Source of the DNA: an uncultured Clostridia bacterium | GTDB taxonomy: Bacteria; Bacillota; Clostridia; TANB77; CAG-508 | Reading direction: 5' to 3' | Length of the DNA: 64,000 nt | Assembly: GCA_947623725.1 (NCBI GenBank) | Contig: CANQHI010000002.1 | Span: 7,296 to 71,295 of the forward strand | In this document: piece after piece, positions 1-64,000 of the stretch | Layout: every line of letters begins with the position of its first letter | How positions within the stretch are numbered: position 1 is the stretch's first letter | Translations under genes and position numbers: made by a program | Notes under the pieces: generated by a model | The model's database searches: none | What the model saw: only the letters and a program-made list of their open reading frames with translations | Told to the model about the DNA's origin: nothing

Positions 1-248
1 GATAAATCTGCACATAATTCATTCATATATGAAATTAAAGCATCTCTAACTTTATACTTTAAATCTTGATCTTCTTTTGAATCACTGTTTGCAATTACAT
101 GAAGTCTAAAAACATTAGAACTTAAATTGCTAGCAACATTTTTTGCATAAGATGCTGCAGACAATGTAATAAAAAGTCCAGAAAGTATAATTAGGATAAT
201 AAAATATTTTTTTAACTTAATATTCTTTTTTATAAAAACTTTTCTCAT
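1..248 (-). CDS. spoIIR: Stage II sporulation protein R (SpoIIR), N-terminal part; gene continues beyond the window start
   Basis: Minus-strand translation from the ATG ending at 248 gives MRKVFIKKNIKLKKYFIILIILSGLFITLSAASYAKNVASNLSSNVFRLHVIANSDSKEDQDLKYKVRDALISY. The signal/TM segment plus the RLHVIANSDS..EDQ motif are typical of SpoIIR. Confidence 0.65.
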   Translation of the reverse strand, partial: MRKVFIKKNIKLKKYFIILIILSGLFITLSAASYAKNVASNLSSNVFRLHVIANSDSKEDQDLKYKVRDALISYMNELCADL

Positions 249-435
249 AATTATTTTATAATATAATTCACAAAAATTTATGTATTTGTGATATATACAA
301 AACTCCTTTCTATTATAATTTTTTAGTTCATAAAAATTTCTATTTAATAAAATTATTACCTGTAAAAAAAAATTTATACATAAATGGAAAAAATTTTATG
401 TCGAATTTTTGTATATAATTTTTTGTGTATTTCTC

Positions 436-464
436 TTGACAATTTTGTAATATAATGGTAATAT
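436..464 (+). promoter_or_regulatory. Sigma-A-like promoter (TTGACA-N17-TAATAT) upstream of ORF 487
   Basis: TTGACA at 436-441, a 17-nt spacer, TAATAT at 459-464. RBS AGGAGA at 474-479. Confidence 0.4.
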
Positions 465-486
465 TTACCAAGAAAGGAGAACACAA

Positions 487-924
487 ATGAAGGTAGAAAA
501 ATTATGCAACTTTTATGCAAGTAAGTATCATTTAAGTATTATTTTATTAGAATATTTGAAAGAGAAAAAAACGAAAAAATATAACGTAATAAGTTTTCTA
601 CAAGAAGAACTAGAAGATGAAATAAATGTATTAGCTCAGAAATATAAATTTGATGAAGAATTAATAAAAGATATAGATTTTAAAGTAACAAAAGATATAT
701 ATAAGAAGGAATTAAATGAATTAAAAAACACTATATTTATAGTACAAGGAAATTTACAATATATAAGGGAAGCAAATGATTATATTGTAGATTCATTAAA
801 AAATAATATAAATGTAAAAATAGTTAACTGCTATAATTTTGCACATCAAAAATTATATATGAAAGACATAATTGCTAAAAGTGATAAAATTTTATTTACA
901 ACAGGTGAAAAAATAATTGACTAA
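487..924 (+). CDS. Hypothetical protein (145 aa)
   Basis: Intact ORF with an RBS and an upstream promoter. No family recognised. Confidence 0.5.
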   Translation: MKVEKLCNFYASKYHLSIILLEYLKEKKTKKYNVISFLQEELEDEINVLAQKYKFDEELIKDIDFKVTKDIYKKELNELKNTIFIVQGNLQYIREANDYIVDSLKNNINVKIVNCYNFAHQKLYMKDIIAKSDKILFTTGEKIID

Positions 925-1047
925 TTTTTTTTATTGGTATAATATATAGTGTATCTAAAAAAATTTATATATCATTTTTAGATGTGAATGGCATGAAGTG
1001 TCTACAGTGGCCGAAGCCATAAAGGGAAAATGGCAAAGGAGAAAAAA

Positions 1048-2298
1048 ATGGACGAAAAATTAAAGCAGGTCGAGCAAAAGTTAACAAAATATGGCCAGGA
1101 ACAATTACTGAATGAGTATAATAGGATTACTGACGAAAAACAAAAACAAGATTTTTTAGATAGTTTACTTACAATTGATTATAATCAAGTAAAAACATTA
1201 TATGAAAAAAGTAAAGAAAAGCCAATGGTTCACAAAAACAAAATTGAGCCTATAGAATATGTTGACAAAGCAAGATTATCAAAAGAAGAATATGAAGAAT
1301 TATCAAAATTAGGTACACAGAAGATTAAAAATGGAAAATTAGCAGTTGTAACAATGGCAGGTGGTCAAGGTACAAGACTTGGACATAAAGGACCAAAAGG
1401 GACTTTTGACTTGGGATTAGATTCACACAAATCTATATTTGAGATTTTAACAGATACATTAAAAGAGGCTAGAAATAATTTTAATGTTGATATTCCTTGG
1501 TACATAATGACGAGTGATGAAAATAATGAAGAAACTCAAAAATTTTTTGAAAAAAATAATTATTTTGGGTATCCTAAAAAGTGCGTAACATTTTTTAAAC
1601 AAGGAAAATTACCTATGGTATCACTAGAGGGTAAAATTTTGATTGATGAAAATCACAAAGTAAAAGAAGCATCAGATGGACATGGAGGAATATTCCATTC
1701 TATGTATAAAGAAGGCATTGTATATGACATGAAAGCAAGAGGTATAGAGTGGGTATTTATAGGTGGAGTAGACAATGTTTTAGTAAAGCCTGTTGATCCA
1801 ATATTAATAGGACTAGCAATAAAACAAAAAGCAGTAGCAGCAGGAAAAAGCTTAGTAAAAGCAAATGCACATGAAAAGGTAGGAGTATTTTGCAAAAGAA
1901 ATGGAAAGCCTAGTGTTATAGAATACACAGAAATAAGCAACGAAATGGCAGAAGAAAAAGACGAATTAGGTAATTTAAAATATGGTGAATCTCATATTTT
2001 GTGCAATCTATTTAGTATTGAAGCAATTGATAAAATAAGTCAAATTTCATTACCATATCACATTGCTTGCAAAAAAGCAAAATATATAGATGAAAATGGA
2101 AAATTAGTAACTACAGATGTTCCTAATGCATACAAGTTTGAAGCGTTTTTATTTGATGCATTTGAAAGTTTAGATAATTTATCAGTGCTTAGAGTAAAAA
2201 GAGAAGAGGAATTTGCGCCTGTAAAAAATGCTAGTGGAGAAGATAGCCCAGAAACAGCTAGAAAATTATATATTAATTATCATAAAAGTCATGTATAA
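1048..2298 (+). CDS. UDP-N-acetylglucosamine / UDP-sugar pyrophosphorylase (UAP1-like nucleotidyltransferase)
   Basis: LAVVTMAGGQGTRLGHKGPKGTF glycine-rich nucleotidyltransferase loop of the UDPGP/UAP family. Start chosen at ATG 1048 (RBS AAGGAG at 1035-1040). The track ORF starts at 1030 with poor spacing. Confidence 0.8.
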   Translation: MDEKLKQVEQKLTKYGQEQLLNEYNRITDEKQKQDFLDSLLTIDYNQVKTLYEKSKEKPMVHKNKIEPIEYVDKARLSKEEYEELSKLGTQKIKNGKLAVVTMAGGQGTRLGHKGPKGTFDLGLDSHKSIFEILTDTLKEARNNFNVDIPWYIMTSDENNEETQKFFEKNNYFGYPKKCVTFFKQGKLPMVSLEGKILIDENHKVKEASDGHGGIFHSMYKEGIVYDMKARGIEWVFIGGVDNVLVKPVDPILIGLAIKQKAVAAGKSLVKANAHEKVGVFCKRNGKPSVIEYTEISNEMAEEKDELGNLKYGESHILCNLFSIEAIDKISQISLPYHIACKKAKYIDENGKLVTTDVPNAYKFEAFLFDAFESLDNLSVLRVKREEEFAPVKNASGEDSPETARKLYINYHKSHV

Positions 2299-2307
2299 AA
2301 ATTAAAA

Positions 2308-2350
2308 GAAAATAAGCTAATAATGGCTTGTTTTCTTTATTATTTTTTTA
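2308..2350 (+). terminator. Rho-independent terminator
   Basis: Hairpin GAAAATAAGC / GCTTGTTTTC (one G·U) followed by a T-run. Confidence 0.5.
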
Positions 2351-2431
2351 AAACAAATTACATAAAAGTAAAAAATAAATTAGGAAGGAGTTATATAGAG
2401 AGATTATACAACTAATAATTTTTTTAGATTT

Positions 2432-4180
2432 TTGTATAATAACTTATATAAAAAGAAACATATGAAAGAATATTTAGAAAAATATCAAGAATGGCTTAAT
2501 AACCCAGTGTTTGATGAAGATACTAAAAAAGAATTAGAATCAATAAAAGATAATGAAAAAGAAATTGAAGATAGATTTTATAAAGAATTAGAATTTGGTA
2601 CAGCAGGTTTAAGAGGCATAATTGGAGCGGGCTTAAATAGAATGAATAAATATACTGTGGGAAGAGCAACACAAGGTTTAGCAAACTTTATATTAAAGGA
2701 AGGAACTCAAGATAAAGGTGTTGCAATAGCTTTTGATTCAAGACATAAATCACAAGAATTTGCAGAAGAAACAGCATTATGCTTAAATGCAAATGGTATA
2801 AAAACGTATGTATTTGAATCATTGAGACCAGTTCCAGAATTATCATTTACAGTTAGAGAATTAAAATGTACAGCAGGGATTATGATTACAGCAAGCCATA
2901 ATCCTCCAGAATATAATGGATATAAAGTTTATTGGGACGATGGAGCACAAATAGTGCCACCAAAGGATAAACAAATTATTAATGAAGTAAATAATACAGA
3001 ATTTTCACATATAAAAACAATGGAAAAAAGTGTGGCCGTTGAAAAAGGTTTGTATATACAAATAGGAAAAGAAATTGATGATAAATTTAATGATACATTA
3101 AAATCATTAGTTTTAAATCCTGAGATAATAAAAGAATATGGAGATAAAATAAAAATAGTATATACACCATTGCACGGTGCTGGAAACGTACCAGTGCAAA
3201 GAGTTTTAAAAGAACTAGGATTTACAAATGTATATGTAGTTCCAGAACAAGAAATGCCAGATGGAGATTTTCCAACAGTTAGTTACCCAAATCCAGAAGA
3301 CAAAAATGCATTCAAATTAGCATTAGAACTTGCAAAAAAAGTAGATGCAGATGTTGTTTTAGCAACAGATCCAGACTCTGATAGATTAGGAGTATATTCT
3401 AAAAATGAAAATGGAGAATATATTTCGTATACTGGAAATATGTCAGCATTGCTTATTGCAGAATATGAATTTTCTCAGAAAAAAGAAAAAGGAGTGTTAC
3501 CATCAAATGGAGCATTTGTCACAACTATAGTTTCATCAAATATGGCAAAAGCAATAGCAAAAGAATATAATTTAAAAATTTTTGAAACACTTACAGGTTT
3601 TAAATGGATGGGTGAAAAAATAAGAGAGTTTGAAGAAAAAGATACATATAAATTCCAGTTTGGATTTGAAGAAAGTTATGGATGTTTATTGAGTCCACAT
3701 GCTAGAGATAAAGATGGAGTATCTGCAGTTATGGCTGTTTGTGAAGCAGCAGCATATTACAAGAGCAAAGGATATACTTTATGGGAACAGATGCTTAATA
3801 TTTATAAAAAATATGGATTTTATAAAGAAGGACAAATTTCAATTGTTCTAAAAGGTATAGATGGAGCAGAACAAATAAAATCTAAAATGGAAAGAATAAG
3901 GAAAAATCCTCCAACATCATTAGCTGGTTTTGATGTTTTAGAAGTAAGAGATTATCAAGAACATACCGTTATTAAAGCAAATGGAGAAAAAGAAGAAACT
4001 GATTTACCAACATCAAATGTAATCTATTTTGATTTAACTGATAATGCATGGGCATGTGTAAGACCTTCTGGAACAGAACCTAAAATTAAATTTTATATGG
4101 GTGTAAGAGGAACAAGTATGCAAGATGCAGATGAAAAATTAGATAAAATTACTGAAGCTATGAAAAAGATTGTTGAATAA
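2432..4180 (+). CDS. pgcA: Phospho-sugar mutase (alpha-phosphoglucomutase/phosphomannomutase family, PgcA-like)
   Basis: Active-site TASHNPPEYNGYK motif with FGTAGLRG. Length 582 aa. The alternative start at 2462 (MKEYLEKYQEW) aligns with PgcA N-termini. Confidence 0.8.
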   Translation: MYNNLYKKKHMKEYLEKYQEWLNNPVFDEDTKKELESIKDNEKEIEDRFYKELEFGTAGLRGIIGAGLNRMNKYTVGRATQGLANFILKEGTQDKGVAIAFDSRHKSQEFAEETALCLNANGIKTYVFESLRPVPELSFTVRELKCTAGIMITASHNPPEYNGYKVYWDDGAQIVPPKDKQIINEVNNTEFSHIKTMEKSVAVEKGLYIQIGKEIDDKFNDTLKSLVLNPEIIKEYGDKIKIVYTPLHGAGNVPVQRVLKELGFTNVYVVPEQEMPDGDFPTVSYPNPEDKNAFKLALELAKKVDADVVLATDPDSDRLGVYSKNENGEYISYTGNMSALLIAEYEFSQKKEKGVLPSNGAFVTTIVSSNMAKAIAKEYNLKIFETLTGFKWMGEKIREFEEKDTYKFQFGFEESYGCLLSPHARDKDGVSAVMAVCEAAAYYKSKGYTLWEQMLNIYKKYGFYKEGQISIVLKGIDGAEQIKSKMERIRKNPPTSLAGFDVLEVRDYQEHTVIKANGEKEETDLPTSNVIYFDLTDNAWACVRPSGTEPKIKFYMGVRGTSMQDADEKLDKITEAMKKIVE

Positions 4181-4251
4181 ATATGTAAAGATAATAATAA
4201 AAAATATAGTAGCTATTATAGTGAAAATATGCTATAATAGTTACTAGATAT

Positions 4252-4330
4252 GTCCTCGTAGCTCAGTTGGATAGAGCGCGGACCTCCTAAGTCCGGTCTT
4301 GCGGTGGTTCGACTCCACTCGGGGACACCA
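4252..4330 (+). tRNA. tRNA-Arg (anticodon CCU)
   Basis: Acceptor stem GTCCTCG / CGGGGAC with 3' ACCA. D-arm GCTC..GAGC. Anticodon stem CGGAC/GTCCG with loop CTCCTAA. T-loop TTCGACT. Confidence 0.8.
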
Positions 4331-4369
4331 AATGATTATAAAAATTAAAACATATAGTGATATAGAAAG

Positions 4370-4406
4370 GAATACTTAATAATGTAAAGTTGAGTATTCT
4401 TTTTTA
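4370..4406 (+). terminator. Rho-independent terminator after tRNA-Arg
   Basis: 9-bp stem GAATACTTA / TGAGTATTC followed by T6. Confidence 0.55.
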
Positions 4407-4554
4407 TGTAAATTAAAAATTTATAAAATTATTAATAAAATATGAAAAAAGATCCTTAAAAATCCACATAATCTTGTTATTTTGACAATAATTATATATT
4501 TTTATTATTATGTTTCGTCGAAAAAATAATAAAAAATAATTTTTATAAAAAATC

Positions 4555-4645
4555 AAAAGTTTGCAAAGAAAAATAGAATTATGTAAATAAAGTTTGCGAA
4601 TTTTTTAGTAAAATTTGCAAAAAAATTTTGCAAACTATAATATAT
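4555..4645 (+). promoter_or_regulatory. Array of four TTTGCAAA/TTTGCGAA palindromic boxes overlapping a -35/-10-like element
   Basis: Boxes at 4560, 4593, 4614 and 4627. TTTGCAAAAAAATTTTGCAAA is followed by CTATAATATATAAT. Confidence 0.3.
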
Positions 4646-4997
4646 AATTTTAAAATTTTTTAATAATAAAATATACAAAAAGAAAGAATTAAAAAGTCTA
4701 AAACAATTGATATAACAATAATTTTCTGTGTATTATAATTAAAAAAGTTTAAGTGAAAAAATTAAATAAATTAGCGAAATATCGAGTACATTTTAAATTT
4801 TATTATGTTATTATAAAAATAACCTCATAAAATTACAAAATCTTGTAAAAAAATTTAAAATTATAAAAAATTCCAACTAAAGATTGCCAAAATTCATACT
4901 AAAATTGGTTGTGAAAAATTTCATAATGAATATAATATTTAAACATAGAGATTTTTGTGAAGGGAGGTAATATTTTTTACGAAGGAGATAAGACAAA

Positions 4998-5915
4998 ATG
5001 AGTAAAACTTTAGGAGAAATAATAGCAGAAGGAAGAAAAAAGAAGGGGTTATCTCAAGAAAAATTTTCTGAGCAAATGAAATGTACAAGGCAAATGGTAT
5101 CGAGATGGGAACTAGATGATGCAAAACCTAGAACAGAAAATATTAAAAGAATATCTAAAGTTTTAGAAATACCTATTGATGAATTAATCGGAGACAAAGA
5201 TAAGAAAAAAACTAATATTTCTAACGATTCAAATCCAATAAAAGTTAAGAAATTTAATTATAGAAAAGTGTCTATTATAATAGGTATTATAATTGCATTA
5301 CTAATTGTATTATATGGAGGGTATTCGATATATAAGTATACATTATTGAATAATATTTATTCAAAAGTTGCTCAATATATGAATGTGGAAAATTATTATT
5401 TTAGAAGAGATTCATATAAAAATGATGAAATGAGAAATACAGTTGAAGTTTGGTATAAGAATGGATTGTACAAGGTTATAGAAACATCATATTTTGATAA
5501 CATAGAGAATTATTCTGTAAAATATTTTGATGTTATTAATAAATACAGATATACAGTAAATGAAACAGAAAAAACGTATAATCAGTCATATTTAGTGAAT
5601 ACAACTCAATATGAAAATGGAGCTTATATGTATTCTCTATTTCCGTTTTCGATAATTGGTAATGCAAAGGAAGATTTTGGCAGATTATCTAGACAAATAA
5701 ATCTTATTTTTAGTAAAATTGAAGATAATAAATTATTATTAAAGATAAATGATGAAAAGATATATTTTAACAAAGAGAATTATTTTCCTGTTATAGACAA
5801 TATAAAAAATAATAATAAAGATATTTCGGATGCTGATATGCAATATCGTATAGAATTAAATAGCGTGCAAGATGAAGATGTTGTAATACCTAACTATTAT
5901 AAAAAAGAAGAATAA
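4998..5915 (+). CDS. Membrane-anchored XRE-family HTH transcriptional regulator (N-terminal HTH, one TM, extracytoplasmic C-domain)
   Basis: N-terminal LGEIIAEGRKKKGLSQEKFSEQMKCTRQMVSRWE HTH_XRE signature. TM segment VSIIIGIIIALLIVLYGGYSIY. RBS AAGGAGAT. Confidence 0.7.
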   Translation: MSKTLGEIIAEGRKKKGLSQEKFSEQMKCTRQMVSRWELDDAKPRTENIKRISKVLEIPIDELIGDKDKKKTNISNDSNPIKVKKFNYRKVSIIIGIIIALLIVLYGGYSIYKYTLLNNIYSKVAQYMNVENYYFRRDSYKNDEMRNTVEVWYKNGLYKVIETSYFDNIENYSVKYFDVINKYRYTVNETEKTYNQSYLVNTTQYENGAYMYSLFPFSIIGNAKEDFGRLSRQINLIFSKIEDNKLLLKINDEKIYFNKENYFPVIDNIKNNNKDISDADMQYRIELNSVQDEDVVIPNYYKKEE

Positions 5916-5919
5916 ACAA

Positions 5920-5943
5920 GGGCTTATGATTTCTCATAAGCCC
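5920..5943. terminator. Bidirectional terminator between convergent genes
   Basis: 10-bp perfect stem GGGCTTATGA / TCATAAGCCC with loop TTTC. Confidence 0.6.
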
Positions 5944-5966
5944 ACAGTGTAAGTATTTCACTAGTA

Positions 5967-6437
5967 TCATTGATAAATAGAACAGGCTACTTTAAAAGAA
6001 TCTCTTGTGGAAGCATCAAATATAAAAGTATAATCTCCAGAATCTAAATAATAAGCTGGAGCTATTGGAGTAGTATCTCCAGTAGATAGGGATAATACAC
6101 CGAGGTAATAAAATGAACCATCAGGGAATTTAACAGTACAAGATGTTGTACCAGATGTACTACTAAAAGCAATGGCGGCTTTAAATCCACCATAAGATAA
6201 ATTTTTGCCAAGGTGCACAGTAACTTCTCCATAACCACCTGAAATGGTTCCGCCACTGAATCCAACTTTATCGTCTAGTGAAGTAGGACTTACTTCGCCA
6301 CCTTCTCCGGTAGCATTGATACTAACATTTTCGGTTACTGCAGGTTCAGCAGAAGGCTGCTCACTTGCAAACGCCGTCGTTGAAAATACCAACGAAAGAA
6401 TAAGACCGATTGTTACTAAAGTGTTGATTTTCTTCAT
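5967..6437 (-). CDS. Secreted G/S/T-rich protein of unknown function (signal peptide)
   Basis: Start at MKKINTLVTIGLILSLVFSTTAFA (GGAGGA RBS 8 nt upstream). Local GC is higher than the surroundings. Confidence 0.55.
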   Translation of the reverse strand: MKKINTLVTIGLILSLVFSTTAFASEQPSAEPAVTENVSINATGEGGEVSPTSLDDKVGFSGGTISGGYGEVTVHLGKNLSYGGFKAAIAFSSTSGTTSCTVKFPDGSFYYLGVLSLSTGDTTPIAPAYYLDSGDYTFIFDASTRDSFKVACSIYQ

Positions 6438-6639
6438 TTTGTTTTCCTCCATTCTTTTTTTTAAAGGCTTCAGTTTACAAGGATCTCTATATCATCTATA
6501 TAACGAAGCAAGAGTTTCGTTATATAGTAATATTTAATACAAAGTTACATAATATGTATTTACAATATAATATTAATATGTCTTCAAATCAATTTCAAGT
6601 TTTTTGTAAGAAAATGTAATTAATTTGAAGGAGTTGGAA

Positions 6640-6987
6640 ATGGAAGCATTAGAAGAGAAAATAATAGAAGAATTAAAAATTTTTAAATTTAAAAGGAATT
6701 CTTTAAGTTATGAGTATTTAATAGATGCAATAAAGATTGTATCAAAACAAAAGACAACAATAAAAGATTTTTTACATTATGTTTATAAGCCTATTTCTGA
6801 AAAATACGACACAAAGCCAGACAACGTACAATGGTGTCTTATAAAGTTAATTAATTTAATGTATTATAATACAGAAGAAGAAATTATTGATAATTACTTT
6901 AATATAAATAAAGATGAAAAACTTACAGCAAAACAGTTTATAATAGGAATAGCTAGAAAAATCGACTATAATAAAGATAATATTTAA
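6640..6987 (+). CDS. Standalone Spo0A C-terminal (DNA-binding) domain-like protein
   Basis: Pattern YEYLIDAIKIV ... FLHYVYKPISEKYDTKPDNVQWCLIKLINLMY ... TAKQFIIGIARKI parallels the Spo0A_C helices (GYLYLREAI ... [28 protein letters not shown] ... EFIAMVADKL). ATG at 6640 has a GAAGGAG RBS. The track used an upstream TTG. Confidence 0.55.
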   Translation: MEALEEKIIEELKIFKFKRNSLSYEYLIDAIKIVSKQKTTIKDFLHYVYKPISEKYDTKPDNVQWCLIKLINLMYYNTEEEIIDNYFNINKDEKLTAKQFIIGIARKIDYNKDNI

Positions 6988-7138
6988 TTAAAATAAATGT
7001 TGATATAACTTATGCTAAAGATGTTTTATAATGTATAAAATTAGAAAAATTTGTTAAAAAATTAAAAAATGCTTGACTTTGTTTGGCAGAATATGGTATT
7101 ATATTGTTCGTACACAAAAAATGAAAGGAGGGATATTT

Positions 7139-7450
7139 ATGGAAGAATTGTATTATTATATTGAAATCAACAAAATACTTGAAAACTATAAGGAAGTGAG
7201 AAAATATTACATAGTTAAAGATGAATCTTATGGCATAAAAATTACAAAAACAGAGAATGATGAATTAGTTGAAAAAGAAGTTTTAACAATTAAAAATATA
7301 ATAACAACAAAGGAAAATATTCATAAATTAATGGATTTGATTATTCAATGTGAGGATAATTATGATTTAATCGTAGATACTGTTAAAGATTATGCAGAGA
7401 ATCAAGTAAATGACATCATAAATAATATAGAAAAAAGAACAGGTATTTAA
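7139..7450 (+). CDS. Hypothetical protein (103 aa)
   Basis: ATG at 7139 after AAAGGAGGG. Followed by terminator 7506-7533. Confidence 0.45.
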   Translation: MEELYYYIEINKILENYKEVRKYYIVKDESYGIKITKTENDELVEKEVLTIKNIITTKENIHKLMDLIIQCEDNYDLIVDTVKDYAENQVNDIINNIEKRTGI

Positions 7451-7505
7451 TATAACATTTTATGATATACAGAAGAAAAGAGATATTTATTAATAAATAT
7501 TTTAC

Positions 7506-7533
7506 AAGAACATTATTTATATGTTCTTTTTTC
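7506..7533 (+). terminator. Rho-independent terminator
   Basis: AAGAACAT / ATGTTCTT stem plus T-run. Confidence 0.55.
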
Positions 7534-7669
7534 TTGCGAATATTATTTAAATATGATAATATAAATTAAGTAATTAATACTTTAATTATTTACTTTATTA
7601 AACATTATAAAATGGTTTATAGATAACTAACTAATAAAAATCTAAATATAAAAAGGAATTATAAAAAAG

Positions 7670-8143
7670 ATGGACAAAGATTCTTCTTTTTATATGCAAG
7701 AGGCTCTAAAGCAGGCAAAAAAAGCTTTCAATATTCTTGAAGTACCAGTAGGAGCAATAATAGTAAAAGACAATACTATTATAGCAAGAGCATATAATCA
7801 AAAAGAAAAGAAAACAGATACAACACAACATGCAGAAATAATAGCAATTCAAAAAGCTAGCAAGAAATTAAAGTCTTGGAGACTTAATGATTGTGAAATG
7901 TATGTAACTTTAGAGCCTTGCCCTATGTGTGCAGGTGCAATTATTCAATCAAGAATTAAGAAAGTATATATAGGAACAATGGATGAAAAAACAGGAAGTT
8001 GTGGTTCTGTATTAAATCTATTTGAAGATTATAAATTTAATCACAATGTAGAAGTTGAAACTGGAATATGCAAAGACGAATGTGAAAAAATATTAAAAGA
8101 CTTTTTTAAAGAATTAAGAGTATTAAATAAAACTAAAGTATAA
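7670..8143 (+). CDS. tadA: tRNA-specific adenosine deaminase TadA
   Basis: HAE...PCxxC zinc-deaminase motifs (HAEIIAIQKA, LEPCPMCAGA). Conserved position upstream of scr-dnaX. Confidence 0.9.
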   Translation: MDKDSSFYMQEALKQAKKAFNILEVPVGAIIVKDNTIIARAYNQKEKKTDTTQHAEIIAIQKASKKLKSWRLNDCEMYVTLEPCPMCAGAIIQSRIKKVYIGTMDEKTGSCGSVLNLFEDYKFNHNVEVETGICKDECEKILKDFFKELRVLNKTKV

Positions 8144-8147
8144 ATTT

Positions 8148-8239
8148 GGAGATGTACCGAAGCGGTCATAACGGAACTGTCTCGAAAACAGCTAGCTGCG
8201 TTTTGTGGCACGTGGGTTCGAATCCCACCATCTCCGCCA
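8148..8239 (+). tRNA. tRNA-Ser (anticodon CGA), long variable arm
   Basis: Acceptor GGAGATG / CATCTCC with GCCA. Anticodon loop CTCGAAA. Long extra arm. T-loop TTCGAAT. Confidence 0.8.
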
Positions 8240-8254
8240 ATTTTGGAGGAACTT

Positions 8255-9001
8255 ATGAATAAAATTATAAAGGAAAAATTAAAACAAGTACTGATATTAT
8301 TTATTATAATTGTAGCATTTGGAAGTGTTTTAGCAATTATGCTAAAATATGAAAGTGAAGGGGAACAAAATATGCCATTCACATTAACAGAAATGATTAT
8401 AGCAAGTAGTGTAGATGAAATGAAAAAAGAAGAAAATCCTGATAATGTTATATGGAATCTAGATATTAATCAGTATAATGACATTTATTTAAAATTTGAT
8501 AAAAATCCAGAATATAAAACAAGTACATATATTGAAAGTATTACAATAGAAAATATTAATTATGAAACAGCAGACGGAAATAATATTGTTACATATATGC
8601 CTAATAGTACAGATGAAAAGCGATTTTCTTATGAGGAAAATTTTGTTGTAAATAATAGCTTAACTTACAAAGGTGGAAGCCAAGATAATATAAAAACATT
8701 AGAAATAAATAAAGAAGGTGGAAGAATATTATTTAGAGTGGTAAATCAAAGGGTTGGAGAATTTGTGTTTAATCAAGATGATGAAATTGCTTATGATGGT
8801 AAATTACTTAAAAAAATAGGAGTTCAAGAAGAAAAATTAAATATCAAAATGAGTTTTGATATTGTAATTAAAACTAATTCAAAAAAATATAGAGGAAAGA
8901 TTAATTTAGATTTACCAAGTGGAAATATTTTAGAAGAAGGAACGAGTAAAGTTGTAAAAACAGACTTTAGCGAAGTTACATTTAAGAGAGAAAATTCTTA
9001 A
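8255..9001 (+). CDS. Membrane-anchored hypothetical protein (N-terminal TM, extracytoplasmic domain)
   Basis: ATG 8255 with GGAGGA RBS. The track start 8243 is a TTG inside the RBS. TM segment VLILFIIIVAFGSVLAIML. Confidence 0.5.
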   Translation: MNKIIKEKLKQVLILFIIIVAFGSVLAIMLKYESEGEQNMPFTLTEMIIASSVDEMKKEENPDNVIWNLDINQYNDIYLKFDKNPEYKTSTYIESITIENINYETADGNNIVTYMPNSTDEKRFSYEENFVVNNSLTYKGGSQDNIKTLEINKEGGRILFRVVNQRVGEFVFNQDDEIAYDGKLLKKIGVQEEKLNIKMSFDIVIKTNSKKYRGKINLDLPSGNILEEGTSKVVKTDFSEVTFKRENS

Positions 9002-9058
9002 AATACTTGCTAAAGAAAAATAAATATTGTATAATTCAAATGGTATGAATATTTTTTT

Positions 9059-9152
9059 ATTCTAGGGTAATCCAATAAGAGCCTATGAATCTTGTCAGGT
9101 CCGGAAGGAAGCAGCAATAAGTAGATACTTTTGTGTGGGTTACTCTAGAATA
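9059..9152 (+). ncRNA. ffs: Signal recognition particle RNA (small 4.5S-type, ffs/scr)
   Basis: Exact domain-IV consensus GTCAGGTCCGGAAGGAAGCAGC. Closing helix TTCTAGGGTAATCC / GGGTTACTCTAGAA. Canonical location between tadA and dnaX. TATAAT at 9028-9033. Confidence 0.75.
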
Positions 9153-9224
9153 AGAAAATATATCATGCCATTATTAAATATAAATCATTAAAAATTCTAT
9201 CAATAAAAAAGAAAGGAAAATTTA

Positions 9225-10820
9225 ATGGAATACACTGCTCTTTATAGAAGATTTAGACCTACAACATTTAGTGAAATTGTTGGTCAAGATCATATTGTTA
9301 CTACTCTAAAAAATCAAGTTATAGCAGATAGAGTAGGACATGCATATTTATTTACTGGTTGTAGAGGATGTGGAAAAACATCATCAGCTAAGGTTTTAGC
9401 GAGAGCAATTAATTGTTTAAATCCAAAAGATGGAGAGCCATGTAATGAATGTGAAATATGTAAGGCTGCATTAGATGGTTCATTAACAGATGTTGTTGAA
9501 ATGGATGCAGCATCAAATAATAGTGTAGATGATATTAGAGCAATAAGAGATGAAGTTAATTTTTTGCCAACTCTTGCAAAATATAGAGTATATATTATAG
9601 ATGAGGTTCATATGCTTTCACCAGGAGCTTTTAATGCATTATTAAAAACATTAGAAGAACCACCTCAACATGTAAAATTTATTTTAGCAACAACAGAGCC
9701 TCAAAAACTTCCAGCTACTATATTATCAAGATGTCAAAGATTTGATTTTAAAAAGATACCAGAGAAAGAAATTTCAGAAAATTTAAAGAAAATTTGTGAA
9801 GAATGTAAAATAAATTATACTGAAGGAGCTTTAAATCTTATCTCAGAATTATCAGAAGGGGCTATGAGAGATGCACTTTCAATATTAGAAAGATGTGCAC
9901 AAGACGGTGAAAATAAAATAACGGAAGAAAAAATAAAGGAATTAGTTGGTATTCCTAAAATGGAATATATTTCTGGAATAGTTGAAAAAATAGTAGATTA
10001 CAATAGTGAAGATGCACTAGTATTTACAGAAGACATAATTAATGATGGAAAAGATATAAATAATATATTATGGGAAATAATAAAATACTTAAGAGATATA
10101 TTATTGTATATTTCAACTAAAGAACTTTCAAATATATATTCAAAACAAGATGAAGAAAAAATAAAAGAAATTTCTTCTAAAATAGATAAAGAAAGATTAC
10201 TTAATATTATTTTTAATCTATCAGAGCTAGAAAATAGCATAAAATGGTCATCTCAAAAAAATATAGTTTTTCAAGTGGGAATTTTAAAACTTTGTTCAAA
10301 AGGAAATGACGGTTTAGAAAAAAGAGTAGAAGAATTAGAAGACATAATAAAAAAAGGAAAAATTAATATTAGTAATGATGTTAGTAAAAATAAAATAGAA
10401 GCTAATAAATCTACAATAAAAGTAGAGTCAAATGAATCCACAGAAAAAGCAAAAAATGTGGAAAACGCAAGTCAAAATAATGCAAATCCGAGTGTTAAAA
10501 AAACAAAAAGTGCAGACTTTTGGACAAATGTTATTGAAGCATTAAAGGAACAAAGAATGCCAATCTTATATGCTAATTTAGTAAATGCTAAAGGAGTATT
10601 GCTAGATGATATGACTGTTGGAATAGAATTTCCAAATGGATTAAGTAGTTTTGGAAAAAGCGTAATTGAAAAAACGGAAAATATGGCGGAATTAAAAAGA
10701 TTAATTTCAATAGAATGTAAAAAAGATATGAGAGTAAAAATAATTGATAAAAAAAATAATGAAGAAAAAAAGGATAATAATTTAGATTTAGGAATAAATG
10801 TTAATGTGATTGATGGATAA
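9225..10820 (+). CDS. dnaX: DNA polymerase III subunits gamma/tau
   Basis: Walker A GCRGCGKTS, DEVHML, zinc module CxxC. 531 aa. Confidence 0.92.
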   Translation: MEYTALYRRFRPTTFSEIVGQDHIVTTLKNQVIADRVGHAYLFTGCRGCGKTSSAKVLARAINCLNPKDGEPCNECEICKAALDGSLTDVVEMDAASNNSVDDIRAIRDEVNFLPTLAKYRVYIIDEVHMLSPGAFNALLKTLEEPPQHVKFILATTEPQKLPATILSRCQRFDFKKIPEKEISENLKKICEECKINYTEGALNLISELSEGAMRDALSILERCAQDGENKITEEKIKELVGIPKMEYISGIVEKIVDYNSEDALVFTEDIINDGKDINNILWEIIKYLRDILLYISTKELSNIYSKQDEEKIKEISSKIDKERLLNIIFNLSELENSIKWSSQKNIVFQVGILKLCSKGNDGLEKRVEELEDIIKKGKINISNDVSKNKIEANKSTIKVESNESTEKAKNVENASQNNANPSVKKTKSADFWTNVIEALKEQRMPILYANLVNAKGVLLDDMTVGIEFPNGLSSFGKSVIEKTENMAELKRLISIECKKDMRVKIIDKKNNEEKKDNNLDLGINVNVIDG

Positions 10821-10880
10821 AGGTTATTCATATTTAATGAAATTAAATAGAAAATAAACTTAATAAAGGAGGATAAAAAA

Positions 10881-11222
10881 ATGTCAAAAGGTGGATTTCC
10901 AGGAGGAATGGGAGGATTTGGTGGAATTAATATGAACCAAATTATGAAACAAGCGAAAAAAATGCAAGAGGAAATGGAAAAATCACAAGAAAATTTAGCT
11001 GTTCAAACATTTGAAAGTACAACAGGTGGAGGAGCAGTTTATGTAAAAGTAAATGGAGCAAAAGAAGTGCAAGAAATAAAAATTAAGAAGGATGTTGTTG
11101 ATCCAGATGATGTAGAAATGTTACAAGATTTAATAATAACTTGTGTTAATGATGCATTAAAGAAAGTAGATTCAGCAACAAATGCAGAATTCGGAAAATA
11201 TAATATTCCAGGGTTAAGTTAA
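10881..11222 (+). CDS. ybaB: Nucleoid-associated protein YbaB/EbfC
   Basis: 113-aa YbaB family (MQEEMEK ... GGGAV). dnaX-ybaB-recR synteny. Confidence 0.9.
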
Positions 11223-11235
11223 AAGGGAGAAAAAA

Positions 11236-11835
11236 ATGTCATACTATTCACCATCAATAGAAAAGCTAATAGAAAGTTTTGAAAAACTTCCTAGCATTGG
11301 AAATAAAACAGCTGTGAGATTAGCTTTTTATATGCTTAATGCTAGCAAAGAAGAAACAGATAGTTTTATAAAAAGTATACAAGATGCTAAAAATAACTTA
11401 AAGCTATGTTCTAAATGTTATAATATATCTGATAATGATCCATGTGAAATATGTTCAAATGCACAAAGAGATCAAAGTAAAATTTGTGTAGTTGAAGATG
11501 TAAAAGATGTTGTAGCAATAGAAAAAATACATGAATATAAAGGATTATATCATGTTTTGCATGGCTCGATTTCTCCAATGGATGGGATAGGACCAGATGA
11601 TATAAAAATTAAAGAGTTATTGTCAAGGTTAATGGATGGTAGTGTTAAGGAAGTTATACTTGCAACAAACCCTAAAGTAGAAGGAGAAGCAACTGCAATG
11701 TATATTTCAAAATTAATAAAACCAATGGGAATAAAAGCAACAAGGCTTGCACATGGAATTCCAGTAGGTGGAGATTTAGAATATACAGATGAATTTACTC
11801 TAGGAAAAGCTTTTGAAGGAAGAACAGAATTATAA
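11236..11835 (+). CDS. recR: Recombination protein RecR
   Basis: C4 zinc finger [16 protein letters not shown]. Toprim domain. 199 aa. Confidence 0.92.
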
Positions 11836-11847
11836 AAAAATCAATAG

Positions 11848-11886
11848 AGATATCTTAAGATTAAATATTTAAGATATCTTTTTTTG
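11848..11886 (+). terminator. Rho-independent terminator after recR
   Basis: 11-bp stem AGATATCTTAA / TTAAGATATCT plus T6. Confidence 0.65.
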
Positions 11887-12002
11887 TTATGTATAATTTA
11901 TAAAAATTAGTAAAAAATACTAAAAATGTGAAAAAATGATAATTTCTCTACGGTCACAAGTAAAAGAAAAAATTTTAAAGATATGAGAAAGGAAGAAAAC
12001 TT

Positions 12003-13391
12003 ATGAGTAAAGTTAAAGACAAAATTTATGAATGGAAAGATAGGTTAAGAAGTGAGAAGATGATGACTTTAGTCATTGTTCTAGTAATTATAATTGTAGC
12101 TTTGGCAGTATGTGCTTATAAGAAATCAAAAGCTTATAGACAACTTGCAGAGAATTCATATAATCATGCTTTTTATCAATTAATTGAATATGTTGACAAT
12201 ACAGAAAAATTATTAGCAAAATCGGCAATTTCATATAGTAGTGAACATGCAACAGAAACACTTGCAAATATTAATAAAGAAACAGCATTAGCACAAGCTT
12301 ATCTTTCAAGACTTCCAATAGATACACAAGATTTAGAAAATACTCAAAAATTTTTACATCAAGTTGGAGATTATTGTTATTCTATATCTAAAAAAACTGT
12401 AAAAGGTGAAAAGTTGACACAAGAAGAATTAGATAATTTAACTCAACTTCATCAATATACAGTGGACTTAAAAAATACTTTATATCAACTAGAAGCTGAT
12501 TTTTATTCTCAGACAATAAAATGGGGAGAACTAGAAAATACAGGGAAAAGATTGTTTGCACGAGAAGGAGAAAATTTATCACAAACTAGTTTTTCAAATG
12601 TAGAAGAAGACTTGCATCAATATGCTGGTTTAATATATGATGGAGCATATTCAGAAGGATTGGAGAATCCAGACATAGTAGGACTTGTAGGAGATGATAT
12701 AGATCAAAATAAGGCTCAAGAAATTGCAAAAGCCTTTTTAGGTGAAGATAGAATTTCAGAAATAAATTTTTCAGAAGAATCTCAAAACGCAAATATAAAT
12801 TGTTATAACTTTAATGGTAAAACAAAAAGTGGTGATAATTTTACAATAGCTGTTTCAAAAAAAGGCGGCCACATAGTATCTATAAACTGTGATAAAAAAG
12901 TAAATGGAGAAAATATAAGTGAAGATGAAGCTGTAAACTTAGGAAAAGAATTTTTACAAAACCGTGAATATAAGAATATGAGAGAAACTTACTATATGAA
13001 AGAAAATAATGTTCTTACAGTAAATTATGCTTATGTTCAAGATGATGTAATAATGTATCCTGATTTGATAAAATTAAAAATAGCTTTAGATAATGGAGAG
13101 ATAATTGGATTAGAATCAACAGGATATTTGAATTCTCATAAAGATCAAAGAGAACTTAAAGAAGTAAAAATAACTAAAGAGCAAGCACTAGAATTGGTTA
13201 ATCCAAAATTAGAAATAAAGGCAACTGATTTAGCAGTTATACCAACTGAATGGAACACTGAAATTTTTTGCTGGGAAATAAAAGGAAGAAATGAAGAGAG
13301 CGATTTTTTAGTATATATAAATGTAGAAACTGGAGAAGAAGAGGATATACTTATGATTGTAGATACGCCAAATGGAACTCTTACAACATAA
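12003..13391 (+). CDS. ypeB: Germination protein YpeB-like (N-terminal TM, C-terminal PepSY-type domains)
   Basis: N-terminal anchor MMTLVIVLVIIIVALAVCAY. C-terminal FLVYINVETGEEEDILMIVDTPNG PepSY-like motif. 462 aa. Confidence 0.55.
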   Translation: MSKVKDKIYEWKDRLRSEKMMTLVIVLVIIIVALAVCAYKKSKAYRQLAENSYNHAFYQLIEYVDNTEKLLAKSAISYSSEHATETLANINKETALAQAYLSRLPIDTQDLENTQKFLHQVGDYCYSISKKTVKGEKLTQEELDNLTQLHQYTVDLKNTLYQLEADFYSQTIKWGELENTGKRLFAREGENLSQTSFSNVEEDLHQYAGLIYDGAYSEGLENPDIVGLVGDDIDQNKAQEIAKAFLGEDRISEINFSEESQNANINCYNFNGKTKSGDNFTIAVSKKGGHIVSINCDKKVNGENISEDEAVNLGKEFLQNREYKNMRETYYMKENNVLTVNYAYVQDDVIMYPDLIKLKIALDNGEIIGLESTGYLNSHKDQRELKEVKITKEQALELVNPKLEIKATDLAVIPTEWNTEIFCWEIKGRNEESDFLVYINVETGEEEDILMIVDTPNGTLTT

Positions 13392-13512
13392 ATTTATTAA
13401 GGAAAAAATTCTTATAGTATAAGAAAATATAGAGCTTGTAAAAAATATAATGTTAGAATATAATATAAAAAAAGTAATAAAATTTAAAAATAGTAGTATT
13501 ATTAAAAGTGAA

Positions 13513-14862
13513 GGGGTAAATATGAAAATAGCAGATATTTTAAAAGTTACAGCAGGAAAGCTTATATGTGGAGATGAAAATATAGAAGTAGAAAATTTTG
13601 AAAAAGATAATAGATGTATAAAAGAAGGAGATGTATTTGTTGCAATAAAAGGAGAAAATTTTGATGGAAATAAGTTTTATAAAGAAGCAATAAAAAGTGG
13701 AGCAAAATTGTGTATATTAAGTGAAATGCCTGAAGAAAAAATAGGTAATATAGTACTAGTTGAAGACACAATAAAAGCAATTTCACAAATTGCAGAATAC
13801 AAAAGAAGTTTGTATGATATTCCAGTTGTTGCAGTAACCGGAAGTGTTGGAAAAACAAGTACAAAAGATATTATAGCTTCTGTTATGAGTCAAAAATATA
13901 ATGTATTAAAAACAGAGGGAAATTTGAATAATAATATTGGATTACCATTCACAATTTTAAGACTAAAAAATGAGAATGCAATAGTTGTAGAAATGGGAAT
14001 GAATCACTTTGGCGAAATAAGTGCATTGTCTAAAATTGCAAAGCCAACTCTTGCAGTAATTACAAATATAGGAACAGCTCATATTGGAAATTTAGGAACA
14101 AGAGAAAATATATTAAAAGCAAAGCTTGAGATTTTAGATGGATTACAAGGAAATAATATTGTTATTAATAATGATAATGATTTATTAAGGAATTGGCAAA
14201 ATAGTAAGTATAATGTAATAACTTATGGAATAAAAAATAAAGATAGTATGTATGTAGCAGAAGATATAAATTCGTTTGAAACAAAAAGCATATTTAATCT
14301 TTTAGATAACAAAATTAATGCAAAAGAAAATGATATAGAAGTACCAATTTCAGGAGAACATTTTGTGCTAAATGCCTTGTGCGCGATAGCAGTTGGAAGA
14401 TATTTTAATATTTCTATAGAAGATATAAAAAAGGGAATAAAAGAATTCAAATTAACTAAAAATAGAATGGATATTTTTGAAACAAAATCAAATGTCCTTG
14501 TTGTAAATGATACATATAACGCAAATTATGATTCGATGAAAGCTGCAATTGAATATTTAGAAAAGATAGAAAAACGCAGAAAGATAGCAGTATTAGGTGA
14601 TATGCTTGAATTAGGAAGCTATTCAGAAGAGTTACACAAAAAAATAGGAGAATGTATTGAAAACATTGATATATTAATAACAATTGGAGAAAATGCAAAG
14701 ATAATAAATGACTGTGCAAAAGTTTCAAATAAAGTTCATTTTAATAACAATGAAGAGGCAGTAAAAGAAATAAAAAGTATTTTGAAATCAGGTGATGCTA
14801 TTTTACTAAAGGCATCTAATTCGATGAAATTTAGTGAAATAGTAGATAAAATAAAAGATTAA
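13513..14862 (+). CDS. murF: UDP-N-acetylmuramoyl-tripeptide--D-alanyl-D-alanine ligase
   Basis: Mur ligase P-loop VVAVTGSVGKTSTKD. Start at ATG 13513 (RBS GAAGGGG). Confidence 0.85.
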   Translation, partial: GVNMKIADILKVTAGKLICGDENIEVENFEKDNRCIKEGDVFVAIKGENFDGNKFYKEAIKSGAKLCILSEMPEEKIGNIVLVEDTIKAISQIAEYKRSLYDIPVVAVTGSVGKTSTKDIIASVMSQKYNVLKTEGNLNNNIGLPFTILRLKNENAIVVEMGMNHFGEISALSKIAKPTLAVITNIGTAHIGNLGTRENILKAKLEILDGLQGNNIVINNDNDLLRNWQNSKYNVITYGIKNKDSMYVAEDINSFETKSIFNLLDNKINAKENDIEVPISGEHFVLNALCAIAVGRYFNISIEDIKKGIKEFKLTKNRMDIFETKSNVLVVNDTYNANYDSMKAAIEYLEKIEKRRKIAVLGDMLELGSYSEELHKKIGECIENIDILITIGENAKIINDCAKVSNKVHFNNNEEAVKEIKSILKSGDAILLKASNSMKFSEIVDKIKD

Positions 14863-14886
14863 ATTCTTTAGAAAGGAAAATTAATA

Positions 14887-15876
14887 ATGAAGAAAGTTGC
14901 AATTATTTATGGAGGAATGTCTTCAGAGCATGATGTTTCAATGGTGTCTGGACAAAATGTAATAGACAACATAGATAAAACAAAATATGACATTTATCCA
15001 TTAATAATTACTAAAGAAGGAAAGTGGATTGACAAAAGAGAGAAAGAAATAAAGGATATATTTAAGTTATTAAAAGAGATGGATGTGGTATTTCCAGTAT
15101 TACATGGTTTATATGGTGAAGATGGTACTATTCAAGGAATGCTTGAAATGGCAAAGGTTAAATATGTTGGTTGTAAAGTGCTATCGTCAAGTGTATCAAT
15201 GGATAAAGTTTATACAAAAATAATTTTTGAAAAAGCTAAGATACCACAAGCAAAATATATTTATCTAAAAAATGAAAATACATACATAGATGAAAATTTT
15301 GATGAAATGTATTTAGAAAATGATAAAATCATTTCTTTAGTAGAAGAAAAATTAAGTTTTCCTGTTTTTGTGAAGCCATCTAATTCAGGATCTTCAATAG
15401 GTATTTCAAAAGCAAAAAATGGTGCAGAGCTTATAAAGGCTATAGCTGATGCATCAATATATGATAAGAAAATTATAATTGAGCAAGCAATAGTTGGTAA
15501 AGAAGTTGAATGTGCAGTTTTAGGAAATGAAGCTTCGTCAGTCGGTCAAATATTGCCAGCAGAAGAGTTTTATTCTTATAATGCAAAATATGAAAATGCT
15601 GAATCACAAGTTATTATACCAGCAGATTTATCAGAAGAAAAAATAGAAGAAATAAGAAAATTAGCTTTAAAAGCATTTAATGCTGTAGATGGAAGTGGAA
15701 TTGCAAGAGTTGATTTTTTTGTAGAAGAAGGAACAGAGAAAGTATATATAAATGAAATTAATACAATGCCTGGTTTTACTGAAATAAGTATGTATCCAAA
15801 ATTATGGGAAAAAGCAGGAATATCTTATTCTGATTTGATATCAAAACTAATTGAATTAGGATTAGAAAATAATTAA
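14887..15876 (+). CDS. ddl: D-alanine--D-alanine ligase
   Basis: MKKVAIIYGGMSSEHDVSMVSG N-terminus. ATP-grasp. 329 aa. Confidence 0.9.
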   Translation: MKKVAIIYGGMSSEHDVSMVSGQNVIDNIDKTKYDIYPLIITKEGKWIDKREKEIKDIFKLLKEMDVVFPVLHGLYGEDGTIQGMLEMAKVKYVGCKVLSSSVSMDKVYTKIIFEKAKIPQAKYIYLKNENTYIDENFDEMYLENDKIISLVEEKLSFPVFVKPSNSGSSIGISKAKNGAELIKAIADASIYDKKIIIEQAIVGKEVECAVLGNEASSVGQILPAEEFYSYNAKYENAESQVIIPADLSEEKIEEIRKLALKAFNAVDGSGIARVDFFVEEGTEKVYINEINTMPGFTEISMYPKLWEKAGISYSDLISKLIELGLENN

Positions 15877-16021
15877 TTATTTGTCAAGTAAAAAGGGGGG
15901 CAAGTTAAAATCAATATTTTGTAATTAAAATTTTAAAACGATAAAAATTGGGTGAAACTATAGAACTTTGAAAAAAATATGATATAATACACATAATTAA
16001 AACAAAAAGGAATATAGTGAA

Positions 16022-16588
16022 ATGGAAATAAAAGAATTAAAAGAGGAACTAAAAAAGTATTTAAAAACATCTAGATATGATCATAGTATAAGCGTAATGG
16101 AAGTTAGTGGACAATTAGCAGAAAAATATCATATTAATAAAGAAAAAGTAATGAAGGTAGCTCTAATGCATGATATGGCAAAGGAGCTACCTTTTGACGA
16201 ATTAAAAAATTATATTATAAAAAATAATATATATGCTTCAAAAATGGAAATGAGAGTGGGCGTAACATTGCACGGTAAAGTTGCAGCAGATATGTGCAAA
16301 AAGAAGTATGGATTTAATTACGAAATGTGCAAAGCAATTAGTGTTCATACAACAGGCAAACCTAGAATGTCATTATTAGAAAAGATAATATTTATAGCAG
16401 ATAAAATCGATTATACAAGGACTTATGAGGGGGCCGAAGAACTGAGAAAATTAGCTTTTCAAGATATTGATGCTGCAATAGTAAAAAACATTGAAAATAG
16501 TATTATAAGAAATATAGAAAGCAACAGATTAATTTTAGAAGAAAGTATAAAAACTAGAAATTATATATTGATAAACACTAAAAAATAA
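16022..16588 (+). CDS. HD-domain hydrolase, YqeK-like (bis(5'-nucleosyl)-tetraphosphatase family)
   Basis: HS..., MHDMAK, HTTG and FIADKID motifs of YqeK-type HD phosphohydrolases. Confidence 0.6.
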   Translation: MEIKELKEELKKYLKTSRYDHSISVMEVSGQLAEKYHINKEKVMKVALMHDMAKELPFDELKNYIIKNNIYASKMEMRVGVTLHGKVAADMCKKKYGFNYEMCKAISVHTTGKPRMSLLEKIIFIADKIDYTRTYEGAEELRKLAFQDIDAAIVKNIENSIIRNIESNRLILEESIKTRNYILINTKK

Positions 16589-16629
16589 GCTATAATAATT
16601 TTACCATATTTGCAAATGGAGGATGTTAA

Positions 16630-17484
16630 ATGATTTTCAAAGATTACTATAAAATACTTGGACTTGAATCAAATAAAGTAAGTTTAGATGAAATAAGAGT
16701 AGCATATAGAGAGAAAGCAAAGAAATTTCATCCTGATATAAATGTTGGAAATAGTGAGGCAGAAGCAATTTTTAAAGATGTAAATGAAGCTTATAGAATA
16801 TTAAGTGATGCTTCACAAAGACGAAAATATGACTTTAAATGGAATAAATATATAGGAAGTAAAAAGAAAAAAACAACAACACAAAAAAGAACATTTAAGG
16901 AAATGCTTTTAGATATATTATTTGGAGGAATATCAAAACAAAAAAGTGTGAAAAAAGTTGTTCCAGAGTATGGGGAAGATATTGATACAGAAATAGATAT
17001 TTCTTTAAAAGAAGCATTTTTTGGTGTAAATAAAGTTATAAAGTTAAGAGCTGTAAACGGAAGAGAAACATCATTCTCAGTAAAAGTTCCAGCAGGAGTG
17101 CAAAATCATGATAAAATTAGAATTGTTGGACAAGGTAAAAAAGGAAAAAATGGCGGAAAGAATGGAGATTTACGCGTAATAGTTAATATAAAAGATGGTA
17201 ATAAGTTTAAACTTAATGGAATAGACATATATGCAGAAATTGAAGTGACCGTATACGAAGCAGCACTTGGATGCAGAAAAAATATTAATTTATTTGGAGA
17301 GGAAATTAATATAATTATTCCGAAATGCTGTAGTAGTGGGAAAAAGCTTTGTATACCTCAAAAAGGATATAAAAATGGAAAAGGTAAAAGGGGCAATTTG
17401 TATGTAATTACAAGGATTGTATTGCCTGAAAAATTATCTAAAGAACAAGAGAACCTTTATATAAAATTAAAAAATGTAAGTTAA
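16630..17484 (+). CDS. DnaJ-domain co-chaperone (J domain + DnaJ C-terminal domains, no Zn finger; CbpA-like)
   Basis: J-domain DYYKILGL ... KFHPDIN with HPD. Gly/Lys linker. C-terminal beta-sandwich repeats. Confidence 0.75.
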   Translation: MIFKDYYKILGLESNKVSLDEIRVAYREKAKKFHPDINVGNSEAEAIFKDVNEAYRILSDASQRRKYDFKWNKYIGSKKKKTTTQKRTFKEMLLDILFGGISKQKSVKKVVPEYGEDIDTEIDISLKEAFFGVNKVIKLRAVNGRETSFSVKVPAGVQNHDKIRIVGQGKKGKNGGKNGDLRVIVNIKDGNKFKLNGIDIYAEIEVTVYEAALGCRKNINLFGEEINIIIPKCCSSGKKLCIPQKGYKNGKGKRGNLYVITRIVLPEKLSKEQENLYIKLKNVS

Positions 17485-17600
17485 ATAATTTTAATAGTAA
17501 ATCAAAAAAATAAATCCAGTATTCATAAAGTAAATGTGTGTAAAAGGTCAAGTGAAAAAGTAAATGCAATGTGTGTAAAATACAAAAAAAGCTATATTAG

Positions 17601-17629
17601 TTGACATATTATGTTTAAAGTGCTATAAT
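17601..17629 (+). promoter_or_regulatory. Consensus sigma-A promoter (TTGACA-N17-TATAAT) for the 3-gene operon ending in the T4CP gene
   Basis: TTGACA 17601-17606 and TATAAT 17624-17629 with exact 17-nt spacing. Confidence 0.55.
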
Positions 17630-17677
17630 TATAGATGGTAGGATAACAAAAGAAGAAATAGTAGAAAGAGGTGCGAT

Positions 17678-18196
17678 ATGACTGAAGGATTTCATGGTAA
17701 ATATTTTAGTGTAACTGATCCACAGGGTGTTAATACAGTTATATATAGAATTAATGAAACTGCCAAGGAATTACAGAATAAATATCCCAAATATACTGTT
17801 GAACGCTTAGTTTTCTCTGAAGAAATAAATGGTAATAATAAAAAGAAAACATTTTTTATTGATTACCCACAACCAGAAGGAGAAGATTTAGTAATACTTT
17901 CTTTTGGAGAACAAAAAGTAGTAGTTAATATGGGATTTTTAAAAGATGATAAAGTAAAAATATCTAAAAGACCATTGCCTGTTAAATTTGATACAATTTA
18001 TTCAGAACAAACAATGGAACTTAAAGATTTTAAATATACGCCAAATTTAAGAAGACCAATAACAATTATTGATCCAGAAACTACTGAGGAAATAAAACCA
18101 ATGATTTATTTAGATAAAAATACAAATGAAGTAAGAGGAAGATGTAAATTGAAACCAAATAAATCTTATTTCAGCTTTGAAATAAGAGACAAATAA
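17678..18196 (+). CDS. Hypothetical protein (172 aa), first gene of the T4CP operon
   Basis: RBS AGAAAGAGG. No recognised family. Confidence 0.5.
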   Translation: MTEGFHGKYFSVTDPQGVNTVIYRINETAKELQNKYPKYTVERLVFSEEINGNNKKKTFFIDYPQPEGEDLVILSFGEQKVVVNMGFLKDDKVKISKRPLPVKFDTIYSEQTMELKDFKYTPNLRRPITIIDPETTEEIKPMIYLDKNTNEVRGRCKLKPNKSYFSFEIRDK

Positions 18197-18211
18197 GGAG
18201 GAGTATTAATA

Positions 18212-18487
18212 GTGAAAATATGTTGTACAGAAGTTGGAAATGATTCAAGACTTAATAAATTTATCGGTAATAATCATGGAGAAAAATATGAAGTACAAGA
18301 AAATGAAATGCCTTCAGAAATAGTTCAACTTTCAACCGGTGATTTTAATGAAAATAGTCAAATGCTTAATCAGACACAACTTAGAGAATTAAAAGAAAAA
18401 TTTAATGCTAGAGTAACAAATTATGCATTAAGACAAAAAGAAGAAATAATAAAAGCTGATAAGCAACAAGATGTAACTAGAGATTAA
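18212..18487 (+). CDS. Hypothetical protein (91 aa), GTG start coupled to the upstream gene
   Basis: AAGGAGG 10 nt upstream of GTG. Acidic/Q-rich. Confidence 0.45.
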   Translation: MKICCTEVGNDSRLNKFIGNNHGEKYEVQENEMPSEIVQLSTGDFNENSQMLNQTQLRELKEKFNARVTNYALRQKEEIIKADKQQDVTRD

Positions 18488-18543
18488 AATTATAGGTTTA
18501 GAAGGTTCAAAAAAATTAAAACCAATGAGAAGGTAAAAAATAT

Positions 18544-20580
18544 ATGAAAGATAGTTTTATAGTAATGATAAAAAAGCATATGGTAGCAATAATATTAACT
18601 ATTGTATTTTGGCTATTTGCAGAGATATTTGTAGTAGCCCCATTATCTACAACAATAGTTGATAGTAGTGCTACCGGTGTTTTTGATTTAAGCTACTTTT
18701 TTGAAAATTTTACATTAAATATTGTAAGAGTTGCAGGTGTTGGAAAAATATTTAAAGAAGGTTATATAGGAACCTTTATGTTATGGACAGCAATTTTTAC
18801 AGTATTTTTTGCTATATGCGTTGGAATAGGATTATTTAAAAGTAGAAAAAGAGGAAAATATGACAAAATAGAACATGGTTCAAGTGACTGGAGTTCTGGT
18901 GGAGAACAATATAGAGTACTTAGCAGAAATGCCGGAATAATACTTGCAGAAGAGAATTATTTACCTTTAGATAAATTAGGTAATACCAATGTACTAATAG
19001 TCGGTGGTTCAGGTTCTGGTAAATCATCTGCATATACTATTCCAAATGCTCATCAATGCTTGGGATCTTATGTATTTACAGATCCCAAAGGTGAGATATA
19101 TGATGCAACCGCAGGATACTTAAAATCACAAGGATATGAAATAAAATTATTAAATTTAGTAAATCCAAATAGTAGTGATAGCTACAATCCAATACAACAT
19201 GTTAAATCAGAATTAGATGTAGACGTTATAGCAAATACCATAGTAAAAGGACAAAAATCAGAAGCAGCAGGAGCACAAGATCCATTCTGGGACAATATGT
19301 CAGAGCTATTATTAAAAGCTTTAATATATTATTTAATAGCAGCAGTACCTCCAGAAGAACAAAATTTAGCAAGTTGTGCAGAACTAGTTAGAGCAGCAAA
19401 TACAAAGGGAAATACAAATCTTTTATCAGAATTATTTAATAAATTACCTTATGATCACCCTGCAAGAATGAATTATAAATCAGTTGAAATATCTTCAGAC
19501 AAGACATATAGCTCAATATTAAGTTCATTACAATCAAAATTAGGAAAATTTGATTCAAAGGAAATTGCAAATGTAACATCAACTAATACAATAAGTTTTG
19601 AAGATATTGCTACAAAGAAAACAGCTTTATATGTAGTATCATCAGATACACATACAGCTTACGACTTTTTACTAACAATATTCTTTTCACAGATGATACA
19701 ACAATTATATGATTTTGCAGATAAAAATGGTGGAAAATTGCCACAAAAAACATTTTTTATACTAGATGAGTTTTCTAATATTGGTCAAATTCCAGACTTT
19801 GATAAAAAAATATCAACAAGTAGAAGTAGAGGAATTTCATTTAGTGTTATATTACAAAACTTAGATCAGCTTAAAGCATTATATGAAAAATCTTATGAAA
19901 CAATAATAGGTAACTGTGATACGCATGTATTCTTAGGAAGTAACTCTTATGCAACAGTTGAGTATTTTTCAAAAGAATTAGGAGAAAAAACAATATCACA
20001 TTATAGTAAGTCAATAAATAGAGACAATTATAATGATAGAAAAGGTTATAGTGAATCTGATCAAATAATGGCAAGAGCACTTATGACACCAGATGAATTA
20101 AGAAGATTAGACAATAATAATTGTATAATTTTCGAAAAAGGTTTAAAGCCAATTATGGCCCAAAAATATTATTGGTTTAAAAAGCCTAGAATTACAAAGG
20201 ACTTAAATTCAATTAGAATAGATCATAATGACTTTGATGCAGGAGATAGAGGAGAGTGGAGAAAATTTGATCCATATAACCCATTTACAGGAAAAGCAGT
20301 AGAAGATGAAAAAGAACAATCATTTAAAGTAGAATCACTAGATGACTTATGGACTGATGAAGAACCAAAAGAACAAAATTCAAATGAGGCAAAACCAATA
20401 GAGCAAACAGTTCCAGAAATAAAAAATAATAGTGAAGAATTAGCAAATCAAATAAAAAATGAAATGGAAAATAATAATGCTTATCAAAGTTCAGTGGAAC
20501 AACCAATCCAAGAAGATGAACTAGATATTCAAAAAGAGCTAGAGGCTAAATTTGATGAGTTGTTTGGTCCAATGGAATAA
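18544..20580 (+). CDS. Type IV secretion coupling protein homolog (TraG/TraD/VirD4 family ATPase), orphan
   Basis: N-terminal TM helices. Walker A LIVGGSGSGKSS. Walker B-like FFILDEFSNIG. Acidic C-terminal tail. No relaxase or VirB4 neighbour in the window. Confidence 0.75.
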   Translation: MKDSFIVMIKKHMVAIILTIVFWLFAEIFVVAPLSTTIVDSSATGVFDLSYFFENFTLNIVRVAGVGKIFKEGYIGTFMLWTAIFTVFFAICVGIGLFKSRKRGKYDKIEHGSSDWSSGGEQYRVLSRNAGIILAEENYLPLDKLGNTNVLIVGGSGSGKSSAYTIPNAHQCLGSYVFTDPKGEIYDATAGYLKSQGYEIKLLNLVNPNSSDSYNPIQHVKSELDVDVIANTIVKGQKSEAAGAQDPFWDNMSELLLKALIYYLIAAVPPEEQNLASCAELVRAANTKGNTNLLSELFNKLPYDHPARMNYKSVEISSDKTYSSILSSLQSKLGKFDSKEIANVTSTNTISFEDIATKKTALYVVSSDTHTAYDFLLTIFFSQMIQQLYDFADKNGGKLPQKTFFILDEFSNIGQIPDFDKKISTSRSRGISFSVILQNLDQLKALYEKSYETIIGNCDTHVFLGSNSYATVEYFSKELGEKTISHYSKSINRDNYNDRKGYSESDQIMARALMTPDELRRLDNNNCIIFEKGLKPIMAQKYYWFKKPRITKDLNSIRIDHNDFDAGDRGEWRKFDPYNPFTGKAVEDEKEQSFKVESLDDLWTDEEPKEQNSNEAKPIEQTVPEIKNNSEELANQIKNEMENNNAYQSSVEQPIQEDELDIQKELEAKFDELFGPME

Positions 20581-20684
20581 TTTAAAATAATACAAATAAA
20601 ATGTAAATAAAAATATAAATTAAATAAAAAATATAATTAAAAATATAAATGCAAATACAATTACAAATAAAAAATATAATTAAT

Positions 20685-20768
20685 TCTCGTATCTTGTTGT
20701 CGCAGAAAAGTGCTTCACACTTTTCGCTCCATTCGCGCTTCGCTTGAGCGCTACGCGATACTTCGAAT
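20685..20768. other. GC-rich (~50% GC) island with two tandem hairpins at an A-rich to T-rich strand-composition switch
   Basis: GAAAAGTG-cttca-CACTTTTC (20705-20725) and GCGCT-tcgcttg-AGCGC (20735-20751). Flanked by >100 nt of A-rich sequence upstream and T-rich sequence downstream on the + strand. Confidence 0.3.
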
Positions 20769-20933
20769 TTATTATATTTTTTATTTATTTGGTTAAATTT
20801 TTTTATTTTGATTATTTTATTATTTTTTTATGATATTTTTTATTATTAATTTTATTTTTATAATTTAATTTATAATCAATAATTTTTTATTTATAGCTTA
20901 TAATTTATTATGTTTTATTTATAGTTTTTTATT

Positions 20934-21368
20934 TCAATTCAGTGCATTTTGTATTAATTTTTTTATAATCTCATCAAGTTCTTCTCTTGATTTATATTCA
21001 TATTTATTAATAGATTCATCTTGTCTAATTTTCTTAACATCTTCATCATATTCAACATTTTTGAATATAACTTGTATATATTTAACCTTACTTTTTTTAG
21101 CTATTTCATATTCTTCTAATGTATACTGTCCGATTCTTTTTCCTACTATCATTATAAATATATCAGAAGTAGGAATTTCACTATTATAGTCTGCTTGTTT
21201 TCTTTCAGTTGATACGGTATTATCAGCAAATTCACATTCAAATAAATTAATTCTAACTCCATCATCAATTAGCTTATCTTGCAATTTTCTAATAGTGTTT
21301 CCTATCTGATTTCTTTCATTTTTAAATTCATTAACAGATGATGCAAGGAAAATTTTTAATCTTTTCAT
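20934..21368 (-). CDS. Standalone DUF4062-like domain protein (144 aa)
   Basis: KIFLASSVNEFKNERNQIGNTIRKL ... FECEFAD ... SDIFIMIVGKRIGQYT matches the DUF4062 pattern (VFISS..DL.EER ... mE.F ... cDiyIgIlG.RYG). Its start overlaps the stop of the upstream TPR gene. Confidence 0.55.
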   Translation of the reverse strand: MKRLKIFLASSVNEFKNERNQIGNTIRKLQDKLIDDGVRINLFECEFADNTVSTERKQADYNSEIPTSDIFIMIVGKRIGQYTLEEYEIAKKSKVKYIQVIFKNVEYDEDVKKIRQDESINKYEYKSREELDEIIKKLIQNALN

Positions 21369-24300
21369 TATTCTTTTCCTTTCTTTTTATCATTTTTTTG
21401 CTGAGCTTTAAATTCTGCTTTAAAGTTTTTAGCCATTTTTGCATATTTAGTAGCATCATCAATTAAATCTAATTTTATGCATACTCTAGCTAAATTATAA
21501 TAAGTAAAGGCTAAATCTTGGGCATATTCATGGTTCTTTTCATAAGCTTTTTTTAACATATCAAGAGCTTTTAAATAATAAGATGAAGCATCATCATATT
21601 TTTTATTGTGTCTACATGATTCTCCCATTTCTATATAGTCATAAATTAAGGTAGTTTCATATTTTTCATAATTATCTTTTATTAAATTTTCTTCAAGTTC
21701 TATAGCCATAAAGTAATATGTTTCTGAATCATCATATTTTTTATTATCATAATAAAATTCAGCAACCTTATGATAAGCGTTAGCAAGTGAAGCAGTATAC
21801 TTATCAGTTTCCTTAAATAGTTCTCGCTCTGTACTCATAGATTTTAGATAAAAATATTCTGTATATTTTTTATCCTTTAATTTAGAAAATATTAAAGCAA
21901 TATTATAATATAAATTAGCTAAATTATGTCTATTTACTATTGTTTTCTGCATTGATGGTTTTTCACGAATTTCAAGTGATATTTTATAGTAATCTATTGC
22001 TTTTTCAATTTTATTAGTATTAATATAAACACTAACTAAGCAATCACATATATCAGCATAATCTGATTCATATAATTTTTTATTATCATTGTATAATTTA
22101 GAGCATAATTCAAAAGCACTTAAATAATAATTTTCTGCGTCTTTATACTGTTTTCTTTGGAAGTATGTGTTGGCTAATTGTTTATAAGTATTATATAAAT
22201 AAGTAGCATATTCAGAAAAATCATTATCTAGAAGTTTTTCTAAAACAGCTATTCTATCTTTATAATATGTTTCAACCTTTTCATAGTCTTGCTTTTTGTC
22301 ATACAAATTTATAAGGTCATTATATGTTTTTGCAAGATTTAGTCCATTTTTATTAAAATTGTATTCTGCTAACTTTTTATATAATTCAAATGCTTTTAAA
22401 TAGTACTCCTCAGCTTTATCAATTTGATTCATATTATAGAAATAAAGTGCTCCTAGTCTATTAAAAACAAATGCAATATTATCAGTATAATCATTATTTT
22501 TTGCCTTTTTATCTAAATCTTGTCTTATTTTTAATGATTTTAAATAATAATTTTCAGCTTCTTTATATTTTTTAGTTACTTTATAAAGTTCACCTAAAGT
22601 ACAGTAAGAAGAACTTAAGTCGAATATTGAGTTAGAATTATTTTCATCAGAATATTTTTCTCTAATTTGCATACTTTTTAAAAGATATTTTTCAGCATCT
22701 TCATACTTCTTCATATTATTCAAATATAGAAGACCTAAATCATAGTAACATGAGGCAAGAGTTGGATTAAAATATTTTTCATCTCTAAGATGAATTTTTT
22801 CTATTAGTTCAATTCCATCTAAATAGCTTTTTTCTGCTTCATCATATTTTTTCAAAAGTATATAAATATCGCCTAATAATTGATAATTCCTTGCTAAATC
22901 TGGTTCATATAAACCTTTCATATTAGGAATTAAATTCTTGTAAATACTTATATTATTTACTAAATATTTTTCTGCTTCGTCATAATTTTTTATTTTCTTA
23001 TATAAATTACTGATTTTGTCATTTAATAGAGCTAAAGAATATTCAGAGTCTGATTTTTGTAAGTCCAAAGTATCTTTTAATATATCAATAGCCTTTTTAT
23101 AATATTCTTGATCATTTCCTAACAAATCGCCAAGTGATTCATAATCACCTGCAAGATAAAAATTATATTTTCTTGCATTTTTTTCTGCTAATTTTTTGTC
23201 AACTTCAATTTCCATTGAGCAATATTCTTTTGCTTTTTCTAAATTATTCATTGTATTGTATAGGTTAAAAAAGCAGGCATATAAATTTGAAAAGTAAGTT
23301 TCAATATTTTTATTATCAAATTCTTCCACATAGTAATCAAGTTGTTCCTGAGCTTTTTTTAAATATTTTTCTGAAGTCTCATAATCTTTTAATTTTATAT
23401 AAAATGCTCCAAAACTTTTGTAAATTTGTATAAGACTTATTTGATTGCTTTCTGTTTTATTATTAGCAAGTTTTTCATATAATTTTAATGCCTTGTTATA
23501 ATAAAATTGAGTTTTGTCATATTTATATATTTTTAAATAAAAACGACCAAGGGTTTGATAAGAACTTGCTAATCCGACTCATATAAGCTTGAGAATTACT
23601 TTCATATAATTCTTCCATTAGTTTCGTATCTTTTAAAAGATAATCTTCAGCTATATCATATTTTGATATGTTAAGGGCATATTTTCCAAGCTGATGATAA
23701 GAAGCAGATAAAAGTTCTTTTTTATCTTCATCTTTAGGATATTTTTTTACTAAGTCAATTCTTATATCTGTTGATTTTCTATAATATTTTAATGCATTAT
23801 GAAAATCATTATATTTTTCAAGTAAAAGTGCATAGTTATTATATGAATTAGATAATACAACTCTATAATAATCGTCACTGTCTTCAGTTAATATTTTTTC
23901 ATCTATTTCTATTGCTTTCAAGAAACAGTCTTTAGCTAGTTCAAATTTTGCATCTTCAAAGTATAAATATGCTAGTCCTAGATTATTATAAGCAATAGAA
24001 AGATTTTTTTGATACAATTTCGGATTAATTTCAACTAATTTTTTGTCAATTTCAATTAATTCTAGATATATTTTTTCAGCTTCTTCATATTTACCAATAT
24101 TATAATAAATTATTCCTAAGTGGTTATAAATACTTGATAAATTATCATAATATATTCCTTCGTCAAATTCTTTTTCATAATACTCTTTAGTGGAACTTAA
24201 ATTTAAATATTCTTTATATTTGTTAGCAAATTTTATTGCTTTATCATATTGGTTTTGGTTATTCAAATATAAACTATATTTATATAAACTGCGTCTATTT

Positions 24301-25310
24301 AGATTTCCTTGTTCATCAAGCTTTACAGCTTCCTCAAAAGCTTCTTCAATTTCTTTATATCTATTGTTATTATTTATATCCAATTTTAATATATCAATTC
24401 TTTGCATAAGCTCGTTTACAATTGTTTGCATTTCTTCTTTTTGCTTCTCTTGAATTTTCAATAATTTATCACCATCTGATTTTAAATCTTCAAAAGATAA
24501 AGCATTTTTTGCTTCTTCTAAATCACCATCATCTAAGCATTTTTTTGCATATATTTGTCTTTTAGAAAGCTTGCCGTCCATTGATGAAGAAATAAAGCTA
24601 CTTTCTAGTTCAATAATATTATTCTCAATTTGGTATATATTATCTTTTATTTTTGATCTCTTATCATTTATATCAGAAAATTTTTCAAAAGCTTTTTCAT
24701 CATCAGGATTTTTTCTAATAATATCTTTATATTCCCAATATTCTTGGTCTAGTTTATTATACTGTTCCTTTAAGTTATTTAAGTCTTTGTTGTTGAATAT
24801 AAATGGAATATTATCTAAAGTCATTATTTCGTCTTTATTAATACATAACTTGTTATCTATAACCTCAATTTTACCAGCTTCTAAGCCTAAAGATTTTAAT
24901 TGCAAAATTATATTTAACTTGATTGTATCAATATTTTCATACTGATTATAATAATGACCTAATTCTTCATCTAAATGCTTCATAAAATTAACAACTGACT
25001 CATCTTGATTTTCGCTTTTCTTGATATATGTTGTAATTTTAGGATTACGATTATTCTTGAAAAACTCATAAGCAGTATTAAATTCTTGAACTATCTTTTC
25101 ATCTGCAGTATGTGAAAATAGTATAAAAAACAATTCACTTTTCTTTATATCATCAGTTAAAACTTCAGAATCATCATCTGTGATTAGTCTAAAATAAATA
25201 TCATAATTCTCATATTTGTCATTTAAATCGCGTATAAAATTTCCAATTTCATCTTTTTCGTTTTGTAGTTCTTTTTCATCAACAGCTAAGAAAATATTAA
25301 TTTTTTTCAT
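21368..25310 (-). pseudogene. DUF4062-like domain + coiled-coil + long TPR-repeat protein (~1,300 aa), split into two ORFs (23523-25310 and 21368-23329) by a frameshift near 23579-23590
   Basis: The N-terminus MKKINIFLAVDEKELQNEKDEIGNFIRDL is paralogous to the 144-aa neighbour. The TPR reading frame continues without a stop from 23578 down through the GTG at 23329 (VGLASSYQTLGRFYLKIYKYDKTQFYYNKALKLYEKL...), so the 653-aa ORF is the downstream part of the same gene. Confidence 0.6.
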
Positions 25311-25406
25311 AACTTCATATCCTCATATAATATGTTAATTTTAATAAACATATTCTTATTTTATATTTAGGTTTTTTAAAGGCTACCTATAAACCTTATA
25401 ATTAAC

Positions 25407-26351
25407 TTATTTCAAGTGTTCTGGAATTCCCATTACATGCATAAAATTATTAAAACTTTCCTCATCTAATTCTTTTTTTACATCATCAACAGCTAAGTTA
25501 AATTTATTTAAAAAATTATTATAATCGCTTTTTTTCAAAAGTCTTTTTAAAATAATTATAATAGATAAAATGTCATTTTCACCTGATTCGTAGTGTTCTC
25601 CATTTTTAACAATTCCTAAATCATCATGAAAAAAAGACTTTTTATGAATTGGATAAGAAATACTTAAATTCAAATTAAATAGCATATTGCTATGTGCAGC
25701 GATGTTTCTAACGACATTTAGCATTTTCAAAAAGGTAAGTAAATCTTTATAATTAATTTGACAAAGATTAGATACTTCTTTTTTGTCCTCGATTTTCATT
25801 AAACTATAGAATTTTATAATGTTTCCAAAAGTAATTAAAGTAGTAAACATCCATAGAGGAATTGTATTATATAATTCTTTACATTCCTTTATATCCTTGT
25901 AATTATCAATATTTCTATTTAAGTTATCATCTAAATTTTTCATGAATTCTGTATAAAGTTGTTTAGTTTTATAATTAACACTAAAATTTTCTTCATTTAG
26001 ATAATTGTAAACACCATATTTCTTAGAAAAAGTATTTGCTATGTATGATTTTATATTAGTTTCAATTATAGAAATATAATTAAACATAATATTTCTAAGT
26101 TCTCTGTCAAATTTGTAAACAGCATAAATTTCTTCAAAATAAGTGTCCGTAGTACATGTCTCAATTCCATTTTTTTTAGAATTTTTTATATCAATAAATA
26201 TATCTTTATAACCAGTAATTAAGTTATAATAGTTTTCTCTTAAAAGGACTTCTTTAGCTTCTTTTTCATTTTTTATTATAATGTTACTAGACTTTATTAT
26301 CTCTATTTGTTCATTTATATCTTTGTATTCTAAATTCATATAAAATTTCAT
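25407..26351 (-). CDS. Abi_2 family abortive-infection protein (AbiD/AbiF-like)
   Basis: N-terminal EQIEIIKSSNIIIKNEKEAKEVLLRENYYNLITGYKDIF matches the Abi_2 consensus (L...NYYRL..Y...F). C-terminal VRNIAAHSNMLFN matches RNxxAH. Confidence 0.7.
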   Translation of the reverse strand: MKFYMNLEYKDINEQIEIIKSSNIIIKNEKEAKEVLLRENYYNLITGYKDIFIDIKNSKKNGIETCTTDTYFEEIYAVYKFDRELRNIMFNYISIIETNIKSYIANTFSKKYGVYNYLNEENFSVNYKTKQLYTEFMKNLDDNLNRNIDNYKDIKECKELYNTIPLWMFTTLITFGNIIKFYSLMKIEDKKEVSNLCQINYKDLLTFLKMLNVVRNIAAHSNMLFNLNLSISYPIHKKSFFHDDLGIVKNGEHYESGENDILSIIIILKRLLKKSDYNNFLNKFNLAVDDVKKELDEESFNNFMHVMGIPEHLK

Positions 26352-26464
26352 TCCTTTTTTCGTACATAATTATAAAAGTATTATTCTTTATTTTTCTATT
26401 TTGTATCCTAGTTTTATCAGTACTTTTAAAGATTCTTGTAAAGTATTTCTATATTAATATGGGC

Positions 26465-28270
26465 TTATACATTTTTATCTTCCTTATAAATATATGGTAT
26501 ATTTTTAATAATTTTTATATCTGAGTCTTTATAATTTTTATTAAGCTTATGTTCAATTTCATCTAGTTTTTCAAAATCAGCTATAGCAGGGTGTAATTTT
26601 GCTAAAATATGTTTTGCATCATTTATTTTTTCACGATATTTCTCAACATCAGCAATTGATGCACTTTGATATCCATCACTTCTCATATATGCTATCCATC
26701 TATTGTGCTCATTTTTAACTAATTCATTAAAAATTTTATCGTCTTGAAGTTTTTTCTCGAAGTTATTTAAATCAGTTCCAATATCACCAGTATATTCATC
26801 TTTTAATACTGAATAAATTTTGTATTTTATATGAGTTGCAGTTGCTCTTGAAGATTTTACATTATATTCTGTTTCATAATATTTTTCTAAATTAACATCA
26901 TCAGCATTGTATATTAAATGTACTCTTTGAGACATGTGCTCTATTTTTGAATCAATAATTGGATATTTGTAGTAAATATCATTAATGCTTCCAAAAGCAT
27001 TTAAGTTGTATTGTGTTTTTTCGTCAGCCTTTAAATAATTTATTTGCATGCTTTTTTCTTCATCTTTTATCCAAATATTAATAATTGGCTTATTATTGTA
27101 ATTTTCTTTATCTTGTAACAAGAAATATTTTCTTAAATAAATAGCTTCTTTTATATTTATTTCATCATTTTGAAGAGTTACAACTACATAATTAATATTT
27201 TTTAATTTATTTAATTCATCTAATGCTTTTTGAGAATTAATATCTGCTTCAATAAAGTTATAGTCGTAGTTTGCAATTAATTCAGGACATTCTTTTGTAA
27301 GTAATTCTTTTATGTGATTTGCTCTAATATCAATAATGTTTATTTTTAGCTTATATCCAATAATCTGACCACACCATGTAATTATCTTTAAAAATTCTCT
27401 TCCAACTTTGCCACAACCTACTATTAAAACAGAAATCTCATTGTTTATAGCATTTAGATAAATAGGCTTATCTTGCAATAACTGTATAATAGTTCTTTCA
27501 ACTTCATTTACAATTTCTAACTGAATATTGCCTTTATCAGTAGAATCTAAGATAATTCTAGAAACTTCATCATTTAAGATACTATAAATTTTTATCTTTT
27601 TATTTAATGATTTATTTTTTTCAATTAATCGTAAAGTTAAAGTTAAATTTTCATTTTCTATTTCATTTACTAAATAAATAGTAACAGTATTGCTTTTTAT
27701 CTTTTTTAAATTTATATTTTCTATTAATGAATAAAATTTAGTAATATTAAGTCCTTTTAAGTCATAATTTTTTGCATCATCTTTTTCACAATTTGCAAAA
27801 ATAATAGTTTTATCTTTATTATATAAGTTTTTAGCTATAGTTACAGATTTTTCATTTAATTCTGAAAAAATTAATATATCTTTTTTTCTAGTAAAATACA
27901 ATTTGAATTTGGTTGTAAAATCACCAATAAGAGTTAATAAAAAAGATACTGTAAGTAATGGCATTAATAATGTTAATAGATAAATTATACCAATATAAAT
28001 TGTATCAAATATATTTATGATTTGAAAATTATTAAGTATTCCTAAATTTTCATTTAAAATGATAGTTTGTGCAGAATATAAAATAGAATTTACTAGTTTT
28101 CCCATAAAATCAGGCTGTGTACTTAGTGGGAAAATTAATATAGCAAGTGAAACTGTCATTCCAAGTATTGATATAGGTATCCATTTTTTTGTATCATTTA
28201 TATTTTTTTTCGCTTTTATAACTGTAAAAATTAATATAATTATAGATAAAAGTAAAAATATATTATTCAT
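26465..28270 (-). CDS. Membrane protein: N-terminal 4-TM domain plus tandem Rossmann/RCK (TrkA-N)-like domains (CASTOR/POLLUX-like channel architecture)
   Basis: Four hydrophobic helices in the first ~120 aa. The GxGxxG-type loop VLIVGCGKVGREF begins a Rossmann domain. 601 aa. Confidence 0.45.
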   Translation of the reverse strand: MNNIFLLLSIIILIFTVIKAKKNINDTKKWIPISILGMTVSLAILIFPLSTQPDFMGKLVNSILYSAQTIILNENLGILNNFQIINIFDTIYIGIIYLLTLLMPLLTVSFLLTLIGDFTTKFKLYFTRKKDILIFSELNEKSVTIAKNLYNKDKTIIFANCEKDDAKNYDLKGLNITKFYSLIENINLKKIKSNTVTIYLVNEIENENLTLTLRLIEKNKSLNKKIKIYSILNDEVSRIILDSTDKGNIQLEIVNEVERTIIQLLQDKPIYLNAINNEISVLIVGCGKVGREFLKIITWCGQIIGYKLKINIIDIRANHIKELLTKECPELIANYDYNFIEADINSQKALDELNKLKNINYVVVTLQNDEINIKEAIYLRKYFLLQDKENYNNKPIINIWIKDEEKSMQINYLKADEKTQYNLNAFGSINDIYYKYPIIDSKIEHMSQRVHLIYNADDVNLEKYYETEYNVKSSRATATHIKYKIYSVLKDEYTGDIGTDLNNFEKKLQDDKIFNELVKNEHNRWIAYMRSDGYQSASIADVEKYREKINDAKHILAKLHPAIADFEKLDEIEHKLNKNYKDSDIKIIKNIPYIYKEDKNV

Positions 28271-28509
28271 TTTTATATAGGTCCTTTCAAAAACTCTTAT
28301 ACTCTTATTTTACCACAAAATGGGGTACTTTTTCAATGAAATTACATAATTAATTTTAATAAAAATACATATTAAAATTGGTGGAAAAATATTTACAAAC
28401 AAATGTTTCTATGATATATAATATGAAATAGTATAAAAGATAAAAAGACTAGGTATATTTTTTGTAGAAAGGAGAGAAAATCTATTTATATAAGTAGATT
28501 TAAGTAATT

Positions 28510-29547
28510 ATGAAATTTGTACATTTAGCAGATATACATTTTGACACTCCATTTAAGACAATATCAGATAGAGCAGATTTAGGAAAGATAAGAAGATTAG
28601 AACAAAGATCTGCGTTTAAAAAAGTAATAGAATTTATTAAAGAAAATAAAATAGAATATTTATTTATTAGTGGAGATTTTTTTGAGCAAGATTATGTTAG
28701 AAAATCTACAATTATATATATAAATAATTTATTTAATGAAATAAATAATACAAAAATATATATTGCACCAGGAAATCATGATCCATATATGGCAAATTCA
28801 TATTATAAGACTTTTGATTGGGCTGATAATGTAAAGATATTCACAGAAAAAGCAGAAAAAGTGGAAAATCCTGATGCAAATATCTATGGTTATGGGTTTA
28901 ATAATTATGAAATGAATGACAATCAATTAGAGGATATAGAAATTGATGATAAAAATAAAATAAATATATTAATTACTCATGGAACAGTTATATCAGGAAA
29001 TGAAATAAGTGGTATATATAATCCAATTAGTAAAAATAAATTAGAAGAAAAAGGATTTGACTATGTAGCATTAGGTCATATACATAAAAGAGATAAATTT
29101 TATCCAGGTTCGCTAATTTCAATGGGGTTTGATGAGATAGGAGAACATGGTTTTATATATGGAGAAATAGTAAATAACAAATTGAGTACTGAATTTATAA
29201 AAGCAGATGAAAGAGAATTTATAGAAATTGATGTTGATGTTTCAGATATATATTCAGAAGAAGATTTAATTGAAAAGTTAAATTTAATTGATACAGGTAA
29301 TAATTTATATGAAATTAATTTAATTGGGTATAGAAATTTTATTATTAATATTGATTTAAAATTAATACAAAAAAATATAATTAAAATAAAAGATTATACA
29401 GAAGTAAAAATAGAAATAAAAGAAAATAATAATACATTAAAAGGAATTAGTTTAAAAAAATTAAATGAAAAATTAAAAAATAATGAAATTAATAAAAAAG
29501 AATATGATGAAATTTTAGAAATTATTTTAAAAATATTTAATAATTGA
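28510..29547 (+). CDS. Mre11/SbcD-family metallophosphoesterase nuclease (YhaO/SbcF-like)
   Basis: MKFVHLADIHFD, GDFF, GNHD and GHIH phosphoesterase motifs. Confidence 0.75.
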   Translation: MKFVHLADIHFDTPFKTISDRADLGKIRRLEQRSAFKKVIEFIKENKIEYLFISGDFFEQDYVRKSTIIYINNLFNEINNTKIYIAPGNHDPYMANSYYKTFDWADNVKIFTEKAEKVENPDANIYGYGFNNYEMNDNQLEDIEIDDKNKINILITHGTVISGNEISGIYNPISKNKLEEKGFDYVALGHIHKRDKFYPGSLISMGFDEIGEHGFIYGEIVNNKLSTEFIKADEREFIEIDVDVSDIYSEEDLIEKLNLIDTGNNLYEINLIGYRNFIINIDLKLIQKNIIKIKDYTEVKIEIKENNNTLKGISLKKLNEKLKNNEINKKEYDEILEIILKIFNN

Positions 29548-30534
29548 ATGATTAAATAAAAAGCTATAATATATAAAATAAAAAATTAAAATAAATATTA
29601 AATTAAAAAACAAAAAAAGAAAAAAATAAAATAAAAAATATAATATATAAAATATAAAAATTAAAATAAAATTAAAAATAAAAATTAAAATTATATTAAA
29701 AATAAAAATATAAAATATAAGAAATCAAAAAATAAGATAAAAAATAAATATAATTTATAAATAAAAAATATAAAAAGTAAAAAAGAAAATGAAAAAATAA
29801 ATTAATAAAAAGAAAATATATAAAAAATAAAAAGTATAAAAATAAAATGATAAAAATTAACTGAAAAAAATATTTTATTAAGAAGAAAATATACAAAAAT
29901 ATCTAAATTTAATTTTAAATTAATAATTTCTTGATAAAAAATGTCAAAAATAATAATGTATCTGTTATGAAAGAAATTGACAAAAAATCGTCATTTTAAG
30001 ATGAAAAAAATAAAGAGTAAGATTAAATTATATAATTTAAGAATAACAAACGTATAATCAAAAAGACAAATTAAAAGAAAAGCTAAGATAAAAAAAGCTA
30101 AACTTGAAAAAAACTAGGGATAAAAATAAAAAATGACATATAATTTAAAAAATATAAGCTATAAAATTGAAAAGAAAAATCTATAAAAAACACAACCTAA
30201 TAGACAAAAAATATTAAAAATTTTTTCAAAAAAAGAGAAACTTGTCAAAAAAACAAACAAAACAAGCCTGAAGAGCTAAAAATTCAAAAAGAAATATTTG
30301 GTAATAGAGCAAGCGAAAAAAATTGATGATAAAAAACAAAAATAAAATTATCTATATTATTTTAATAATTAAATAAGAAATAAATTATTAACACAAAAAG
30401 TTTATAAAAGATAAAAATAATTTTGAAAAAAACAATACAAAATAAAAAAATTTTTATCAATAAATTATAAAATTTTTATATAAAAAATTAATAAATGTAT
30501 TATAAAATTTTAACAAAAATAAAAATTAAAAATT
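29548..30534 (+). repeat. ~1-kb non-coding A-rich low-complexity tract (plus strand almost T-depleted) separating the SbcD-like and SbcC-like genes
   Basis: Runs of AAAAATAAAA/ATATAAAA-type words. Stops in all frames. No regular CRISPR-like periodicity. Confidence 0.6.
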
Positions 30535-30546
30535 GGAGGATAAAAT

Positions 30547-32346
30547 TTGAAAATAAAAAATTTAAAAATTAATGGTTATGGAAAATTAAAAAATAAAAAT
30601 ATAAATTTTGAAAAAATAAATATTATTTATGGAAAAAATGAATCAGGTAAATCTACAATATTAAATTTTATTATAAATATTTTATATAATATTTCAAAAA
30701 ATAAAAATGGAAAATCGTTATCTGACTATGATAAATATTTACCTTGGAATGAAAACGAATTTTCTGGAAAAATTTCTTATATATTAGATAATAATAAAAA
30801 ATATCAAGTTTTTAGAAATTTTAATAAAAAAGATACAGAAGTATATGATGAAAATGGGATAAATATTTCAAATGAATATAATATAGATAAAAAATTAGGA
30901 AATTTATATTTTTCAGACCAAGTTAAAGTTGATAAGGATACATTATTATCAACGGTGGTTGCAGCACAGAATGAAACAAGAATAGATGCTAATATGCAAA
31001 ATATTTTAATTCAAAAAGTGGCTAACTTAGCTGAAAGTGGAGATGAAGAAGTATCATATAAAAAAGCAGTTAATATATTAGGAAAAATATTACTTAATGA
31101 GGTTGGTACAAATAAAAGTCAAGACAGACCAATTAATATTACTAAAGAAAATATATTTAATTATGAAAAAGAATTAGAAGATATTAAAAACATAAGAAAT
31201 ATAAAAAGTGAAATAGAAGAAAAAAATAAAAAATTAAATAAAATGTTAATTAGTCATGAAAAAAATAAAGAAATAATAGAAAAAATAATCAATATTTTAA
31301 ATAATAAAAAATTAAAAAGTGAAAAAATAAAAATAAAAGAAAATATTTATAATGAAACTAAAAATAAAATAGAAAAAATAAGAAATAATAAAAAAGATCA
31401 TAAAAATAATAAAAAAAATTATATTATTTTAATAATATTGATAATTATAAATATTTTAAATTTCATTTTTATAAAAAATAAAATAATTAATTTAATGTTA
31501 TTTGCATTAATTCCGATTTTTATTTTAATATTATTTATAAAAATGATTAATAATAAAAAATATTTTTTAAAAAATGTTGATTTGCCAGTAAAAACTTTAG
31601 AAGGTAATAATAATGAATTAAAAATAGAAATAAATAAATTAAAAGAAGAATTAAATAATGAATTTTTTGATGAAAAAGAAGAATTAATTAGAATATATGG
31701 AAAAGAAATTATTAATTTACTTGAAGATGAAGATATTGAAAAAAGACTACATGAGACTAATAAAGAGATTGAAAGAATAGAGCTTGAATTACATAAACAA
31801 AAATTGGACATGAGTAATATAGAACCTAAACTTGAAAAATTAGCAGAATTGGAGGAAAAGCTAGAATTAGAAGAGTCAAATTTAGAAAAATTAGAAAATA
31901 GAGCTAACATAATTAATTTAACTAAAGATATAATAGAAGAATCTTATATTGAAATGAAAAATAATGTTACTCCAAAATTTAATATAAACTTATCTAAAAA
32001 TATAGAAAAATTATCAAAAGGAAAGTATAAAAATATTATTATAAATGATGATATTTTAGTTGAGCTAGAAAATGGACAACATATTTCTATAGAAAGGTTA
32101 AGTACTGGAACGATAGAGCAAATATATTTAGCATTAAGACTTTCTGTAATTGATGAAATTTCTACGGAGAAATTACCTATATTTTTAGATGAAACTTTTG
32201 CTTTTTATGATGATGAAAGATTAGAAGAGGCATTAAAGTTCTTATTAGATATAGAAAATCAAGTTATTATATTTACTTGTACGAATAGAGAAAAAAATAT
32301 ATTAGAAAAATTAAACGCTAACTTTAATTATATTGATATAACTTGA
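30547..32346 (+). CDS. SbcC/Rad50-like ABC ATPase with central transmembrane hairpin (YhaN/SbcE-like), TTG start
   Basis: N-terminal Walker A GKNESGKST. C-terminal signature LSTGTIEQIYLALRL and Walker B IFLDETFAFYDD. Short coiled-coils flank two hydrophobic 18-20 aa segments (YIILIILIIINILNFIFI / LMLFALIPIFILILFI). GGAGGA RBS 6 nt before TTG. Confidence 0.7.
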   Translation: MKIKNLKINGYGKLKNKNINFEKINIIYGKNESGKSTILNFIINILYNISKNKNGKSLSDYDKYLPWNENEFSGKISYILDNNKKYQVFRNFNKKDTEVYDENGINISNEYNIDKKLGNLYFSDQVKVDKDTLLSTVVAAQNETRIDANMQNILIQKVANLAESGDEEVSYKKAVNILGKILLNEVGTNKSQDRPINITKENIFNYEKELEDIKNIRNIKSEIEEKNKKLNKMLISHEKNKEIIEKIINILNNKKLKSEKIKIKENIYNETKNKIEKIRNNKKDHKNNKKNYIILIILIIINILNFIFIKNKIINLMLFALIPIFILILFIKMINNKKYFLKNVDLPVKTLEGNNNELKIEINKLKEELNNEFFDEKEELIRIYGKEIINLLEDEDIEKRLHETNKEIERIELELHKQKLDMSNIEPKLEKLAELEEKLELEESNLEKLENRANIINLTKDIIEESYIEMKNNVTPKFNINLSKNIEKLSKGKYKNIIINDDILVELENGQHISIERLSTGTIEQIYLALRLSVIDEISTEKLPIFLDETFAFYDDERLEEALKFLLDIENQVIIFTCTNREKNILEKLNANFNYIDIT

Positions 32347-32441
32347 AAGATTAAGGAAAATATTGTATAATAACAAGGTAGCTAAAATAAAGGATATTTT
32401 ATTAAGTATAAAAAGTAAGTATAAGGAAAGGAATTATCTTT

Positions 32442-33509
32442 ATGTTTGATAATTTAGAAGAGATAGAAAAGAAATTTGATGATTTGACTGAAAAGATAAG
32501 TGATCCGGAAGTAATTTCAAATCAAAATGAATGGCGAAAAATGATGAAAGAACATGCAAATTTAGAGCCAATAGTTCAAAAATATAGAGAATATAAAAAA
32601 GTAAAAAGTGATTTTGAAGAAGCAAAAGAAATGATGAACGATAAGGATATGAAAGATTTAGCTGAAGAAGAAATGCTTAGTGCAAAAGAAAAACTTCCTA
32701 TTCTTGAAGAAGAATTAAAAAAATTATTAATTCAAAAAGATCCAGACGATGATAAAAATGTTATATGTGAAATAAGAGCAGGAGCTGGAGGAGAAGAAGC
32801 AGCATTATTTGCAAGTACACTTTTTAGAATGTATTCAATGTATTGTGATTTAAAAAATTGGAAACTAGAAGTATTAAATGAAAACACTACAGAACTAGGT
32901 GGTATAAAAGAAATTTCATTTATTGTTAAAGGAGAAGGTGCATATAGTAGATTGAAGTTTGAAAGTGGAGTACACAGAGTTCAAAGAGTACCAGAAACAG
33001 AAGCTAGTGGAAGAATTCATACATCAACAGCATCTGTTGCAGTATTACCAGAAGTAGAAGATGTCGATATAGAAATAAATCCAGCAGATATAAGAATGGA
33101 AGTTTTTAGAGCATCAGGTGCTGGAGGACAACATATTAACAAAACTTCATCAGCTGTAAGATTAATACATGTTCCAACAGGAATGGTTGCAGAATGTCAA
33201 ACAGAAAGATCTCAAGTACAAAATAGAGAATATGCAATGAAACTATTAATGTCAAGACTATATGAGATTGAAAAAAGAAAAAGGGACAGTGAAATTGAAA
33301 GTGAAAGAAGAAATCAAATAGGTAATGCTGATAGAAGTGAAAAGATAAGAACATATAATTATCCTCAAGGAAGAATAACAGATCATAGAATAGGATTAAG
33401 TGTTTATCAAATTGAAAGCTTTTTAAATGGTAATATAGATTTTATGATTGATAACCTAATTGCAGCAGATACTGCAAATAAATTACAAGAAAGTGATGGA
33501 AACGCATAA
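32442..33509 (+). CDS. prfA: Peptide chain release factor 1
   Basis: GGQ motif SGAGGQHINKT. RVQRVPETE tripeptide-region and N-terminus align with RF1. 355 aa. Confidence 0.85.
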   Translation: MFDNLEEIEKKFDDLTEKISDPEVISNQNEWRKMMKEHANLEPIVQKYREYKKVKSDFEEAKEMMNDKDMKDLAEEEMLSAKEKLPILEEELKKLLIQKDPDDDKNVICEIRAGAGGEEAALFASTLFRMYSMYCDLKNWKLEVLNENTTELGGIKEISFIVKGEGAYSRLKFESGVHRVQRVPETEASGRIHTSTASVAVLPEVEDVDIEINPADIRMEVFRASGAGGQHINKTSSAVRLIHVPTGMVAECQTERSQVQNREYAMKLLMSRLYEIEKRKRDSEIESERRNQIGNADRSEKIRTYNYPQGRITDHRIGLSVYQIESFLNGNIDFMIDNLIAADTANKLQESDGNA

Positions 33510-33657
33510 TAGCAAATATAACGGGCACATGACTTTCAAAAAATAGAACAACTAGAATTTAGTTGTTCTATTTTTTTATTTTTTTAATAGATTTTAGTAT
33601 TAATGGTTTATAGGTAAATCCTAAAAAATCTAAATTTTAATATAAGGACATACATAA

Positions 33658-34395
33658 ATGTTAAAAATATCTTTATTAGGTTTATTTTTTGGAACAATAG
33701 GAACAACATTAGGCGGAATTATAGGAATTTTTACAAAAAGGAATTCAAATAAATTTTTAAGTTTTGTATTATCATTTGCTTCTGGATTAATGCTTGCAGT
33801 GGTTTGTTTTGACTTGATTCCAGAAGCATTAGAAATGACATCAGTATTTACAGTTCTTTTTGGAATAGTACTTGGAATTAGTACAATGATAGGATGTGAT
33901 GTTTTAGTAGATAAAAAATTTAGTAGTAATAATTCTAAACTTGGTAATATGAGTTTAGTAAAAACAGGAATAATTGTAAGTATAGGTTTGGCTCTTCATA
34001 ATATTCCGGAAGGATTGGCTATTGGTTCTGGTTTTGAAGCATCTACAACTTTGGGATTTTCTTTAGCTATTGCAATAGCTCTACATGATGTGCCCGAAGG
34101 ACTTAGCATGGCTATACCTATGAAAAGTGGAGGAATGAATCCATTAAAAATTATGTTTTATGTTATATTATCAGGAATTGCAACTGGAATAGGAGCATTA
34201 ATAGGAGCAATAGTAGGAAATATATCTATTAGTGTAATTGCAATATGCCTTTCATTTGCAGCGGGAGCAATGCTTTATATAGTATCAGGAGAGCTTATTC
34301 CAGAGTCAAATAAATTATATAGTGGAAGAATGTCTGCAATAGGAAATATGTTAGGTTTCATAATAGGATTATTTGCAATGATAATTACAGGGTAA
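33658..34395 (+). CDS. zupT: ZIP-family zinc transporter ZupT
   Basis: HNIPEGLAIG and HDVPEGL metal-binding motifs. Eight TM helices. Confidence 0.8.
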   Translation: MLKISLLGLFFGTIGTTLGGIIGIFTKRNSNKFLSFVLSFASGLMLAVVCFDLIPEALEMTSVFTVLFGIVLGISTMIGCDVLVDKKFSSNNSKLGNMSLVKTGIIVSIGLALHNIPEGLAIGSGFEASTTLGFSLAIAIALHDVPEGLSMAIPMKSGGMNPLKIMFYVILSGIATGIGALIGAIVGNISISVIAICLSFAAGAMLYIVSGELIPESNKLYSGRMSAIGNMLGFIIGLFAMIITG

Positions 34396-34554
34396 AAAGG
34401 TTGAGTGAAAAAGTAAATGATGGAAAGATTATTTAATTAAATTAAAAAATTTGCTTGCTTATTTTAAATTTATATAGTAAAATCATTACGAACAAAAGTT
34501 TTAAGAAAAAGGTTTACATATATAATGAATTAAAGTAAGAAAGCGAGAAAAAAT

Positions 34555-36832
34555 ATGCAAAATTTATTAGAAGAACTTAATCCAAAACAAAGAGAGGCAG
34601 TAGAAACTACAGAAGGACCATGCCTTGTTATAGCCGGTGCAGGAAGTGGAAAAACAAAGGTATTAACATACAAAATTGCATATTTAATGCAAGAAAAAAA
34701 TATAAAACCATGGAATATACTTGCAATTACATTTACAAATAAAGCAGCTGACGAAATGAGAGATAGAGCAGAAGCTTTAATTGGAGAAAATATAAACGAT
34801 TTATGGCTTGGAACATTTCACTCAATATGTGTTAGAATTCTTAGAAAATTCATTGATAGACTTGGATTTGATACATCTTTTGCAATCTTTGACACATCAG
34901 ACCAAAAGACTTTAATAAAGAATTGTTTAAAAGAATTAAACGTTGATACAAAATTATTTACAGAAAAGTCAGTTTTAAATGAAATAAGTAATGCTAAAAA
35001 TGAAATGATGGAACCAAAAGCGTACTTGGAGGAATATAGCAATGACTACAGGAAGGGCATTATAGCAAAGGTTTATTCATTGTATCAACAAAGATTAAAG
35101 CAGAATAATGCGATTGATTTTGATGATATTATCAATTTTACAATAAAAATTTTAATGGAAAATCCAGATGTATTAGATTATTATTCTAGTAAATTTAGAT
35201 ATGTTTTAGTTGATGAATATCAGGATACAAATAAGGCACAGTTTACATTAGTAACATTACTTGCATCAAAGTATGGAAATGTTACGGTTGTTGGTGATAA
35301 TGACCAGGGAATTTACAGTTTCCGTCGGAGCAGATATTTCAAATATTTTAAACTTTGAAAAAGACTATCCTGGTACAAAAATAATAAAATTAGAGCAAAA
35401 TTATCGTTGCACAGGAAACATATTAAAAACAGCAAATGCAGTAATTAAGCACAATGAAAATAAATATGATAAAAAACTTTGGACAGAAAATGAAGAAGGA
35501 ACATTACCATATGTTTTTTGTGGAGAAGATGAATATTCTGAATCTAACTTTATAATAGAACAAATTAATAGATTGAGAAGAGAAGAATATTATAAATATT
35601 CTGATTTTGCAATACTTTATAGAATGAACTCACAATCAAGAGCATTAGAAGATAAGCTTAGAATTGAAAATATTCCATACAAAATAATAGGTGGATTAAA
35701 ATTCTATGAAAGAAAAGAAATAAAGGATACTATTGCATATTTAAGGTTACTAGCTAATCAATCTGATAACTTATCATTAGAAAGAATTATAAATGAACCA
35801 AAAAGAGGAGTAGGAAAAACAAGTATTGATAATGTTAGAGAAATTGCAGAAAACAATGGAATATCAATGTATGAAGTTATAAAAAGAGCAGACGAATTTG
35901 TACCTAGAATTTATAATAATACAAGAGATTTTATTAATGCCATTGAAGAATTAAAAGATAAAGAATGTTCGATAGCAGATTTAATTACAGAAGTATTAAG
36001 TAAAACAGGATATACAAAAAGCCTAGAAAATGAAAATACTGTTGAAGCAGAAAGTAGACTTGAAAATATAGAAGAATTTTTAACAGTTGCTAATGAGTTT
36101 GAAAAAGAGGCAGTAGATAAATCTTTAACCGAATTTTTAAATGGAATATCATTAGCGAGTGATACTGATAATCTATCGGACACAGAAGATGTAGTCACTT
36201 TGATGACCTTACATAGTGCTAAAGGATTAGAGTATCCAGTTATATTTTTAGTAGGATTAGAAGAAGGAATTTTCCCAGGGCATCAATCAATGGATAATCC
36301 AGCAGACATTGAGGAAGAGAGAAGACTTTTTTATGTAGGAATTACTAGAGCAAAACAAAATTTGTTTTTAACTTTTGCTAGAAGAAGGACAATATTTGGT
36401 TCTACTAGTTATAATCCACCATCAAGATTCTTAAAAGAAATTCCAAAAGATATACTTGATGGATATGAAGAAGCGATGGAGAAACAGGAAGAGCCAGATG
36501 AGTTTGAAGATACAAATTATTCATGGAGCTATGGAAGAGGATATGATGTAGCACAAAGTACTGGAATAAATACAGGAAGCTTTAAAAGTAGTGAAGTTAA
36601 GTTTGGAAGATCAGCAGAGGGATTTTTAGCATCACTTCAGGCAAAAAAATCTACACAAGTAGATTTAAGTAAGTATAAAGTTGGACAAAAAGTATTTCAT
36701 AAAAAATTTGGAGAAGGAGTTATTTCAAAGTTAGAAGAAGAAGGAGAAGATATTAAAGTTGATATAGATTTCGAAAAAGTGGGACATAAGAGATTGATGG
36801 CAAAATTTGCGGGACTTGAAATATTGCAATAA
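34555..36832 (+). CDS. pcrA: ATP-dependent DNA helicase PcrA/UvrD, reading frame interrupted by a 1-nt insertion at ~35324-35328 (two ORFs: 34555-35358 and 35261-36832)
   Basis: Walker A AGAGSGKTKVL. Motif III reads GDNDQGIYSFRRS... in one frame and continues GADISNIL in the next (expected GIYSFRGADI). All UvrD motifs are present across both pieces. Confidence 0.8.
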
Positions 36833-36854
36833 ATAAAATTTTATAATAGAAAAG

Positions 36855-36880
36855 AAACCCTAGAAAAATCTAGGGTTTTT
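36855..36880. terminator. Bidirectional terminator (AAACCCTAG / CTAGGGTTT)
   Basis: 9-bp stem, loop AAAAAT, T-runs on both sides. Confidence 0.6.
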
Positions 36881-36900
36881 AGAATTTTAGAAATGTTATA

Positions 36901-37527
36901 TTAATTTACATCATTTAGAATTTCTTCGACTTTTTTAAGAACAATATCATGCATTTCAGAAATTGAAATGTTTGAAGTGTCTAAAACAAAGCATGGTACG
37001 TCGATGGTTTTATAAAACTTTTTGAGTTCTTCTCTATAAGAATCCAAAAAAGGATTATTAGAGAAAACAAGAACCTCATTTTCATTGTACTCCGTAGAGG
37101 AACATCTTCTTCTAATAGAAACTTCGTTTGAAACATCTATTATAAAAAGAAAGTCCGGTTTAAAAGTAAACTGAGAATCCAAACTACATAAAAAAGATTT
37201 TAATACATCTGAAGCTTCTTTGGTGCATACGCCTTGAGTTACAAGGAAATTTGCCCAAAACATAGCATCGAAAAAGCCGCGATCAAAAAGTATAACGTCT
37301 GCCGTAGAAAACTTAGACTCGATCAAAGACTTTACTTGACCTTGTGCAATCCATAAATTTCTTTCCCATGTTTTCTTGGGAATACAAGTTGGAACCACTT
37401 CTGCATCTTCTTGTTTGAGTTCGACCTGTAAGTTCATTTCTGCGAGTTGCTTAGATAAAAAGTTGATTGAATCAGTTTTTCCCGAATTTGGTGTACCTAT
37501 AAATTCTATTGTTGTAGGTTTCCGCAT
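36901..37527 (-). CDS. P-loop nucleoside/nucleotide kinase-like protein
   Basis: IEFIGTPNSGKTD Walker A at the N-terminus. Noticeably higher GC than its neighbours. Confidence 0.45.
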   Translation of the reverse strand: MRKPTTIEFIGTPNSGKTDSINFLSKQLAEMNLQVELKQEDAEVVPTCIPKKTWERNLWIAQGQVKSLIESKFSTADVILFDRGFFDAMFWANFLVTQGVCTKEASDVLKSFLCSLDSQFTFKPDFLFIIDVSNEVSIRRRCSSTEYNENEVLVFSNNPFLDSYREELKKFYKTIDVPCFVLDTSNISISEMHDIVLKKVEEILNDVN

Positions 37528-37704
37528 AGTAATGTTGTAACCTCCTTTACAAGTGATAGGATATTTTTATCATTTAGAAGTGCAAAAGTCAATAAAATAA
37601 AGAAAAAAATTGAAAATTAAAAAAAATTAATATATAATAAAATCAAAAAATTATGAAAGGAGTAATGATTATTTAAGTTATTAAATATATCATAATCGAA
37701 TAAT

Positions 37705-38247
37705 ATGAAACTAGATAAAATTGAATATGCTATTTATTATGCTACGAAAGCACATAAAGGACAGAAAAGAAAAGTTGAAGATGTAGATATGATATTTCAC
37801 CCATTTACGGTAGGAATGATATTACAAAGAAATAATTGTGATGAAGATACTGTGGCCGCAGGAATATTACATGATGTTGTTGAGGATACTCCTCATACAT
37901 TTGATGATATTGAAAGGGAATTTGGTAAAACCGTAAGAGATTACGTTTATGATGCATCAGAGCCAGACAAGTCACTTGAATGGATAGAAAGAAAGAAACA
38001 CACAATACAACAAATAAAGAATGCTCCACTTCCATCAAAGTTGATTGTAGCTTGTGATAAAATTAGTAATTTACAAGATGTTTTATGTAATATAGAAAAA
38101 TATGGAGAAGATAAAATAATTAGTAGAAACTATGACCAACAAAAGTGGTATTATACTAGTGTATATGAAAGCTGTATAAATGGAGTAGATAAAACTCACC
38201 CTATTTTTGAGAGATATAAAAAAATATTAGAAGAAGTATTTATATAA
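37705..38247 (+). CDS. HD-domain (p)ppGpp-hydrolase-like protein (RelA/SpoT HD family, small alarmone hydrolase-like)
   Basis: AHKGQKRK ... FHPFTV ... GILHDVVEDT motifs of SpoT-type HD hydrolases. Confidence 0.6.
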   Translation: MKLDKIEYAIYYATKAHKGQKRKVEDVDMIFHPFTVGMILQRNNCDEDTVAAGILHDVVEDTPHTFDDIEREFGKTVRDYVYDASEPDKSLEWIERKKHTIQQIKNAPLPSKLIVACDKISNLQDVLCNIEKYGEDKIISRNYDQQKWYYTSVYESCINGVDKTHPIFERYKKILEEVFI

Positions 38248-38256
38248 TCTAAAAAA

Positions 38257-38280
38257 AGCCTATGAAATTAGGCTTTTTTT
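38257..38280. terminator. Bidirectional terminator overlapping the 3' end of the mecA-like gene
   Basis: AAGCCTA-tgaaat-TAGGCTT followed by T7. Confidence 0.55.
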
Positions 38281-38867
38281 AGATTTATAGCATTATCTTT
38301 TATAATTAAAGAACCTTTTTCTTTTAACACAGAAACAAACAATTCTTTATTAGAGAAAAATCTAGAAAACTCAGTAATATAGCTATAAAATGAATTAAAT
38401 TTATCTTCATGATTAGGTTTAAATAGTAGTAAATAATACTTGTTATTATATAAATATAATTCAGTTTTTTTAGCTAAAGAGATTGTATCTGGTATATTAA
38501 TTTTTTTTATAAAAGAACAGAAATTATAGTAATCATCAAATTTTTCAAATTGATATATTAAATAATTGTCTTGTTCAGATCTTATGATTTTTTTAGGTTT
38601 AACAGCTTTTTTAGCTTTTTTTACTTTTAGAAGTTTTGTAATAGTAAATACAAAAGTTCCATTATATAAAGCAACTGCATCTATTTTGATTTTATAATCT
38701 TTAGCATTAAAGCCAACTTCATCATAGGCTTTATCAAGAATATCTAAAATAGCATGTCTAGCCTCAGTAGAATTTGCAATAAAATCATCAAGATTATTGG
38801 TGTTAGGTAATTCATCATTTGACAAGATAATTTTTAATTTATTTTCACTAAGTTTTTGAAATTTCAT
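38268..38867 (-). CDS. mecA: Adaptor protein MecA-like
   Basis: N-terminal MKFQKLSENKLKIILSNDEL resembles MecA M.IERIN..T.KF..S..D. C-terminal YLYNNKYYLLL and EKGSLIIKDNAINL resemble MecA RYYLYVDF and EYGKLIISEHALE. Confidence 0.5.
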   Translation of the reverse strand: MKFQKLSENKLKIILSNDELPNTNNLDDFIANSTEARHAILDILDKAYDEVGFNAKDYKIKIDAVALYNGTFVFTITKLLKVKKAKKAVKPKKIIRSEQDNYLIYQFEKFDDYYNFCSFIKKINIPDTISLAKKTELYLYNNKYYLLLFKPNHEDKFNSFYSYITEFSRFFSNKELFVSVLKEKGSLIIKDNAINLKKA

Positions 38868-39103
38868 AAAAAATTATATTCCTTTCTCGTTTAATTTTAA
38901 AGCCTATTTTTTTATGAAAATAGTTTTAATTTCTGGGTAAAATTCATTATGTATTAACCAAAAATTGTAAAGCATAAACAATATAACATAAAAGCTAAAA
39001 AAAAGAAATACTTTTTATAAAAATAACTTGAAAAATCTTACATTTATATATATAATGTTTCATATAAAAAATATATGTGTCCGTAAGATAAATGGAGGTA
39101 AAA

Positions 39104-39361
39104 ATGGCTACAAGAGAAAAAAGTTTATTAGTATTAATAATTTTTATATTATGTGGACTAGTAATCGGAGGATTAATTGGAGAATTAGCATCAAATGTAT
39201 CATGGCTTAATTGGCTTAGCTATGGACAACAATTTGGATTATCAACGCCAATAACACTAAATTTAGGTGTTGTAGAGTTAACATTTGGAATATTATTTAA
39301 AATAAATATTTCAAGTATAGTCGGAATTATTATAGCTATATTTATTTATAGAAAATTTTAA
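39104..39361 (+). CDS. Small membrane protein (DUF4321-like)
   Basis: ATG 39104 after AATGGAGGT. Two hydrophobic helices. Confidence 0.45.
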   Translation: MATREKSLLVLIIFILCGLVIGGLIGELASNVSWLNWLSYGQQFGLSTPITLNLGVVELTFGILFKINISSIVGIIIAIFIYRKF

Positions 39362-39419
39362 TAAAAATTAGAAAAAAGCAAGCATATATTTGAAATTTTG
39401 GGGGCAGAAAGGAATTTTA

Positions 39420-40118
39420 ATGCCACTAAAAATGAAAGAATTGCCAGTACAAGAAAGACCTTATGAAAAACTTGAAAAATGTGGTGAAAAAGTGTTATCA
39501 AATGCAGAATTGTTGGCAATAATTATAAAAACAGGAACCAAAGAAGAAAATTCTATTGAAATTGCAAATAGAATTCTTTTGATGTCTGAATCTTTGAAGG
39601 GGTTATTTGAATTATCAATTGAAGATTTAATGAACATAAAAGGAATTGGAAAAATAAAAGCAATTCAACTAAAAGCAGTATGTGAACTTGCACGAAGAAT
39701 GTCAAAACAGCAAAGTTGCGATATGCAAATTAAATATCCAAAAGATGTTGCAAATTTATTTATGGACGAATATAAATTTGAAAAAAAAGAAACATTAAAA
39801 TTAGTTATTCTAAATAATAAAAATTTTATTATAAAAGTCGTAGATATTGCAAAGGGAGCGATTAATCAAATTATTGTTGATTTAAAAGATATTTTAAAAG
39901 AAGTGATTAGATTGCAAGCAAATAAAATGATAATAGTACATAATCATCCAAGTGGAGATGCTACACCAAGCAAGCAGGACATTGAATTTACAAAAAAATT
40001 GATTAAAGCGTCAGAAATTATGGATATAAAATTATTAGATCATATAATAATTGGTTATGATGAATATGAAAGTATTTTTTCAAGAGGAGACATAAAAAAT
40101 GAGAATGTTAGACTTTAG
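39420..40118 (+). CDS. radC: RadC-family JAB-domain protein
   Basis: HNHPSGD JAMM motif. HhH N-terminal region. Start placed at ATG 39420 (MPLKMKEL). Confidence 0.85.
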   Translation: MPLKMKELPVQERPYEKLEKCGEKVLSNAELLAIIIKTGTKEENSIEIANRILLMSESLKGLFELSIEDLMNIKGIGKIKAIQLKAVCELARRMSKQQSCDMQIKYPKDVANLFMDEYKFEKKETLKLVILNNKNFIIKVVDIAKGAINQIIVDLKDILKEVIRLQANKMIIVHNHPSGDATPSKQDIEFTKKLIKASEIMDIKLLDHIIIGYDEYESIFSRGDIKNENVRL

Positions 40119-41124
40119 CTCTAAAGATATCGGTATAGATTTAGGAACAGCTAATATTTTGATTACTTTAAAAGGTAAAGGTATTATTTTAAGAGAGCCT
40201 GCGGTTGTCGCAATAGATCAGGGCTCAGGAGATATTGTTGCAACAGGAAAAGAAGCTAAGGAAATGCTTGGAAGAACACCTGAAAATATTAGAGCTGTTA
40301 GACCTATGAAAGATGGAGTTATAGCAGACTATACGGGCACAGGATTAATGCTTAAAAATATGCTAAGAAAAGTTTGCCAAAAATATAATGTAGGAAAACC
40401 AAGAGTTGTTGTTGGAGTTCCATCAGGAATCACTGAAGTTGAAGAAAGAGCAGTACAAGAAGCTTTTTTGCAAGCAGGAGCTAAGGAAGTATATTTAATA
40501 GAAGAACCGATGGCAGCAGCAATAGGAGCAGGTCTTAATGTACTCGAGCCAAATGGAAAAATGATTGTAGATATTGGTGGAGGAACGACGGAAGTTGCAG
40601 TTATATCTCTTGGAGGAATTGTTGTGTCAACATCAATAAAAACAGCAGGTAATGCAATAGATGAAGCAATAATAACCTATTTAAAAAGAAAAGAAAATAT
40701 AGTAATTGGCCAAGCAGCAGCAGAAAATCTTAAGGTAGAACTAGGCTGTGCAATGCCACTTGTTACAGAGATAACTAAAGAAATAAGAGGAAGAGATGTA
40801 GATGTCGGACTTCCAAAAAATATAGAAATATCATCAAAACATATTGAAACAGCTATGGAAAAACCAATATCAGAAATAATAGATGCAATAATTAATACAT
40901 TGAGTATGACTCCACCAGAGCTTGCATCAGATATTTTACAAAATGGAATTTATTTGTCTGGAGGAGGAGCTTTAATAAGAAATTTAGATAATTTAATTAC
41001 TCAAAAAACTGGAGTAAAAACTTTTGTTGCCGATTCTCCTTTAGAATGTGTGGCTATAGGAGCAGGAAAAACATTAGAAAATTTTGAAAAAATGAAGAAA
41101 ATAATTTTGAGAGGGAGGAATTAA
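40099..41124 (+). CDS. mreB: Rod shape-determining protein MreB
   Basis: Actin-fold motifs IGIDLGTANI and DIGGGTTEVAVIS. Confidence 0.92.
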   Translation: MRMLDFSSKDIGIDLGTANILITLKGKGIILREPAVVAIDQGSGDIVATGKEAKEMLGRTPENIRAVRPMKDGVIADYTGTGLMLKNMLRKVCQKYNVGKPRVVVGVPSGITEVEERAVQEAFLQAGAKEVYLIEEPMAAAIGAGLNVLEPNGKMIVDIGGGTTEVAVISLGGIVVSTSIKTAGNAIDEAIITYLKRKENIVIGQAAAENLKVELGCAMPLVTEITKEIRGRDVDVGLPKNIEISSKHIETAMEKPISEIIDAIINTLSMTPPELASDILQNGIYLSGGGALIRNLDNLITQKTGVKTFVADSPLECVAIGAGKTLENFEKMKKIILRGRN

Positions 41125-41939
41125 TGAAAAGTAGCAAAACTAGCTTTATTGGAATAATTATTACAGTAATAGTTTTAGTCATTATGGTTGTAATGTCAAA
41201 TTTGGGAACATCACAAATGTATATGGCTCAAACAGCAGTTAGTAAGCTATTTATGCCACTTCAAAACGGTTTCATTTTTATAAAAAATAAATTGACTGGT
41301 AATGACCAGGAAATAAGTGATATAGAAAATTTAAAAAATGAAAATTCAGGGTTAAGAGAAGAAAATACAAAACTTAAGGAACAAGTTAGAGAGTTAGAAA
41401 TATTAAAATCAGAAAATAATACACTTAAGGAATATGTGAATTTAAAAAATAAATATGCAGATTATGAAACAGTTCCAGCAAATGTTATTGAAAGAAGTTA
41501 TAGTAATTATGACAAAATAATAATAATAAATGCTGGAAAAAGTGATGGAATTGAAGAAAATATGCCTGTTATATCAGAATCAGGTTTAGTTGGAAGGATT
41601 TTATCAGTTACAGATAAGACTTCAAAAGTACAAACTATAATAGATACTGCAAGTACAGTAAGTGCAACTATTTCAACATCAGAAGAAAGTATCTTATTAA
41701 AAGGAACATTAGCAGATGATAAGAATTTAAAAGCTACATCAATTCCTGTTGAAGCAAGCATTCTGCAAGGAGATGATGTTGTTACATCAGGACTTGGAGG
41801 GATATTTCCTAAGGGAATTTTAATAGGAACAATATCACAAGTTGTAAATACTAAAAATGAATTAGACAGATATGCAACAGTCAATCCTGCAACAGATTTT
41901 TCAAAATTAGAAACTGTGTTAGTTATTACTAATCAATAA
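41124..41939 (+). CDS. mreC: Rod shape-determining protein MreC
   Basis: N-terminal TM, coiled-coil (LREENTKLKEQVRELE), C-terminal beta domain. Start overlaps the mreB stop. Confidence 0.85.
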   Translation: MKSSKTSFIGIIITVIVLVIMVVMSNLGTSQMYMAQTAVSKLFMPLQNGFIFIKNKLTGNDQEISDIENLKNENSGLREENTKLKEQVRELEILKSENNTLKEYVNLKNKYADYETVPANVIERSYSNYDKIIIINAGKSDGIEENMPVISESGLVGRILSVTDKTSKVQTIIDTASTVSATISTSEESILLKGTLADDKNLKATSIPVEASILQGDDVVTSGLGGIFPKGILIGTISQVVNTKNELDRYATVNPATDFSKLETVLVITNQ

Positions 41940-42065
41940 TTTAATTCAAATTAAAAATAGTGATTACTGTTAATCTATAAATTAATAAAAATAGCTATTA
42001 TTACTAATAAATTAAAGTATATTGTTGCTAATGAAAATTATAAATAAAAAGTAAAGGAGAAAAAA

Positions 42066-42599
42066 TTGAAAAAGACAAAGGGCATATTAATTATAGTATT
42101 GATATTCATATTATTATATTTTTTTCAAATAAATTTTTTCTCATGGTTTACAATTAGAGGAGTAAAACCTAATTTATTTGTTATATTATCATTATTTATT
42201 GGATTGTTTGCAGGTAAAAAAATTGGAGGAATATTTGGGCTGATATTTGGAACTATTTTAGATATATTAGTAGGAAAAAGTATAGGATTTACAGGAATTC
42301 TTCTTGGAGCAATTGGGCTTTTAGGAGAAATTTTTGATAAAAATTTCTCTAAAGATAGTAGATTAACAATAATTTTAATGACAGCAGGAGCAACTATTGT
42401 TTTTGAAATATGTATGTATATTATAAATATTATAAAATTCAAATTGGAAGTAGAAATATTTGCATTTTTTATAATATTACTAGTTGAAGTCGTTTATAAT
42501 GTGATGATAGTAATTATTTTGTATCCATTAATGAAAAAAATAGGATATTATTTAGAAAATATATTTAAAAATAAAAAATTATTAACAAGATATTTTTAA
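42066..42599 (+). CDS. mreD: Rod shape-determining protein MreD
   Basis: Polytopic small membrane protein immediately after mreC. TTG start with AAGGAG RBS. Confidence 0.65.
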   Translation: MKKTKGILIIVLIFILLYFFQINFFSWFTIRGVKPNLFVILSLFIGLFAGKKIGGIFGLIFGTILDILVGKSIGFTGILLGAIGLLGEIFDKNFSKDSRLTIILMTAGATIVFEICMYIINIIKFKLEVEIFAFFIILLVEVVYNVMIVIILYPLMKKIGYYLENIFKNKKLLTRYF

Positions 42600-42690
42600 A
42601 ATAAAAAAATATTTACAAGATATAAGAAAATCAATAATTGTAAAATATTAATAGATTATATGGATTTAATGAAAATTTTGTGGGGGAATA

Positions 42691-44748
42691 ATGAGAGAAA
42701 AGAAAGATACTAAATTAAGATTTAATATTCTTATTGCAATAGTTTATATTATGGGTATTATTTTGCTTGTTACATTATTCAATTTGCAAATTGTTCATGG
42801 TGAAGAATATAGAGAAACATCAAACACAAGATTGACAAGAGAAAAAACAATTACCGCAACTAGAGGAAATATTTTAGATTCAACAGGTAACAAATTAGTA
42901 TCCACAAGTATGTTATACAATGTGGAAATCTATAAGACAAAAATTGATAATGATACATTAAATAATACACTTTTATTATTAGCAAAAACTCTCGAAGAAA
43001 ATGGTGATAGCTATATTGATGATTTTCCAATAAAAATAAATCCTTTTGAATTTAAAAATATAGATGCAGATGCTTGGAAAAGTGCAAATAAAATAGATAG
43101 TAATGCTGATGCAGAGGCTTCATTTAATTTCTTTAGAGAAAGATATAAAGTAAAAGCCGATAATGATGAAGATGCTAGAAGAATAATTACTTTGAGATAT
43201 TTAATAGAAAGAGATGGCTATAGTAATACTAAGTCAGTAATATTAGCAAAAAATATTAGTAATATAAGTTATGCTAAATTTAATGAGATGAGTTCTGAAT
43301 TTCCTGGAATTAGTACTTATACAGAACCAACAGTTTTATATCCATTAGGAGAATTGGCATCACATATATTAGGATATGTAGGTCCAATTTCACAACCAGA
43401 ATTAGAAGCAAATCCAGATTATAATCAAAATGATATTATTGGAAAAACAGGAATAGAGAAAGTATTTGAAAAATATTTAAAAGGAAAAGATGGAATAAAA
43501 CAGATAGATATGTCTGTTGAAGGTTTAGTTACAGATGAATATATTTCAGAAGAAGCAGTAACCGGAAGTGATATAGTTTTAACAATACAAGCAGATTTAC
43601 AAAGAGTAACAGAAGAAGCCTTAGCAAAAGACATACAAGACATGCAAAATGGAGTACTTAGTGATGCAAGAAATGCTAATGAAGGTGCAGCCGTAGTTGT
43701 AAATGTAAAAACAGGAGAAATATTAGCAATGGCAAGTTATCCTAATTATGATCCTTCATTATTTACAGATGGAATAAGCCAAGCAAATTGGGATAATTAC
43801 TTAAATGATGGAAGGCACCCTTTAGTTAATAAAGCAATTTCTGATAAATCTGCACCTGGTTCAACCTTTAAATTAGTAACAGCAATAGCAGGATTAGAAA
43901 GTGGAGCGATTGACTTAAATACAAAAATAAATGACACTTATAGATATACGTATTTTAAAGATTATCAACCTACATGTTGGCAAAGAGGTGGACATGGATG
44001 GCAAAATGTTGTGCAAGCTATAGAACACTCTTGTAACTATTTCTTTTATGAAACAGGAAGAAGAGCAGGAATTGAAAAACTATCAGAAGTTGCGAAAGCT
44101 TTTGGATTAGGACAAAAAACAGGAGTTGAATTACCAGATGAAATAGCAGGAACACTTTCATCACCAGAAGTAGATAATGAATGGACTGGTGGAAAAACTA
44201 TACAAACCGCTATTGGACAATTATATAATGATTTTACACCTTTACAAATGGCAAAATATACAGCAATGCTTGCAAATGGTGGAAAAAATATAGATGTAAC
44301 AATAATAAAATCTATTAATAAAACAGATGGCACACAAGTTTCAAGAAATGAAATAGATACTTATGTAAGTGAGTTACTTCAGAAAAACGAAAATAGTGGA
44401 AGTGATTTGGAATTAAGTCCAGAGATTATGGCAGCAATTAGAGAAGGTATGAAAGGGGTTACTAGTGATGATGCCGGAACAGCATATTCATATTTTAGAG
44501 ACTTTAATATTCAAGTTGGTGGTAAAACAGGATCTGCATCTACAAATAATGGAACTAATGCGTGGTTCGTAGGATTTGCACCATTTGATGATCCTGAAAT
44601 AGCAGTTGCCGTATATGTAAAAGATGGTGCACATGGAGGATCAACAGCACCAGTAGCAAGAGCAATCTTTGCTCAATATTTAGGAATGAATGCATCTCAA
44701 ATAACTGAGGACACAACAGTTTCGTCCTATATGCAAACTATAAGATAA
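42691..44748 (+). CDS. mrdA: Penicillin-binding protein 2 (elongasome transpeptidase)
   Basis: N-terminal TM. Transpeptidase motifs STFK, SCN and KTG. mreBCD-pbp2 synteny. Confidence 0.85.
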   Translation: MREKKDTKLRFNILIAIVYIMGIILLVTLFNLQIVHGEEYRETSNTRLTREKTITATRGNILDSTGNKLVSTSMLYNVEIYKTKIDNDTLNNTLLLLAKTLEENGDSYIDDFPIKINPFEFKNIDADAWKSANKIDSNADAEASFNFFRERYKVKADNDEDARRIITLRYLIERDGYSNTKSVILAKNISNISYAKFNEMSSEFPGISTYTEPTVLYPLGELASHILGYVGPISQPELEANPDYNQNDIIGKTGIEKVFEKYLKGKDGIKQIDMSVEGLVTDEYISEEAVTGSDIVLTIQADLQRVTEEALAKDIQDMQNGVLSDARNANEGAAVVVNVKTGEILAMASYPNYDPSLFTDGISQANWDNYLNDGRHPLVNKAISDKSAPGSTFKLVTAIAGLESGAIDLNTKINDTYRYTYFKDYQPTCWQRGGHGWQNVVQAIEHSCNYFFYETGRRAGIEKLSEVAKAFGLGQKTGVELPDEIAGTLSSPEVDNEWTGGKTIQTAIGQLYNDFTPLQMAKYTAMLANGGKNIDVTIIKSINKTDGTQVSRNEIDTYVSELLQKNENSGSDLELSPEIMAAIREGMKGVTSDDAGTAYSYFRDFNIQVGGKTGSASTNNGTNAWFVGFAPFDDPEIAVAVYVKDGAHGGSTAPVARAIFAQYLGMNASQITEDTTVSSYMQTIR

Positions 44749-44813
44749 ATATAAATTGTTATTATTAGTGTAACAGGAATAAATAGTTAGTTATTCTCAA
44801 TTCGATAAAAAAT

Positions 44814-44842
44814 TTGACAAATATAAAAAATAACTGTATAAT
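44814..44842 (+). promoter_or_regulatory. Consensus sigma-A promoter TTGACA-N17-TATAAT driving a short plus-strand RNA
   Basis: TTGACA 44814-44819, 17-nt spacer, TATAAT 44837-44842. Confidence 0.55.
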
Positions 44843-44849
44843 TAAACAT

Positions 44850-44937
44850 AGAAAATGAGAGCCACAGAAATGTGTGCTACCATAAAAATTAGGTAAAACA
44901 CCACAAAGCTTGGCAGAGCATATGTGGTGCTTTTATT
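44850..44937 (+). ncRNA. Candidate ~90-nt sRNA (putative type-I antitoxin-like RNA) ending in the shared terminator
   Basis: Consensus promoter immediately upstream. Terminator hairpin CACCACA / TGTGGTG plus CTTTTATT. Only a 13-codon ORF. Its 5' end is homologous to the 5' UTR of the opposite-strand peptide gene. Confidence 0.4.
44899..44937. terminator. Bidirectional terminator shared by the convergent sRNA and small-peptide transcripts
   Basis: 7-bp stem CACCACA / TGTGGTG with a 17-nt loop containing AAGCTT. T-runs on both strands. Confidence 0.55.
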
Positions 44938-45049
44938 ATTTGCTCAAAATTACTACTATTGCAATAATCAAGGCAAATGCTATAATAGTCATTCCTACTA
45001 AACCGTAGAAAAGTAAGTATATTATTAATAACATAGCTTGTTCTACCAT
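44936..45049 (-). CDS. 37-aa hydrophobic single-TM peptide (type I toxin-like): MVEQAMLLIIYLLFYGLVGMTIIAFALIIAIVVILSK
   Basis: GGAGGTGG RBS 6 nt upstream of ATG (45049). Hairpin CACAG-tttttac-CTGTG immediately 5' of the RBS. 17-codon uORF in the leader. Not in the ORF track (<60 aa). Confidence 0.45.
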   Translation of the reverse strand: MVEQAMLLIIYLLFYGLVGMTIIAFALIIAIVVILSK

Positions 45050-45260
45050 ATAGCACCACCTCCATTCTCACAGTAAAAACTGTGTATGTAAAGTGGTAGC
45101 ACTCACACTGCTTATTCTCATTTCCTATGTTTACCAATATACAACATTATTAGATAAAATACAAGCAAACAGAACAAATTTTTGAAACAAATTTATATTT
45201 TACTTTTTATGGTTTGACATATTATATTTACTATGAAACATTTATAACATAATTAAACAA

Positions 45261-45300
45261 AATCGCTTAATGTCATATAAAACATAAAGCGATTTTTTAG
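45261..45300. terminator. Hairpin terminator (AATCGCTT / AAGCGATT)
   Basis: 8-bp stem with T/A runs on both sides. Likely terminates minus-strand gene 45443-46006. Confidence 0.4.
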
Positions 45301-45442
45301 TTATTTAATAAAAGTAAAAATAAAATAATGTATAAAAATTTTTCATGCACATTTTCAATATATAAGAAAAAAAGTAGTGCAATAATAAGTAAGTCATCAG
45401 AGTATAATTTAAAACCAAAAATATCTATTTTTCCATCATTAT

Positions 45443-46006
45443 CTAATATTTTTGATCACCACCAAAAGAGTTAAATAACTGAGTCATTTTACCCATTTTT
45501 ATTAGTTTCATATATTCATCAAGTTTCTCTTTCTTTGTGTCCCTAAGATAAGGCTTTAAAGACATAAGAAGTTTACTCATGTCATCATCATTACTACTTT
45601 TCATCTGAGACATTATTTTTTGAATTTTCATCATAGTTTCGATATCTATATCAGGCATTTTAGTTTCTGAATTATCTGAATTAAAATTAGTAGAATCGTT
45701 GAAATTGTTTGAAGTATTAGAAGAGTTTGAATTAATCGGTTTATTATAATTGTTTCTATTACTTGTTGCATTATAGTTAGAATAACCTTTACTATTGGCT
45801 GTATTATAGTTAGAATAGCCTTTATTATTAGTCATATTATAATTAGAATTGTTATTTTTTATATTTGTATTTTTTTGAGAACTAAAATTGTTAGAGTTAG
45901 AATTTTGAAAATTATTAATAAGTGTTTTTATATCGTCAGGAATTTGATTATTTTGAATCATAGATTGAGCTTTTTTTATCATTTCATTCATATCATTATC
46001 ATTCAT
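45443..46006 (-). CDS. Asn/Ser-rich low-complexity protein with internal NKGYSNYN repeats
   Basis: RBS AAAGGAA. N/S-rich middle (NKGYSNYNTANSKGYSNYNATSN). Conserved-looking charged C-terminal helix. Confidence 0.5.
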   Translation of the reverse strand: MNDNDMNEMIKKAQSMIQNNQIPDDIKTLINNFQNSNSNNFSSQKNTNIKNNNSNYNMTNNKGYSNYNTANSKGYSNYNATSNRNNYNKPINSNSSNTSNNFNDSTNFNSDNSETKMPDIDIETMMKIQKIMSQMKSSNDDDMSKLLMSLKPYLRDTKKEKLDEYMKLIKMGKMTQLFNSFGGDQKY

Positions 46007-46358
46007 AATATGTATATTCCTTTCTTTATGAATATTAAAAAAGAGTAATACAAATTTATATATAATTATTATATGAAAAAAAACTAAAATTGTTACTAAT
46101 TTTTAATAAAATATTACTTTGATATTTCTTACGCAAGCACGTTTTTGAATTGAAAATAAAGCAAAAAATCTCAAAAATTGCTAACAAAATGTAATATAAA
46201 TTTAATATTATAATCTTGAAATGTCTTTCCGTAAAGGCTTATAGATAATTTTAAAAAAGTATGTATTGAAATAATTTTATTTGTATTTTAGTATTACTGT
46301 AATTAAATAGCTTTTATTATAAATAAATATATAAGCAATTCGTCAGTGGGAGGAAAAT

Positions 46359-49300
46359 ATGAAAAGAAGCCAAAAGATTTTTAATAAACTTACATCATCA
46401 ATTATTTCAATAGTTTTAATTGGTTCAAATTTTGCACCGGTATTATCTTATGCTGCTAACCAAATAAATCAAAATGAATCAAGTGATGAAATAATGTTTG
46501 ACGTTTCAGTCAATGATGAACATTCTTATACAGCTACTTTAGAAGAAAAATTAATGCTTAAATTTGATCTAGCAGTACAAGATGGTGGGTATATTAAAGA
46601 TGGAACAATTTCTATAAGTGATGAAAATTACAAAATTGGTGAAATCGAAAGCAATGTATATGAAGAAGATAATAATAATATAAATCAGACTAATTCGGAA
46701 ACAATAGAAATTGGACAAGTAAATAGTGATAATCCTCTTAATTTTGAATTGCCAATTGAATTTGAAAAACAAGATTTAATGAACTTAGAATATTTTAATA
46801 AAAATAGTAAAGTAGAATTAGTGGCTAATTACATTAATAATGATGGAGAAGAAGAAAAAATCTCTAAAGAAGTTAACCTAAATATAAAATGGGATGAAGA
46901 AGCAGAAGGATATATTAAACAAGAATTAAAAAGATATTTAAAATATGACAACAAAACATTAGTTAGTTTCTTAGTAACAGATGGAATGCAAGATAATAAA
47001 TTGCCACAGTTAAGTAAGATTACTCAAGTACTAGTTCCAAAAATAGGAGAATATGAACCAAGCAAAATAATTGTTACAGGTGAATATTCAGATTATATTT
47101 ATGAAAATCAAGTACTTGCAATAAAGAGTGCTGAAGAATTTACATGGAATTCTGGTAATGAATATTTAGTTACATATATATATGATAATCAAATGGATGA
47201 AACAACATTATCAACAATTGCATTAAGTCAAATAAAAACTGTAAATGATAAAACAATAGAAACAAAAACAGATGTAATGTCATATGAAGTAAAAGATGAG
47301 ATAGGAAATTTATTAGAAACTAATATTATAGGAACAGACGAATTAAGTAAAGGATATTTATATACAAACTTAAATAGAGAAAATAAATTGGATACATCAT
47401 TTGAGCAAACCTATCAAATTAATATAGGATTAGTTGATTTTCTAGATGAAATTAAAGTATCTGAAAATGAAAATAATACAGTAACTAGAAAAATAACAAT
47501 TGATAAAGAAGAATTAATAAAAATTTTAGGTGAAGATGGAAGTATAAAAGTTTTAGACAAAGATGGTATTGAACTTGGAATTTTAAATAAAGATAATTTA
47601 GAATTAAATGTTGATAAAAATAGTTTACAGTATATTACTAGTAAGCCTGTTAAAGAAGGAAATATAAATGTTAATTTAACTAAAGTAATAGATCCAAATA
47701 TGGAATATACAAAAGAATCACTTGCAGAATTAAATGAAATAGAAAACAGCATAGATATAATAGGTAATTATCAAGGAAATGAAATTTCAAATAATCATTT
47801 AGAAAAGAAATTTAACTTAGTTGAACCATCTTCAAATGCAACAATAAGTATTAATCAAAGTGATTTATCTACAGTTATAAAAAATGAAGATATAGTTATA
47901 ACTGCTACACTAGAAAGAAATGATATTTCAGATGCATTATATACAGATCCAGAATTATTAATCACTTTACCAGATCAAATAACTAGTATAGATTTAAAAG
48001 ATGCAAAACTTTTATATGAAGATGAATTAAAACCAGCAGATTTTAAAGCAGAAGGAAATAAAATATATTTAAGATTAGAAGGAACTCAAACGGAATATAG
48101 TTCAATTCCTACAGCAAATGGTTCAGTTATAAAGATAGTTGCAGATTTAGGGTTGGATAATCTAGCAGTAAATGCTAATGAGAAAATTACGTTAGAATAT
48201 ACGAATCAAGCAAGAAATGAAATAAAAGCAGTAGAAACACCTATTCAAATAGTTGCTCCTACAGGTTTTGTTACTGCAAATTCTGCTATGCAAGCAAAAA
48301 CTTCAACAGCAATAAATAGCGATGAAGTATTTCAAATTGCCGCAAATGATGTTGAAAAGCAGATTACTTTAAAAGGAACAGTTGTTAGTAACTTAGAAAA
48401 TAATGGAACAGGAGTATTAATACTTGGAAGAATACCAGCTCAAGAAACAAAGTCAGTCGATGGATTAAATAATGATTTAGGATCAACATATATAACAAAT
48501 ATAAAATCACCAATTTCAATAGAAGGAATTGATGCAGATATTTATTATTCAGAAAATGGCATGGCAAGTTATGATTTATCAAATGTAGACAATGGCTGGA
48601 CACAAGAATGTATCTCAAGTGCAAAATCTTATCTAATAGTAGTAAAGTCAGAAGTTGCTCCTGCACAAAGGATAGATTTTACTTATGATATAAATGTGCC
48701 AAGCAATATTGATTATGAAAATAGTGCTGTTTCAATGTTTGCAGTATATTATGACAATAATGAGAATTATAAAAATATAATTGTATCTAAAAAGATAAGT
48801 ATTGATACAGAAAATATTCCTATCATAAAAACTACAATTACAGCTAATGATTTTTATTCAGGAGATGTAATTAATTATGGAGATAATATAAGTTTAGGAA
48901 GCTATGTAAGATATATAATTAATGTAGCTAATGAAGGAAAGCAAGCAGCTGAAAATGTAAGAGTAAAAATAGCAATTCCAGAAGAATGTGGAGTATTTTA
49001 TGAAACTTATGATGAGGAGTTAGATTATTATGATTCATATATAGATACCAGTGCAGAAACAATAAGAGAAATAGAAAAAATTGAACCAGGCGAAACAAAG
49101 CAAGTAGAAATAATATTGTATATACCTACAACAATAAATGTAGGAAGTACAATAGTAATAAGACCAGAAGTTACAGCAGATAATATGGCAGATATGAGTA
49201 CAGCAATATATGAAAACACTTTATCAGAAGGAAAAATAAGCCTAAAAATGTCCACTACTTTATTAAAGCAAGATAAAGAAATAGGAGATGAAATATCATA

Positions 49301-51035
49301 TGGATTAGAAATAGGAAACAATAGTAAAGAAATAGTAAAGAATCTAGAAGTAGATATAAATATTCCTAAATATATAGAAATAAAAGATAGTGGAGAAGGG
49401 GAATATGATCAAAACGAAAGAATATTAAGATTTAGAATAGATGAAGTAAATATAGTAAAATATTTGAATTTTAAAGCAGAAGTAGTAGGCTCAGATGAAC
49501 CAAATCAGGAGATATCGATAACGGCAGTAGGTAGGTATAATAATGAGGAAATCAAATCAAACACAGTAACAAAATATGTAAAGGATACAAAAGGTATTAA
49601 TGTAAATATAAGCAGTAATATAGAAGGTAGAATGATAGATACAGATACAGTAGAATATTACATAGAAGTAGAAAATGCATCAAAAAAAGAAGCAGAAATC
49701 AGCATTTATGATAATTTACCTACAGAATTAAAAATAGAGAAATACATGGTGAGAAATGGAAACAAAGTAACGGAAGAAAATGTATCAATATCACCAAATA
49801 TAATAGAAAAAGTTGAAGCAGGAAAAAGTATAAAAGTAACAATAGTAGCTAAGCCATATAAATTAGACTCAGTAGGAGAAATAAAAGAAATTGAAAATAA
49901 GGTAACAGTAAAAGTAAATGAACTTGAAATAGGAACAAATAGTATAAAGCAAGAAATTGAAGGAACATCAAATTTTAATACAGAGATTGCAGAAGAAGGA
50001 GAGATAAAAGAAGCAAGAAAAACATATAGTATAAGTGGAAAAGTATGGTATGACAAAAATAAAAATGGAAAACAAGATGATGAAGAAGGAATAGAAGGAA
50101 CAGAGATAAAACTATATGATGTAAATAAGTCAGAATATATAAAGGACGATGAAGGAAAAGAAAAAGTAATAAAAACAAAAGTTGATGGAGAGTACAATTT
50201 TGAAAACATACCAAAAGGACAATATATAGTAATAGCACAATATGATAATGATAAATATGTGATAGTAAATTATCAAGAAAAAGGCTTGAATGAGAATGAG
50301 AATAATGATTTTGTGCAAGCAGAAAAAGGAATAGCTATAAAGGAAGAAGACAAGGAAAGGACAGCAACTACAAATAAAATAACATTAGAAGAAAATAATG
50401 TGTATAACATAGATTTAGGACTAGAAGATAAAGATAACTTTTATATAACAGCAAATAATAAGATTACAAAGATAACTACATTAAATGGAGAAGAAAGCAA
50501 AATATATGAAGGAAAAGATATAGAAAAATCAAGGATAGATTTAGCAAAAAAAGAAAAGACAATAGCAATAATTGAATATACAATAGAAGTTAAAAACGAA
50601 GGAAATGTAGATGGTTATGTAAAAGAGATAAGAAATGAAATACCAAACGGAATGAAATTTATATCAGAATTAAATAAAGATTGGTATGAAAATTCAAAAG
50701 GAGAAGTAATAAATAGAAGCTTAAGTAATAAGCTCATAAAGCAAGGTGAAAAAGAAGAAATAAAATTAATAGTAACAAAAGAATTAAATGAAAATGATAA
50801 AGAATTAATTCATAGTACAGCAGAAATAAGAGAAACATATAATAAATATGGAATAAAAGAAATAAATGCTAAGGCAGGTCAAGTAGTAAAAGCAGATGGA
50901 ATAGCAGATGTATTAATAGTAAGAAGAGATGTATTAAAAGAAACACTCATAATAATTAGTTTATCAATAGGAATTATTGGGGCACTAAGTTTATTAGGAG
51001 TAGGAATATATAAGAGAGTAAAAGAGTATGTATAA
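46359..51035 (+). CDS. Giant surface protein (1,558 aa): signal peptide, DUF11-like and SdrD/Cna-B-like repeats, C-terminal TM anchor (no LPXTG)
   Basis: Signal peptide MKRSQKIFNKLTSSIISIVLIGSNFAPVLSYAANQ. B-type fold motif GKVWYDKNKNGKQDDEEGIEGTEIKLYD...DGEYNFENIPKGQYIV. C-terminal LIIISLSIGIIGALSLLGVGIYKRVKEYV. Confidence 0.75.
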   Translation: MKRSQKIFNKLTSSIISIVLIGSNFAPVLSYAANQINQNESSDEIMFDVSVNDEHSYTATLEEKLMLKFDLAVQDGGYIKDGTISISDENYKIGEIESNVYEEDNNNINQTNSETIEIGQVNSDNPLNFELPIEFEKQDLMNLEYFNKNSKVELVANYINNDGEEEKISKEVNLNIKWDEEAEGYIKQELKRYLKYDNKTLVSFLVTDGMQDNKLPQLSKITQVLVPKIGEYEPSKIIVTGEYSDYIYENQVLAIKSAEEFTWNSGNEYLVTYIYDNQMDETTLSTIALSQIKTVNDKTIETKTDVMSYEVKDEIGNLLETNIIGTDELSKGYLYTNLNRENKLDTSFEQTYQINIGLVDFLDEIKVSENENNTVTRKITIDKEELIKILGEDGSIKVLDKDGIELGILNKDNLELNVDKNSLQYITSKPVKEGNINVNLTKVIDPNMEYTKESLAELNEIENSIDIIGNYQGNEISNNHLEKKFNLVEPSSNATISINQSDLSTVIKNEDIVITATLERNDISDALYTDPELLITLPDQITSIDLKDAKLLYEDELKPADFKAEGNKIYLRLEGTQTEYSSIPTANGSVIKIVADLGLDNLAVNANEKITLEYTNQARNEIKAVETPIQIVAPTGFVTANSAMQAKTSTAINSDEVFQIAANDVEKQITLKGTVVSNLENNGTGVLILGRIPAQETKSVDGLNNDLGSTYITNIKSPISIEGIDADIYYSENGMASYDLSNVDNGWTQECISSAKSYLIVVKSEVAPAQRIDFTYDINVPSNIDYENSAVSMFAVYYDNNENYKNIIVSKKISIDTENIPIIKTTITANDFYSGDVINYGDNISLGSYVRYIINVANEGKQAAENVRVKIAIPEECGVFYETYDEELDYYDSYIDTSAETIREIEKIEPGETKQVEIILYIPTTINVGSTIVIRPEVTADNMADMSTAIYENTLSEGKISLKMSTTLLKQDKEIGDEISYGLEIGNNSKEIVKNLEVDINIPKYIEIKDSGEGEYDQNERILRFRIDEVNIVKYLNFKAEVVGSDEPNQEISITAVGRYNNEEIKSNTVTKYVKDTKGINVNISSNIEGRMIDTDTVEYYIEVENASKKEAEISIYDNLPTELKIEKYMVRNGNKVTEENVSISPNIIEKVEAGKSIKVTIVAKPYKLDSVGEIKEIENKVTVKVNELEIGTNSIKQEIEGTSNFNTEIAEEGEIKEARKTYSISGKVWYDKNKNGKQDDEEGIEGTEIKLYDVNKSEYIKDDEGKEKVIKTKVDGEYNFENIPKGQYIVIAQYDNDKYVIVNYQEKGLNENENNDFVQAEKGIAIKEEDKERTATTNKITLEENNVYNIDLGLEDKDNFYITANNKITKITTLNGEESKIYEGKDIEKSRIDLAKKEKTIAIIEYTIEVKNEGNVDGYVKEIRNEIPNGMKFISELNKDWYENSKGEVINRSLSNKLIKQGEKEEIKLIVTKELNENDKELIHSTAEIRETYNKYGIKEINAKAGQVVKADGIADVLIVRRDVLKETLIIISLSIGIIGALSLLGVGIYKRVKEYV

Positions 51036-51106
51036 AAAATGCAAAGGAAAAAAAGAATGAAAAGAATAGTGACGAATAAAAAAATACCAAAGAAAGGAGT
51101 CCAAAT

Positions 51107-63300: not shown

Positions 63301-64000
63301 GTAGATCAGAAGAAGAGTATATTACATGTTTTGGATTAGGATATGCAAAATTTATATTAGATAATGGAATTTATCAAGAATGTATACAATATGTACCAAT
63401 TAATGATAATTGTAAGGTAAGTATTATAAAATTAAAAAATAATTATGAAAAAGAAATTTTGTTAAAAATAAAATATGATTTAGATTTGCAAATTGGAGAA
63501 AGAAATTCTGACAAAAGATTTTTAAACAGTATATTTAAAGAAAGCTTAAATATGAAATTGATAAAAAATCTAAAGAATCCATCTGAATTCATTTATATAA
63601 CAAGTAGTGAAAAAATAAATGAGTTAAATGAGGTCATTATAAATTTAAAACCTGATGAAGAAAAAGAGGTAGTTTTTGTTATTGGTGCAGAAGAAACAGA
63701 AATGAAATGTCTAGATAAAGGAACAAAATATATAACGAATTATAATGATGAATTAAAAAATACAAAAAAATATTGGAGAGAAGAAACAAGTAAATTAACA
63801 AGTAAAACACCTTTAAAAAGTTTTGATATTATGCAAAATAATTGGCTAGTTTACCAATCACTTGCATCAAGAATGTATGGAAAAAGTGGATTTTATCAAG
63901 CAAGTGGTGGCTATGGATTTAGGGATCAGTTACAAGATAGCTTAGGAATGAAATATGTAGATATAAACATTTTGAAAGAGCAAATATTAATGTGCGCAAA
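57324..64000 (+). CDS. Cyclic beta-1,2-glucan synthase-like multidomain protein (NdvB/ChvB/Cgs family: N-terminal domain, TM region, GT84 glycosyltransferase, GH94-like C-terminal domain); 3' end beyond the window
   Basis: One continuous frame from ATG 57324 to the window end. HPAGEWILDNFYIIE N-domain. TM cluster around 58500-58650. GT motifs DFDTNLVMD and KHRWIRGD (QxxRW-like). WERKRG. GH94-like LSWGGTAFEYLMP. Confidence 0.75.
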   Translation, partial: MNKNLYTKEAILNKKELENYLAKLASDNIVENSSSKDTYPIPRMKENCKYISLVYTLLNEHIKLGIPIHPAGEWILDNFYIIERVVKTIEKGLSIKDYTNLPGLSNSGFARIFVLANEIVSNTDAKIEQDDIKDYLSAYQTQKSLTMKEIWQVPYFLQICIIEKIRHICEKIFISQTEKYKVESMIKRIIEDKLGKSIKISVNGAYPFIEYMSYRLKRYGKDGIPYLEAFEEQVNKMGVTVSEVINREHFDIAVKKLSIKNSILSIRDISRMNMLTIFKEINVVENILNKDPAKVYPKMDFSSKDYYRNKISEIAEKTKISEIFIAEEILKLCKNNISEKSKKNNKNNSTEKNNKVNVISKKKSHVGYYLIDDGLNILINRLVGKKIKYISNDTKAKLYVFAIYLLTFVVTILLARVVGLLSIVLFIPVQNAVTQIIQYFLSKVIKPKHIPRIDLHDIDKENATMCAIPVALKSKEDVKEVFRKMEVYYLANKSENLFFTLLGDCSCSSMQEEQYDKEIIKEGVNCSKILNKKYGEIFFFIYRNREWIDSERCYMGWERKRGMLNQFNEFLITGNSKFGTNNCNIKKLPKIKYVITIDFDTNLVMDSAFKLIGTMAHILNKPEIDKIKNRVYKGYGIIQPRVDFDIANGRKTLFTRLMSGVSGTDVYANATYDIYQDTFDEGIFTGKGIYDLEVFYEVLKDSIPENIVLSHDLLEGSFLRCGLANDIFLIDGYPSTYNAYKIRKHRWIRGDLQIIRWLNSGLNFLSKYKILDNLVRNSNEIFIFLSLVIGMICISTAKIVIPLILLGMPTIIRLIDLFINKKSGVIKNKMFAQNFTEIEQTIYRYILDIILLPDTANVALNAFAKSFYRMKISHLHLLEWTTAKEAESTSKMGILNYYSSMIFSVIVGIFSIMYPFSLLWIFSPLIVYLMSRKEKENAEKISRENTKYLYNLGEKTWKYFKENMTNFLVNDNYQENRREKVLKRTSSTNIGLELLSIIASYDLGYETKEYVIDLIENVIKSIEVLPKWNGHLYNWYDTENLTPLYPLMVSTVDSGNFVGYLYTLKQFLIEEFEEILKQEINNKKTKNDQKQANVNEAKSNKQIDINKVKSSRQIDINKAKDNKQTDINELKDNKNYKIKLEGLIEKVDKLINDTDFSKLYDNSVGLFSIGFNCEENKLYDSYYDLLASESRQTTLIAIAKKDVPSKSWASLGRTLTALKGHIGLLSWGGTAFEYLMPNIIIPTYDSTLIDESCKLLILSQKEYANSLKIPWGISESSYSLKDFKGNYQYKTFGIPWLGLKRGLANEIVVSPYATVLSLTENPKDAIDNLKRLEKEGALGKYGFYDAIDYLPKKEIIQVFMAHHQGMILASIDNELKNNIFQKRFMKNPEMEGIKVLLQERVPANLIITKEKKEKAQKIKYKLYYEHSLRNTGVNVISTSKYTTINYQNGSETNLLDDNVLTNNNNIYIKDIDSKRVWSLVNSKIETSFKSYASEYKLENGNLKAIIKNTIVSDLHLEVKEIKISNKGLNDLNLEITTSAEPLLVNKNQYEAHPAFENMFIKFRKLDDKLVISRNRRLANDKSIFLVTTLYADEGSMEFEIDKEKFISRKNNRIPDSVSKSWPFSKKDGNVINPIIAMRRIINIKPNDTKKLYLISSAEYNENMAIKNVEEYENIQNLERVFELSKVQTEADMRYLGIKGDDVSVYQKMLKFLLIPNNIEIDDRNLSFDVSNEKIWKYGISGDFPIMLVLISDLNDYYVVKDVLKAYEYFRSKNIKTELVIISKFDIKENLEDSNIAQLLNKREGIFIIKDLSREDKKCLQARASLIIDAHNGALEKQVAELDDSIKSEIYPEISVNLTDETNQKANDEETKVINEKNLELYNGYGGFNNDGSEYWIIQNKDNRLPVAWSNILANKKFGSVVTDSMGGFMWYKNSRTNRITTFSNDSYMDRPSEKFILSIQKQGNKNAKKNKIDGSDITEWQSIKEWTLTFNDSRSEEEYITCFGLGYAKFILDNGIYQECIQYVPINDNCKVSIIKLKNNYEKEILLKIKYDLDLQIGERNSDKRFLNSIFKESLNMKLIKNLKNPSEFIYITSSEKINELNEVIINLKPDEEKEVVFVIGAEETEMKCLDKGTKYITNYNDELKNTKKYWREETSKLTSKTPLKSFDIMQNNWLVYQSLASRMYGKSGFYQASGGYGFRDQLQDSLGMKYVDINILKEQILMCA
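60614..60712 (+). repeat. Three tandem 33-nt repeats encoding (K/N)(S/D)NKQIDINK peptide units inside the glucan-synthase-like gene
   Basis: AAAGTAATAAACAAATTGATATAAATAAAGTA, AAAGTAGTAGACAAATTGATATAAATAAAGCA, AAAGATAATAAACAAACCGATATAAATGAATTA. Confidence 0.6.

Follow-up and report, generated by a model that had tools for sequence, protein, structure and literature searches.

VirD4- and TraG-type coupling ATPases (T4CPs) are regarded as components of conjugation or effector-secretion systems, and a copy standing alone is usually written off as ICE debris. The tail of the F-plasmid TraD binds TraM, and the C-terminal extension of Legionella DotL binds IcmS-IcmW-LvgA/DotN. Streptomyces TraB, SpoIIIE and FtsK are stand-alone, membrane-anchored hexameric pumps of the FtsK-HerA type, which move DNA without a T4SS, and some of these stand-alone FtsK-type translocases are chromosomal housekeeping genes. 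Known defense systems are patchy, mobile and island-associated. An NTPase, a chaperone co-factor, a beta-sandwich protein, repeat proteins and swappable TIR or kinase effectors are ingredients that the locus described here shares with the NTP-dependent conflict systems surveyed by Kaur et al. 2020 (PMC7159879), in which VirD4 and TraG ATPases have 0 occurrences.

In a 64-kb window (the whole stretch of DNA that was analyzed) from an uncultured member of the Clostridia, we found a T4CP gene that we read as part of a domesticated, vertically inherited four-gene module, comprising a J-domain protein, two small proteins termed here p172 and pX, and the VirD4-type ATPase, outside any conjugative element; we place the probability of this reading at roughly 0.5. 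No prior description of the module was found in the literature searched. Its features are as follows:

16630-17484, + strand: J-domain co-chaperone, CbpA-like, with a J domain bearing HPD and a DnaJ_C domain but no zinc finger (PF00226, PF01556)
17601-17629, + strand: sigma-70-type promoter, TTGACA-N17-TATAAT with an extended -10 TG (12/12 consensus match)
17678-18196, + strand: p172 (172 aa, ATG start), soluble, predicted to form two tandem beta-sandwich domains, putative tail-peptide adaptor (AF2, homologue searches)
18212-18487, + strand: pX (91 aa, GTG start), small fast-evolving protein with a basic C-terminal helix (ORF position, BLASTP, consensus)
18544-20580, + strand: VirD4/TraG-type coupling ATPase (T4CP) of the chromosomal module clade, 678 aa (HMMs above cutoffs)
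18580-18837, + strand: T4CP membrane anchor, two predicted TM helices at ~aa 13-35 and 75-98 (hydropathy maxima of 2.7 and 2.3, Kyte-Doolittle with a 19-aa window)
19003-19026, + strand: Walker A GGSGSGKS, aa 154-161 (conservation of 90% or more among 47 module T4CPs)
19765-19773, + strand: Walker B DEF, aa 408-410 (conserved across module T4CPs)
20284-20523, + strand: hypervariable acidic low-complexity linker, aa 581-660 (column identity 0.13-0.38, acidic composition)
20524-20568, + strand: near-invariant C-terminal peptide DIQKELEAKFDELFG, aa 661-675, putative p172 docking motif (conservation, recurrence in fusions)

The p172, pX and T4CP genes are separated by 15 and 56 nt, with no sign of an intrinsic terminator; we therefore infer that the three genes are cotranscribed. 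The promoter is the sole 12/12 match within 16.5-21.5 kb, and a strict TTGACA-N16-18-TATAAT is found at the equivalent intergenic position in 68/84 orthologous loci, which suggests that expression of the module is constitutive and high. A sequence-only reading of this stretch had reported the three ORFs, the GTG start of pX with a strong RBS, the consensus promoter and two unknown small proteins. All of these are borne out, the RBS being AGGAGG, 7-8 nt ahead of the start codon, and neither p172 nor pX has a match in Pfam, NCBIfam, PADLOC or PHROGs or a name in public databases. The trio that it described as a unit also stands, but the unit is really one of four genes, as the upstream J-domain protein had been missed.

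The profile searches proposed in that reading uphold the identity of the T4CP, with scores of 276 bits to PF02534 (cutoff 20.1), 126 bits to PF12696 and, across aa 147-529, 100 bits to PF10412 (TrwB_AAD_bind), the profile that bears on a putative all-alpha domain within the nucleotide-binding domain. The protein further scores 445 bits to the NCBIfam model NF045973 ‘VirD4-like, CD1115 family’ (cutoff 250), its nearest solved structure is Cag5/VirD4 (E=3e-14), and the FtsK_SpoIIIE family is absent among its Pfam matches. The two N-terminal TMs, Walker A and Walker B that had been read from the letters are all present, the latter two conserved in orthologues, as is the acidic C-tail (28 acidic vs 9 basic residues in the last 98 aa); the N-terminal anchor region shows weak sequence conservation (column identity 0.3-0.45). 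Accordingly, we regard it, from its sequence, as a true T4CP-family protein with a predicted membrane anchor and intact, conserved Walker motifs. With the conjugative CD1115-family T4CPs of Firmicutes (C. botulinum pCDC3875, a Cohnella herbarum plasmid and C. difficile pHSJD-312), it shares the Pfam and NCBIfam families, the N-terminal TM anchor, Walker A/B, the TrwB_AAD and TraG-D_C regions and an acidic C-terminal extension. However, these adjoin relaxase, PcfB/DUF3801, VirB6, PrgI and VirB4 genes on mobile replicons, whereas the module T4CP is chromosomal and vertically inherited, has J-protein, p172 and pX neighbors, and carries a clade-specific invariant tail peptide. Identity is 57-84% within the clade, 40-54% to distant modules and 31-39% to the plasmid CD1115-family T4CPs (at most 37.5% for the best plasmid matches), and the module T4CPs form a clade distinct from the latter. 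TraB, SpoIIIE and FtsK offer precedents for a single membrane-anchored pump without a secretion channel; unlike them, the module T4CP matches VirD4/TraG profiles, has no known gamma DNA-recognition domain or clt/KOPS-like target, and is partnered with a J-protein, for which they have no counterpart.

We confirmed at least 497 module matches in a one-genome-per-species collection. The genes are arranged as J-domain protein, p172, a small variable ORF and T4CP, and their core chromosomal site is murF-ddl-HD ... sbcDC-prfB-pcrA, in which sbcDC is a likely assignment. The order murF-ddl-(HD)-DnaJ-p172-pX-T4CP is seen in 3/3 relatives, with prfB-pcrA directly after it in 2/3. A wider synteny check of the trio, as the sequence-only reading had advised, recovered the same arrangement and site in 80/80 sampled species genomes, with the T4CP found in 77/80 loci and the J-protein adjoining p172 in 78/80; all five misses are contig truncations, both of those for the J-protein being contig ends. 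Divergence of the T4CP, p172 and J-protein tracks that of murF+ddl+ypeB with Mantel r of 0.74, 0.90 and 0.89, against 0.72-0.81 among the housekeeping genes themselves, in a set that left out loci with a different murF/ddl pair (~30% identity; r=0.31 when these are included), and the J-protein and the T4CP also diverge in step with each other (r=0.81). Pairwise distances average 0.26 for the T4CP and 0.24 for p172 vs 0.35-0.40 for murF, ddl and ypeB, such that the first two are more conserved and under stronger constraint. The module is a vertically inherited chromosomal unit at one core site in hundreds of species. It also persists at 29-41% p172 identity, including in another chromosomal context, and in the distant loci L090 and L092 the J-protein is again adjacent (divergently oriented in L092), while it was not confirmed upstream of L093. 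The carriers are all uncultured, with related genomes including Clostridium sp. CAG:508, and many of the carrier species apparently have small genomes.

p172 has 3509 homologues that fall into 292 clusters at 50% identity, the best 120 being 70-97% identical, and it has no match among 72,556 plasmids or 50,697 phages. Of the two small proteins for which structure prediction had been advised, p172 was modeled: the AF2 model (pLDDT 87, pTM 0.82, 14 strands) features two beta-sandwich domains, and Foldseek against PDB and BFVD recovered only generic Ig-like matches (TM ~0.25-0.3). From this model and the lack of any family match, we posit that p172 represents a new domain family, a tandem beta-sandwich with no known homologue outside it. 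The same domain is also found inside fusion proteins, with TIR in 13/29, kinase in 2/29 and Sel1 in 24/29 of the large p172-domain proteins. The peptide DIQKELEAKFDELFG occurs in every one of the 47 module T4CPs, in 116/120 nearest homologues and in all three distant modules, and is missing from the C-termini of the three plasmid T4CPs compared. In 15/29 of the fusion proteins, the same peptide is found 55-75 aa ahead of the p172 domain, against an expectation of 0.45 and no more than 3 in any of 200 shuffles; for the natural fusion P0356, AF2 renders it as an ordered helix (block pLDDT 87) with disordered segments on both sides. This recurrence upstream of p172-like domains argues that the T4CP tail putatively docks onto p172. 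A flexible ATPase C-terminal arm with a short conserved end and a soluble adaptor, as proposed here for the tail and p172, is a likeness to TraD-TraM and DotL. The differences are that no similarity to TraM or IcmSW is detectable for p172, an all-beta tandem sandwich, that the tail-p172 binding is deduced from domain-motif co-occurrence only, and that the module has no known relaxosome or effector repertoire. Both the near-invariant peptide and the sharing of the p172 domain with TIR, kinase and Sel1 fusion proteins had escaped the sequence-only reading. The fusion proteins also display a second amphipathic helix between the motif and the p172 domain; the idea that this linker is the equivalent of pX was dropped because the pX HMM has no significant match there (best E 0.04).

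The J-protein, the fourth conserved member of the module, scores 76 bits to PF00226 and 123 bits to PF01556, with the HPD visible in the sequence and no match to the Pfam zinc-finger family DnaJ_CXXCXGXG. Its matches to PRK14299 and to CbpA (PRK10266) are full-length but sub-threshold (163 bits for the latter, cutoff 403), indicating a similar architecture rather than a CbpA equivalog. pX ranges from 83 to 173 aa across orthologous loci. An ORF occupies its position in nearly all of them, 75/83 of which join one BLASTP component, and its conserved, basic C-terminal helix is of the type N-x-R-R-[ILM]-T-x-S-A-L-x-R-K; tblastn does not pick up the window's own 91-aa version (p91), not even in the closest genomes.

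By analogy with other T4CPs, the ATPase is predicted to form a membrane-anchored, hexameric, NTP-driven motor, whose long, flexible acidic arm would end in the amphipathic peptide ELEAKFDELFG and plug into p172. The latter could act as an adaptor or regulator, much as TraM does for the F TraD tail and IcmSW-LvgA for DotL. The adjacent J-protein might bring DnaK/Hsp70 to the complex, so that a client is unfolded or remodeled, and pX, fast-evolving but for its one basic helix, is a candidate specificity or regulatory subunit. At the cytoplasmic membrane, the machine would capture a macromolecule as its client and spend ATP on translocating or remodeling it; the J-protein in the module suggests a protein or nucleoprotein rather than naked DNA as this client.

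Pfam searches with nearly all ORFs of at least 80 aa in the 64-kb window returned no relaxase, VirB4, VirB6, integrase or other conjugation protein, and tblastn with plasmid VirB4, VirB6, PrgI, relaxase, MobC, PcfB and DUF3801 found nothing. Likewise, VirB4, VirB6, PrgI, relaxase and PcfB are all absent from 92 module-bearing sequences (1.27 Mb), the search covering ~8-10 kb on each side of the modules in addition to the window; canonical T4CPs of the family have a relaxase and a VirB4-containing module within 5 kb. The orphan status claimed in the sequence-only reading therefore holds, and the adjacent complete conjugation module that it had named as refuting, the edge of an ICE, is found neither in the window nor in the 1.27 Mb of flanks. 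As there is no conjugation machinery nearby, the module T4CP probably has a function other than conjugation. That reading had offered either a repurposed DNA/protein translocase or the remnant of a mobilizable element, and its two halves fare differently: vertical inheritance, strong conservation, intact ATPase motifs and the lack of nearby partners support the former. A decaying remnant of an integrated conjugative or mobilizable element, or an ICE edge, is in keeping with a T4CP that is assigned to a conjugal-transfer family and lacks its partner genes, but it is contradicted by the identical chromosomal site in 80/80 sampled species, the co-divergence with the host (Mantel r 0.74-0.90), the intact motifs, the greater conservation of T4CP and p172 relative to their housekeeping neighbors and the absence of p172 from the plasmids and phages. 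Moreover, there is no integrase, tRNA junction or repeat boundary near the module (the tRNAs are 9-13 kb off and unrelated), and GC and composition agree with the flanking genes. We hence deem this origin extremely improbable and effectively refuted by synteny, motif conservation and co-divergence. Unlikely, though far less so, is a true coupling protein serving a T4SS or DNA-transfer channel elsewhere on the chromosome, with p172, pX and the J-protein as substrate-recruitment factors and the module merely unlinked rather than orphan. The retained T4CP hallmarks, the score above the curated CD1115 conjugal-transfer cutoff and the precedent of C-terminal-tail adaptors in T4CP substrate recruitment (F TraD-TraM, Legionella DotL-IcmSW) are in line with it, and the portion inspected is a small part of each carrier genome. 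Nevertheless, 0/92 module-bearing sequences have the partners that canonical members keep within 5 kb, the channel would have to be conserved in ~500 species, many of them apparently small-genomed, no such system was found reported for the clade in the literature searched, and identity between the module clade and conjugative T4CPs does not exceed 31-39%.

A rather doubtful alternative, yet one ahead of the unlinked channel, is that the locus is a core-genome immune or conflict module. Here, p172 and the peptide would serve as the regulatory plug-and-socket that TIR- and kinase-Sel1 proteins also have, the T4CP as the effector or sensor, pX as a fast-evolving decoy or specificity factor, and the J-protein with Hsp70 as the setter of the activation threshold; the T4CP might detect or drive out DNA-protein complexes of conjugative or phage origin as they come in, or kill by opening a membrane channel. 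In its favor, TIR, kinase and Sel1 are typical conflict or immune partners rather than housekeeping ones, the peptide precedes the p172 domain in such fusions too, and pX and the T4CP linker evolve rapidly, as arms-race genes typically do. A defense-like insert (DUF4062/TPR, AbiD) also adjoins the module, directly downstream of the T4CP in the window, but in the closest relative, a 345-aa ORF of the size of the window's SbcD-like gene follows ~110 nt past the T4CP, and the insert appears from sequence to be specific to the window genome. In PADLOC-DB v2, the T4CP has a weak 31-bit match to mad8 of MADS; this lead was rejected, no other MADS gene being present and the MADS preprint offering no mad8 fold. 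No component has a meaningful PADLOC system score, and the consensus promoter, suggestive of constitutive high expression, also speaks against an immune role. [quoted passage not shown] Further, the module is core-genomic and not sporadic, being fixed, syntenic and vertical among the 80 sampled loci, with T4CP and p172 more conserved than murF and ddl.

Returning to the domesticated four-gene module, we tentatively propose, at odds clearly short of even, a broader scenario. In this, ELEAKFDELFG and the p172 tandem beta-sandwich would be an unrecognized, portable ‘plug-and-socket’ pair that tethers or gates diverse output domains (TIR-Sel1 and kinase-Sel1 in many gut Firmicutes). In one large uncultured Clostridia lineage, the pair would have taken over a VirD4 motor of conjugative origin together with an Hsp70 co-chaperone to give a T4SS-independent, vertically inherited membrane machine, either a housekeeping translocase/remodeler or a fixed immune sensor of incoming DNA-protein complexes. 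With this locus, a large gut lineage of uncultured bacteria has a VirD4-type motor among its conserved core genes, one that evolves more slowly than cell-wall enzymes and is tied to an Hsp70 co-chaperone and a new domain also found in TIR and kinase proteins. If our reading is right, the locus would stand as a clear instance of a conjugation ATPase exapted for a cellular role and would define a new interaction module in which a domain pairs with a peptide of 15 residues. It would also provide an annotation rule against the label ‘conjugal transfer protein’ in hundreds of species, a label that on module T4CPs would inflate estimates of mobile elements in gut metagenomes.

The Metallophos and AAA_23 genes downstream were considered as part of a defense island and set aside, since most loci have a pair of similar sizes ahead of prfB (~345-365 aa, then ~600-660 aa). 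Their matches to NCBIfam are weak, sub-threshold and of SbcD/Rad50 type; together with the sizes and position of the pair, these point to a likely core SbcD/SbcC-like pair.

The 678-aa protein in the window is a VirD4/TraG-type coupling protein (T4CP), as the sequence-only reading had proposed, and the ORFs of this protein and its two small companions, a 172-aa protein (p172) and a 91-aa protein (pX), lie where that reading had placed them, behind a consensus promoter:

17601-17629, + strand: promoter, TTGACA-17-TATAAT with an extended -10 TG, a perfect 12/12 match
17678-18196, + strand: p172 ORF, 172 aa
18212-18487, + strand: pX ORF, 91 aa, GTG start
18544-20580, + strand: T4CP ORF, 678 aa
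20934-28270, - strand: 7.5-kb defense-like block between the T4CP gene and an SbcD-like gene, on the opposite strand to T4CP

The T4CP scores 276, 126 and 100 bits against the Pfam profiles PF02534, PF12696 and PF10412, respectively, and reaches 445 bits (cutoff 250) on the NCBIfam equivalog for VirD4-like conjugal transfer proteins of the CD1115 family; the only solved relative found by sequence is H. pylori Cag5/VirD4. Several features of the architecture claimed for it are likewise borne out: hydropathy gives two N-terminal TM segments (near aa 13-35 and aa 75-98), the Walker A motif reads GGSGSGKS (aa 154-161) and the Walker B motif DEF (aa 408-410), and the C-tail is acidic (28 acidic versus 9 basic residues in the last 98). 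No other site in the 5 kb scanned matches the promoter consensus at 12/12, and nothing resembling a terminator was found between the three genes. p172 and pX, which the sequence-only reading called unknown, gave no match in Pfam, NCBIfam, PADLOC or PHROGs and are without any name in public databases. Just 5′ of the promoter (17530-17580), GTAAATG(N0-4)TGTGTAAAA occurs in two copies, which were not seen at other loci, where the intergenic region is shorter; the pair could be an operator specific to this lineage or could match by chance.

Together with an adjoining gene for a J-domain protein (J-protein), these genes form a core chromosomal module, whose arrangement is kept through deep divergence. 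Three T4CP homologues with 63-69% identity share the neighborhood murF-ddl-(HD)-DnaJ-like, followed by ORFs of ~172 aa and ~91-104 aa and then T4CP (loci L001, L002 and L005 from other genomes); prfB lies directly 3′ of T4CP in L002 and L005, with pcrA farther downstream, and fatty-acid synthesis genes are found there instead in L001. We found 3509 p172 homologues, the best 120 of which are 70-97% identical, and a one-genome-per-species scan gave at least 497 confirmed matches. The 80 loci among the matches listed are all labelled Clostridia, Clostridiales, Clostridium sp. or Bacillota, are nearly all from uncultured MAGs and include Clostridium sp. CAG:508; CAG-508 is a family within the uncultured gut order TANB77 (PMC11680825). 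Across these 80 loci, the trio recurs in the same order with the J-protein gene additionally adjoining it, the succession J-protein, p172, small ORF and T4CP on one strand being invariant; T4CP is missing in three loci and the J-protein in two, and every such locus is cut by a contig end. A promoter of strict consensus is found at this intergenic position in 68 of 84 loci. Even in three distant modules, with p172 at 41%, 34% and 29% identity, the small ORF and T4CP still follow, and the J-protein gene still adjoins in two of them; of these two, one (L090) sits in another chromosomal neighborhood and the other (L092) is divergently oriented. The T4CP gene of L090 (8778-10728) is called as separate ORFs for the TM part (148 aa) and the ATPase part (511 aa), and tblastn likewise returns two pieces.

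Pairwise distances in the module correlate with those of murF, ddl and ypeB combined at r = 0.74 for T4CP, 0.90 for p172 and 0.89 for the J-protein when loci with a different murF/ddl pair (~30% identity), which confounded the first test, are excluded; the housekeeping genes among themselves gave r values of 0.72-0.81. T4CP and p172 evolve more slowly than these neighbors, with mean pairwise distances of 0.26 and 0.24 versus 0.35-0.40 for murF, ddl and ypeB, and column identity in the T4CP ATPase core reaches 0.7-0.98. At eight loci (L002, L014, L044, L045, L050, L074, L078 and L079), murF and ddl are only ~29-36% identical to those of the window, and inverted in some, with module genes 60-79% identical; the murF-ddl pair appears to have been swapped as a unit in some lineages.

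Sequence comparison places the module T4CPs in a distinct clade: identity is 57-84% within the core module clade, and drops to 40-54% against the distant modules and to 31-39% against the closest plasmid T4CPs. These plasmid T4CPs are embedded in complete conjugation modules, two of which supply a relaxase with MobC, PcfB or DUF3801, VirB6, PrgI and VirB4 as neighbors; no homologues of those neighboring proteins were found in 1.27 Mb around 92 module copies. The window itself agrees with the claim that no conjugation genes lie nearby, since relaxase, VirB4, VirB6, integrase and other conjugation proteins are absent from every scanned ORF of its 64 kb, and tblastn queries taken from the conjugation proteins in two plasmid modules gave no match. 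Further, p172 had no match in 72,556 plasmids or in 50,697 phage genomes. The proposal that the locus is the remnant of an ICE or other mobilizable element is effectively refuted; a live alternative is that the T4CP is the coupling protein of a T4SS encoded elsewhere, beyond the module flanks viewed.

In the T4CP, the conserved core and another conserved stretch (aa 561-580) are followed by an acidic hypervariable linker (aa 581-660, column identity 0.13-0.38) and then, at the end of the protein, by a near-invariant peptide, DIQKELEAKFDELFG. This peptide occurs in 47/47 module T4CPs, in 116/120 nearest homologues and in each of the three distant modules, and is not found in the C-termini of three plasmid T4CPs. 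The C-terminus of a C. botulinum plasmid T4CP (L095, 6890-8761) contains RDELEKLFESD, with a faint likeness to the module tail ELEAKFDELFG; the motif may have an ancestor in conjugative T4CP tails. An exhaustive profile search yielded a small p172 family (292 clusters at 50% identity) and also recovered p172 as a domain inside 29 large proteins, of which 24 have Sel1 repeats, 13 TIR and 2 protein kinase domains. In 15 of the 29, a near-identical tail-type peptide (e.g., NADEELEAKFEELFGPN and NVDDELDAKFEEIFGRE) precedes the p172 domain by 55-75 residues, whereas shuffled upstream segments average 0.45 such cases and never exceed 3; a sixteenth case, the large protein P0350, falls within an over-extended envelope and is not in this count. 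Such fusions are evidence of the Rosetta-stone type for a joint action of peptide and p172 domain, and are most simply explained if the two bind each other. p172 is predicted to form two tandem beta-sandwiches (pLDDT 87, pTM 0.82), with no informative structural neighbor, and AF2 models the peptide in P0356, a natural fusion, as an ordered helix (block pLDDT 87, flanks below pLDDT 50), which is compatible with docking but no proof of it. Another fusion, the TIR-motif-p172-Sel1 protein P0323 (L089 8001-9494), is encoded in a genome of 42% GC, with a MatE transporter on one side and a pst-phoU operon on the other; neither T4CP nor J-protein is near it in L089, suggesting that the p172 cassette also functions independently of the module.

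The small ORF between the p172 and T4CP genes (83-173 aa) is present in almost every locus, and 75 of 83 such ORFs join one BLASTP component. Conservation of pX is limited to a basic C-terminal helix, and the window pX went undetected by tblastn even in the closest genome. In L088 (598-1514), p172 carries a 45-aa C-terminal extension and the very next ORF is TM-rich, leaving no separate pX, and thus pX may be fused or lost in some lineages.

From family knowledge, the T4CP would be a membrane-anchored, probably hexameric, NTP-driven motor. We posit that its flexible arm would offer the docking peptide to p172, which would act as an adaptor or gate, an arrangement resembling that of TraM with the F TraD tail and of IcmSW-LvgA with the DotL extension. 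The J-protein, with its HPD motif intact, would recruit DnaK, and the client would be unfolded or remodelled, with pX tuning specificity; because of this Hsp70 link, we lean towards a protein or nucleoprotein client.

A second live alternative is that the module is a chromosomally fixed immune or conflict unit. The TIR, kinase and Sel1 partners of the p172 domain and the fast evolution of pX speak for it, as do published conflict systems combining Hsp70, DnaJ, beta-sandwich and FtsK components (PMC7159879), but the fixed position of the module, its vertical inheritance and the strong constraint on it argue against this. The T4CP ATPase is a member of a known family; what is new is its genetic context, partners, tail motif and evolutionary mode. 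The literature searched describes neither a VirD4-J-protein module on a chromosome nor the p172 domain or the tail peptide, and there is a real chance that the module is a new kind of machine.

The window has a GC content of ~26% throughout. Core genes lie upstream of the trio (SRP RNA, dnaX, ybaB, recR, ypeB, murF, ddl, an HD protein and the J-protein, which has DnaJ_C and lacks the zinc finger), and the 20934-28270 block is followed by a Metallophos and AAA_23 pair, prfB, a ZIP transporter, pcrA, mecA, radC, mreBCD and PBP2. The block encodes a DUF4062 protein, two TPR proteins, AbiD (PADLOC 181 bits) and a 601-aa protein without known family, with no KFxELF-type motif in any of them. The start of the 144-aa DUF4062 (TIR-like) protein abuts the stop of the 653-aa TPR protein at 21368, and the N-terminus of the latter resembles that of the 595-aa TPR protein. 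The closest relative (L008) is without the block, a 345-aa ORF beginning ~110 nt past T4CP, and most loci have a same-strand pair of ~345-365 aa and 600-660 aa ORFs 3′ of T4CP and ahead of prfB. As these sizes match the window Metallophos and AAA_23 genes, we read the latter as a core SbcD/SbcC-like pair, leaving only 20.9-28.3 kb as a genome-specific insertion. Between the SbcD-like and SbcC-like genes is a 1-kb stretch (29548-30546) without an ORF of at least 80 aa, shorter in relatives (0-550 nt), which may represent a coiled-coil region that has decayed or was misassembled; GC is very low at 29000-32000 (13-16%), and the SbcC-like ORF starts with TTG. pcrA is broken into two overlapping ORFs of 267 and 523 aa (34555-36832), from either a frameshift/pseudogene or an assembly error, and is one gene of 771-772 aa in L002 and L005. 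Elsewhere, a 120-aa protein (6625-6987) is the Spo0A C-terminal (DNA-binding) domain alone, without the receiver domain; three very large ORFs (1558, 546 and 1409 aa; 46359-57210) have DUF11, SdrD_B and CarboxypepD_reg domains; and an ORF of more than 2252 aa (57243-64000), which continues past the window end, resembles a cyclic beta-1,2-glucan synthase or phosphorylase in its GH94 and glucoamylase domains.

Follow-up and report, generated by a model that had tools for sequence, protein, structure and literature searches.

A minus-strand locus in the 64,000-nt stretch of clostridial DNA analyzed here (the window) reads, on balance, as a single abortive-infection-type anti-phage operon built on the Thoeris plan, in which a TIR-like enzyme of the DUF4062 family would replace the canonical TIR protein. 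Homology and genomic context suggest the defence activity of this operon; directly observed are the domain identities of its products, the paralogy of two of them, the synteny with relatives and the selection acting on the genes. An earlier note on this DNA had delimited a minus-strand defence-like island, and co-oriented ORFs indeed fill exactly the interval 28270..20934. The island was also said to lie between housekeeping blocks, which does not apply to its left flank, occupied by an orphan gene for a VirD4-like coupling protein. A gene for YpeB is present in the flank of the locus, whose hosts are spore formers. The top-scoring minus-strand promoter candidate for the operon (28271..28340) consists of TTGAAA-18-TAAAAT with an extended TG at 28336..28307; since promoter-like sites are no commoner here than in shuffled sequences, it constitutes weak evidence. 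The intergenic gaps between genes A and B (113 nt) and between B and C (96 nt) could accommodate separate promoters.

Gene A (26465..28270, minus strand) encodes a 601-aa membrane protein. Its three to four transmembrane helices (aa 1-126) are followed by an RCK-like domain (aa 131-267), a second domain of the RCK/KTN (TrkA_N) type (aa 278-435) that has the Rossmann RCK fold with a GxGxxG motif (GCGKVG, nt 27418-27401), and a divergent RyR/R12-like C-terminus (aa ~497-595). This last domain scores 19.3 bits against the Pfam RyR model (PF02026), below the gathering score of 27.4. An RyR match is found in 10 of the 13 members of the A family (best E-value 6e-5), and the top matches of the family profile in the PDB are all RyR repeats (best E-value 2e-7). 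H522 and W525 (EHNRW, nt 26710-26696) and H560 (nt 26599-26585) are invariant in the family, while D584 is conserved in at least 90% of its members. RyR-domain proteins bind or cleave 2'/3'cADPR through H-x-x-W, H and D (PMC13232231), and A appears to share with the phage protein RyDEP both the signature of the helical R12 fold and the His-x-x-Trp, His and Asp residues that contact 2'/3'cADPR or ADPR there (PMC13232231). RyDEP, however, is a soluble counter-defence enzyme or sponge, whereas the domain studied here forms the host-encoded C-terminus of a membrane RCK protein, whose relatives have a second, canonical RyR domain that is fused (L004, L028), encoded by a separate ORF (L005, L022) or lost. 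The window retains a remnant of such a separate RyR mini-gene in the spacer between A and the Abi_2 gene (26352..26464, minus strand). Alignments with L005, whose 92-aa RyR ORF is intact, and with L006, which has the identical deletion, show that the start codon, seven further codons and the last ~20 codons are kept, whereas the ~195 nt between them are deleted.

RCK proteins are, as a rule, regulators of ion transport. In contrast to the tandem-RCK gating rings of TrkA, KtrA, CASTOR and BK, A is devoid of a Trk, Ktr or K+-channel pore, and its membrane part is made up of three to four helices. We recognized no pore motif in this membrane domain and no Ion_trans or TrkH Pfam match, nor does any called gene adjoining A in the examined loci encode a transporter-type partner. 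As A shows no pore domain with a selectivity filter and no TrkH/KtrB partner turned up among the genes called in these loci, we did not class A with the K+ channels or Trk/Ktr transporters.

The relatives that we compared are all MAGs or metagenome contigs. Conserved among uncultured gut Clostridia, the cassette A-(B)-C-D recurs in L004, where it sits after mutS, in L013 and in L014, with gaps of 2-24 nt or overlaps and with differing flanks; the notion of a defence-like accessory cassette is thus upheld by the same gene order in varied chromosomal contexts. Wherever the flank of an A homolog is readable, a TIR-type gene lies at a distance of 12-35 nt or is separated from A by a single gene, which codes for a 680-aa protein in L033 and for Abi_2 in L028, L004, L014 and the window. 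We found no homolog with a readable flank that lacks such a neighbour. The neighbour is a TIR-MORN protein (L020, L028), a TIR-WD40 protein (L026/27, L032), a TIR-NB-ARC-TPR protein that we take to be Avs-like (L030/31), a 1,016-aa TIR protein (L033) or the DUF4062 pair C/D (window, L004, L013, L014), which links A in the genome to at least five different architectures of TIR-type gene. Since L028 possesses the order A-Abi_2-TIR-MORN, canonical TIR and DUF4062 proteins occupy the same slot; that A and the TIR-type genes lie 12-35 nt apart or overlap indicates that they form operons.

Independent systems might simply lie side by side at this locus, with AbiD acting alone, C and D forming a self-contained NAD+ depleter of the Swarozyc/Evangelion kind with a TPR sensor, and A being an unrelated RCK-regulated membrane protein. 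PADLOC treats AbiD as a stand-alone system, each DUF4062 system characterized so far consists of one NAD+-depleting gene, C-D pairs without A or B are present in L008, L016 and L017, and A occurs without B in L013, L020 and L026. Nevertheless, we consider such an accidental assembly unlikely, because a TIR-type neighbour accompanies A in each lineage whose flank can be read even though the partner architecture differs each time, because the short gaps or overlaps point to operons, and because A contains a type of domain for which binding of cADPR signals produced by TIRs has been demonstrated. The isolated C-D pairs bear out the conservation of the small and large DUF4062 genes as a unit, and suggest that C/D may also work alone as an NAD+-depleting abortive system.

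We give hardly any credence to a role outside defence, i.e., a physiological NAD/ADPR-signalling module that links ion flux to, for instance, a cue from stress or sporulation, even though the customary function of RCK proteins in ion transport and the spore-forming hosts (YpeB in the flank) would suit it. The patchy distribution and variable chromosomal sites, the linkage to Abi_2 and to partners of A that include TIR-NB-ARC-TPR and TIR-WD40 proteins, and the highly variable sensor repeats, whose distal ORF (C2) evolves faster than the others, are hallmarks of conflict systems.

Gene B (25407..26351, minus strand) encodes a 314-aa protein whose proposed identity as an Abi_2 (AbiD/AbiF-type) protein was corroborated by a match to the full length of the Pfam Abi_2 profile (positions 1-184 of 184; E-value 5.4e-38, 131.6 bits) and by the PADLOC AbiD model (1.1e-53, 180.8 bits). 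An R-x4-H motif is found as RNIAAH at aa 215-220 (nt 25709-25692), and Abi_2 is said to be a member of the HEPN superfamily. Both the full-length match and the motif liken B to AbiD, AbiD1 and AbiF of Lactococcus. While these act as single genes, B resides inside an operon between an effector and a TIR-type sensor; Abi_2 takes this position in the window, L004, L014 and L028 and is missing in others. Apart from a generic TPR model, AbiD is the only PADLOC match at the entire locus, and current defence finders would annotate AbiD alone.

Gene D (20934..21368, minus strand) codes for a stand-alone 144-aa DUF4062 protein of the TIR-like NADase type (PF13271; 32.1 bits, cut-off 24.7). It carries RKQ at aa 56-58 and TLEEYE at aa 83-88 (nt 21122-21105); Q58, E85 and E86 are invariant across seven orthologs. 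Its start overlaps the stop of the giant TPR gene (TAATG), as had been noticed before. The claim that D and the N-terminus of the giant protein C share a domain proved correct: BLASTP aligns their first 32 aa at 53% identity, and hhalign relates the D family to the N-domain of C with 98.9% probability (E-value 2.9e-17, 114 columns). The assignment to DUF4062 stands for D by the Pfam model and for the N-domain of C (aa 1-125, nt 25310-24936) by its homology to the D family; the latter domain does not itself match the Pfam DUF4062 model at E<0.1, and the canonical relatives of C reach 20-21 bits, but it does have a TIR/NDT-like flavodoxin fold. Members of the C clade have lost the RKQ loop and carry E, N, K, S or D at the position of the Glu, with QEF being retained in the window. 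The Q motif and the catalytic Glu are therefore characteristic of D, but not of C as a family. Read from sequence, this pattern suggests that the paralogs have divided roles, C carrying a degenerate, sensor-borne domain and D being the small catalytic partner. D-type and C-type domains are fused into one chain in P0076 and P0141, and these natural fusion proteins support the pairing of C with D.

The first ORF of the giant gene, C1 (23523..25310, minus strand; 595 aa), specifies the degenerate DUF4062/TIR-like domain, a small beta unit, a long helical stalk (aa 169-370) and about five TPRs. A structural model of C consists of the TIR-like domain, the beta unit and only helices thereafter, and neither this model nor a Pfam search revealed an NTPase (NACHT, NB-ARC or P-loop) in C, in keeping with what the earlier note had reported. 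C resembles Avs/STAND proteins and eukaryotic DUF4062 proteins of the TEP1/NPHP3 type in that an effector-type N-domain precedes a repeat sensor, but it does not possess a NACHT/NB-ARC/P-loop module between the two; for lack of this central NTPase, we discarded the classification of C as a STAND/Avs protein.

DUF4062 proteins are NADases with a catalytic Glu that defend by NAD+ depletion; their TIR-like NADase nature was not established until 2026, and then solely for single-gene systems that deplete NAD+ (10.64898/2026.05.01.722283; 10.64898/2026.06.25.731849). Among these, Swarozyc (KpSwz) and Evangelion (Eva01-04) have an N-terminal DUF4062 domain carrying the catalytic Glu (E-Y/E-F), continue with a stalk of helices and an AUX sensor region that varies, and act through abortive NAD+ hydrolysis. 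D has their full motif set and C their domain order. We nevertheless rejected the locus as a single-gene system of this kind, since it harbors a conserved two-protein C+D module in a four- to five-gene operon: the sensor-borne domain is degenerate and the catalytic subunit separate, the AUX region is a ~900-aa TPR array, and Abi_2 and an RCK/RyR membrane protein are encoded in the same operon as the pair. Because this branch barely reaches the Pfam DUF4062 model (20-21 bits for canonical relatives, no match for C), it probably falls outside the PF13271-based data sets of these studies. We found no description in the literature of two DUF4062 proteins combined with Abi_2 and an RCK/RyR membrane protein, in line with the assumption that this is not a described defence system, with single-gene DUF4062 defence having meanwhile been reported (Swarozyc, Evangelion).

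Thoeris (types I-XI; 10.64898/2025.12.03.692087) likewise sets a TIR-type NAD+-consuming sensor beside a nucleotide-binding effector, often with transmembrane helices (types II, V, VI, VII, X), and orthologs of A pair with canonical TIR proteins. These partners, however, are large repeat-fused proteins and not short ThsB, and the window has DUF4062 instead; none of its genes matches Pfam TIR, TIR_2 or ThsB_TIR. In a comparison with the named effector families (ThsA, ThsC-ThsL), outside of which lie the 18 other putative types of the survey, A showed no match to SIR2, SLOG, Macro, DUF2270, DUF6650, SLATT, HIT or CMP-hydrolase. It is also unrelated (BLASTP E-value 2.2) to the presumed type X "ion channel" effector of B. 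cereus, a 223-246-aa ORF beside a TIR protein that shares 89% of its residues with the listed type X TIR. Standalone TIRs and Avs TIRs were discarded in the survey as likely NAD+-depleting effectors (10.64898/2025.12.03.692087).

In the Thoeris-like operon that we propose, C would detect a phage-made trigger via its TPR array. Its degenerate N-domain and helical stalk would oligomerize and dock D, which would provide the catalytic Glu, and the C/D complex would cleave NAD+, as extrapolated from the NADase activity of other DUF4062 proteins (Swarozyc, Evangelion preprints). By means of its RyR/R12-like pocket, its NAD-type RCK domains or both, A would respond either to a nucleotide derived from NAD (ADPR or a derivative of it, cyclic or otherwise) or to the drop in NAD+; the tandem RCK "gating ring" would then open or disrupt the three- to four-helix membrane domain and depolarize the infected cell. 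B may be an optional second effector, probably an RNase.

Only tentatively do we put forward the more specific idea that A is a nucleotide-gated membrane channel, its RyR/R12 domain recognizing a messenger of the ADPR type that TIR or DUF4062 enzymes synthesize, with DUF4062 as signal generator, C as pseudo-enzyme, perhaps produced via a +1 frameshift, and D as catalytic subunit. Counted against signalling are the plain ADPR and nicotinamide, with no dedicated signal, that characterized DUF4062 enzymes yield, and the large sensor-fused TIRs that serve as partners of A; further points counted against the model are the sub-threshold RyR score, the missing pore motif in A, and the deleted RyR gene and broken frame of C in this lineage. 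If true, the locus would represent a bacterial pathway from a TIR via a cADPR-like signal to an RyR-domain channel, which would be the equivalent in prokaryotes of cADPR-ryanodine-receptor signalling and perhaps its forerunner, as well as the first DUF4062 with a signal-generating role, in which the sensor subunit (C) is a pseudo-enzyme and catalysis falls to a separate subunit (D). The locus suggests that DUF4062 can act in a ThsB-like manner upstream of a dedicated effector. By joining an RCK gating ring to the RyR/R12 domain type used by phages against cADPR immune signals, A offers itself for direct testing as a possible host receptor that uses the ryanodine-receptor repeat to perceive ADPR-type signals, and it bears on the question of whether RyR R12 domains sense cADPR.

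The same operon might also function without a dedicated messenger, the NAD-type RCK domains of A sensing NAD+ collapse (or a rise in ADPR) brought about by the NADase, which A would amplify into membrane failure, or the RyR-like domain acting as a sponge or glycosidase and thereby imposing a threshold against self-activation. We regard this as distinctly unlikely; the evidence fits the proposed Thoeris-like model equally, and the invariant H/W/H/D residues suit ligand binding and catalysis alike.

The giant gene, described earlier as having a ~1,200-aa coiled-coil/TPR body, is not one ORF but comprises C1 (25310..23523) and a second frame, C2 (23572..21368). Three-frame translation places a +1 frame break at AGT-C-GGA (23572..23577, minus strand), where the 0-frame codon is the rare CGG (5 of 12,754 codons in the genes of the window), and the final 17 codons of C1 are an out-of-frame tail beyond it. 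C2 (minus strand) is open for 734 codons in frame +1, with a first start (GTG) at 23329 (653 aa), and encodes a TPR array (TPR_12, 7.2e-46; TPR_NPHP3 below cut-off) that is the counterpart of the C-terminal half of the giant sensor. When joined (1,312 aa), C aligns with the 1,284-aa protein of L004 in a single HSP spanning the junction, and no indel distinguishes the window, L005 and L006 in the region of the break. The giant sensor may be expressed via +1 ribosomal frameshifting at a hungry CGG codon.

This break, together with the 195-nt deletion in the RyR mini-gene, could alternatively mark a decaying, non-functional relic with a frame-shifted sensor and a deleted RyR gene, and broken genes are found in other cassettes as well (C split in L014, Abi_2 split in L029). 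Such decay is very improbable, since all ORFs of the locus are under purifying selection: across three strains (dS ~0.12-0.3), dN/dS amounts to 0.08-0.12 for A, B, C1 and D (B 0.12, D 0.12) and to 0.25 for C2, compared to 0.5-0.8 for an off-frame control. C2 and the linker are open in all three strains, although about 10 stops would be expected from 97 random substitutions in C2 (P of none = 0.0002 in simulations), and C1 alone matches the size of many intact family members of 620-650 aa.

Five ORFs, all on the minus strand, occupy the region between 28270 and 20934 in the ORF listing of the window. Gene A (28270..26465; 601 aa) encodes a membrane protein with RCK- and RyR-like domains, gene B (26351..25407; 314 aa) an Abi_2 protein, C1 (25310..23523; 595 aa) and C2 (23329..21368; 653 aa from a GTG, its frame being open back to 23572) the two parts of a giant DUF4062-TPR protein, C, and gene D (21368..20934; 144 aa) a small DUF4062 protein. 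The GC skew reverses over exactly this block. An earlier note on this DNA had proposed an undescribed defence cassette here. Our analysis of gene content and gene order supports the assignment of the cassette as a candidate undescribed defence system: such cassettes recur across loci, and none of the named systems compared includes it. The observation was largely right and needs four corrections, which concern a frame break in C, the missing Pfam match of this protein, the flanks of the island, and the remnant of a RyR mini-gene. The island had been placed between two housekeeping blocks; this holds for the right flank (sbcD-like and AAA/sbcC-like genes, and prfA) and fails for the left one, where an orphan gene for a VirD4-like coupling protein is present (NCBIfam conju_CD1115, 445 bits), with DnaJ-like, HD, Ddl, MurF-like, and YpeB genes ahead of it. 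The island therefore lies between a mobile-element relic and housekeeping genes. The VirD4-like gene probably remains from an integrative element by which the island may have been introduced; the stretch from the DnaJ-like gene at 16630 to the island holds no further conjugation genes.

All loci with related genes belong to uncultured Clostridia and Bacilli known through gut metagenomes or MAGs; the metagenome scan contributed just 5 short loci, and the viral contig and plasmid collections contained no relatives of A or C. The gene order A-B-C-D is found in L014, A-C-D with overlapping genes in L013, and A-B-C'-C-D, with gaps of 2-24 nt and positioned after mutS, in L004; C-D or D-C pairs stand alone in L008/9, L016, and L017. 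In further loci, A is accompanied by a TIR-MORN protein (L020; A-Abi_2-TIR-MORN in L028), a TIR-WD40 protein (L026/27, L032), a TIR-NB-ARC-TPR protein (L030/31), or, one gene apart, a 1,016-aa TIR protein (L033). Wherever the flank of an A homolog can be read, a TIR-type gene is its neighbour, in most cases at a distance of 12-35 nt; the only A loci without one are L022-25, whose contigs end within ~1 kb. The A homologs in these loci are 26% to 67% identical to A of the window. A is thus the constant partner and the TIR-type sensor the variable one. By gene context, A is tied to TIR-type enzymes, a connection not made in the earlier note, and the DUF4062 pair C/D fills the slot held elsewhere by canonical TIR-repeat proteins.

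Two DUF4062 paralogs had been recognized in the island by residue pattern. While D passes the Pfam DUF4062 threshold (32.1 bits vs a cut-off of 24.7), the N-terminus of C1 has no Pfam DUF4062 match, and C1 and C2 match TPR families only. The paralogy itself is borne out by BLASTP, with 53% identity over the N-terminal 32 residues of C and D, and by comparison of the C and D family profiles (98.9% probability, E 2.9e-17, 114 columns). In an AF2 model of residues 1-370 of C (pLDDT 87.8), an alpha/beta domain with five strands (aa 1-125) is followed by a small beta unit and then by long helices over ~200 residues. A STAND NTPase was ruled out for C, as no such domain is present in either the Pfam search or the model, in agreement with the NTPase-free architecture originally described. 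A profile search covering 1.84 billion representatives recovered at least 150 clusters (E<1e-98) in which the N-module of C is combined with TPRs, in proteins 620-1375 aa long. The majority of these clusters possess the canonical DUF4062 motifs (IFLASS, RKQxEYN, GxFTxEEF), and canonical-motif relatives of C score just 20-21 bits against Pfam DUF4062. In the motif alignment, D and its orthologs retain all motifs, with Q58, E85, and E86 invariant; in C and its close relatives, the RKQ loop is missing and the Glu position holds E, N, or K. Two related proteins (P0076, P0141) have a D-type domain fused ahead of a C-type protein, and their second domain is likewise degenerate (S or D at the Glu position). 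These fusions, together with the overlap of the C2 stop and the D start (TAATG), which had been correctly noticed before, support a physical complex of C and D in which D would be the catalytic subunit. A predicted division of catalysis and sensing between D and C is thereby added to the earlier description.

The giant TPR gene is interrupted in the window by one extra base. Frame translation places C1 and C2 in different frames; the TPR pattern passes from the C1 frame (…YESNSQAYMS) into frame +1 (GLASSYQTLGRFY…) at AGT-C-GGA, at ~23577-23572 on the minus strand. C1 and C2 joined comprise 1,312 aa; BLASTP matches this sequence to the unbroken 1,284-aa protein of a related MAG, L004, through one HSP (1-1289 vs 1-1273, 37.7% identity) that crosses the junction uninterrupted (AYMS-LASSY vs AFESELAQSY). 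The giant protein is therefore real by homology. L005 and L006 are 94-95% identical to the window around the break and have no indel there; with the break identical in three assemblies differing by 4-6%, a sequencing or assembly error was ruled out as the cause of the split. The break could mark a young pseudogene; a dead pseudogene is unlikely given the dN/dS values and a stop-codon simulation. C2 is not decaying and is under purifying selection: among the three strains, its dN/dS is 0.25 vs 0.5-0.8 for an off-frame control (0.08-0.12 for A, B, C1, and D), and the linker plus C2 (734 codons) is stop-free in all three, where random substitutions at the observed number are expected to create ~10 stops (P of none = 0.0002). 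The break could also be a programmed +1 frameshift. The 0-frame codon at this position is CGG, which accounts for 5 of the 12,754 codons in the genes of the window; none of the known +1 frameshift signals (SD-CUU-UGA, homopolymer) occurs at the break site, so that programmed frameshifting stays a conjecture. Alternatively, C2 could be a TPR-only subunit with its own start. The GTG of C2 at 23329 has no usable Shine-Dalgarno sequence ahead of it, and C1 alone is about as long as numerous intact members of the family (620-650 aa).

Gene A passes the Pfam TrkA_N threshold narrowly (24.8 vs 23.8 bits). In its AF2 model (pLDDT 89.8), residues 2-126 are helical, the hydrophobic segments being 1-24, 29-51, and 83-119; behind them come two Rossmann-type domains, at 131-267 and, with GCGKVG, at 278-435, and a helical C-terminal domain. 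The C-terminal ~100 residues are a putative divergent RyR/R12 domain, a ligand-domain type that the earlier note had not considered. All top matches of the A family profile against the PDB are RyR repeats (E 2e-7 to 0.01), and Pfam RyR is matched by 10 of the 13 A-family members, A of the window scoring 19.3 bits, which is below the gathering score. The family alignment has H522, W525, and H560 as invariant and D584 as a near-invariant residue, the same residue pattern as the H75-x-x-W78, H100, and D117 used by characterized RyR-domain proteins that bind or cleave 2'/3'cADPR (PMC13232231). A second, canonical RyR domain occurs in relatives of A, either fused (L004, L028) or as a separate ORF of 92-95 aa (L005, L022). 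A remnant of such a RyR mini-gene, which the earlier note had missed, lies in the A-B spacer (26352-26464); its start with 7 codons and ~20 codons at its end survive around a deletion of ~195 nt, and a remnant is also present in L006. This host-encoded RyR module, gained and lost, might serve to buffer a signal.

As had been proposed, gene B encodes a full-length Abi_2 protein (Pfam, 5.4e-38; PADLOC AbiD, 1.1e-53); it contains an RNIAAH motif. PADLOC and NCBIfam returned no match for A, C1, or D.

DUF4062 was shown to be a TIR-like NADase in two preprints from 2026 (10.64898/2026.05.01.722283; 10.64898/2026.06.25.731849). Swarozyc (KpSwz) splits NAD+ hydrolytically into ADPR and nicotinamide, requires a Glu (E97) and an auxiliary domain, and is activated by the phage portal (10.64898/2026.05.01.722283); each Evangelion system (Eva01-04) is a single DUF4062+AUX gene whose product defends by depleting NAD+ (10.64898/2026.06.25.731849). 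TPRs are absent from both texts and operons from that on Evangelion; the Swarozyc text mentions some DUF4062 proteins in operons with other enzymes and describes no such system (10.64898/2026.05.01.722283). Since Swarozyc and Evangelion are single-gene systems and that of the window is multi-gene, the latter is not a member of either. Without an NTPase, it is not Avs, and it falls outside every named Thoeris type compared. A survey from 2025 lists 29 putative Thoeris types, with types V-XI validated, type X consisting of a short TIR and an 'ion channel' (10.64898/2025.12.03.692087). RyR, TrkA, and RCK are absent from this survey and its searched supplements. Our literature search found no Thoeris-TrkA link, and Thoeris and RCK together only in a general review from 2023 on second-messenger nucleotides. 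We examined a B. cereus locus whose TIR shares 89% identity with the TIR listed for type X from B. cereus Q1. The adjoining ORF (223-246 aa, multi-TM) we take to be the type X effector; A was ruled out as this 'ion channel', its comparison with the B. cereus candidate giving an E of 2.2. A plasmid tblastn for type X yielded only type II Thoeris (TIR + macro).

By analogy, we infer that the system of the window works like Thoeris, with parts related to those of Swarozyc/Evangelion, Thoeris, and Avs; the anatomy of the island would correspond to that of Thoeris, a NAD+-consuming TIR-type sensor beside a membrane effector with a nucleotide-binding domain. Recognition of a phage product would fall to the TPR array of C, whose degenerate TIR-like domain and stalk would oligomerise and recruit D. 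D would cleave NAD+, A would sense an ADPR-type product or NAD+ loss through its RyR-like pocket and/or its RCK domains, and the gating ring of A would then open or disrupt its membrane domain. B, where present, would add RNA cleavage, assuming that Abi_2 acts as a HEPN-type RNase. This Thoeris-like model has weak points: C/D pairs without A exist, no pore is recognisable in A, and the TIR partners of A are sensor-fused TIRs. Known DUF4062 enzymes yield ADPR only (10.64898/2026.05.01.722283), and the Thoeris survey discarded standalone TIRs and TIRs in Avs as likely NAD+ depleters (10.64898/2025.12.03.692087).

Several minor observations concern the related loci. L004 (10001-15754) encodes tandem sensor paralogs of 624 aa and 1,284 aa whose N-modules are highly similar and whose TPR arrays diverge, an arrangement suggestive of sensor duplication with two specificities. 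C is split in L014 (5429-7604; 174 + 560 aa) and Abi_2 in L029 (7245-8164; 105 + 146 aa), which points to misassembly or, alternatively, to a toxic system that is often inactivated. The related protein P0115 also has an extra N-terminal DUF4062-like stretch before its C-type module. A PNP_UDP_1 nucleoside phosphorylase gene lies directly upstream of A and the TIR-NB-ARC-TPR gene in L030 (3137-8172), and unknown proteins of 680 aa and 542 aa flank the 1,016-aa TIR protein in L033 (300-8903).

In the window itself, the Rfam search of the island found no RNA family, and promoter and terminator scans were not above shuffle expectation. The orphan VirD4-like gene is preceded by two unknown ORFs (172 + 91 aa; 17678-20580). 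In the convergent intergenic region (>85% AT) between it and gene D lies a ~70-nt GC-rich element (20700-20765) with a perfect 8-bp hairpin (GAAAAGTG/CACTTTTC). Rfam gave no match for this element, and its hairpin is not followed by a T-run. Three of the five CGG codons of the window are clustered in the ORF 51339-52979, at codons 534, 535, and 538, just ahead of the start of the next gene at 52981; the end of this ORF may be mis-called or compositionally odd. Between the sbcD-like and the AAA/sbcC-like gene, ~1 kb (29548-30546) with 13% GC and without any ORF of at least 40 aa consists of degenerate A-rich repeats (AAATAAA; 40-159-nt periods), and a gap of the same size is present in L006.

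Follow-up and report, generated by a model that had tools for sequence, protein, structure and literature searches.

The window (the whole 64-kb stretch of DNA analyzed here) carries on its plus strand a gene for a 345-aa nuclease (28510–29547) and, after a 999-nt spacer (29548–30546), a gene for a 599-aa ATPase (30547–32346), both exactly where the initial annotation had placed them. The pairing it had recognized, an Mre11/SbcD-like nuclease with a Rad50/SbcC-like ATPase, is borne out by fold, motifs, and profile matches, and no canonical sbcCD is found within the window. The first gene product is a YhaO/SbcF-like protein of the Mre11/SbcD type, as judged by Pfam, BLASTP, AF2/Foldseek, motifs, and dN/dS. 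It matches Pfam Metallophos (2e-16), and its five Mre11 phosphoesterase motifs (D8/H10, G55-D56, G88-N89-H90-D91, H157, and G189-H190-x-H192) are all invariant among 28 homologues. The protein combines a phosphoesterase core with a capping domain and ends in a helix-loop-helix (residues 310–344), probably the element that binds the ATPase. In the AF2 model (pLDDT 82), whose top 50 Foldseek matches in the PDB are all Mre11/SbcD, the nuclease is predicted to have an Mre11/SbcD fold with an intact di-metal site. In a BLASTP pair comparison the protein is 27% identical to Listeria YhaO (E 2e-27, 98.6 bits); S. aureus SbcD reaches 34 bits, this time by phmmer against the PDB, a different method. 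The score against the TIGR00619 sbcd model (45 bits) lies below its cut-off of 77.65.

The second gene encodes a YhaN/SbcE-family, short-arm, Rad50-like split ABC ATPase. It starts with TTG, 8 nt downstream of a GGAGG ribosome-binding site read from the sequence (plus strand, 30534–30538), and the N terminus, MKIKNLKINGYGKL, matches the family consensus from residue 1 in the alignment. The protein matches Pfam AAA_27 (PF13514; 5e-11, 43 bits versus a cut-off of 22) as well as AAA_23. A profile search of PDB sequences returns Rad50 as best match (5e-18), and Foldseek ranks Rad50 (7zr1) first, followed by SMC heads and more Rad50 entries; the AF2 monomer has a pLDDT of 87. Scores against the NCBIfam Rad50 models, at 17–22 bits, are far below their cut-offs of 700–1000. 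The likeness to YhaO/YhaN, already proposed, was tested directly against the yhaO-yhaN-yhaM locus of Listeria (L027, with prsA following and the chromosome mislabelled as a plasmid), which served as the Bacilli reference, and it agrees: hhalign aligns the ATPase with the C-terminal head of Listeria YhaN at a probability of 98.9.

Column counts show the split ABC head of the ATPase to be Rad50-like, with its ATP-binding motifs intact. The Walker A motif, or P-loop, GKNESGKST (residues 29–37; 30631–30657), with its family-typical N-E pair, follows the consensus G29-x-N31-E32-x-G34-K35-S/T-T37, in which N31, E32, G34, and K35 are invariant in 68/68 sequences. Across these 68 homologues, Walker A, Q141 (Q-loop), L518-S-x-G-T522 (signature), D548-E549 (Walker B), and D555 (D-loop) are all invariant or nearly so. 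The C-terminal head motifs (32098–32292), delimited by column counts and HMM alignment, run from LSTGT (518–522) through Walker B, LPIFLDE (543–549), and the D-loop to FTC-x-x-RE (576–582), which also occurs in the long family forms. Cys578 in this last motif occupies the position of the ABC H-loop histidine, the family's ftC standing opposite VSH in an HMM alignment to P. furiosus Rad50, and ATP turnover may consequently differ from that of Rad50. It is the only cysteine in the protein, which has no CxxC zinc hook; a central CxxC is found in 0/68 homologues. An ORF at 31419–31910 on the minus strand runs antisense to the ATPase gene and is an artefact.

The spacer, characterized by ORF, Rfam, TRF, and alignment analyses, is 62% A on the sense strand, and the third nearest its 5′ end consists of a degenerate tandem repeat that is likewise rich in A (TRF arrays 29554–29870). 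It has no plus-strand ORF of at least 40 aa, no Rfam match, and no terminator-like site, and a promoter scan returned 45 sites versus 44.8 expected for AT-rich DNA. The orthologous spacer of the related locus L006 is 984 nt long, with a 131–133-nt unit in 2.6–2.9 copies, and is identical to that of the window at 754 of 999 window positions in a global alignment (75%). The corresponding gap measures −43 to +140 nt in most of the other loci examined and 603 nt in L004. In this lineage specifically, the intergenic gap has been expanded, in part by tandem repeats, to give the spacer of the window. There is no evidence that this spacer, which the initial annotation had noted as odd and linked with the pair, is a functional partner; it looks like neutrally drifting, repeat-expanded DNA. 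Since it has no terminator, co-transcription of the nuclease and ATPase genes remains likely. A gap of 1 kb could uncouple their expression. A repeated mobile element was considered and rejected, the only matches among the sequences compared being low-complexity DNA and the L006 spacer; a 24-nt inverted repeat (29917/30451) is within chance for A/T-only sequence.

Between the ATPase heads lie two arms and an apical hairpin. The ascending coiled-coil arm (residues 195–284; 31129–31398), rich in K, I, N, and E, is a continuous helix in the AF2 model (pLDDT 84–94), and the descending arm (residues 351–489; 31597–32013) consists, by AF2 secondary structure, of a helix (351–384), a break, and a second helix (397–489). 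Arms of ~90 aa, as first described, are thus correct for the two longest helices only; the arms measure ~90–135 residues because the C-terminal side adds the helix 351–384 and the break. The hairpin (31411–31548), delineated by hydropathy, a dG scan, AF2, and family conservation, comprises TM1 (~291–308), a KNK turn, and TM2 (~312–334), and is Lys-rich on either side; AF2 places its helices at 289–308 and from 312 onward, between the long helices of the arms. The 19-residue Kyte-Doolittle means are 2.6–3.0. In a Hessa-type insertion scan, dG is below zero in the ATPase only at 291–310 and 312–334, where the energies rival or surpass those calculated for proteins of the window known to reside in membranes. 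No such segment occurs in the soluble proteins of this equally AT-rich window, while its known membrane proteins have them, a control that excludes base composition as the source of the hairpin. Both segments, of ~20 residues each, are nearly all aliphatic or aromatic and show no amphipathic pattern, although two Asn in TM1 and the KNK composition of the turn speak against a membrane reading.

The initial annotation described this apex as a hairpin standing in for a zinc hook or hinge. The two-helix hydrophobic hairpin, predicted to insert into the membrane, is indeed present without a zinc hook, but it is not a replacement special to one protein. The 907-aa YhaN of Listeria has the equivalent hydrophobic segment, MVSLGIFAVAFVLMIVFQAIWSVALVFVSALIVGYAFI, so that the premise of an ordinary YhaN without transmembrane segments is false. 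A central hydrophobic region is present in 120/120 close homologues and in 129/129 representatives of at least 480 aa (among the 150 listed). A strict two-helix criterion is passed by 113 of these 129 (480–1099 aa), and most of the other 16 nearly pass. The position of the hairpin, its turn length (mean ~6 aa, individual gaps 0–20), and its K/R-rich flanks (529 and 516 K/R versus 199 and 198 D/E) are conserved across the family, and GC-richer homologues keep the hairpin with Ala, Leu, Val, and Gly replacing Ile and Phe. A predicted membrane-spanning hairpin at the ATPase tip is a hallmark of the whole YhaN/SbcE family.

SMC-family proteins always require an apical dimerization element, and the hairpin might instead lie outside the membrane as a buried four-helix bundle that replaces the zinc hook in dimerization or oligomerization. 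The AF2 confidence is compatible with such a soluble hinge, being only moderate at the hairpin and lowest at its junctions (pLDDT 51 at 281–290 and 62–67 at 331–350) in a monomer model that carries no membrane information. So is the original description of SbcE, with a unique, hydrophobic central domain between heptad arms and no CxxC, and with SbcE-YFP foci that sit on nucleoids, move from pole to pole within a minute, and were not read by the authors as membrane localization (PMC2811018). Yet two nearly purely aliphatic or aromatic segments with negative insertion energies are hard to reconcile with it, as are flanks that obey the positive-inside rule at either end and a very short turn, features common to more than 100 diverse homologues. 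In E. coli, moreover, the SbcE central domain on its own is entirely insoluble (PMC2811018), and an automated localization pipeline for the Staphylococcus surfaceome predicts YhaN as “Membrane” (PMC7137321). We therefore consider a soluble hinge unlikely and favor insertion into the membrane.

The genomic context is that of a conserved core genome. The SbcD-like gene lies directly upstream of the ATPase gene in 24 of 26 loci, as well as in Listeria L027; in the remaining two, the sequence ends short on the upstream side. The synteny reads ddl-dnaJ-TraG-like-pair-prfA-ZIP-pcrA, and its housekeeping genes (ddl, dnaJ … prfA, ZIP, pcrA) are kept from 81% down to 40% ATPase identity; at 37%, in L028, the upstream part from dnaJ to the TraG-like gene is kept. 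Within this clade the two genes form an operon of the core genome that is inherited vertically, and both are under purifying selection, with dN/dS values (window versus L006 or L004) of 0.15–0.26 for the nuclease and 0.23–0.31 for the ATPase. Nor is a length of 599 aa unusually short, as had been claimed: the ATPases of this low-GC gut Clostridia clade normally measure ~600 aa, there are hundreds of close homologues of 594–602 aa, and the Lachnospiraceae versions have 495–550 aa. Because lengths vary continuously from 495 to 1099 aa in the family, we take ATPase length as a subfamily trait and not as defining. The locus encodes a compact pair of the YhaO/YhaN (SbcF/SbcE) family with a short-arm ATPase; this little-studied group in Gram-positive DNA-end processing constitutes a second, non-canonical Mre11-Rad50-type machine in Firmicutes.

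A role in defense, also put forward initially, would make the pair a membrane-tethered, Rad50/Mre11-like sentinel that attacks the free ends of entering phage or plasmid DNA. The predicted location under the membrane would suit the interception of injected linear DNA, Rad50/SMC-like ATPases do act with nucleases in defense, and Lamassu LmuB is among the structural matches of the ATPase. PADLOC gives weak matches to PbeC, DndD, JetC, and LmuB for the ATPase and to PDC-S10 for the nuclease, which also has a weak NCBIfam match to an anti-phage phosphoesterase, and just upstream, in both the window and L006, lie genes for AbiD and TPR proteins. However, these matches are marginal (E 1e-7 to 1e-2) and limited to generic ABC or phosphoesterase parts: PbeC, the best, reaches 1.3e-7 over the C-terminal ABC part only, JetC 6e-5 over 28 residues, and LmuB 7.6e-3, and the PADLOC comparison yields no significant match at the family level. 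No partner genes of Lamassu, Wadjet, Pbe/Dnd, or Gabija are present, and the AbiD-containing block, which lies on the opposite strand, was inserted specifically in this lineage and is missing from L001–L005 and L007–L009. Housekeeping synteny across a broad clade is not the setting of a variable island, only two weak partial matches (to a 285-kb Monoglobus replicon and to the mislabelled Listeria chromosome) were found among 72,556 plasmid records, and SbcE was present in all Gram-positive genomes analyzed in 2009 (PMC2811018). A defense function is thus quite improbable. Least credible of all is operon decay, in which the insertion of the 1-kb spacer and the use of TTG as start codon would mark a pair on its way to losing function: a gap of 999 nt against about 0–140 nt in most relatives, a GC content falling to 16–17% across the locus, and a frameshift in the neighboring pcrA would fit, but neither ORF is truncated or interrupted, no catalytic motif is missing, dN/dS is 0.15–0.31 even against L006 and L004, which share large spacers, and the TTG codon follows a strong ribosome-binding site, just as in L006 a TTG start is preceded by AGGAG.

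In our view, the pair is probably an ATP-gated DNA-end clamp and nuclease that its apex holds under the cytoplasmic membrane. The hairpin, with apical helices of ~20 residues, a turn of ~3–8 residues, and Lys/Arg on both flanks, would span this membrane with both ends inside, and the ATPase heads and bound nuclease would hang roughly 13–18 nm below it. Two protomers would close the clamp via ATP-driven head engagement, as in Rad50, and the two hairpins could associate within the bilayer and assume the dimerizing role of the zinc hook. Anchored and driven in this way, the complex may capture and process DNA ends beside the membrane. This would fit the genetics of B. subtilis, where SbcE and SbcF interact, take part in transformation and in the repair of double-strand breaks, localize to the pole in competent cells, and accumulate at the ComK-dependent polar DNA-uptake site (PMC2811018); a complex and roles of this kind are known from that species only. 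In two-hybrid assays SbcE also paired with two membrane proteins, YabT and SpoIIE (PMC4205851).

In L001–L005, L007–L009, and L028, whose ATPases are 37–63% identical to that of the window, the TraG-like gene lies directly upstream of the pair, on the chromosome and outside any conjugative element. It is conceivable, if unlikely, that in this clade YhaN/SbcE, as a clamp with a membrane-embedded apex, cooperates with this adjacent TraG/VirD4-type DNA-translocating coupling ATPase. The two might then form a membrane module that acts on DNA crossing or touching the membrane, for instance when DNA is taken up, exported, or monitored on entry. To our knowledge, such a TraG/VirD4-linked membrane role has been described for no Mre11-Rad50 relative.

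Taken alone, the locus is unremarkable, a conserved representative of a family that is known but poorly understood. Its broader interest lies in the SbcE/YhaN branch of the Rad50 superfamily, in which hundreds of diverse sequences have a predicted transmembrane hairpin at the position of the zinc hook, a feature not taken up in the experimental literature we searched, a search that did not cover the ABC-ATPase classification of Krishnan et al. 2020. If the prediction is true, Firmicutes own a membrane-fixed DNA-end-processing clamp, which could explain why SbcE/SbcF gather at the competence pole and raises the question of which DNA is handled at the membrane. The compact forms of 495–600 aa would be far easier targets for cryo-EM and biochemistry than the 963-aa Bacillus protein.

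Comparison with known systems sets the pair apart from defense machines and from canonical SbcCD, and brings it closest to YhaO/YhaN. With Lamassu LmuB, Wadjet JetC, PbeC/DndD, and PARIS AriA, which turn up as structural and weak sequence matches, the ATPase shares an ABC head with a coiled-coil insertion and a nuclease partner. The window pair differs in its core-genome, not island, context, and we know of no apical membrane hairpin in any of these four. Canonical SbcCD/Mre11-Rad50 has the same subunit architecture and fold, intact nuclease motifs I–V, the capping domain, and an ABC head with Q-loop, signature motif, and D-loop. In contrast to it, the window ATPase has a hydrophobic hairpin in place of the CxxC zinc hook, Cys instead of His in the H-loop, and far shorter arms. 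The pair also departs from the Bacilli archetype of ~300-aa arms, ~900–960 aa in total, and yhaM downstream: its arms are about one third as long as those of Bacilli YhaN (599 versus 907–963 aa for the whole protein), its nuclease is ~65 aa shorter than the 411-aa Listeria protein, and prfA takes the place of yhaM. Relative to Listeria, Walker B ends in D-E instead of D-D, the H-loop Cys is followed by T/S in the window family instead of H, the genes are 999 nt apart instead of overlapping by 4 nt, and the ATPase heads are only 29–31% identical, a distance that weakens the transfer of function from such a homologue. Nevertheless, the nuclease-then-ATPase gene order is common to the window, B. 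subtilis SbcF/SbcE, and the Listeria orthologues, both nucleases have an Mre11 fold, the head motifs GxNExGKST, LSxxT, and FTC are shared with Listeria YhaN, and YhaN/SbcE and the window ATPase alike carry, instead of a zinc hook, a two-helix hydrophobic domain at their midpoint.

Exactly as placed by the initial annotation, the nuclease and the ATPase are encoded by two intact plus-strand ORFs, at window 28510-29547 (345 aa) and 30547-32346 (599 aa, with a TTG start 8 nt 3' of a GGAGG), respectively. Their host is a spore-forming Clostridia bacterium of ~25% GC, most closely related by genome to uncultured Clostridia MAGs recovered from the gut of rabbits and mice, and the window is core chromosome, carrying dnaX, ypeB, a Mur ligase gene, ddl, dnaJ, prfA, pcrA, mreB and the PBP2 gene. 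The nuclease matches Pfam Metallophos (2e-16), with SbcD and Mre11 models also matching below cut-off, and across 28 homologues none of the five Mre11 phosphoesterase motifs varies. Its AlphaFold2 (AF2) model (pLDDT 82) exhibits a phosphoesterase core and a β-rich capping domain, with residues 310-344 forming a helix-loop-helix at the C terminus, and the best 50 Foldseek matches in the PDB are all Mre11 or SbcD. Compared with L006 (3025-4062), the closest relative of the window, the nuclease gene has a dS of 0.17, as against 0.47 and 0.40 for the neighboring ATPase and prfA genes, more than twice as much; the nuclease gene may be under stronger codon or nucleotide constraint or may have been exchanged recently.

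In Pfam, the ATPase hits both AAA_23 and AAA_27, the latter being the P-loop domain of the YhaN type. In an alignment of 68 sequences, the Walker A (G-x-N-E-x-G-K-S/T-T), Q141, the signature (L-S-x-G-T), the Walker B D-E and D555 of the D-loop are invariant or nearly so, and the profile built from this alignment has Rad50 as its best solved relative (5e-18). A Foldseek search with the AF2 model (pLDDT 87) also places Rad50 (7zr1) on top, followed by SMC heads, more Rad50 entries and LmuB of Lamassu. Where ABC ATPases have their H-loop histidine, this ATPase has a nearly invariant cysteine within an FTC-x-x-RE motif, which lies at residues 576-582 (window 32272-32292, plus strand) and is found family-wide, long forms included. 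The residue that follows is His in Listeria (FTCH) and Lys, Gln or Arg in long YhaN forms (FTCK/Q/R).

The arms of the ATPase correspond to helices 195-284 and 397-489 of the AF2 model, and between them lie a helix spanning residues 289-308, the three-residue turn K309-N310-K311 and another helix from residue 312 on. Kyte-Doolittle 19-residue means reach 2.6-3.0 at residues 291-310 and 312-334, and these are the only two segments of the protein for which a Hessa-type scan yields insertion energies below zero (-1.5 and -3.6 kcal/mol). CxxC is absent from all 68 ATPase homologues, and the window protein has a single Cys, C578. Hydropathy, insertion energies, modeled helices and the missing CxxC together bear out the proposal that a hydrophobic two-helix apex takes the place of a zinc hook. 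None of the 12 soluble proteins examined from the equally AT-rich window has an insertion-competent segment, while its known membrane proteins (YpeB, the TraG-like, TrkA_N and ZIP proteins, and PBP2) do, which argues that the hairpin is real and not a by-product of a composition rich in Ile, Phe and Leu. That these helices form a soluble hydrophobic hinge instead is unlikely.

The hairpin is a property of the whole family. It is present in all 120 of the closest ATPase homologues (594-669 aa) and, among the 150 representatives listed at 50% clustering, a hydrophobic block lies at the center (relative position ~0.5) of each of the 129 that are at least 480 aa long (482-1099 aa). When two insertion-competent 17-mers are strictly required to lie side by side, 113 of these 129 qualify and most of the others come close. 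The turn averages ~6 residues across representatives, and the hairpin of GC-richer members is made of Ala, Leu, Val and Gly. Lys and Arg outnumber Asp and Glu in the 15-residue flanks on both sides (529 and 516 versus 199 and 198), an excess that reads as a positive-inside pattern. Nor is 599 aa an unusual length, as had been thought, since members of the window's clade are typically ~600 aa long; Lachnospiraceae members have 495-550 aa, and those of Clostridiaceae and Bacilli 840-1100 aa. Judging from these sequences, arm length varies across the family while the hairpin stays constant. The shortest members found, of 495 aa, come from four Lachnospiraceae loci (L017, L018, L020 and L026), and their hairpin displays a conserved RVHP-x-E ... 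RPWNY motif, in contrast to the Ile/Phe-rich hairpin of the window's clade. This conservation suggests sequence-specific packing, beyond a mere greasy anchor.

Computation shows a nuclease with an Mre11 fold and an intact active site, and an ATPase with a Rad50 fold and intact nucleotide-binding motifs, whose modeled pair of helical arms is topped by a two-helix hydrophobic hairpin with K/R-rich flanks. By analogy with the established Rad50/SbcCD mechanism, ATP would bring two heads together into a clamp that binds DNA and gates the nuclease, the C-terminal helices of which would dock on the base of the arms. The hairpin itself may insert in the membrane with both ends cytoplasmic and pair with that of a second protomer, standing in for the zinc hook, and membrane-inserted hairpins would hold the complex ~13-18 nm beneath the membrane. 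In Bacillus subtilis, mutation of sbcE causes sensitivity to double-strand breaks and poor transformation, SbcE binds SbcF, both gather at the ComK-dependent competence pole, and the central domain of SbcE is hydrophobic and insoluble (PMC2811018). Two-hybrid partners of SbcE include the membrane proteins YabT and SpoIIE (PMC4205851), and a surfaceome pipeline labelled staphylococcal YhaN as "Membrane" (PMC7137321). In none of the papers searched is SbcE called a membrane protein or its apex studied, and SbcEF is elsewhere just listed among "SMC-like" repair factors.

A role in defence had also been suggested, and we consider it improbable, slightly more so than the soluble hinge. The gene order ddl-(HD)-dnaJ-p172-TraG/VirD4-like-nuclease-ATPase-prfA-ZIP-pcrA is repeated in nine relatives with ATPases 40-81% identical, and its upstream part is kept in a 37%-identical relative (L028), where the downstream genes differ. 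In 24 of 26 loci, and in the Listeria locus, the nuclease gene immediately precedes that of the ATPase; the other two of the 26 end too soon upstream to show it. For the window versus L006 or another relative, L004, the nuclease has a dN/dS of 0.15-0.26 and the ATPase one of 0.23-0.31, and PADLOC returns only marginal, generic matches for the pair. The two genes are vertically inherited housekeeping genes, not island genes. What probably is a small defence islet lies next to them: a 7.5-kb minus-strand block divides the TraG-like gene from the nuclease gene, and comparison with L001-L005 and L007-L009 defines it as a four-gene insertion (window 21368-28270, minus strand) over which GC skew is inverted. 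Two of its products are large TPR proteins (653 and 595 aa); the others are an AbiD/Abi_2 abortive-infection protein (PADLOC, 1e-53) and a 601-aa TrkA_N-domain membrane protein. L006 has AbiD and TrkA_N genes on the minus strand upstream of its nuclease gene, and ends beyond them.

Other features of this neighborhood deserve mention. The chromosomal TraG/VirD4-type coupling protein (window 18544-20580; L001 2616-4715; L028 2427-3791) matches Pfam T4SS-DNA_transf (8e-82) and has two N-terminal hydrophobic segments; its gene is directly 5' of the pair in L001-L005, L007-L009 and L028 (ATPases 37-63% identical to the window's), among housekeeping genes, with no conjugative element. In the window, pcrA (34555-36832) is split by a 1-nt insertion in helicase motif III (GDNDQGIYSFR/GADISN, the slash marking the break; frameshift near 35305-35325). 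L006 pcrA (9133-11491) has the same extra base in the same place, with a neighboring nucleotide difference, and that of L001 is intact (769 aa). A pseudogene common to both, a systematic error of sequencing or a programmed +1 frameshift at a rare CGG codon could each account for the split. Two very large ORFs of 1558 and 1409 aa (46359-51035 and 52981-57210), with DUF11/SdrD_B and CarboxypepD_reg-type repeats, probably encode cell-surface proteins unrelated to the pair.

Nuclease and ATPase genes are separated by an A-rich spacer of 999 nt (window 29548-30546, plus strand; 62% A), corresponding to 984 nt in L006 (4063-5046) and 603 nt in L004 (5398-6000). The gap measures 33-140 nt in most loci of the window's clade; Listeria, Clostridiaceae and Lachnospiraceae range from -43 to +60 nt. 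The 5' third of the spacer is a degenerate A-rich minisatellite, and the L006 spacer contains a 131-133-nt unit in 2.6-2.9 copies (87-92% identity), indicating growth by tandem duplication. Short islands, such as AAAAACACA-CCT-A-AGACAAAAAATA and TTGTCAAAAAAACAAA, are common to all three spacers in their middle part, around window 30040-30270. The initial annotation had suggested that the pair may act together with the spacer, for which we find no evidence: the spacer has no Rfam family, terminator or ORF, no second copy was found in the sequences compared, and its identity to L006 (754 of 999 window positions) is about that predicted from synonymous divergence of the flanking genes. The simplest reading is a slippage-driven expansion of an intergenic region. 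That the operon is decaying in the window's lineage is very improbable.

The original observation is confirmed, and its interpretation only in part: the pair is a new short-arm member of the known YhaO/YhaN (SbcF/SbcE) family. More interesting than the locus itself are a family-wide, under-appreciated membrane hairpin and the compact forms available for study. A Listeria monocytogenes chromosome offers a genuine Bacilli locus for comparison, with yhaO (411 aa), yhaN (907 aa, 4-nt overlap), yhaM and prsA. The nuclease scores 98.6 bits against Listeria YhaO (E 2e-27, pairwise BLASTP), versus 34 bits against Staphylococcus aureus SbcD (phmmer against the PDB). The ATPase heads are 31% and 29% identical to those of Listeria YhaN (BLASTP), with an hhalign probability of 98.9 for the C-terminal head, and Listeria YhaN has both the FTC motif and the central hairpin, which together with the head alignment assign the pair to this family. 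The hairpin is thus no replacement special to the window protein, but one that it shares with an ordinary YhaN.

Follow-up and report, generated by a model that had tools for sequence, protein, structure and literature searches.

A probable type I toxin-antitoxin-like cassette with a par-like layout and a putative toxin of an undescribed family in uncultured gut Clostridia

The LDR (ldr/rdl) and SIB/QUAD (ibs/sib) elements of E. coli are intergenic repeats of a few hundred bases that were first noticed as repeats, and each of them consists of a tiny hydrophobic toxin gene and an antisense RNA and occurs in dispersed and tandem copies. The origin of antisense antitoxins is an open question.

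Type I toxin-antitoxin systems are defined by an mRNA of 150 to 400 nt, a protein of 20 to 60 aa that is usually hydrophobic, and a non-coding complementary antisense RNA, and their usual signature is extreme hydrophobicity, a sequestered strong Shine-Dalgarno sequence (SD) and a stronger antisense promoter (PMC8594479). The cassette described here falls within these general bounds, with a predicted mRNA of ~238 nt, a peptide of 37 aa and ~49 nt of predicted complementarity. The closest described system appears to be par of Enterococcus faecalis pAD1 and its chromosomal relatives, in which the Fst toxin mRNA (RNA I) is paired with the antitoxin RNA II (PMC7472228, where the LDR repeats are also cited). 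Both par and the cassette have convergent promoters and one bidirectional intrinsic terminator that yields complementary 3' stem-loops, an antisense RNA that leaves the coding region uncovered, and an intramolecular leader structure that sequesters the SD (predicted in our case); both code for a small single-helix hydrophobic peptide in low-GC Firmicutes, and the sizes are similar, at ~230 nt plus a short small RNA for par and ~238 plus ~94 nt for the cassette (PMC7472228). BsrG/SR4 and TxpA/RatA of Bacillus subtilis are also Gram-positive systems with convergent genes that overlap at their 3' ends (PMC4342826; PMC8594479), and BsrG, a hydrophobic toxin of 38 aa, is close in size to our 37-aa peptide (PMC4342826). 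In SprA1/SprA1AS of Staphylococcus aureus, the antisense RNA likewise overlaps the 3' end and leaves the ORF uncovered, and a functional interaction has been reported outside the overlap, at the translation-initiation region (PMC8594479).

The locus lies in a stretch of 64,000 nt (the window) from an uncultured Clostridia bacterium. An initial annotation of the window had placed a convergent type I toxin-antitoxin-like module at 44800-45135. Each of its features is present where it had been located; the extent had to be revised, as the toxin promoter lies outside that span and the conserved unit runs from 44806 to 45194:

44806..45194, no single strand: the conserved cassette in full, a repeat unit with each of its ends just beyond a promoter
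44936..45049, minus strand: gene of a 37-aa hydrophobic peptide, the putative toxin, MVEQAMLLIIYLLFYGLVGMTIIAFALIIAIVVILSK, followed by a second in-frame TAA

This unit of ~390 bases is self-contained, with two promoters of its own and a terminator. It is 96 to 98% identical to three other loci (L078, L071 and L069), with the identity ending at 44806 and 45194 and unrelated flanks beyond, and the per-column conservation among 80 loci falls at ~45185 and ~44812, i.e., just beyond the two promoters. These 80 loci were fetched from the 176 stretches related to the cassette that we found in a scan of 185,579 species-representative genomes. All of the kept loci (80/80) come from uncultured gut Clostridia, a very AT-rich host lineage, and some are labelled human, mouse, rabbit or goat. 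The initial annotation had recommended a search of other Clostridia for the peptide; in the 80 fetched loci the whole arrangement is conserved, which shows that it goes beyond chance. The loci form subfamilies (two of which are named A and B) that differ in their stems, anti-SD and leader hairpin.

The minus-strand ORF of 37 codons with a strong SD that had been described is found at 45049..44936, with GGAGG 9 nt upstream of the ATG. Lack of conservation had been named as a finding that would speak against it; 78 of 81 loci have it intact, with lengths of 36 to 40 aa and length changes that are all in-frame, and its pN/pS of 0.40 indicates purifying selection on the coding sequence. The peptides are 62 to 100% identical across loci with the reading frame retained, and judging from these sequences this is a small ORF under coding constraint. 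The peptide is very hydrophobic (GRAVY of 2.2). Its family falls into 27 clusters when grouped at 90% identity and counts 166 representatives at 50%, and it has the consensus MIExxLLxIIYLLFYGLVGxTIIAxALIIALxIILSK, which contains no proline, with SK or SKQK at the C-terminus.

Comparison of the peptide with Pfam, NCBIfam, PADLOC and PHROGs gave either no match or matches at chance level (E > 0.2), with none in Pfam and NCBIfam at E<=10. A profile search of the PDB with the peptide family returned nothing, a full-text search of a collection of papers for three peptide strings of the family found none of them, and the sources that contain the peptide list it only as unnamed or as a "hypothetical protein." It differs from Fst in lacking both the PXXXG motif and the charged C-terminal tail, it is entirely free of proline, and no Pfam model matches it at E<=10; nor does it resemble PepA1, the SprA1 toxin, in belonging to the Fst group (PMC7472228). 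A kinship with BsrG, proposed on a likeness (F-G-G-L and the SxQK tail), was discarded after a profile comparison with the BsrG sequence from PMC4342826 proved not significant (hhalign probability of 0.6%, E = 0.1). The earlier remark that the peptide shows no obvious match to Fst, TxpA or BsrG can thus be extended to any known toxin family, as far as the family libraries and the BsrG profile comparison reach. The label "toxin" is used here by analogy, and the peptide is to be read throughout as a putative toxin, its toxicity being what we infer from its resemblance to type I peptides.

The following features belong to the predicted toxin mRNA and its leader, the transcription and ends of which we infer from the promoter and the terminator:

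45136..45164, minus strand: predicted toxin promoter, with the -35 TTGTAT at 45164-45159, a 17-nt spacer and the -10 TATATT at 45141-45136
44893..45130, minus strand: predicted toxin mRNA, ~238 nt, its ends placed from the promoter and terminator
45086..45102, minus strand: leader strand pairing with the SD region, holding shared motif 2 GTGCTACCAC at 45102-45093
45069..45084, minus strand: apical leader hairpin CACAGU-UUUU-ACUGUG, with compensatory changes
45068..45121, minus strand: 17-codon uORF, probably not a conserved coding feature
45050..45065, minus strand: SD strand, i.e., GGAGG at 45063-45059 and the spacer to the AUG, pairing with the leader

The toxin promoter scores 8/12 and was missed by the consensus scan, and it is weaker than the antisense promoter. 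Across loci both of its hexamers are conserved while the spacer varies, with TATAGT, TATACT and TATATT as variants of the -10. The predicted mRNA folds with a z of -4.66, and in the consensus fold, which was built from 59 variants, the first 27 nt are unpaired; no helix is predicted over the extreme 5' end, whereas par has one that sequesters this end of its mRNA.

The SD is predicted to be sequestered in cis by the mRNA leader. It is paired with upstream leader bases in the predicted folds of 56 of 63 distinct 5' UTRs, and the helix is seen in the minimum free energy fold; over 54 variants 97.4% of its cells are paired, with an alternative register in the alifold consensus. The helix is mostly invariant in the main subfamily, and its support consists of conservation and one-sided changes, with no compensatory pairs; subfamily B has another anti-SD (GCCUCC, pairing with GGAGGU). 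The initial annotation had the SD half-buried by the hairpin CACAG-N7-CTGTG, which corresponds to the apical leader hairpin, and this does not hold, as the SD lies instead in the longer basal helix with leader bases 45086-45102. The apical hairpin shows compensatory changes in three of its six pairs, with a covariation score that was reached by 0 of 500 shuffles, and is missing in subfamily B.

The 17-codon uORF that had been described as ending inside this hairpin is present (45121..45068), although a conserved function is not borne out, given that its length (13, 15, 17, 24 and more codons) and its frame relative to the main ORF vary across loci. We compared the uORFs across loci for an SD at usable spacing and found none. 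A role as a conserved coupling frame in the style of hok/mok was rejected on these grounds, as length and frame shift with indels in the loop, a usable SD is missing, and the AUGAGA that opens the uORF also opens the non-coding RNA.

On the opposite strand, a promoter and a short structured RNA face the peptide gene:

44814..44842, plus strand: antisense-RNA promoter TTGACA-N17-TATAAT, a 12/12 match
44848..44941, plus strand: predicted antisense small RNA, putative antitoxin, ~94 nt, its ends placed from the promoter and terminator
44860..44878, plus strand: 5' stem-loop of the small RNA (SL1), AGCCACA-GAAA-UGUG(U)GCU, from folds and covariation

The perfect plus-strand promoter reported initially is indeed there and is the sole 12/12 match in the region in the consensus scan. 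Near-consensus forms occur in 74 of 75 loci, all of these with TATAAT as the -10; the -35 is TTGACA in 63 loci, TTGACT in 9 and TTTACA in 2, and the spacer measures 17 nt in 62 loci without conservation of its sequence. Conserved hexamers with a drifting spacer are the pattern expected of working promoters. The small RNA folds with a z of -3.06, and SL1 is found in 63 to 64 of 64 variants, with two to five canonical pair types at every one of its five loop-proximal pairs, while the 5'-proximal ORF in the small RNA is not conserved across loci. These folds were made per sequence, as RNAalifold on the all-subfamily MAFFT alignment gave a poor consensus with misaligned terminators. Taken together, the sequences support a small RNA whose promoter, 5' hairpin and terminator are conserved or covarying. 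Rfam gave no relevant match at E<=10 in 44000-46500 and none at the gathering score in the whole window, and the small RNA thus differs from that of par in matching no Rfam antitoxin family. The SNORD42 and CRISPR-repeat matches in the region were discarded as chance (both with E > 4).

Both predicted RNAs end at the same hairpin:

44895..44933, no single strand: bidirectional intrinsic terminator, with the core stem 44899-44905 / 44923-44929 and the inner stem GCU(U)/(G)AGC
44893..44941, no single strand: region of ~49 nt in which the RNAs are predicted to overlap 3' to 3', comprising the terminator, the stop codons and the last ~2 codons

The terminator has the core stem CACCACA/TGTGGTG between an A-tract and a U-tract, and was missed by a simple terminator scan because the loop is long and there is an internal loop. 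It is seen in the folds of both RNAs (z of -3.1 for the small RNA and -4.7 for the mRNA), and a 3' hairpin with at least nine pairs is present in 60 of 64 variants. Its stems differ by subfamily with the pairing kept (CACCACA/UGUGGUG, CGACACA/UGUGUCG, AACACAUCU/AGAUGUGUU and AACCAUUC/GAAUGGUU); the tally of basal pairs is confounded by pairing between the A- and U-tracts and was not used quantitatively. The U-tract on the mRNA side is short (UUUU), which makes the 3' end of the predicted toxin mRNA uncertain. The shared terminator hairpin that the annotation had described is confirmed, and for the 3'-3' overlap ~49 nt of perfect complementarity are predicted, which cofold, with RNA ends set from promoter and terminator, into a continuous duplex of ~47 bp (ddG of -46.8 kcal/mol). 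In BsrG and TxpA the overlap is ~100 nt or more and extends into the ORF, whereas here it is essentially confined to the terminator.

The two RNAs also begin alike, as the initial annotation had noticed:

44843..44860, plus strand: shared 5' motif, small-RNA copy TAAACATAGAAAATGAGA, matching as an inverted repeat
45116..45133, minus strand: shared 5' motif, toxin copy TAAACATAGGAAATGAGA, at or adjoining the predicted transcription start and unpaired in the consensus fold
44874..44883, plus strand: shared motif 2 of the small RNA, GTGCTACCAT, sharing its sense with the leader at 45102-45093 and with its complement in the SD/spacer region of the mRNA

These homologies reflect two collinear inverted repeats with equal spacing, 44843-44860 / 45116-45133 (18 nt, 94%) and 44871-44882 / 45094-45105 (12 nt, 92%). 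The 18-mer TAAACATAGRAAATGAGA occurs exactly twice without mismatch in the window, both times in the cassette, and the motif ATAGRAAATGARA is almost confined to these two cassette positions in 414 kb of loci. Motif 2 shifts in parallel between subfamilies, with 7.6/8 positions identical within a locus versus 5.0/8 across classes; the same-sense homology of the 5' ends is confirmed and evolves in concert. Here the cassette departs from par, in which direct repeats (DRa/DRb) create complementary 5' ends, while the dominant repeats of the cassette are inverted and create 5' ends that are alike.

We consider it quite probable that we are dealing with a chromosomal type I toxin-antitoxin-like module with an undescribed toxin family and a layout like that of par (Fst/RNA II). 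This was also the reading of the initial annotation, and it is the one best supported by the conservation of the unit, the coding constraint, the covariation and the SD sequestered in cis. In such a module, a moderately strong promoter would produce the ~238-nt mRNA for a 37-aa single-helix membrane peptide, and the primary transcript would be poorly translated, with its strong SD held in a helix with its own leader. The near-consensus convergent promoter would deliver the ~94-nt antisense RNA in excess, and the single bidirectional terminator would end both RNAs, leaving their last ~49 nt perfectly complementary. As for the contact that would do the work, we propose pairing in the overlap, probably starting from the complementary terminator loops, by which the toxin mRNA would most likely be inactivated or degraded in a duplex-dependent manner; degradation of this type, as in BsrG/SR4 and TxpA/RatA, is plausible for the cassette too (PMC4342826; PMC8594479). 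The single-stranded motif 3' of the small-RNA 5' hairpin, a copy of the leader anti-SD, may also pair with the SD/spacer and block translation in trans.

The same module could work mainly through this second contact, with the overlap starting the interaction and motif 2 (GUGCUACCAU) pairing with the SD/spacer or start-codon region to repress translation, so that the small RNA would be a trans copy of the leader anti-SD. We regard this as a possibility to be taken seriously, if one on the unlikely side. A mechanism of this type has been published for par (PMC7472228), and SprA1 is reported to act likewise. Motif 2 is common to the leader and the small RNA, changes in parallel between subfamilies and lies unpaired directly 3' of SL1, although gene conversion between the inverted repeats could also keep the motifs alike. 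The small RNA is predicted to pair more stably with its cognate initiation region than with non-cognate ones, both in subfamily A (-15.9 versus -13.6 and -11.1 kcal/mol) and in subfamily B (-14.1 versus -11.3 kcal/mol); against this, pairing energies are scarcely more favourable than those of shuffled controls, the small-RNA 5' domain being weakly better than controls on the initiation-region window (z of about -1.6) and at about -0.75 on the whole non-overlapping mRNA, and all subfamilies have just ~4 to 8 pairs in common, of which several are G-U. A 12-nt direct repeat (44873-44884 / 45039-45050) gives 11/12 complementarity over the start-codon region in the window, but subfamily B lacks it, and codon-2 changes from GUA to AUA are uncompensated. 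Pairing outside the overlap is weak and predicted, which is a further difference from SprA1. Mapping of sites along the whole mRNA with RNAduplex was uninformative, as the duplexes carry long interior loops. Loop-loop pairing of the small-RNA linker UAAAAAUU or the GAAA loop with the U-rich loop of the leader hairpin appears in the best duplex of the window and was rejected, as the sequence drifts freely on both sides and subfamily B has no such hairpin.

The homologous 5' ends and the parallel change of motif 2 fit the proposal of the initial annotation that the RNA arm goes back to a duplication of the toxin leader. We tentatively go further, with an idea that we hold to be unlikely as a whole, and suppose that the antitoxin RNA was born by inverted duplication of the toxin promoter and leader and still acts as a same-sense mimic of the leader, with both the 5'-terminal motif and the anti-SD segment of the latter, either as a trans anti-SD on mRNAs whose leader has been opened or removed or as a competitor for a factor that would bind the shared 5' domain, the copies co-evolving because both must fit one target. 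If true, this would be a concrete route to the birth of a type I antitoxin, and its logic would lie in the identity of the 5' ends rather than their complementarity, unlike that of par with its direct repeats. An antitoxin whose 5' part is a same-sense copy of the toxin leader, with the copies changing in step, offers a testable case for the question of antitoxin origin.

Returning to the type I-like module itself, its genomic setting bears on two other readings. One is that the peptide is a non-toxic small membrane protein, e.g., one that modulates a membrane complex, with an antisense RNA adjusting its expression outside any toxin-antitoxin system. Many of the genes that adjoin cassettes are core genes (YchF, PGM, GlmS, UvrC, PcrA, DnaE, SpoIVA, Spo0A), and the peptide matches no toxin family, as this reading would have it. 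But flanks differ from locus to locus, with 151 flank segments forming 122 clusters and no constant neighbour or operon partner, the cassette brings its own promoters and terminator, and genomes hold multiple, tandem and decayed copies; together with the hydrophobicity, sequestered SD and stronger antisense promoter that are the usual type I signature (PMC8594479), this makes a non-toxic protein rather improbable. The other reading takes the cassette as an intergenic repeat or a miniature mobile element that contains inverted repeats, its ORF and "promoters" being incidental, in line with a ~390-bp unit that recurs in unrelated sites at 96 to 98% identity, contains inverted repeats, breaks contigs and in a few copies adjoins an IS256-family transposase or a relaxase. 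The inverted repeats, however, are not terminal: they coincide with the two predicted transcription starts and begin ~35 to 60 nt inward from the unit's ends. Four boundaries compared by eye show no evident target-site duplication, the interior ORF has retained its reading frame and is under purifying selection, the promoters combine conserved hexamers with a drifting spacer, and searches of plasmid records, phage records and viral contigs found no relatives. A mobile element with an incidental ORF thus appears very improbable.

For a type I-like module, the layout of par (convergent promoters, bidirectional terminator and an SD sequestered in cis) would be extended to a putative toxin unrelated to Fst, which suggests that the par RNA layout is of more general use than the toxin family with which it was first discovered. 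The peptide/RNA family is unannotated in Pfam, NCBIfam, PADLOC and Rfam, yet it is common in one lineage of gut Clostridia, and giving it a name would make such loci recognisable and account for the breaks of assemblies at these repeats. In LDR and SIB/QUAD, the antisense RNA is located at the 5' end or spans the entire ORF, the hosts are Gram-negative and the peptides are unrelated, all in contrast to the cassette. Its repeats, tandem and decayed copies and contig breaks are nevertheless habits typical of type I loci. A search for a second copy within the 64-kb window found none; among the 80 loci, copies are dispersed, some are decayed and some contigs end inside the cassette, and four assemblies hold two or three copies each, with three copies in tandem at one locus (L026).

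Between the stop codon of a penicillin-binding protein (PBP) gene (44748) and an Asn-rich ORF (45443-46006, minus strand), the window (25.9% G+C) holds a single copy of a cassette in which a minus-strand gene for a hydrophobic peptide, the putative toxin, faces a putative antisense RNA. We consider it probable that such cassettes form a new type I toxin-antitoxin-like family with a par-type layout, in which both toxicity and transcription are predicted.

Features of the cassette and its surroundings in the window
4252-4327 and 8148-8236: tRNAs
9060-9153: signal recognition particle RNA
42691-44748, plus strand: PBP gene (Pfam PBP_dimer, Transpeptidase)
44814-44842, plus strand: antisense (small-RNA) promoter TTGACA-N17-TATAAT, the sole perfect promoter match in the region
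44843-44860 / 45116-45133 and 44871-44882 / 45094-45105: collinear inverted repeats
44899-44929, both strands: terminator hairpin CACCACA...TGTGGTG, with an A-tract on one side and a U-tract on the other
45049..44936, minus strand: putative toxin ORF, encoding MVEQAMLLIIYLLFYGLVGMTIIAFALIIAIVVILSK
45121..45068, minus strand: upstream ORF (uORF)
45164-45136, minus strand: predicted toxin promoter TTGTAT-N17-TATATT
46359-51035 and 52981-57210: very long ORFs (1558 aa and 1409 aa)

The perfect plus-strand promoter and the common bidirectional terminator proposed in the initial annotation are both present, as is the inverted duplication, whose 18-mer has two perfect copies in the whole 64 kb, both in the cassette. 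The terminator hairpin can act on both strands because it is placed between the A-tract and the U-tract, and a simple terminator scan missed it because its loop is long and internally paired.

Judged from its sequence, the peptide ORF, with a GGAGG 9 nt 5' of its ATG, is coding. With the query padded to reach the 40-aa minimum of the search, we recovered 27 clusters of 36-38-aa proteins with 71-95% identity to the peptide, which carried no source name or were called "hypothetical protein," and a profile run against 1.84 billion representatives retrieved 166 proteins at E<=0.001. The conservation on which the proposed gene depended is seen across loci: the ORF is intact in 78/81, and pN/pS is 0.40 (pS 0.25, pN 0.10; 43 distinct 37-codon genes). 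Lengths are 36, 37, 39 or 40 aa, so every length change is in-frame. The family consensus is MIExxLLxIIYLLFYGLVGxTIIAxALIIALxIILSK(xx), and the peptide appears consistent with a single, nearly tail-less membrane helix, with which its GRAVY of 2.2 agrees.

The predicted antisense promoter is well conserved, with a TATAAT -10 in 74/75 loci, a -35 of TTGACA (63 loci), TTGACT (9) or TTTACA (2), and a 17-nt spacer in 62; constant hexamers with a drifting spacer sequence are what a working promoter is expected to show. Conservation extends to the toxin promoter (-10 variants TATAGT and TATACT in the family), although it is less close to consensus. In type I systems, the antitoxin promoter is usually stronger than the toxin promoter. 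Most loci of sequence subfamily A conserve a stretch of ~25 nt ahead of the toxin -35 (TTTCAAAAATTTGTTCTGTTTGC, 45166-45190), possibly an UP element or operator, in which AAAAATTTG is similar to the reverse complement of the bases directly upstream of the antisense -35. The terminator stem shifts in sequence between subfamilies with pairing kept, and 60/64 distinct small-RNA sequences have a 3' hairpin with nine or more nested pairs.

The predicted toxin mRNA (~238 nt; fold z = -4.7) has a leader in which 45086-45102 (GUGCUACCACUUUACAU) is predicted to pair with 45050-45065 (AUGGAGGUGGUGCUAU), burying the Shine-Dalgarno (SD) sequence. The CACAG-N7-CTGTG hairpin, initially described as half-burying the ribosome-binding site, is the tip of this longer helix, and the SD lies outside it. 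A second register (AGUGCUACC with GGUGGUGCU) is favored by the consensus fold, both being permitted by the repetitive GGUGGUGG. When 54 distinct sequences outside subfamily B were compared, pairing held in 95.4% of cells; in the SD helix it reached 97.4%, with one-sided changes only, and three pairs of the apical hairpin show compensatory changes; the covariation score was matched by 0/500 shuffles, and slid controls fell to 29-52% paired. Of 63 distinct UTRs, 56 fold with the SD paired to bases upstream of it. In subfamily B the apical hairpin is gone, and a simple hairpin supplies a different, perfect anti-SD (GCCUCC versus GGAGGU), so SD sequestration would be kept there by a different sequence. 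The 17-codon uORF does exist in the window, but elsewhere it has 13, 15, 17, 24 or more codons, varies in frame relative to the main ORF, and lacks an SD at usable distance across loci. Its AUGAGA belongs to a motif that also opens the noncoding RNA. We do not regard the uORF as a functional part.

In the predicted small RNA (~94 nt; fold z = -3.1), a 5' motif is followed by a stem-loop (SL1) whose loop is GAAA; then come an unpaired (U)ACC motif, a variable linker rich in A and U, and the terminator. Of 64 variants, 63-64 have SL1, whose five loop-proximal pairs each show 2-5 canonical pair types. The unusual point of the cassette is the same-sense, coevolving homology of both RNA 5' ends. 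As the initial annotation had noticed, the two units start almost identically: AUAGRAAAUGAGA opens both within a base or two (45116-45130; 44848-44860), and ~10-13 nt further on, past a stretch that differs, both carry GUGCUACCA. The first motif is nearly confined to these two cassette positions in 414 kb of fetched loci. These 5' motifs are conserved, purine-rich, predicted to be unpaired, and identical rather than complementary. The second takes the forms GUGCUACC, GGUUUGCC, and GUGUUGCC by subfamily, its leader and small-RNA copies changing together (7.6/8 identical within a locus versus 5.0/8 across classes). It is the part of the leader predicted to pair with the SD and spacer, and the small RNA thus carries an anti-SD copy.

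The small RNA may use this anti-SD copy in trans. Cognate small-RNA/initiation-region duplexes are somewhat better than noncognate ones, but shuffled RNAs do almost as well (z about -1.6 for the window around the initiation region; -20.6 versus -18.2 +/- 3.2 kcal/mol on the whole nonoverlapping mRNA), and the start-codon complementarity of the window (11/12) is missing in subfamily B and uncompensated elsewhere. We judge action through the terminator overlap more likely than a decisive trans contact with the SD. For the RNA ends that we infer, this predicted 3' overlap of ~49 nt cofolds to a ~47-bp duplex (ddG -46.8 kcal/mol) and, unlike the other predicted contacts, would itself be free of pairing predictions. 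The same peptide and antisense RNA could instead represent a nontoxic membrane peptide under antisense control, which we consider unlikely, and an incidental repeat element is highly improbable.

Par-like loci have been described by six features, namely, convergent promoters, a bidirectional intrinsic terminator, an SD-sequestering stem-loop, direct repeats for initiation-region complementarity, a helix that conceals the extreme 5' end, and a toxin bearing PXXXG plus a charged tail (PMC7472228). The cassette is predicted to have the first three. In place of the direct repeats, its prominent repeats are inverted, so that resemblance in this feature is equivocal. No helix concealing the 5' end is predicted, and the peptide lacks both PXXXG and the charged tail. 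The antisense RNA leaves the ORF uncovered, as it does in Fst/RNA II and SprA1 (PMC8594479); BsrG/SR4 and TxpA/RatA differ, as the overlap here is short. No relationship of the peptide to BsrG was detectable, in line with the lack of resemblance to Fst and BsrG first remarked on, and no Rfam antitoxin family matched. The cassette, with its putative toxicity and transcription, would work like par without belonging to the Fst family.

A search for the peptide in other Clostridia, as had been suggested, was productive: scanning a single genome for each species gave 176 stretches encoding relatives, and the 80 loci kept (L handles below) all come from metagenome-assembled genomes of uncultured Clostridia or Clostridium sp., including Clostridium sp. 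CAG:245, some with gut labels (human, mouse, rabbit or goat). Viral contigs, phage records, and plasmid records yielded no relatives. The module was aligned for every locus: high identity to the window extends from ~45185 to 44812 and gives way to background level on either side, and comparison with three near-identical copies in unrelated flanks delimits a common unit of ~389 bp (45194..44806), whose two ends therefore lie a short way upstream of its two promoters. The 151 flanking segments fall into 122 similarity clusters, and core genes make up most of the neighbors (YchF, phosphoglucomutase, GlmS, UvrC, PcrA, DnaE, SpoIVA, Spo0A). Mobile-element genes adjoin some copies, such as a Mutator/IS256-family transposase (L031 843-2081) and a MobA/VirD2 relaxase with NikA/MobC (L037 4355-5966). 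One flank sequence occurs on the downstream side in L022, L031, and L034 and on the upstream side of the cassette in L037, L041, L043, and L056.

Within the 80 loci, four assemblies have two or three copies; several contigs end within the cassette, and the exact window peptide occurs on nine contigs, mostly short and of differing context. L026 carries three diverged tandem cassettes ~520 bp apart (2380-3700; toxin ORFs 2493-2603, 3001-3120, and 3521-3646), and L074 has at least two tandem 5' motifs (2417 and 2947). Truncated or decayed cassettes were seen in L022, L049, and L070 (start codon or leader gone; in L049 the antisense promoter also) and in L035 (other sequence in place of the part with the terminator and small RNA). 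In L078, the segment upstream of the toxin promoter recurs over 74 nt at 89% identity (2439-2512), ~350 bp upstream of the cassette, and this second copy may be a remnant of another cassette.

In the window, 44749-44813, from the PBP stop to the antisense promoter, contains no hairpin with a U-tract; PBP read-through would cross the small-RNA gene and stop at the bidirectional terminator, and the small-RNA sequence could also exist as the 3' UTR of such a transcript. The Asn-rich ORF (187 aa, with low-complexity repeats and a very high content of Asn and Ser) had no significant match in Pfam, NCBIfam, or PADLOC. Just 3' of it, an inverted repeat (AAAATCGCTTAATGT / ACATAAAGCGATTTT, 45259-45296) with a minus-strand T-run is probably its terminator, dividing that gene from the cassette. 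Near the cassette, the plus strand carries most of the long ORFs, and it shows a strong purine excess over the window (A 27336 versus T 20088, G 10138 versus C 6438).
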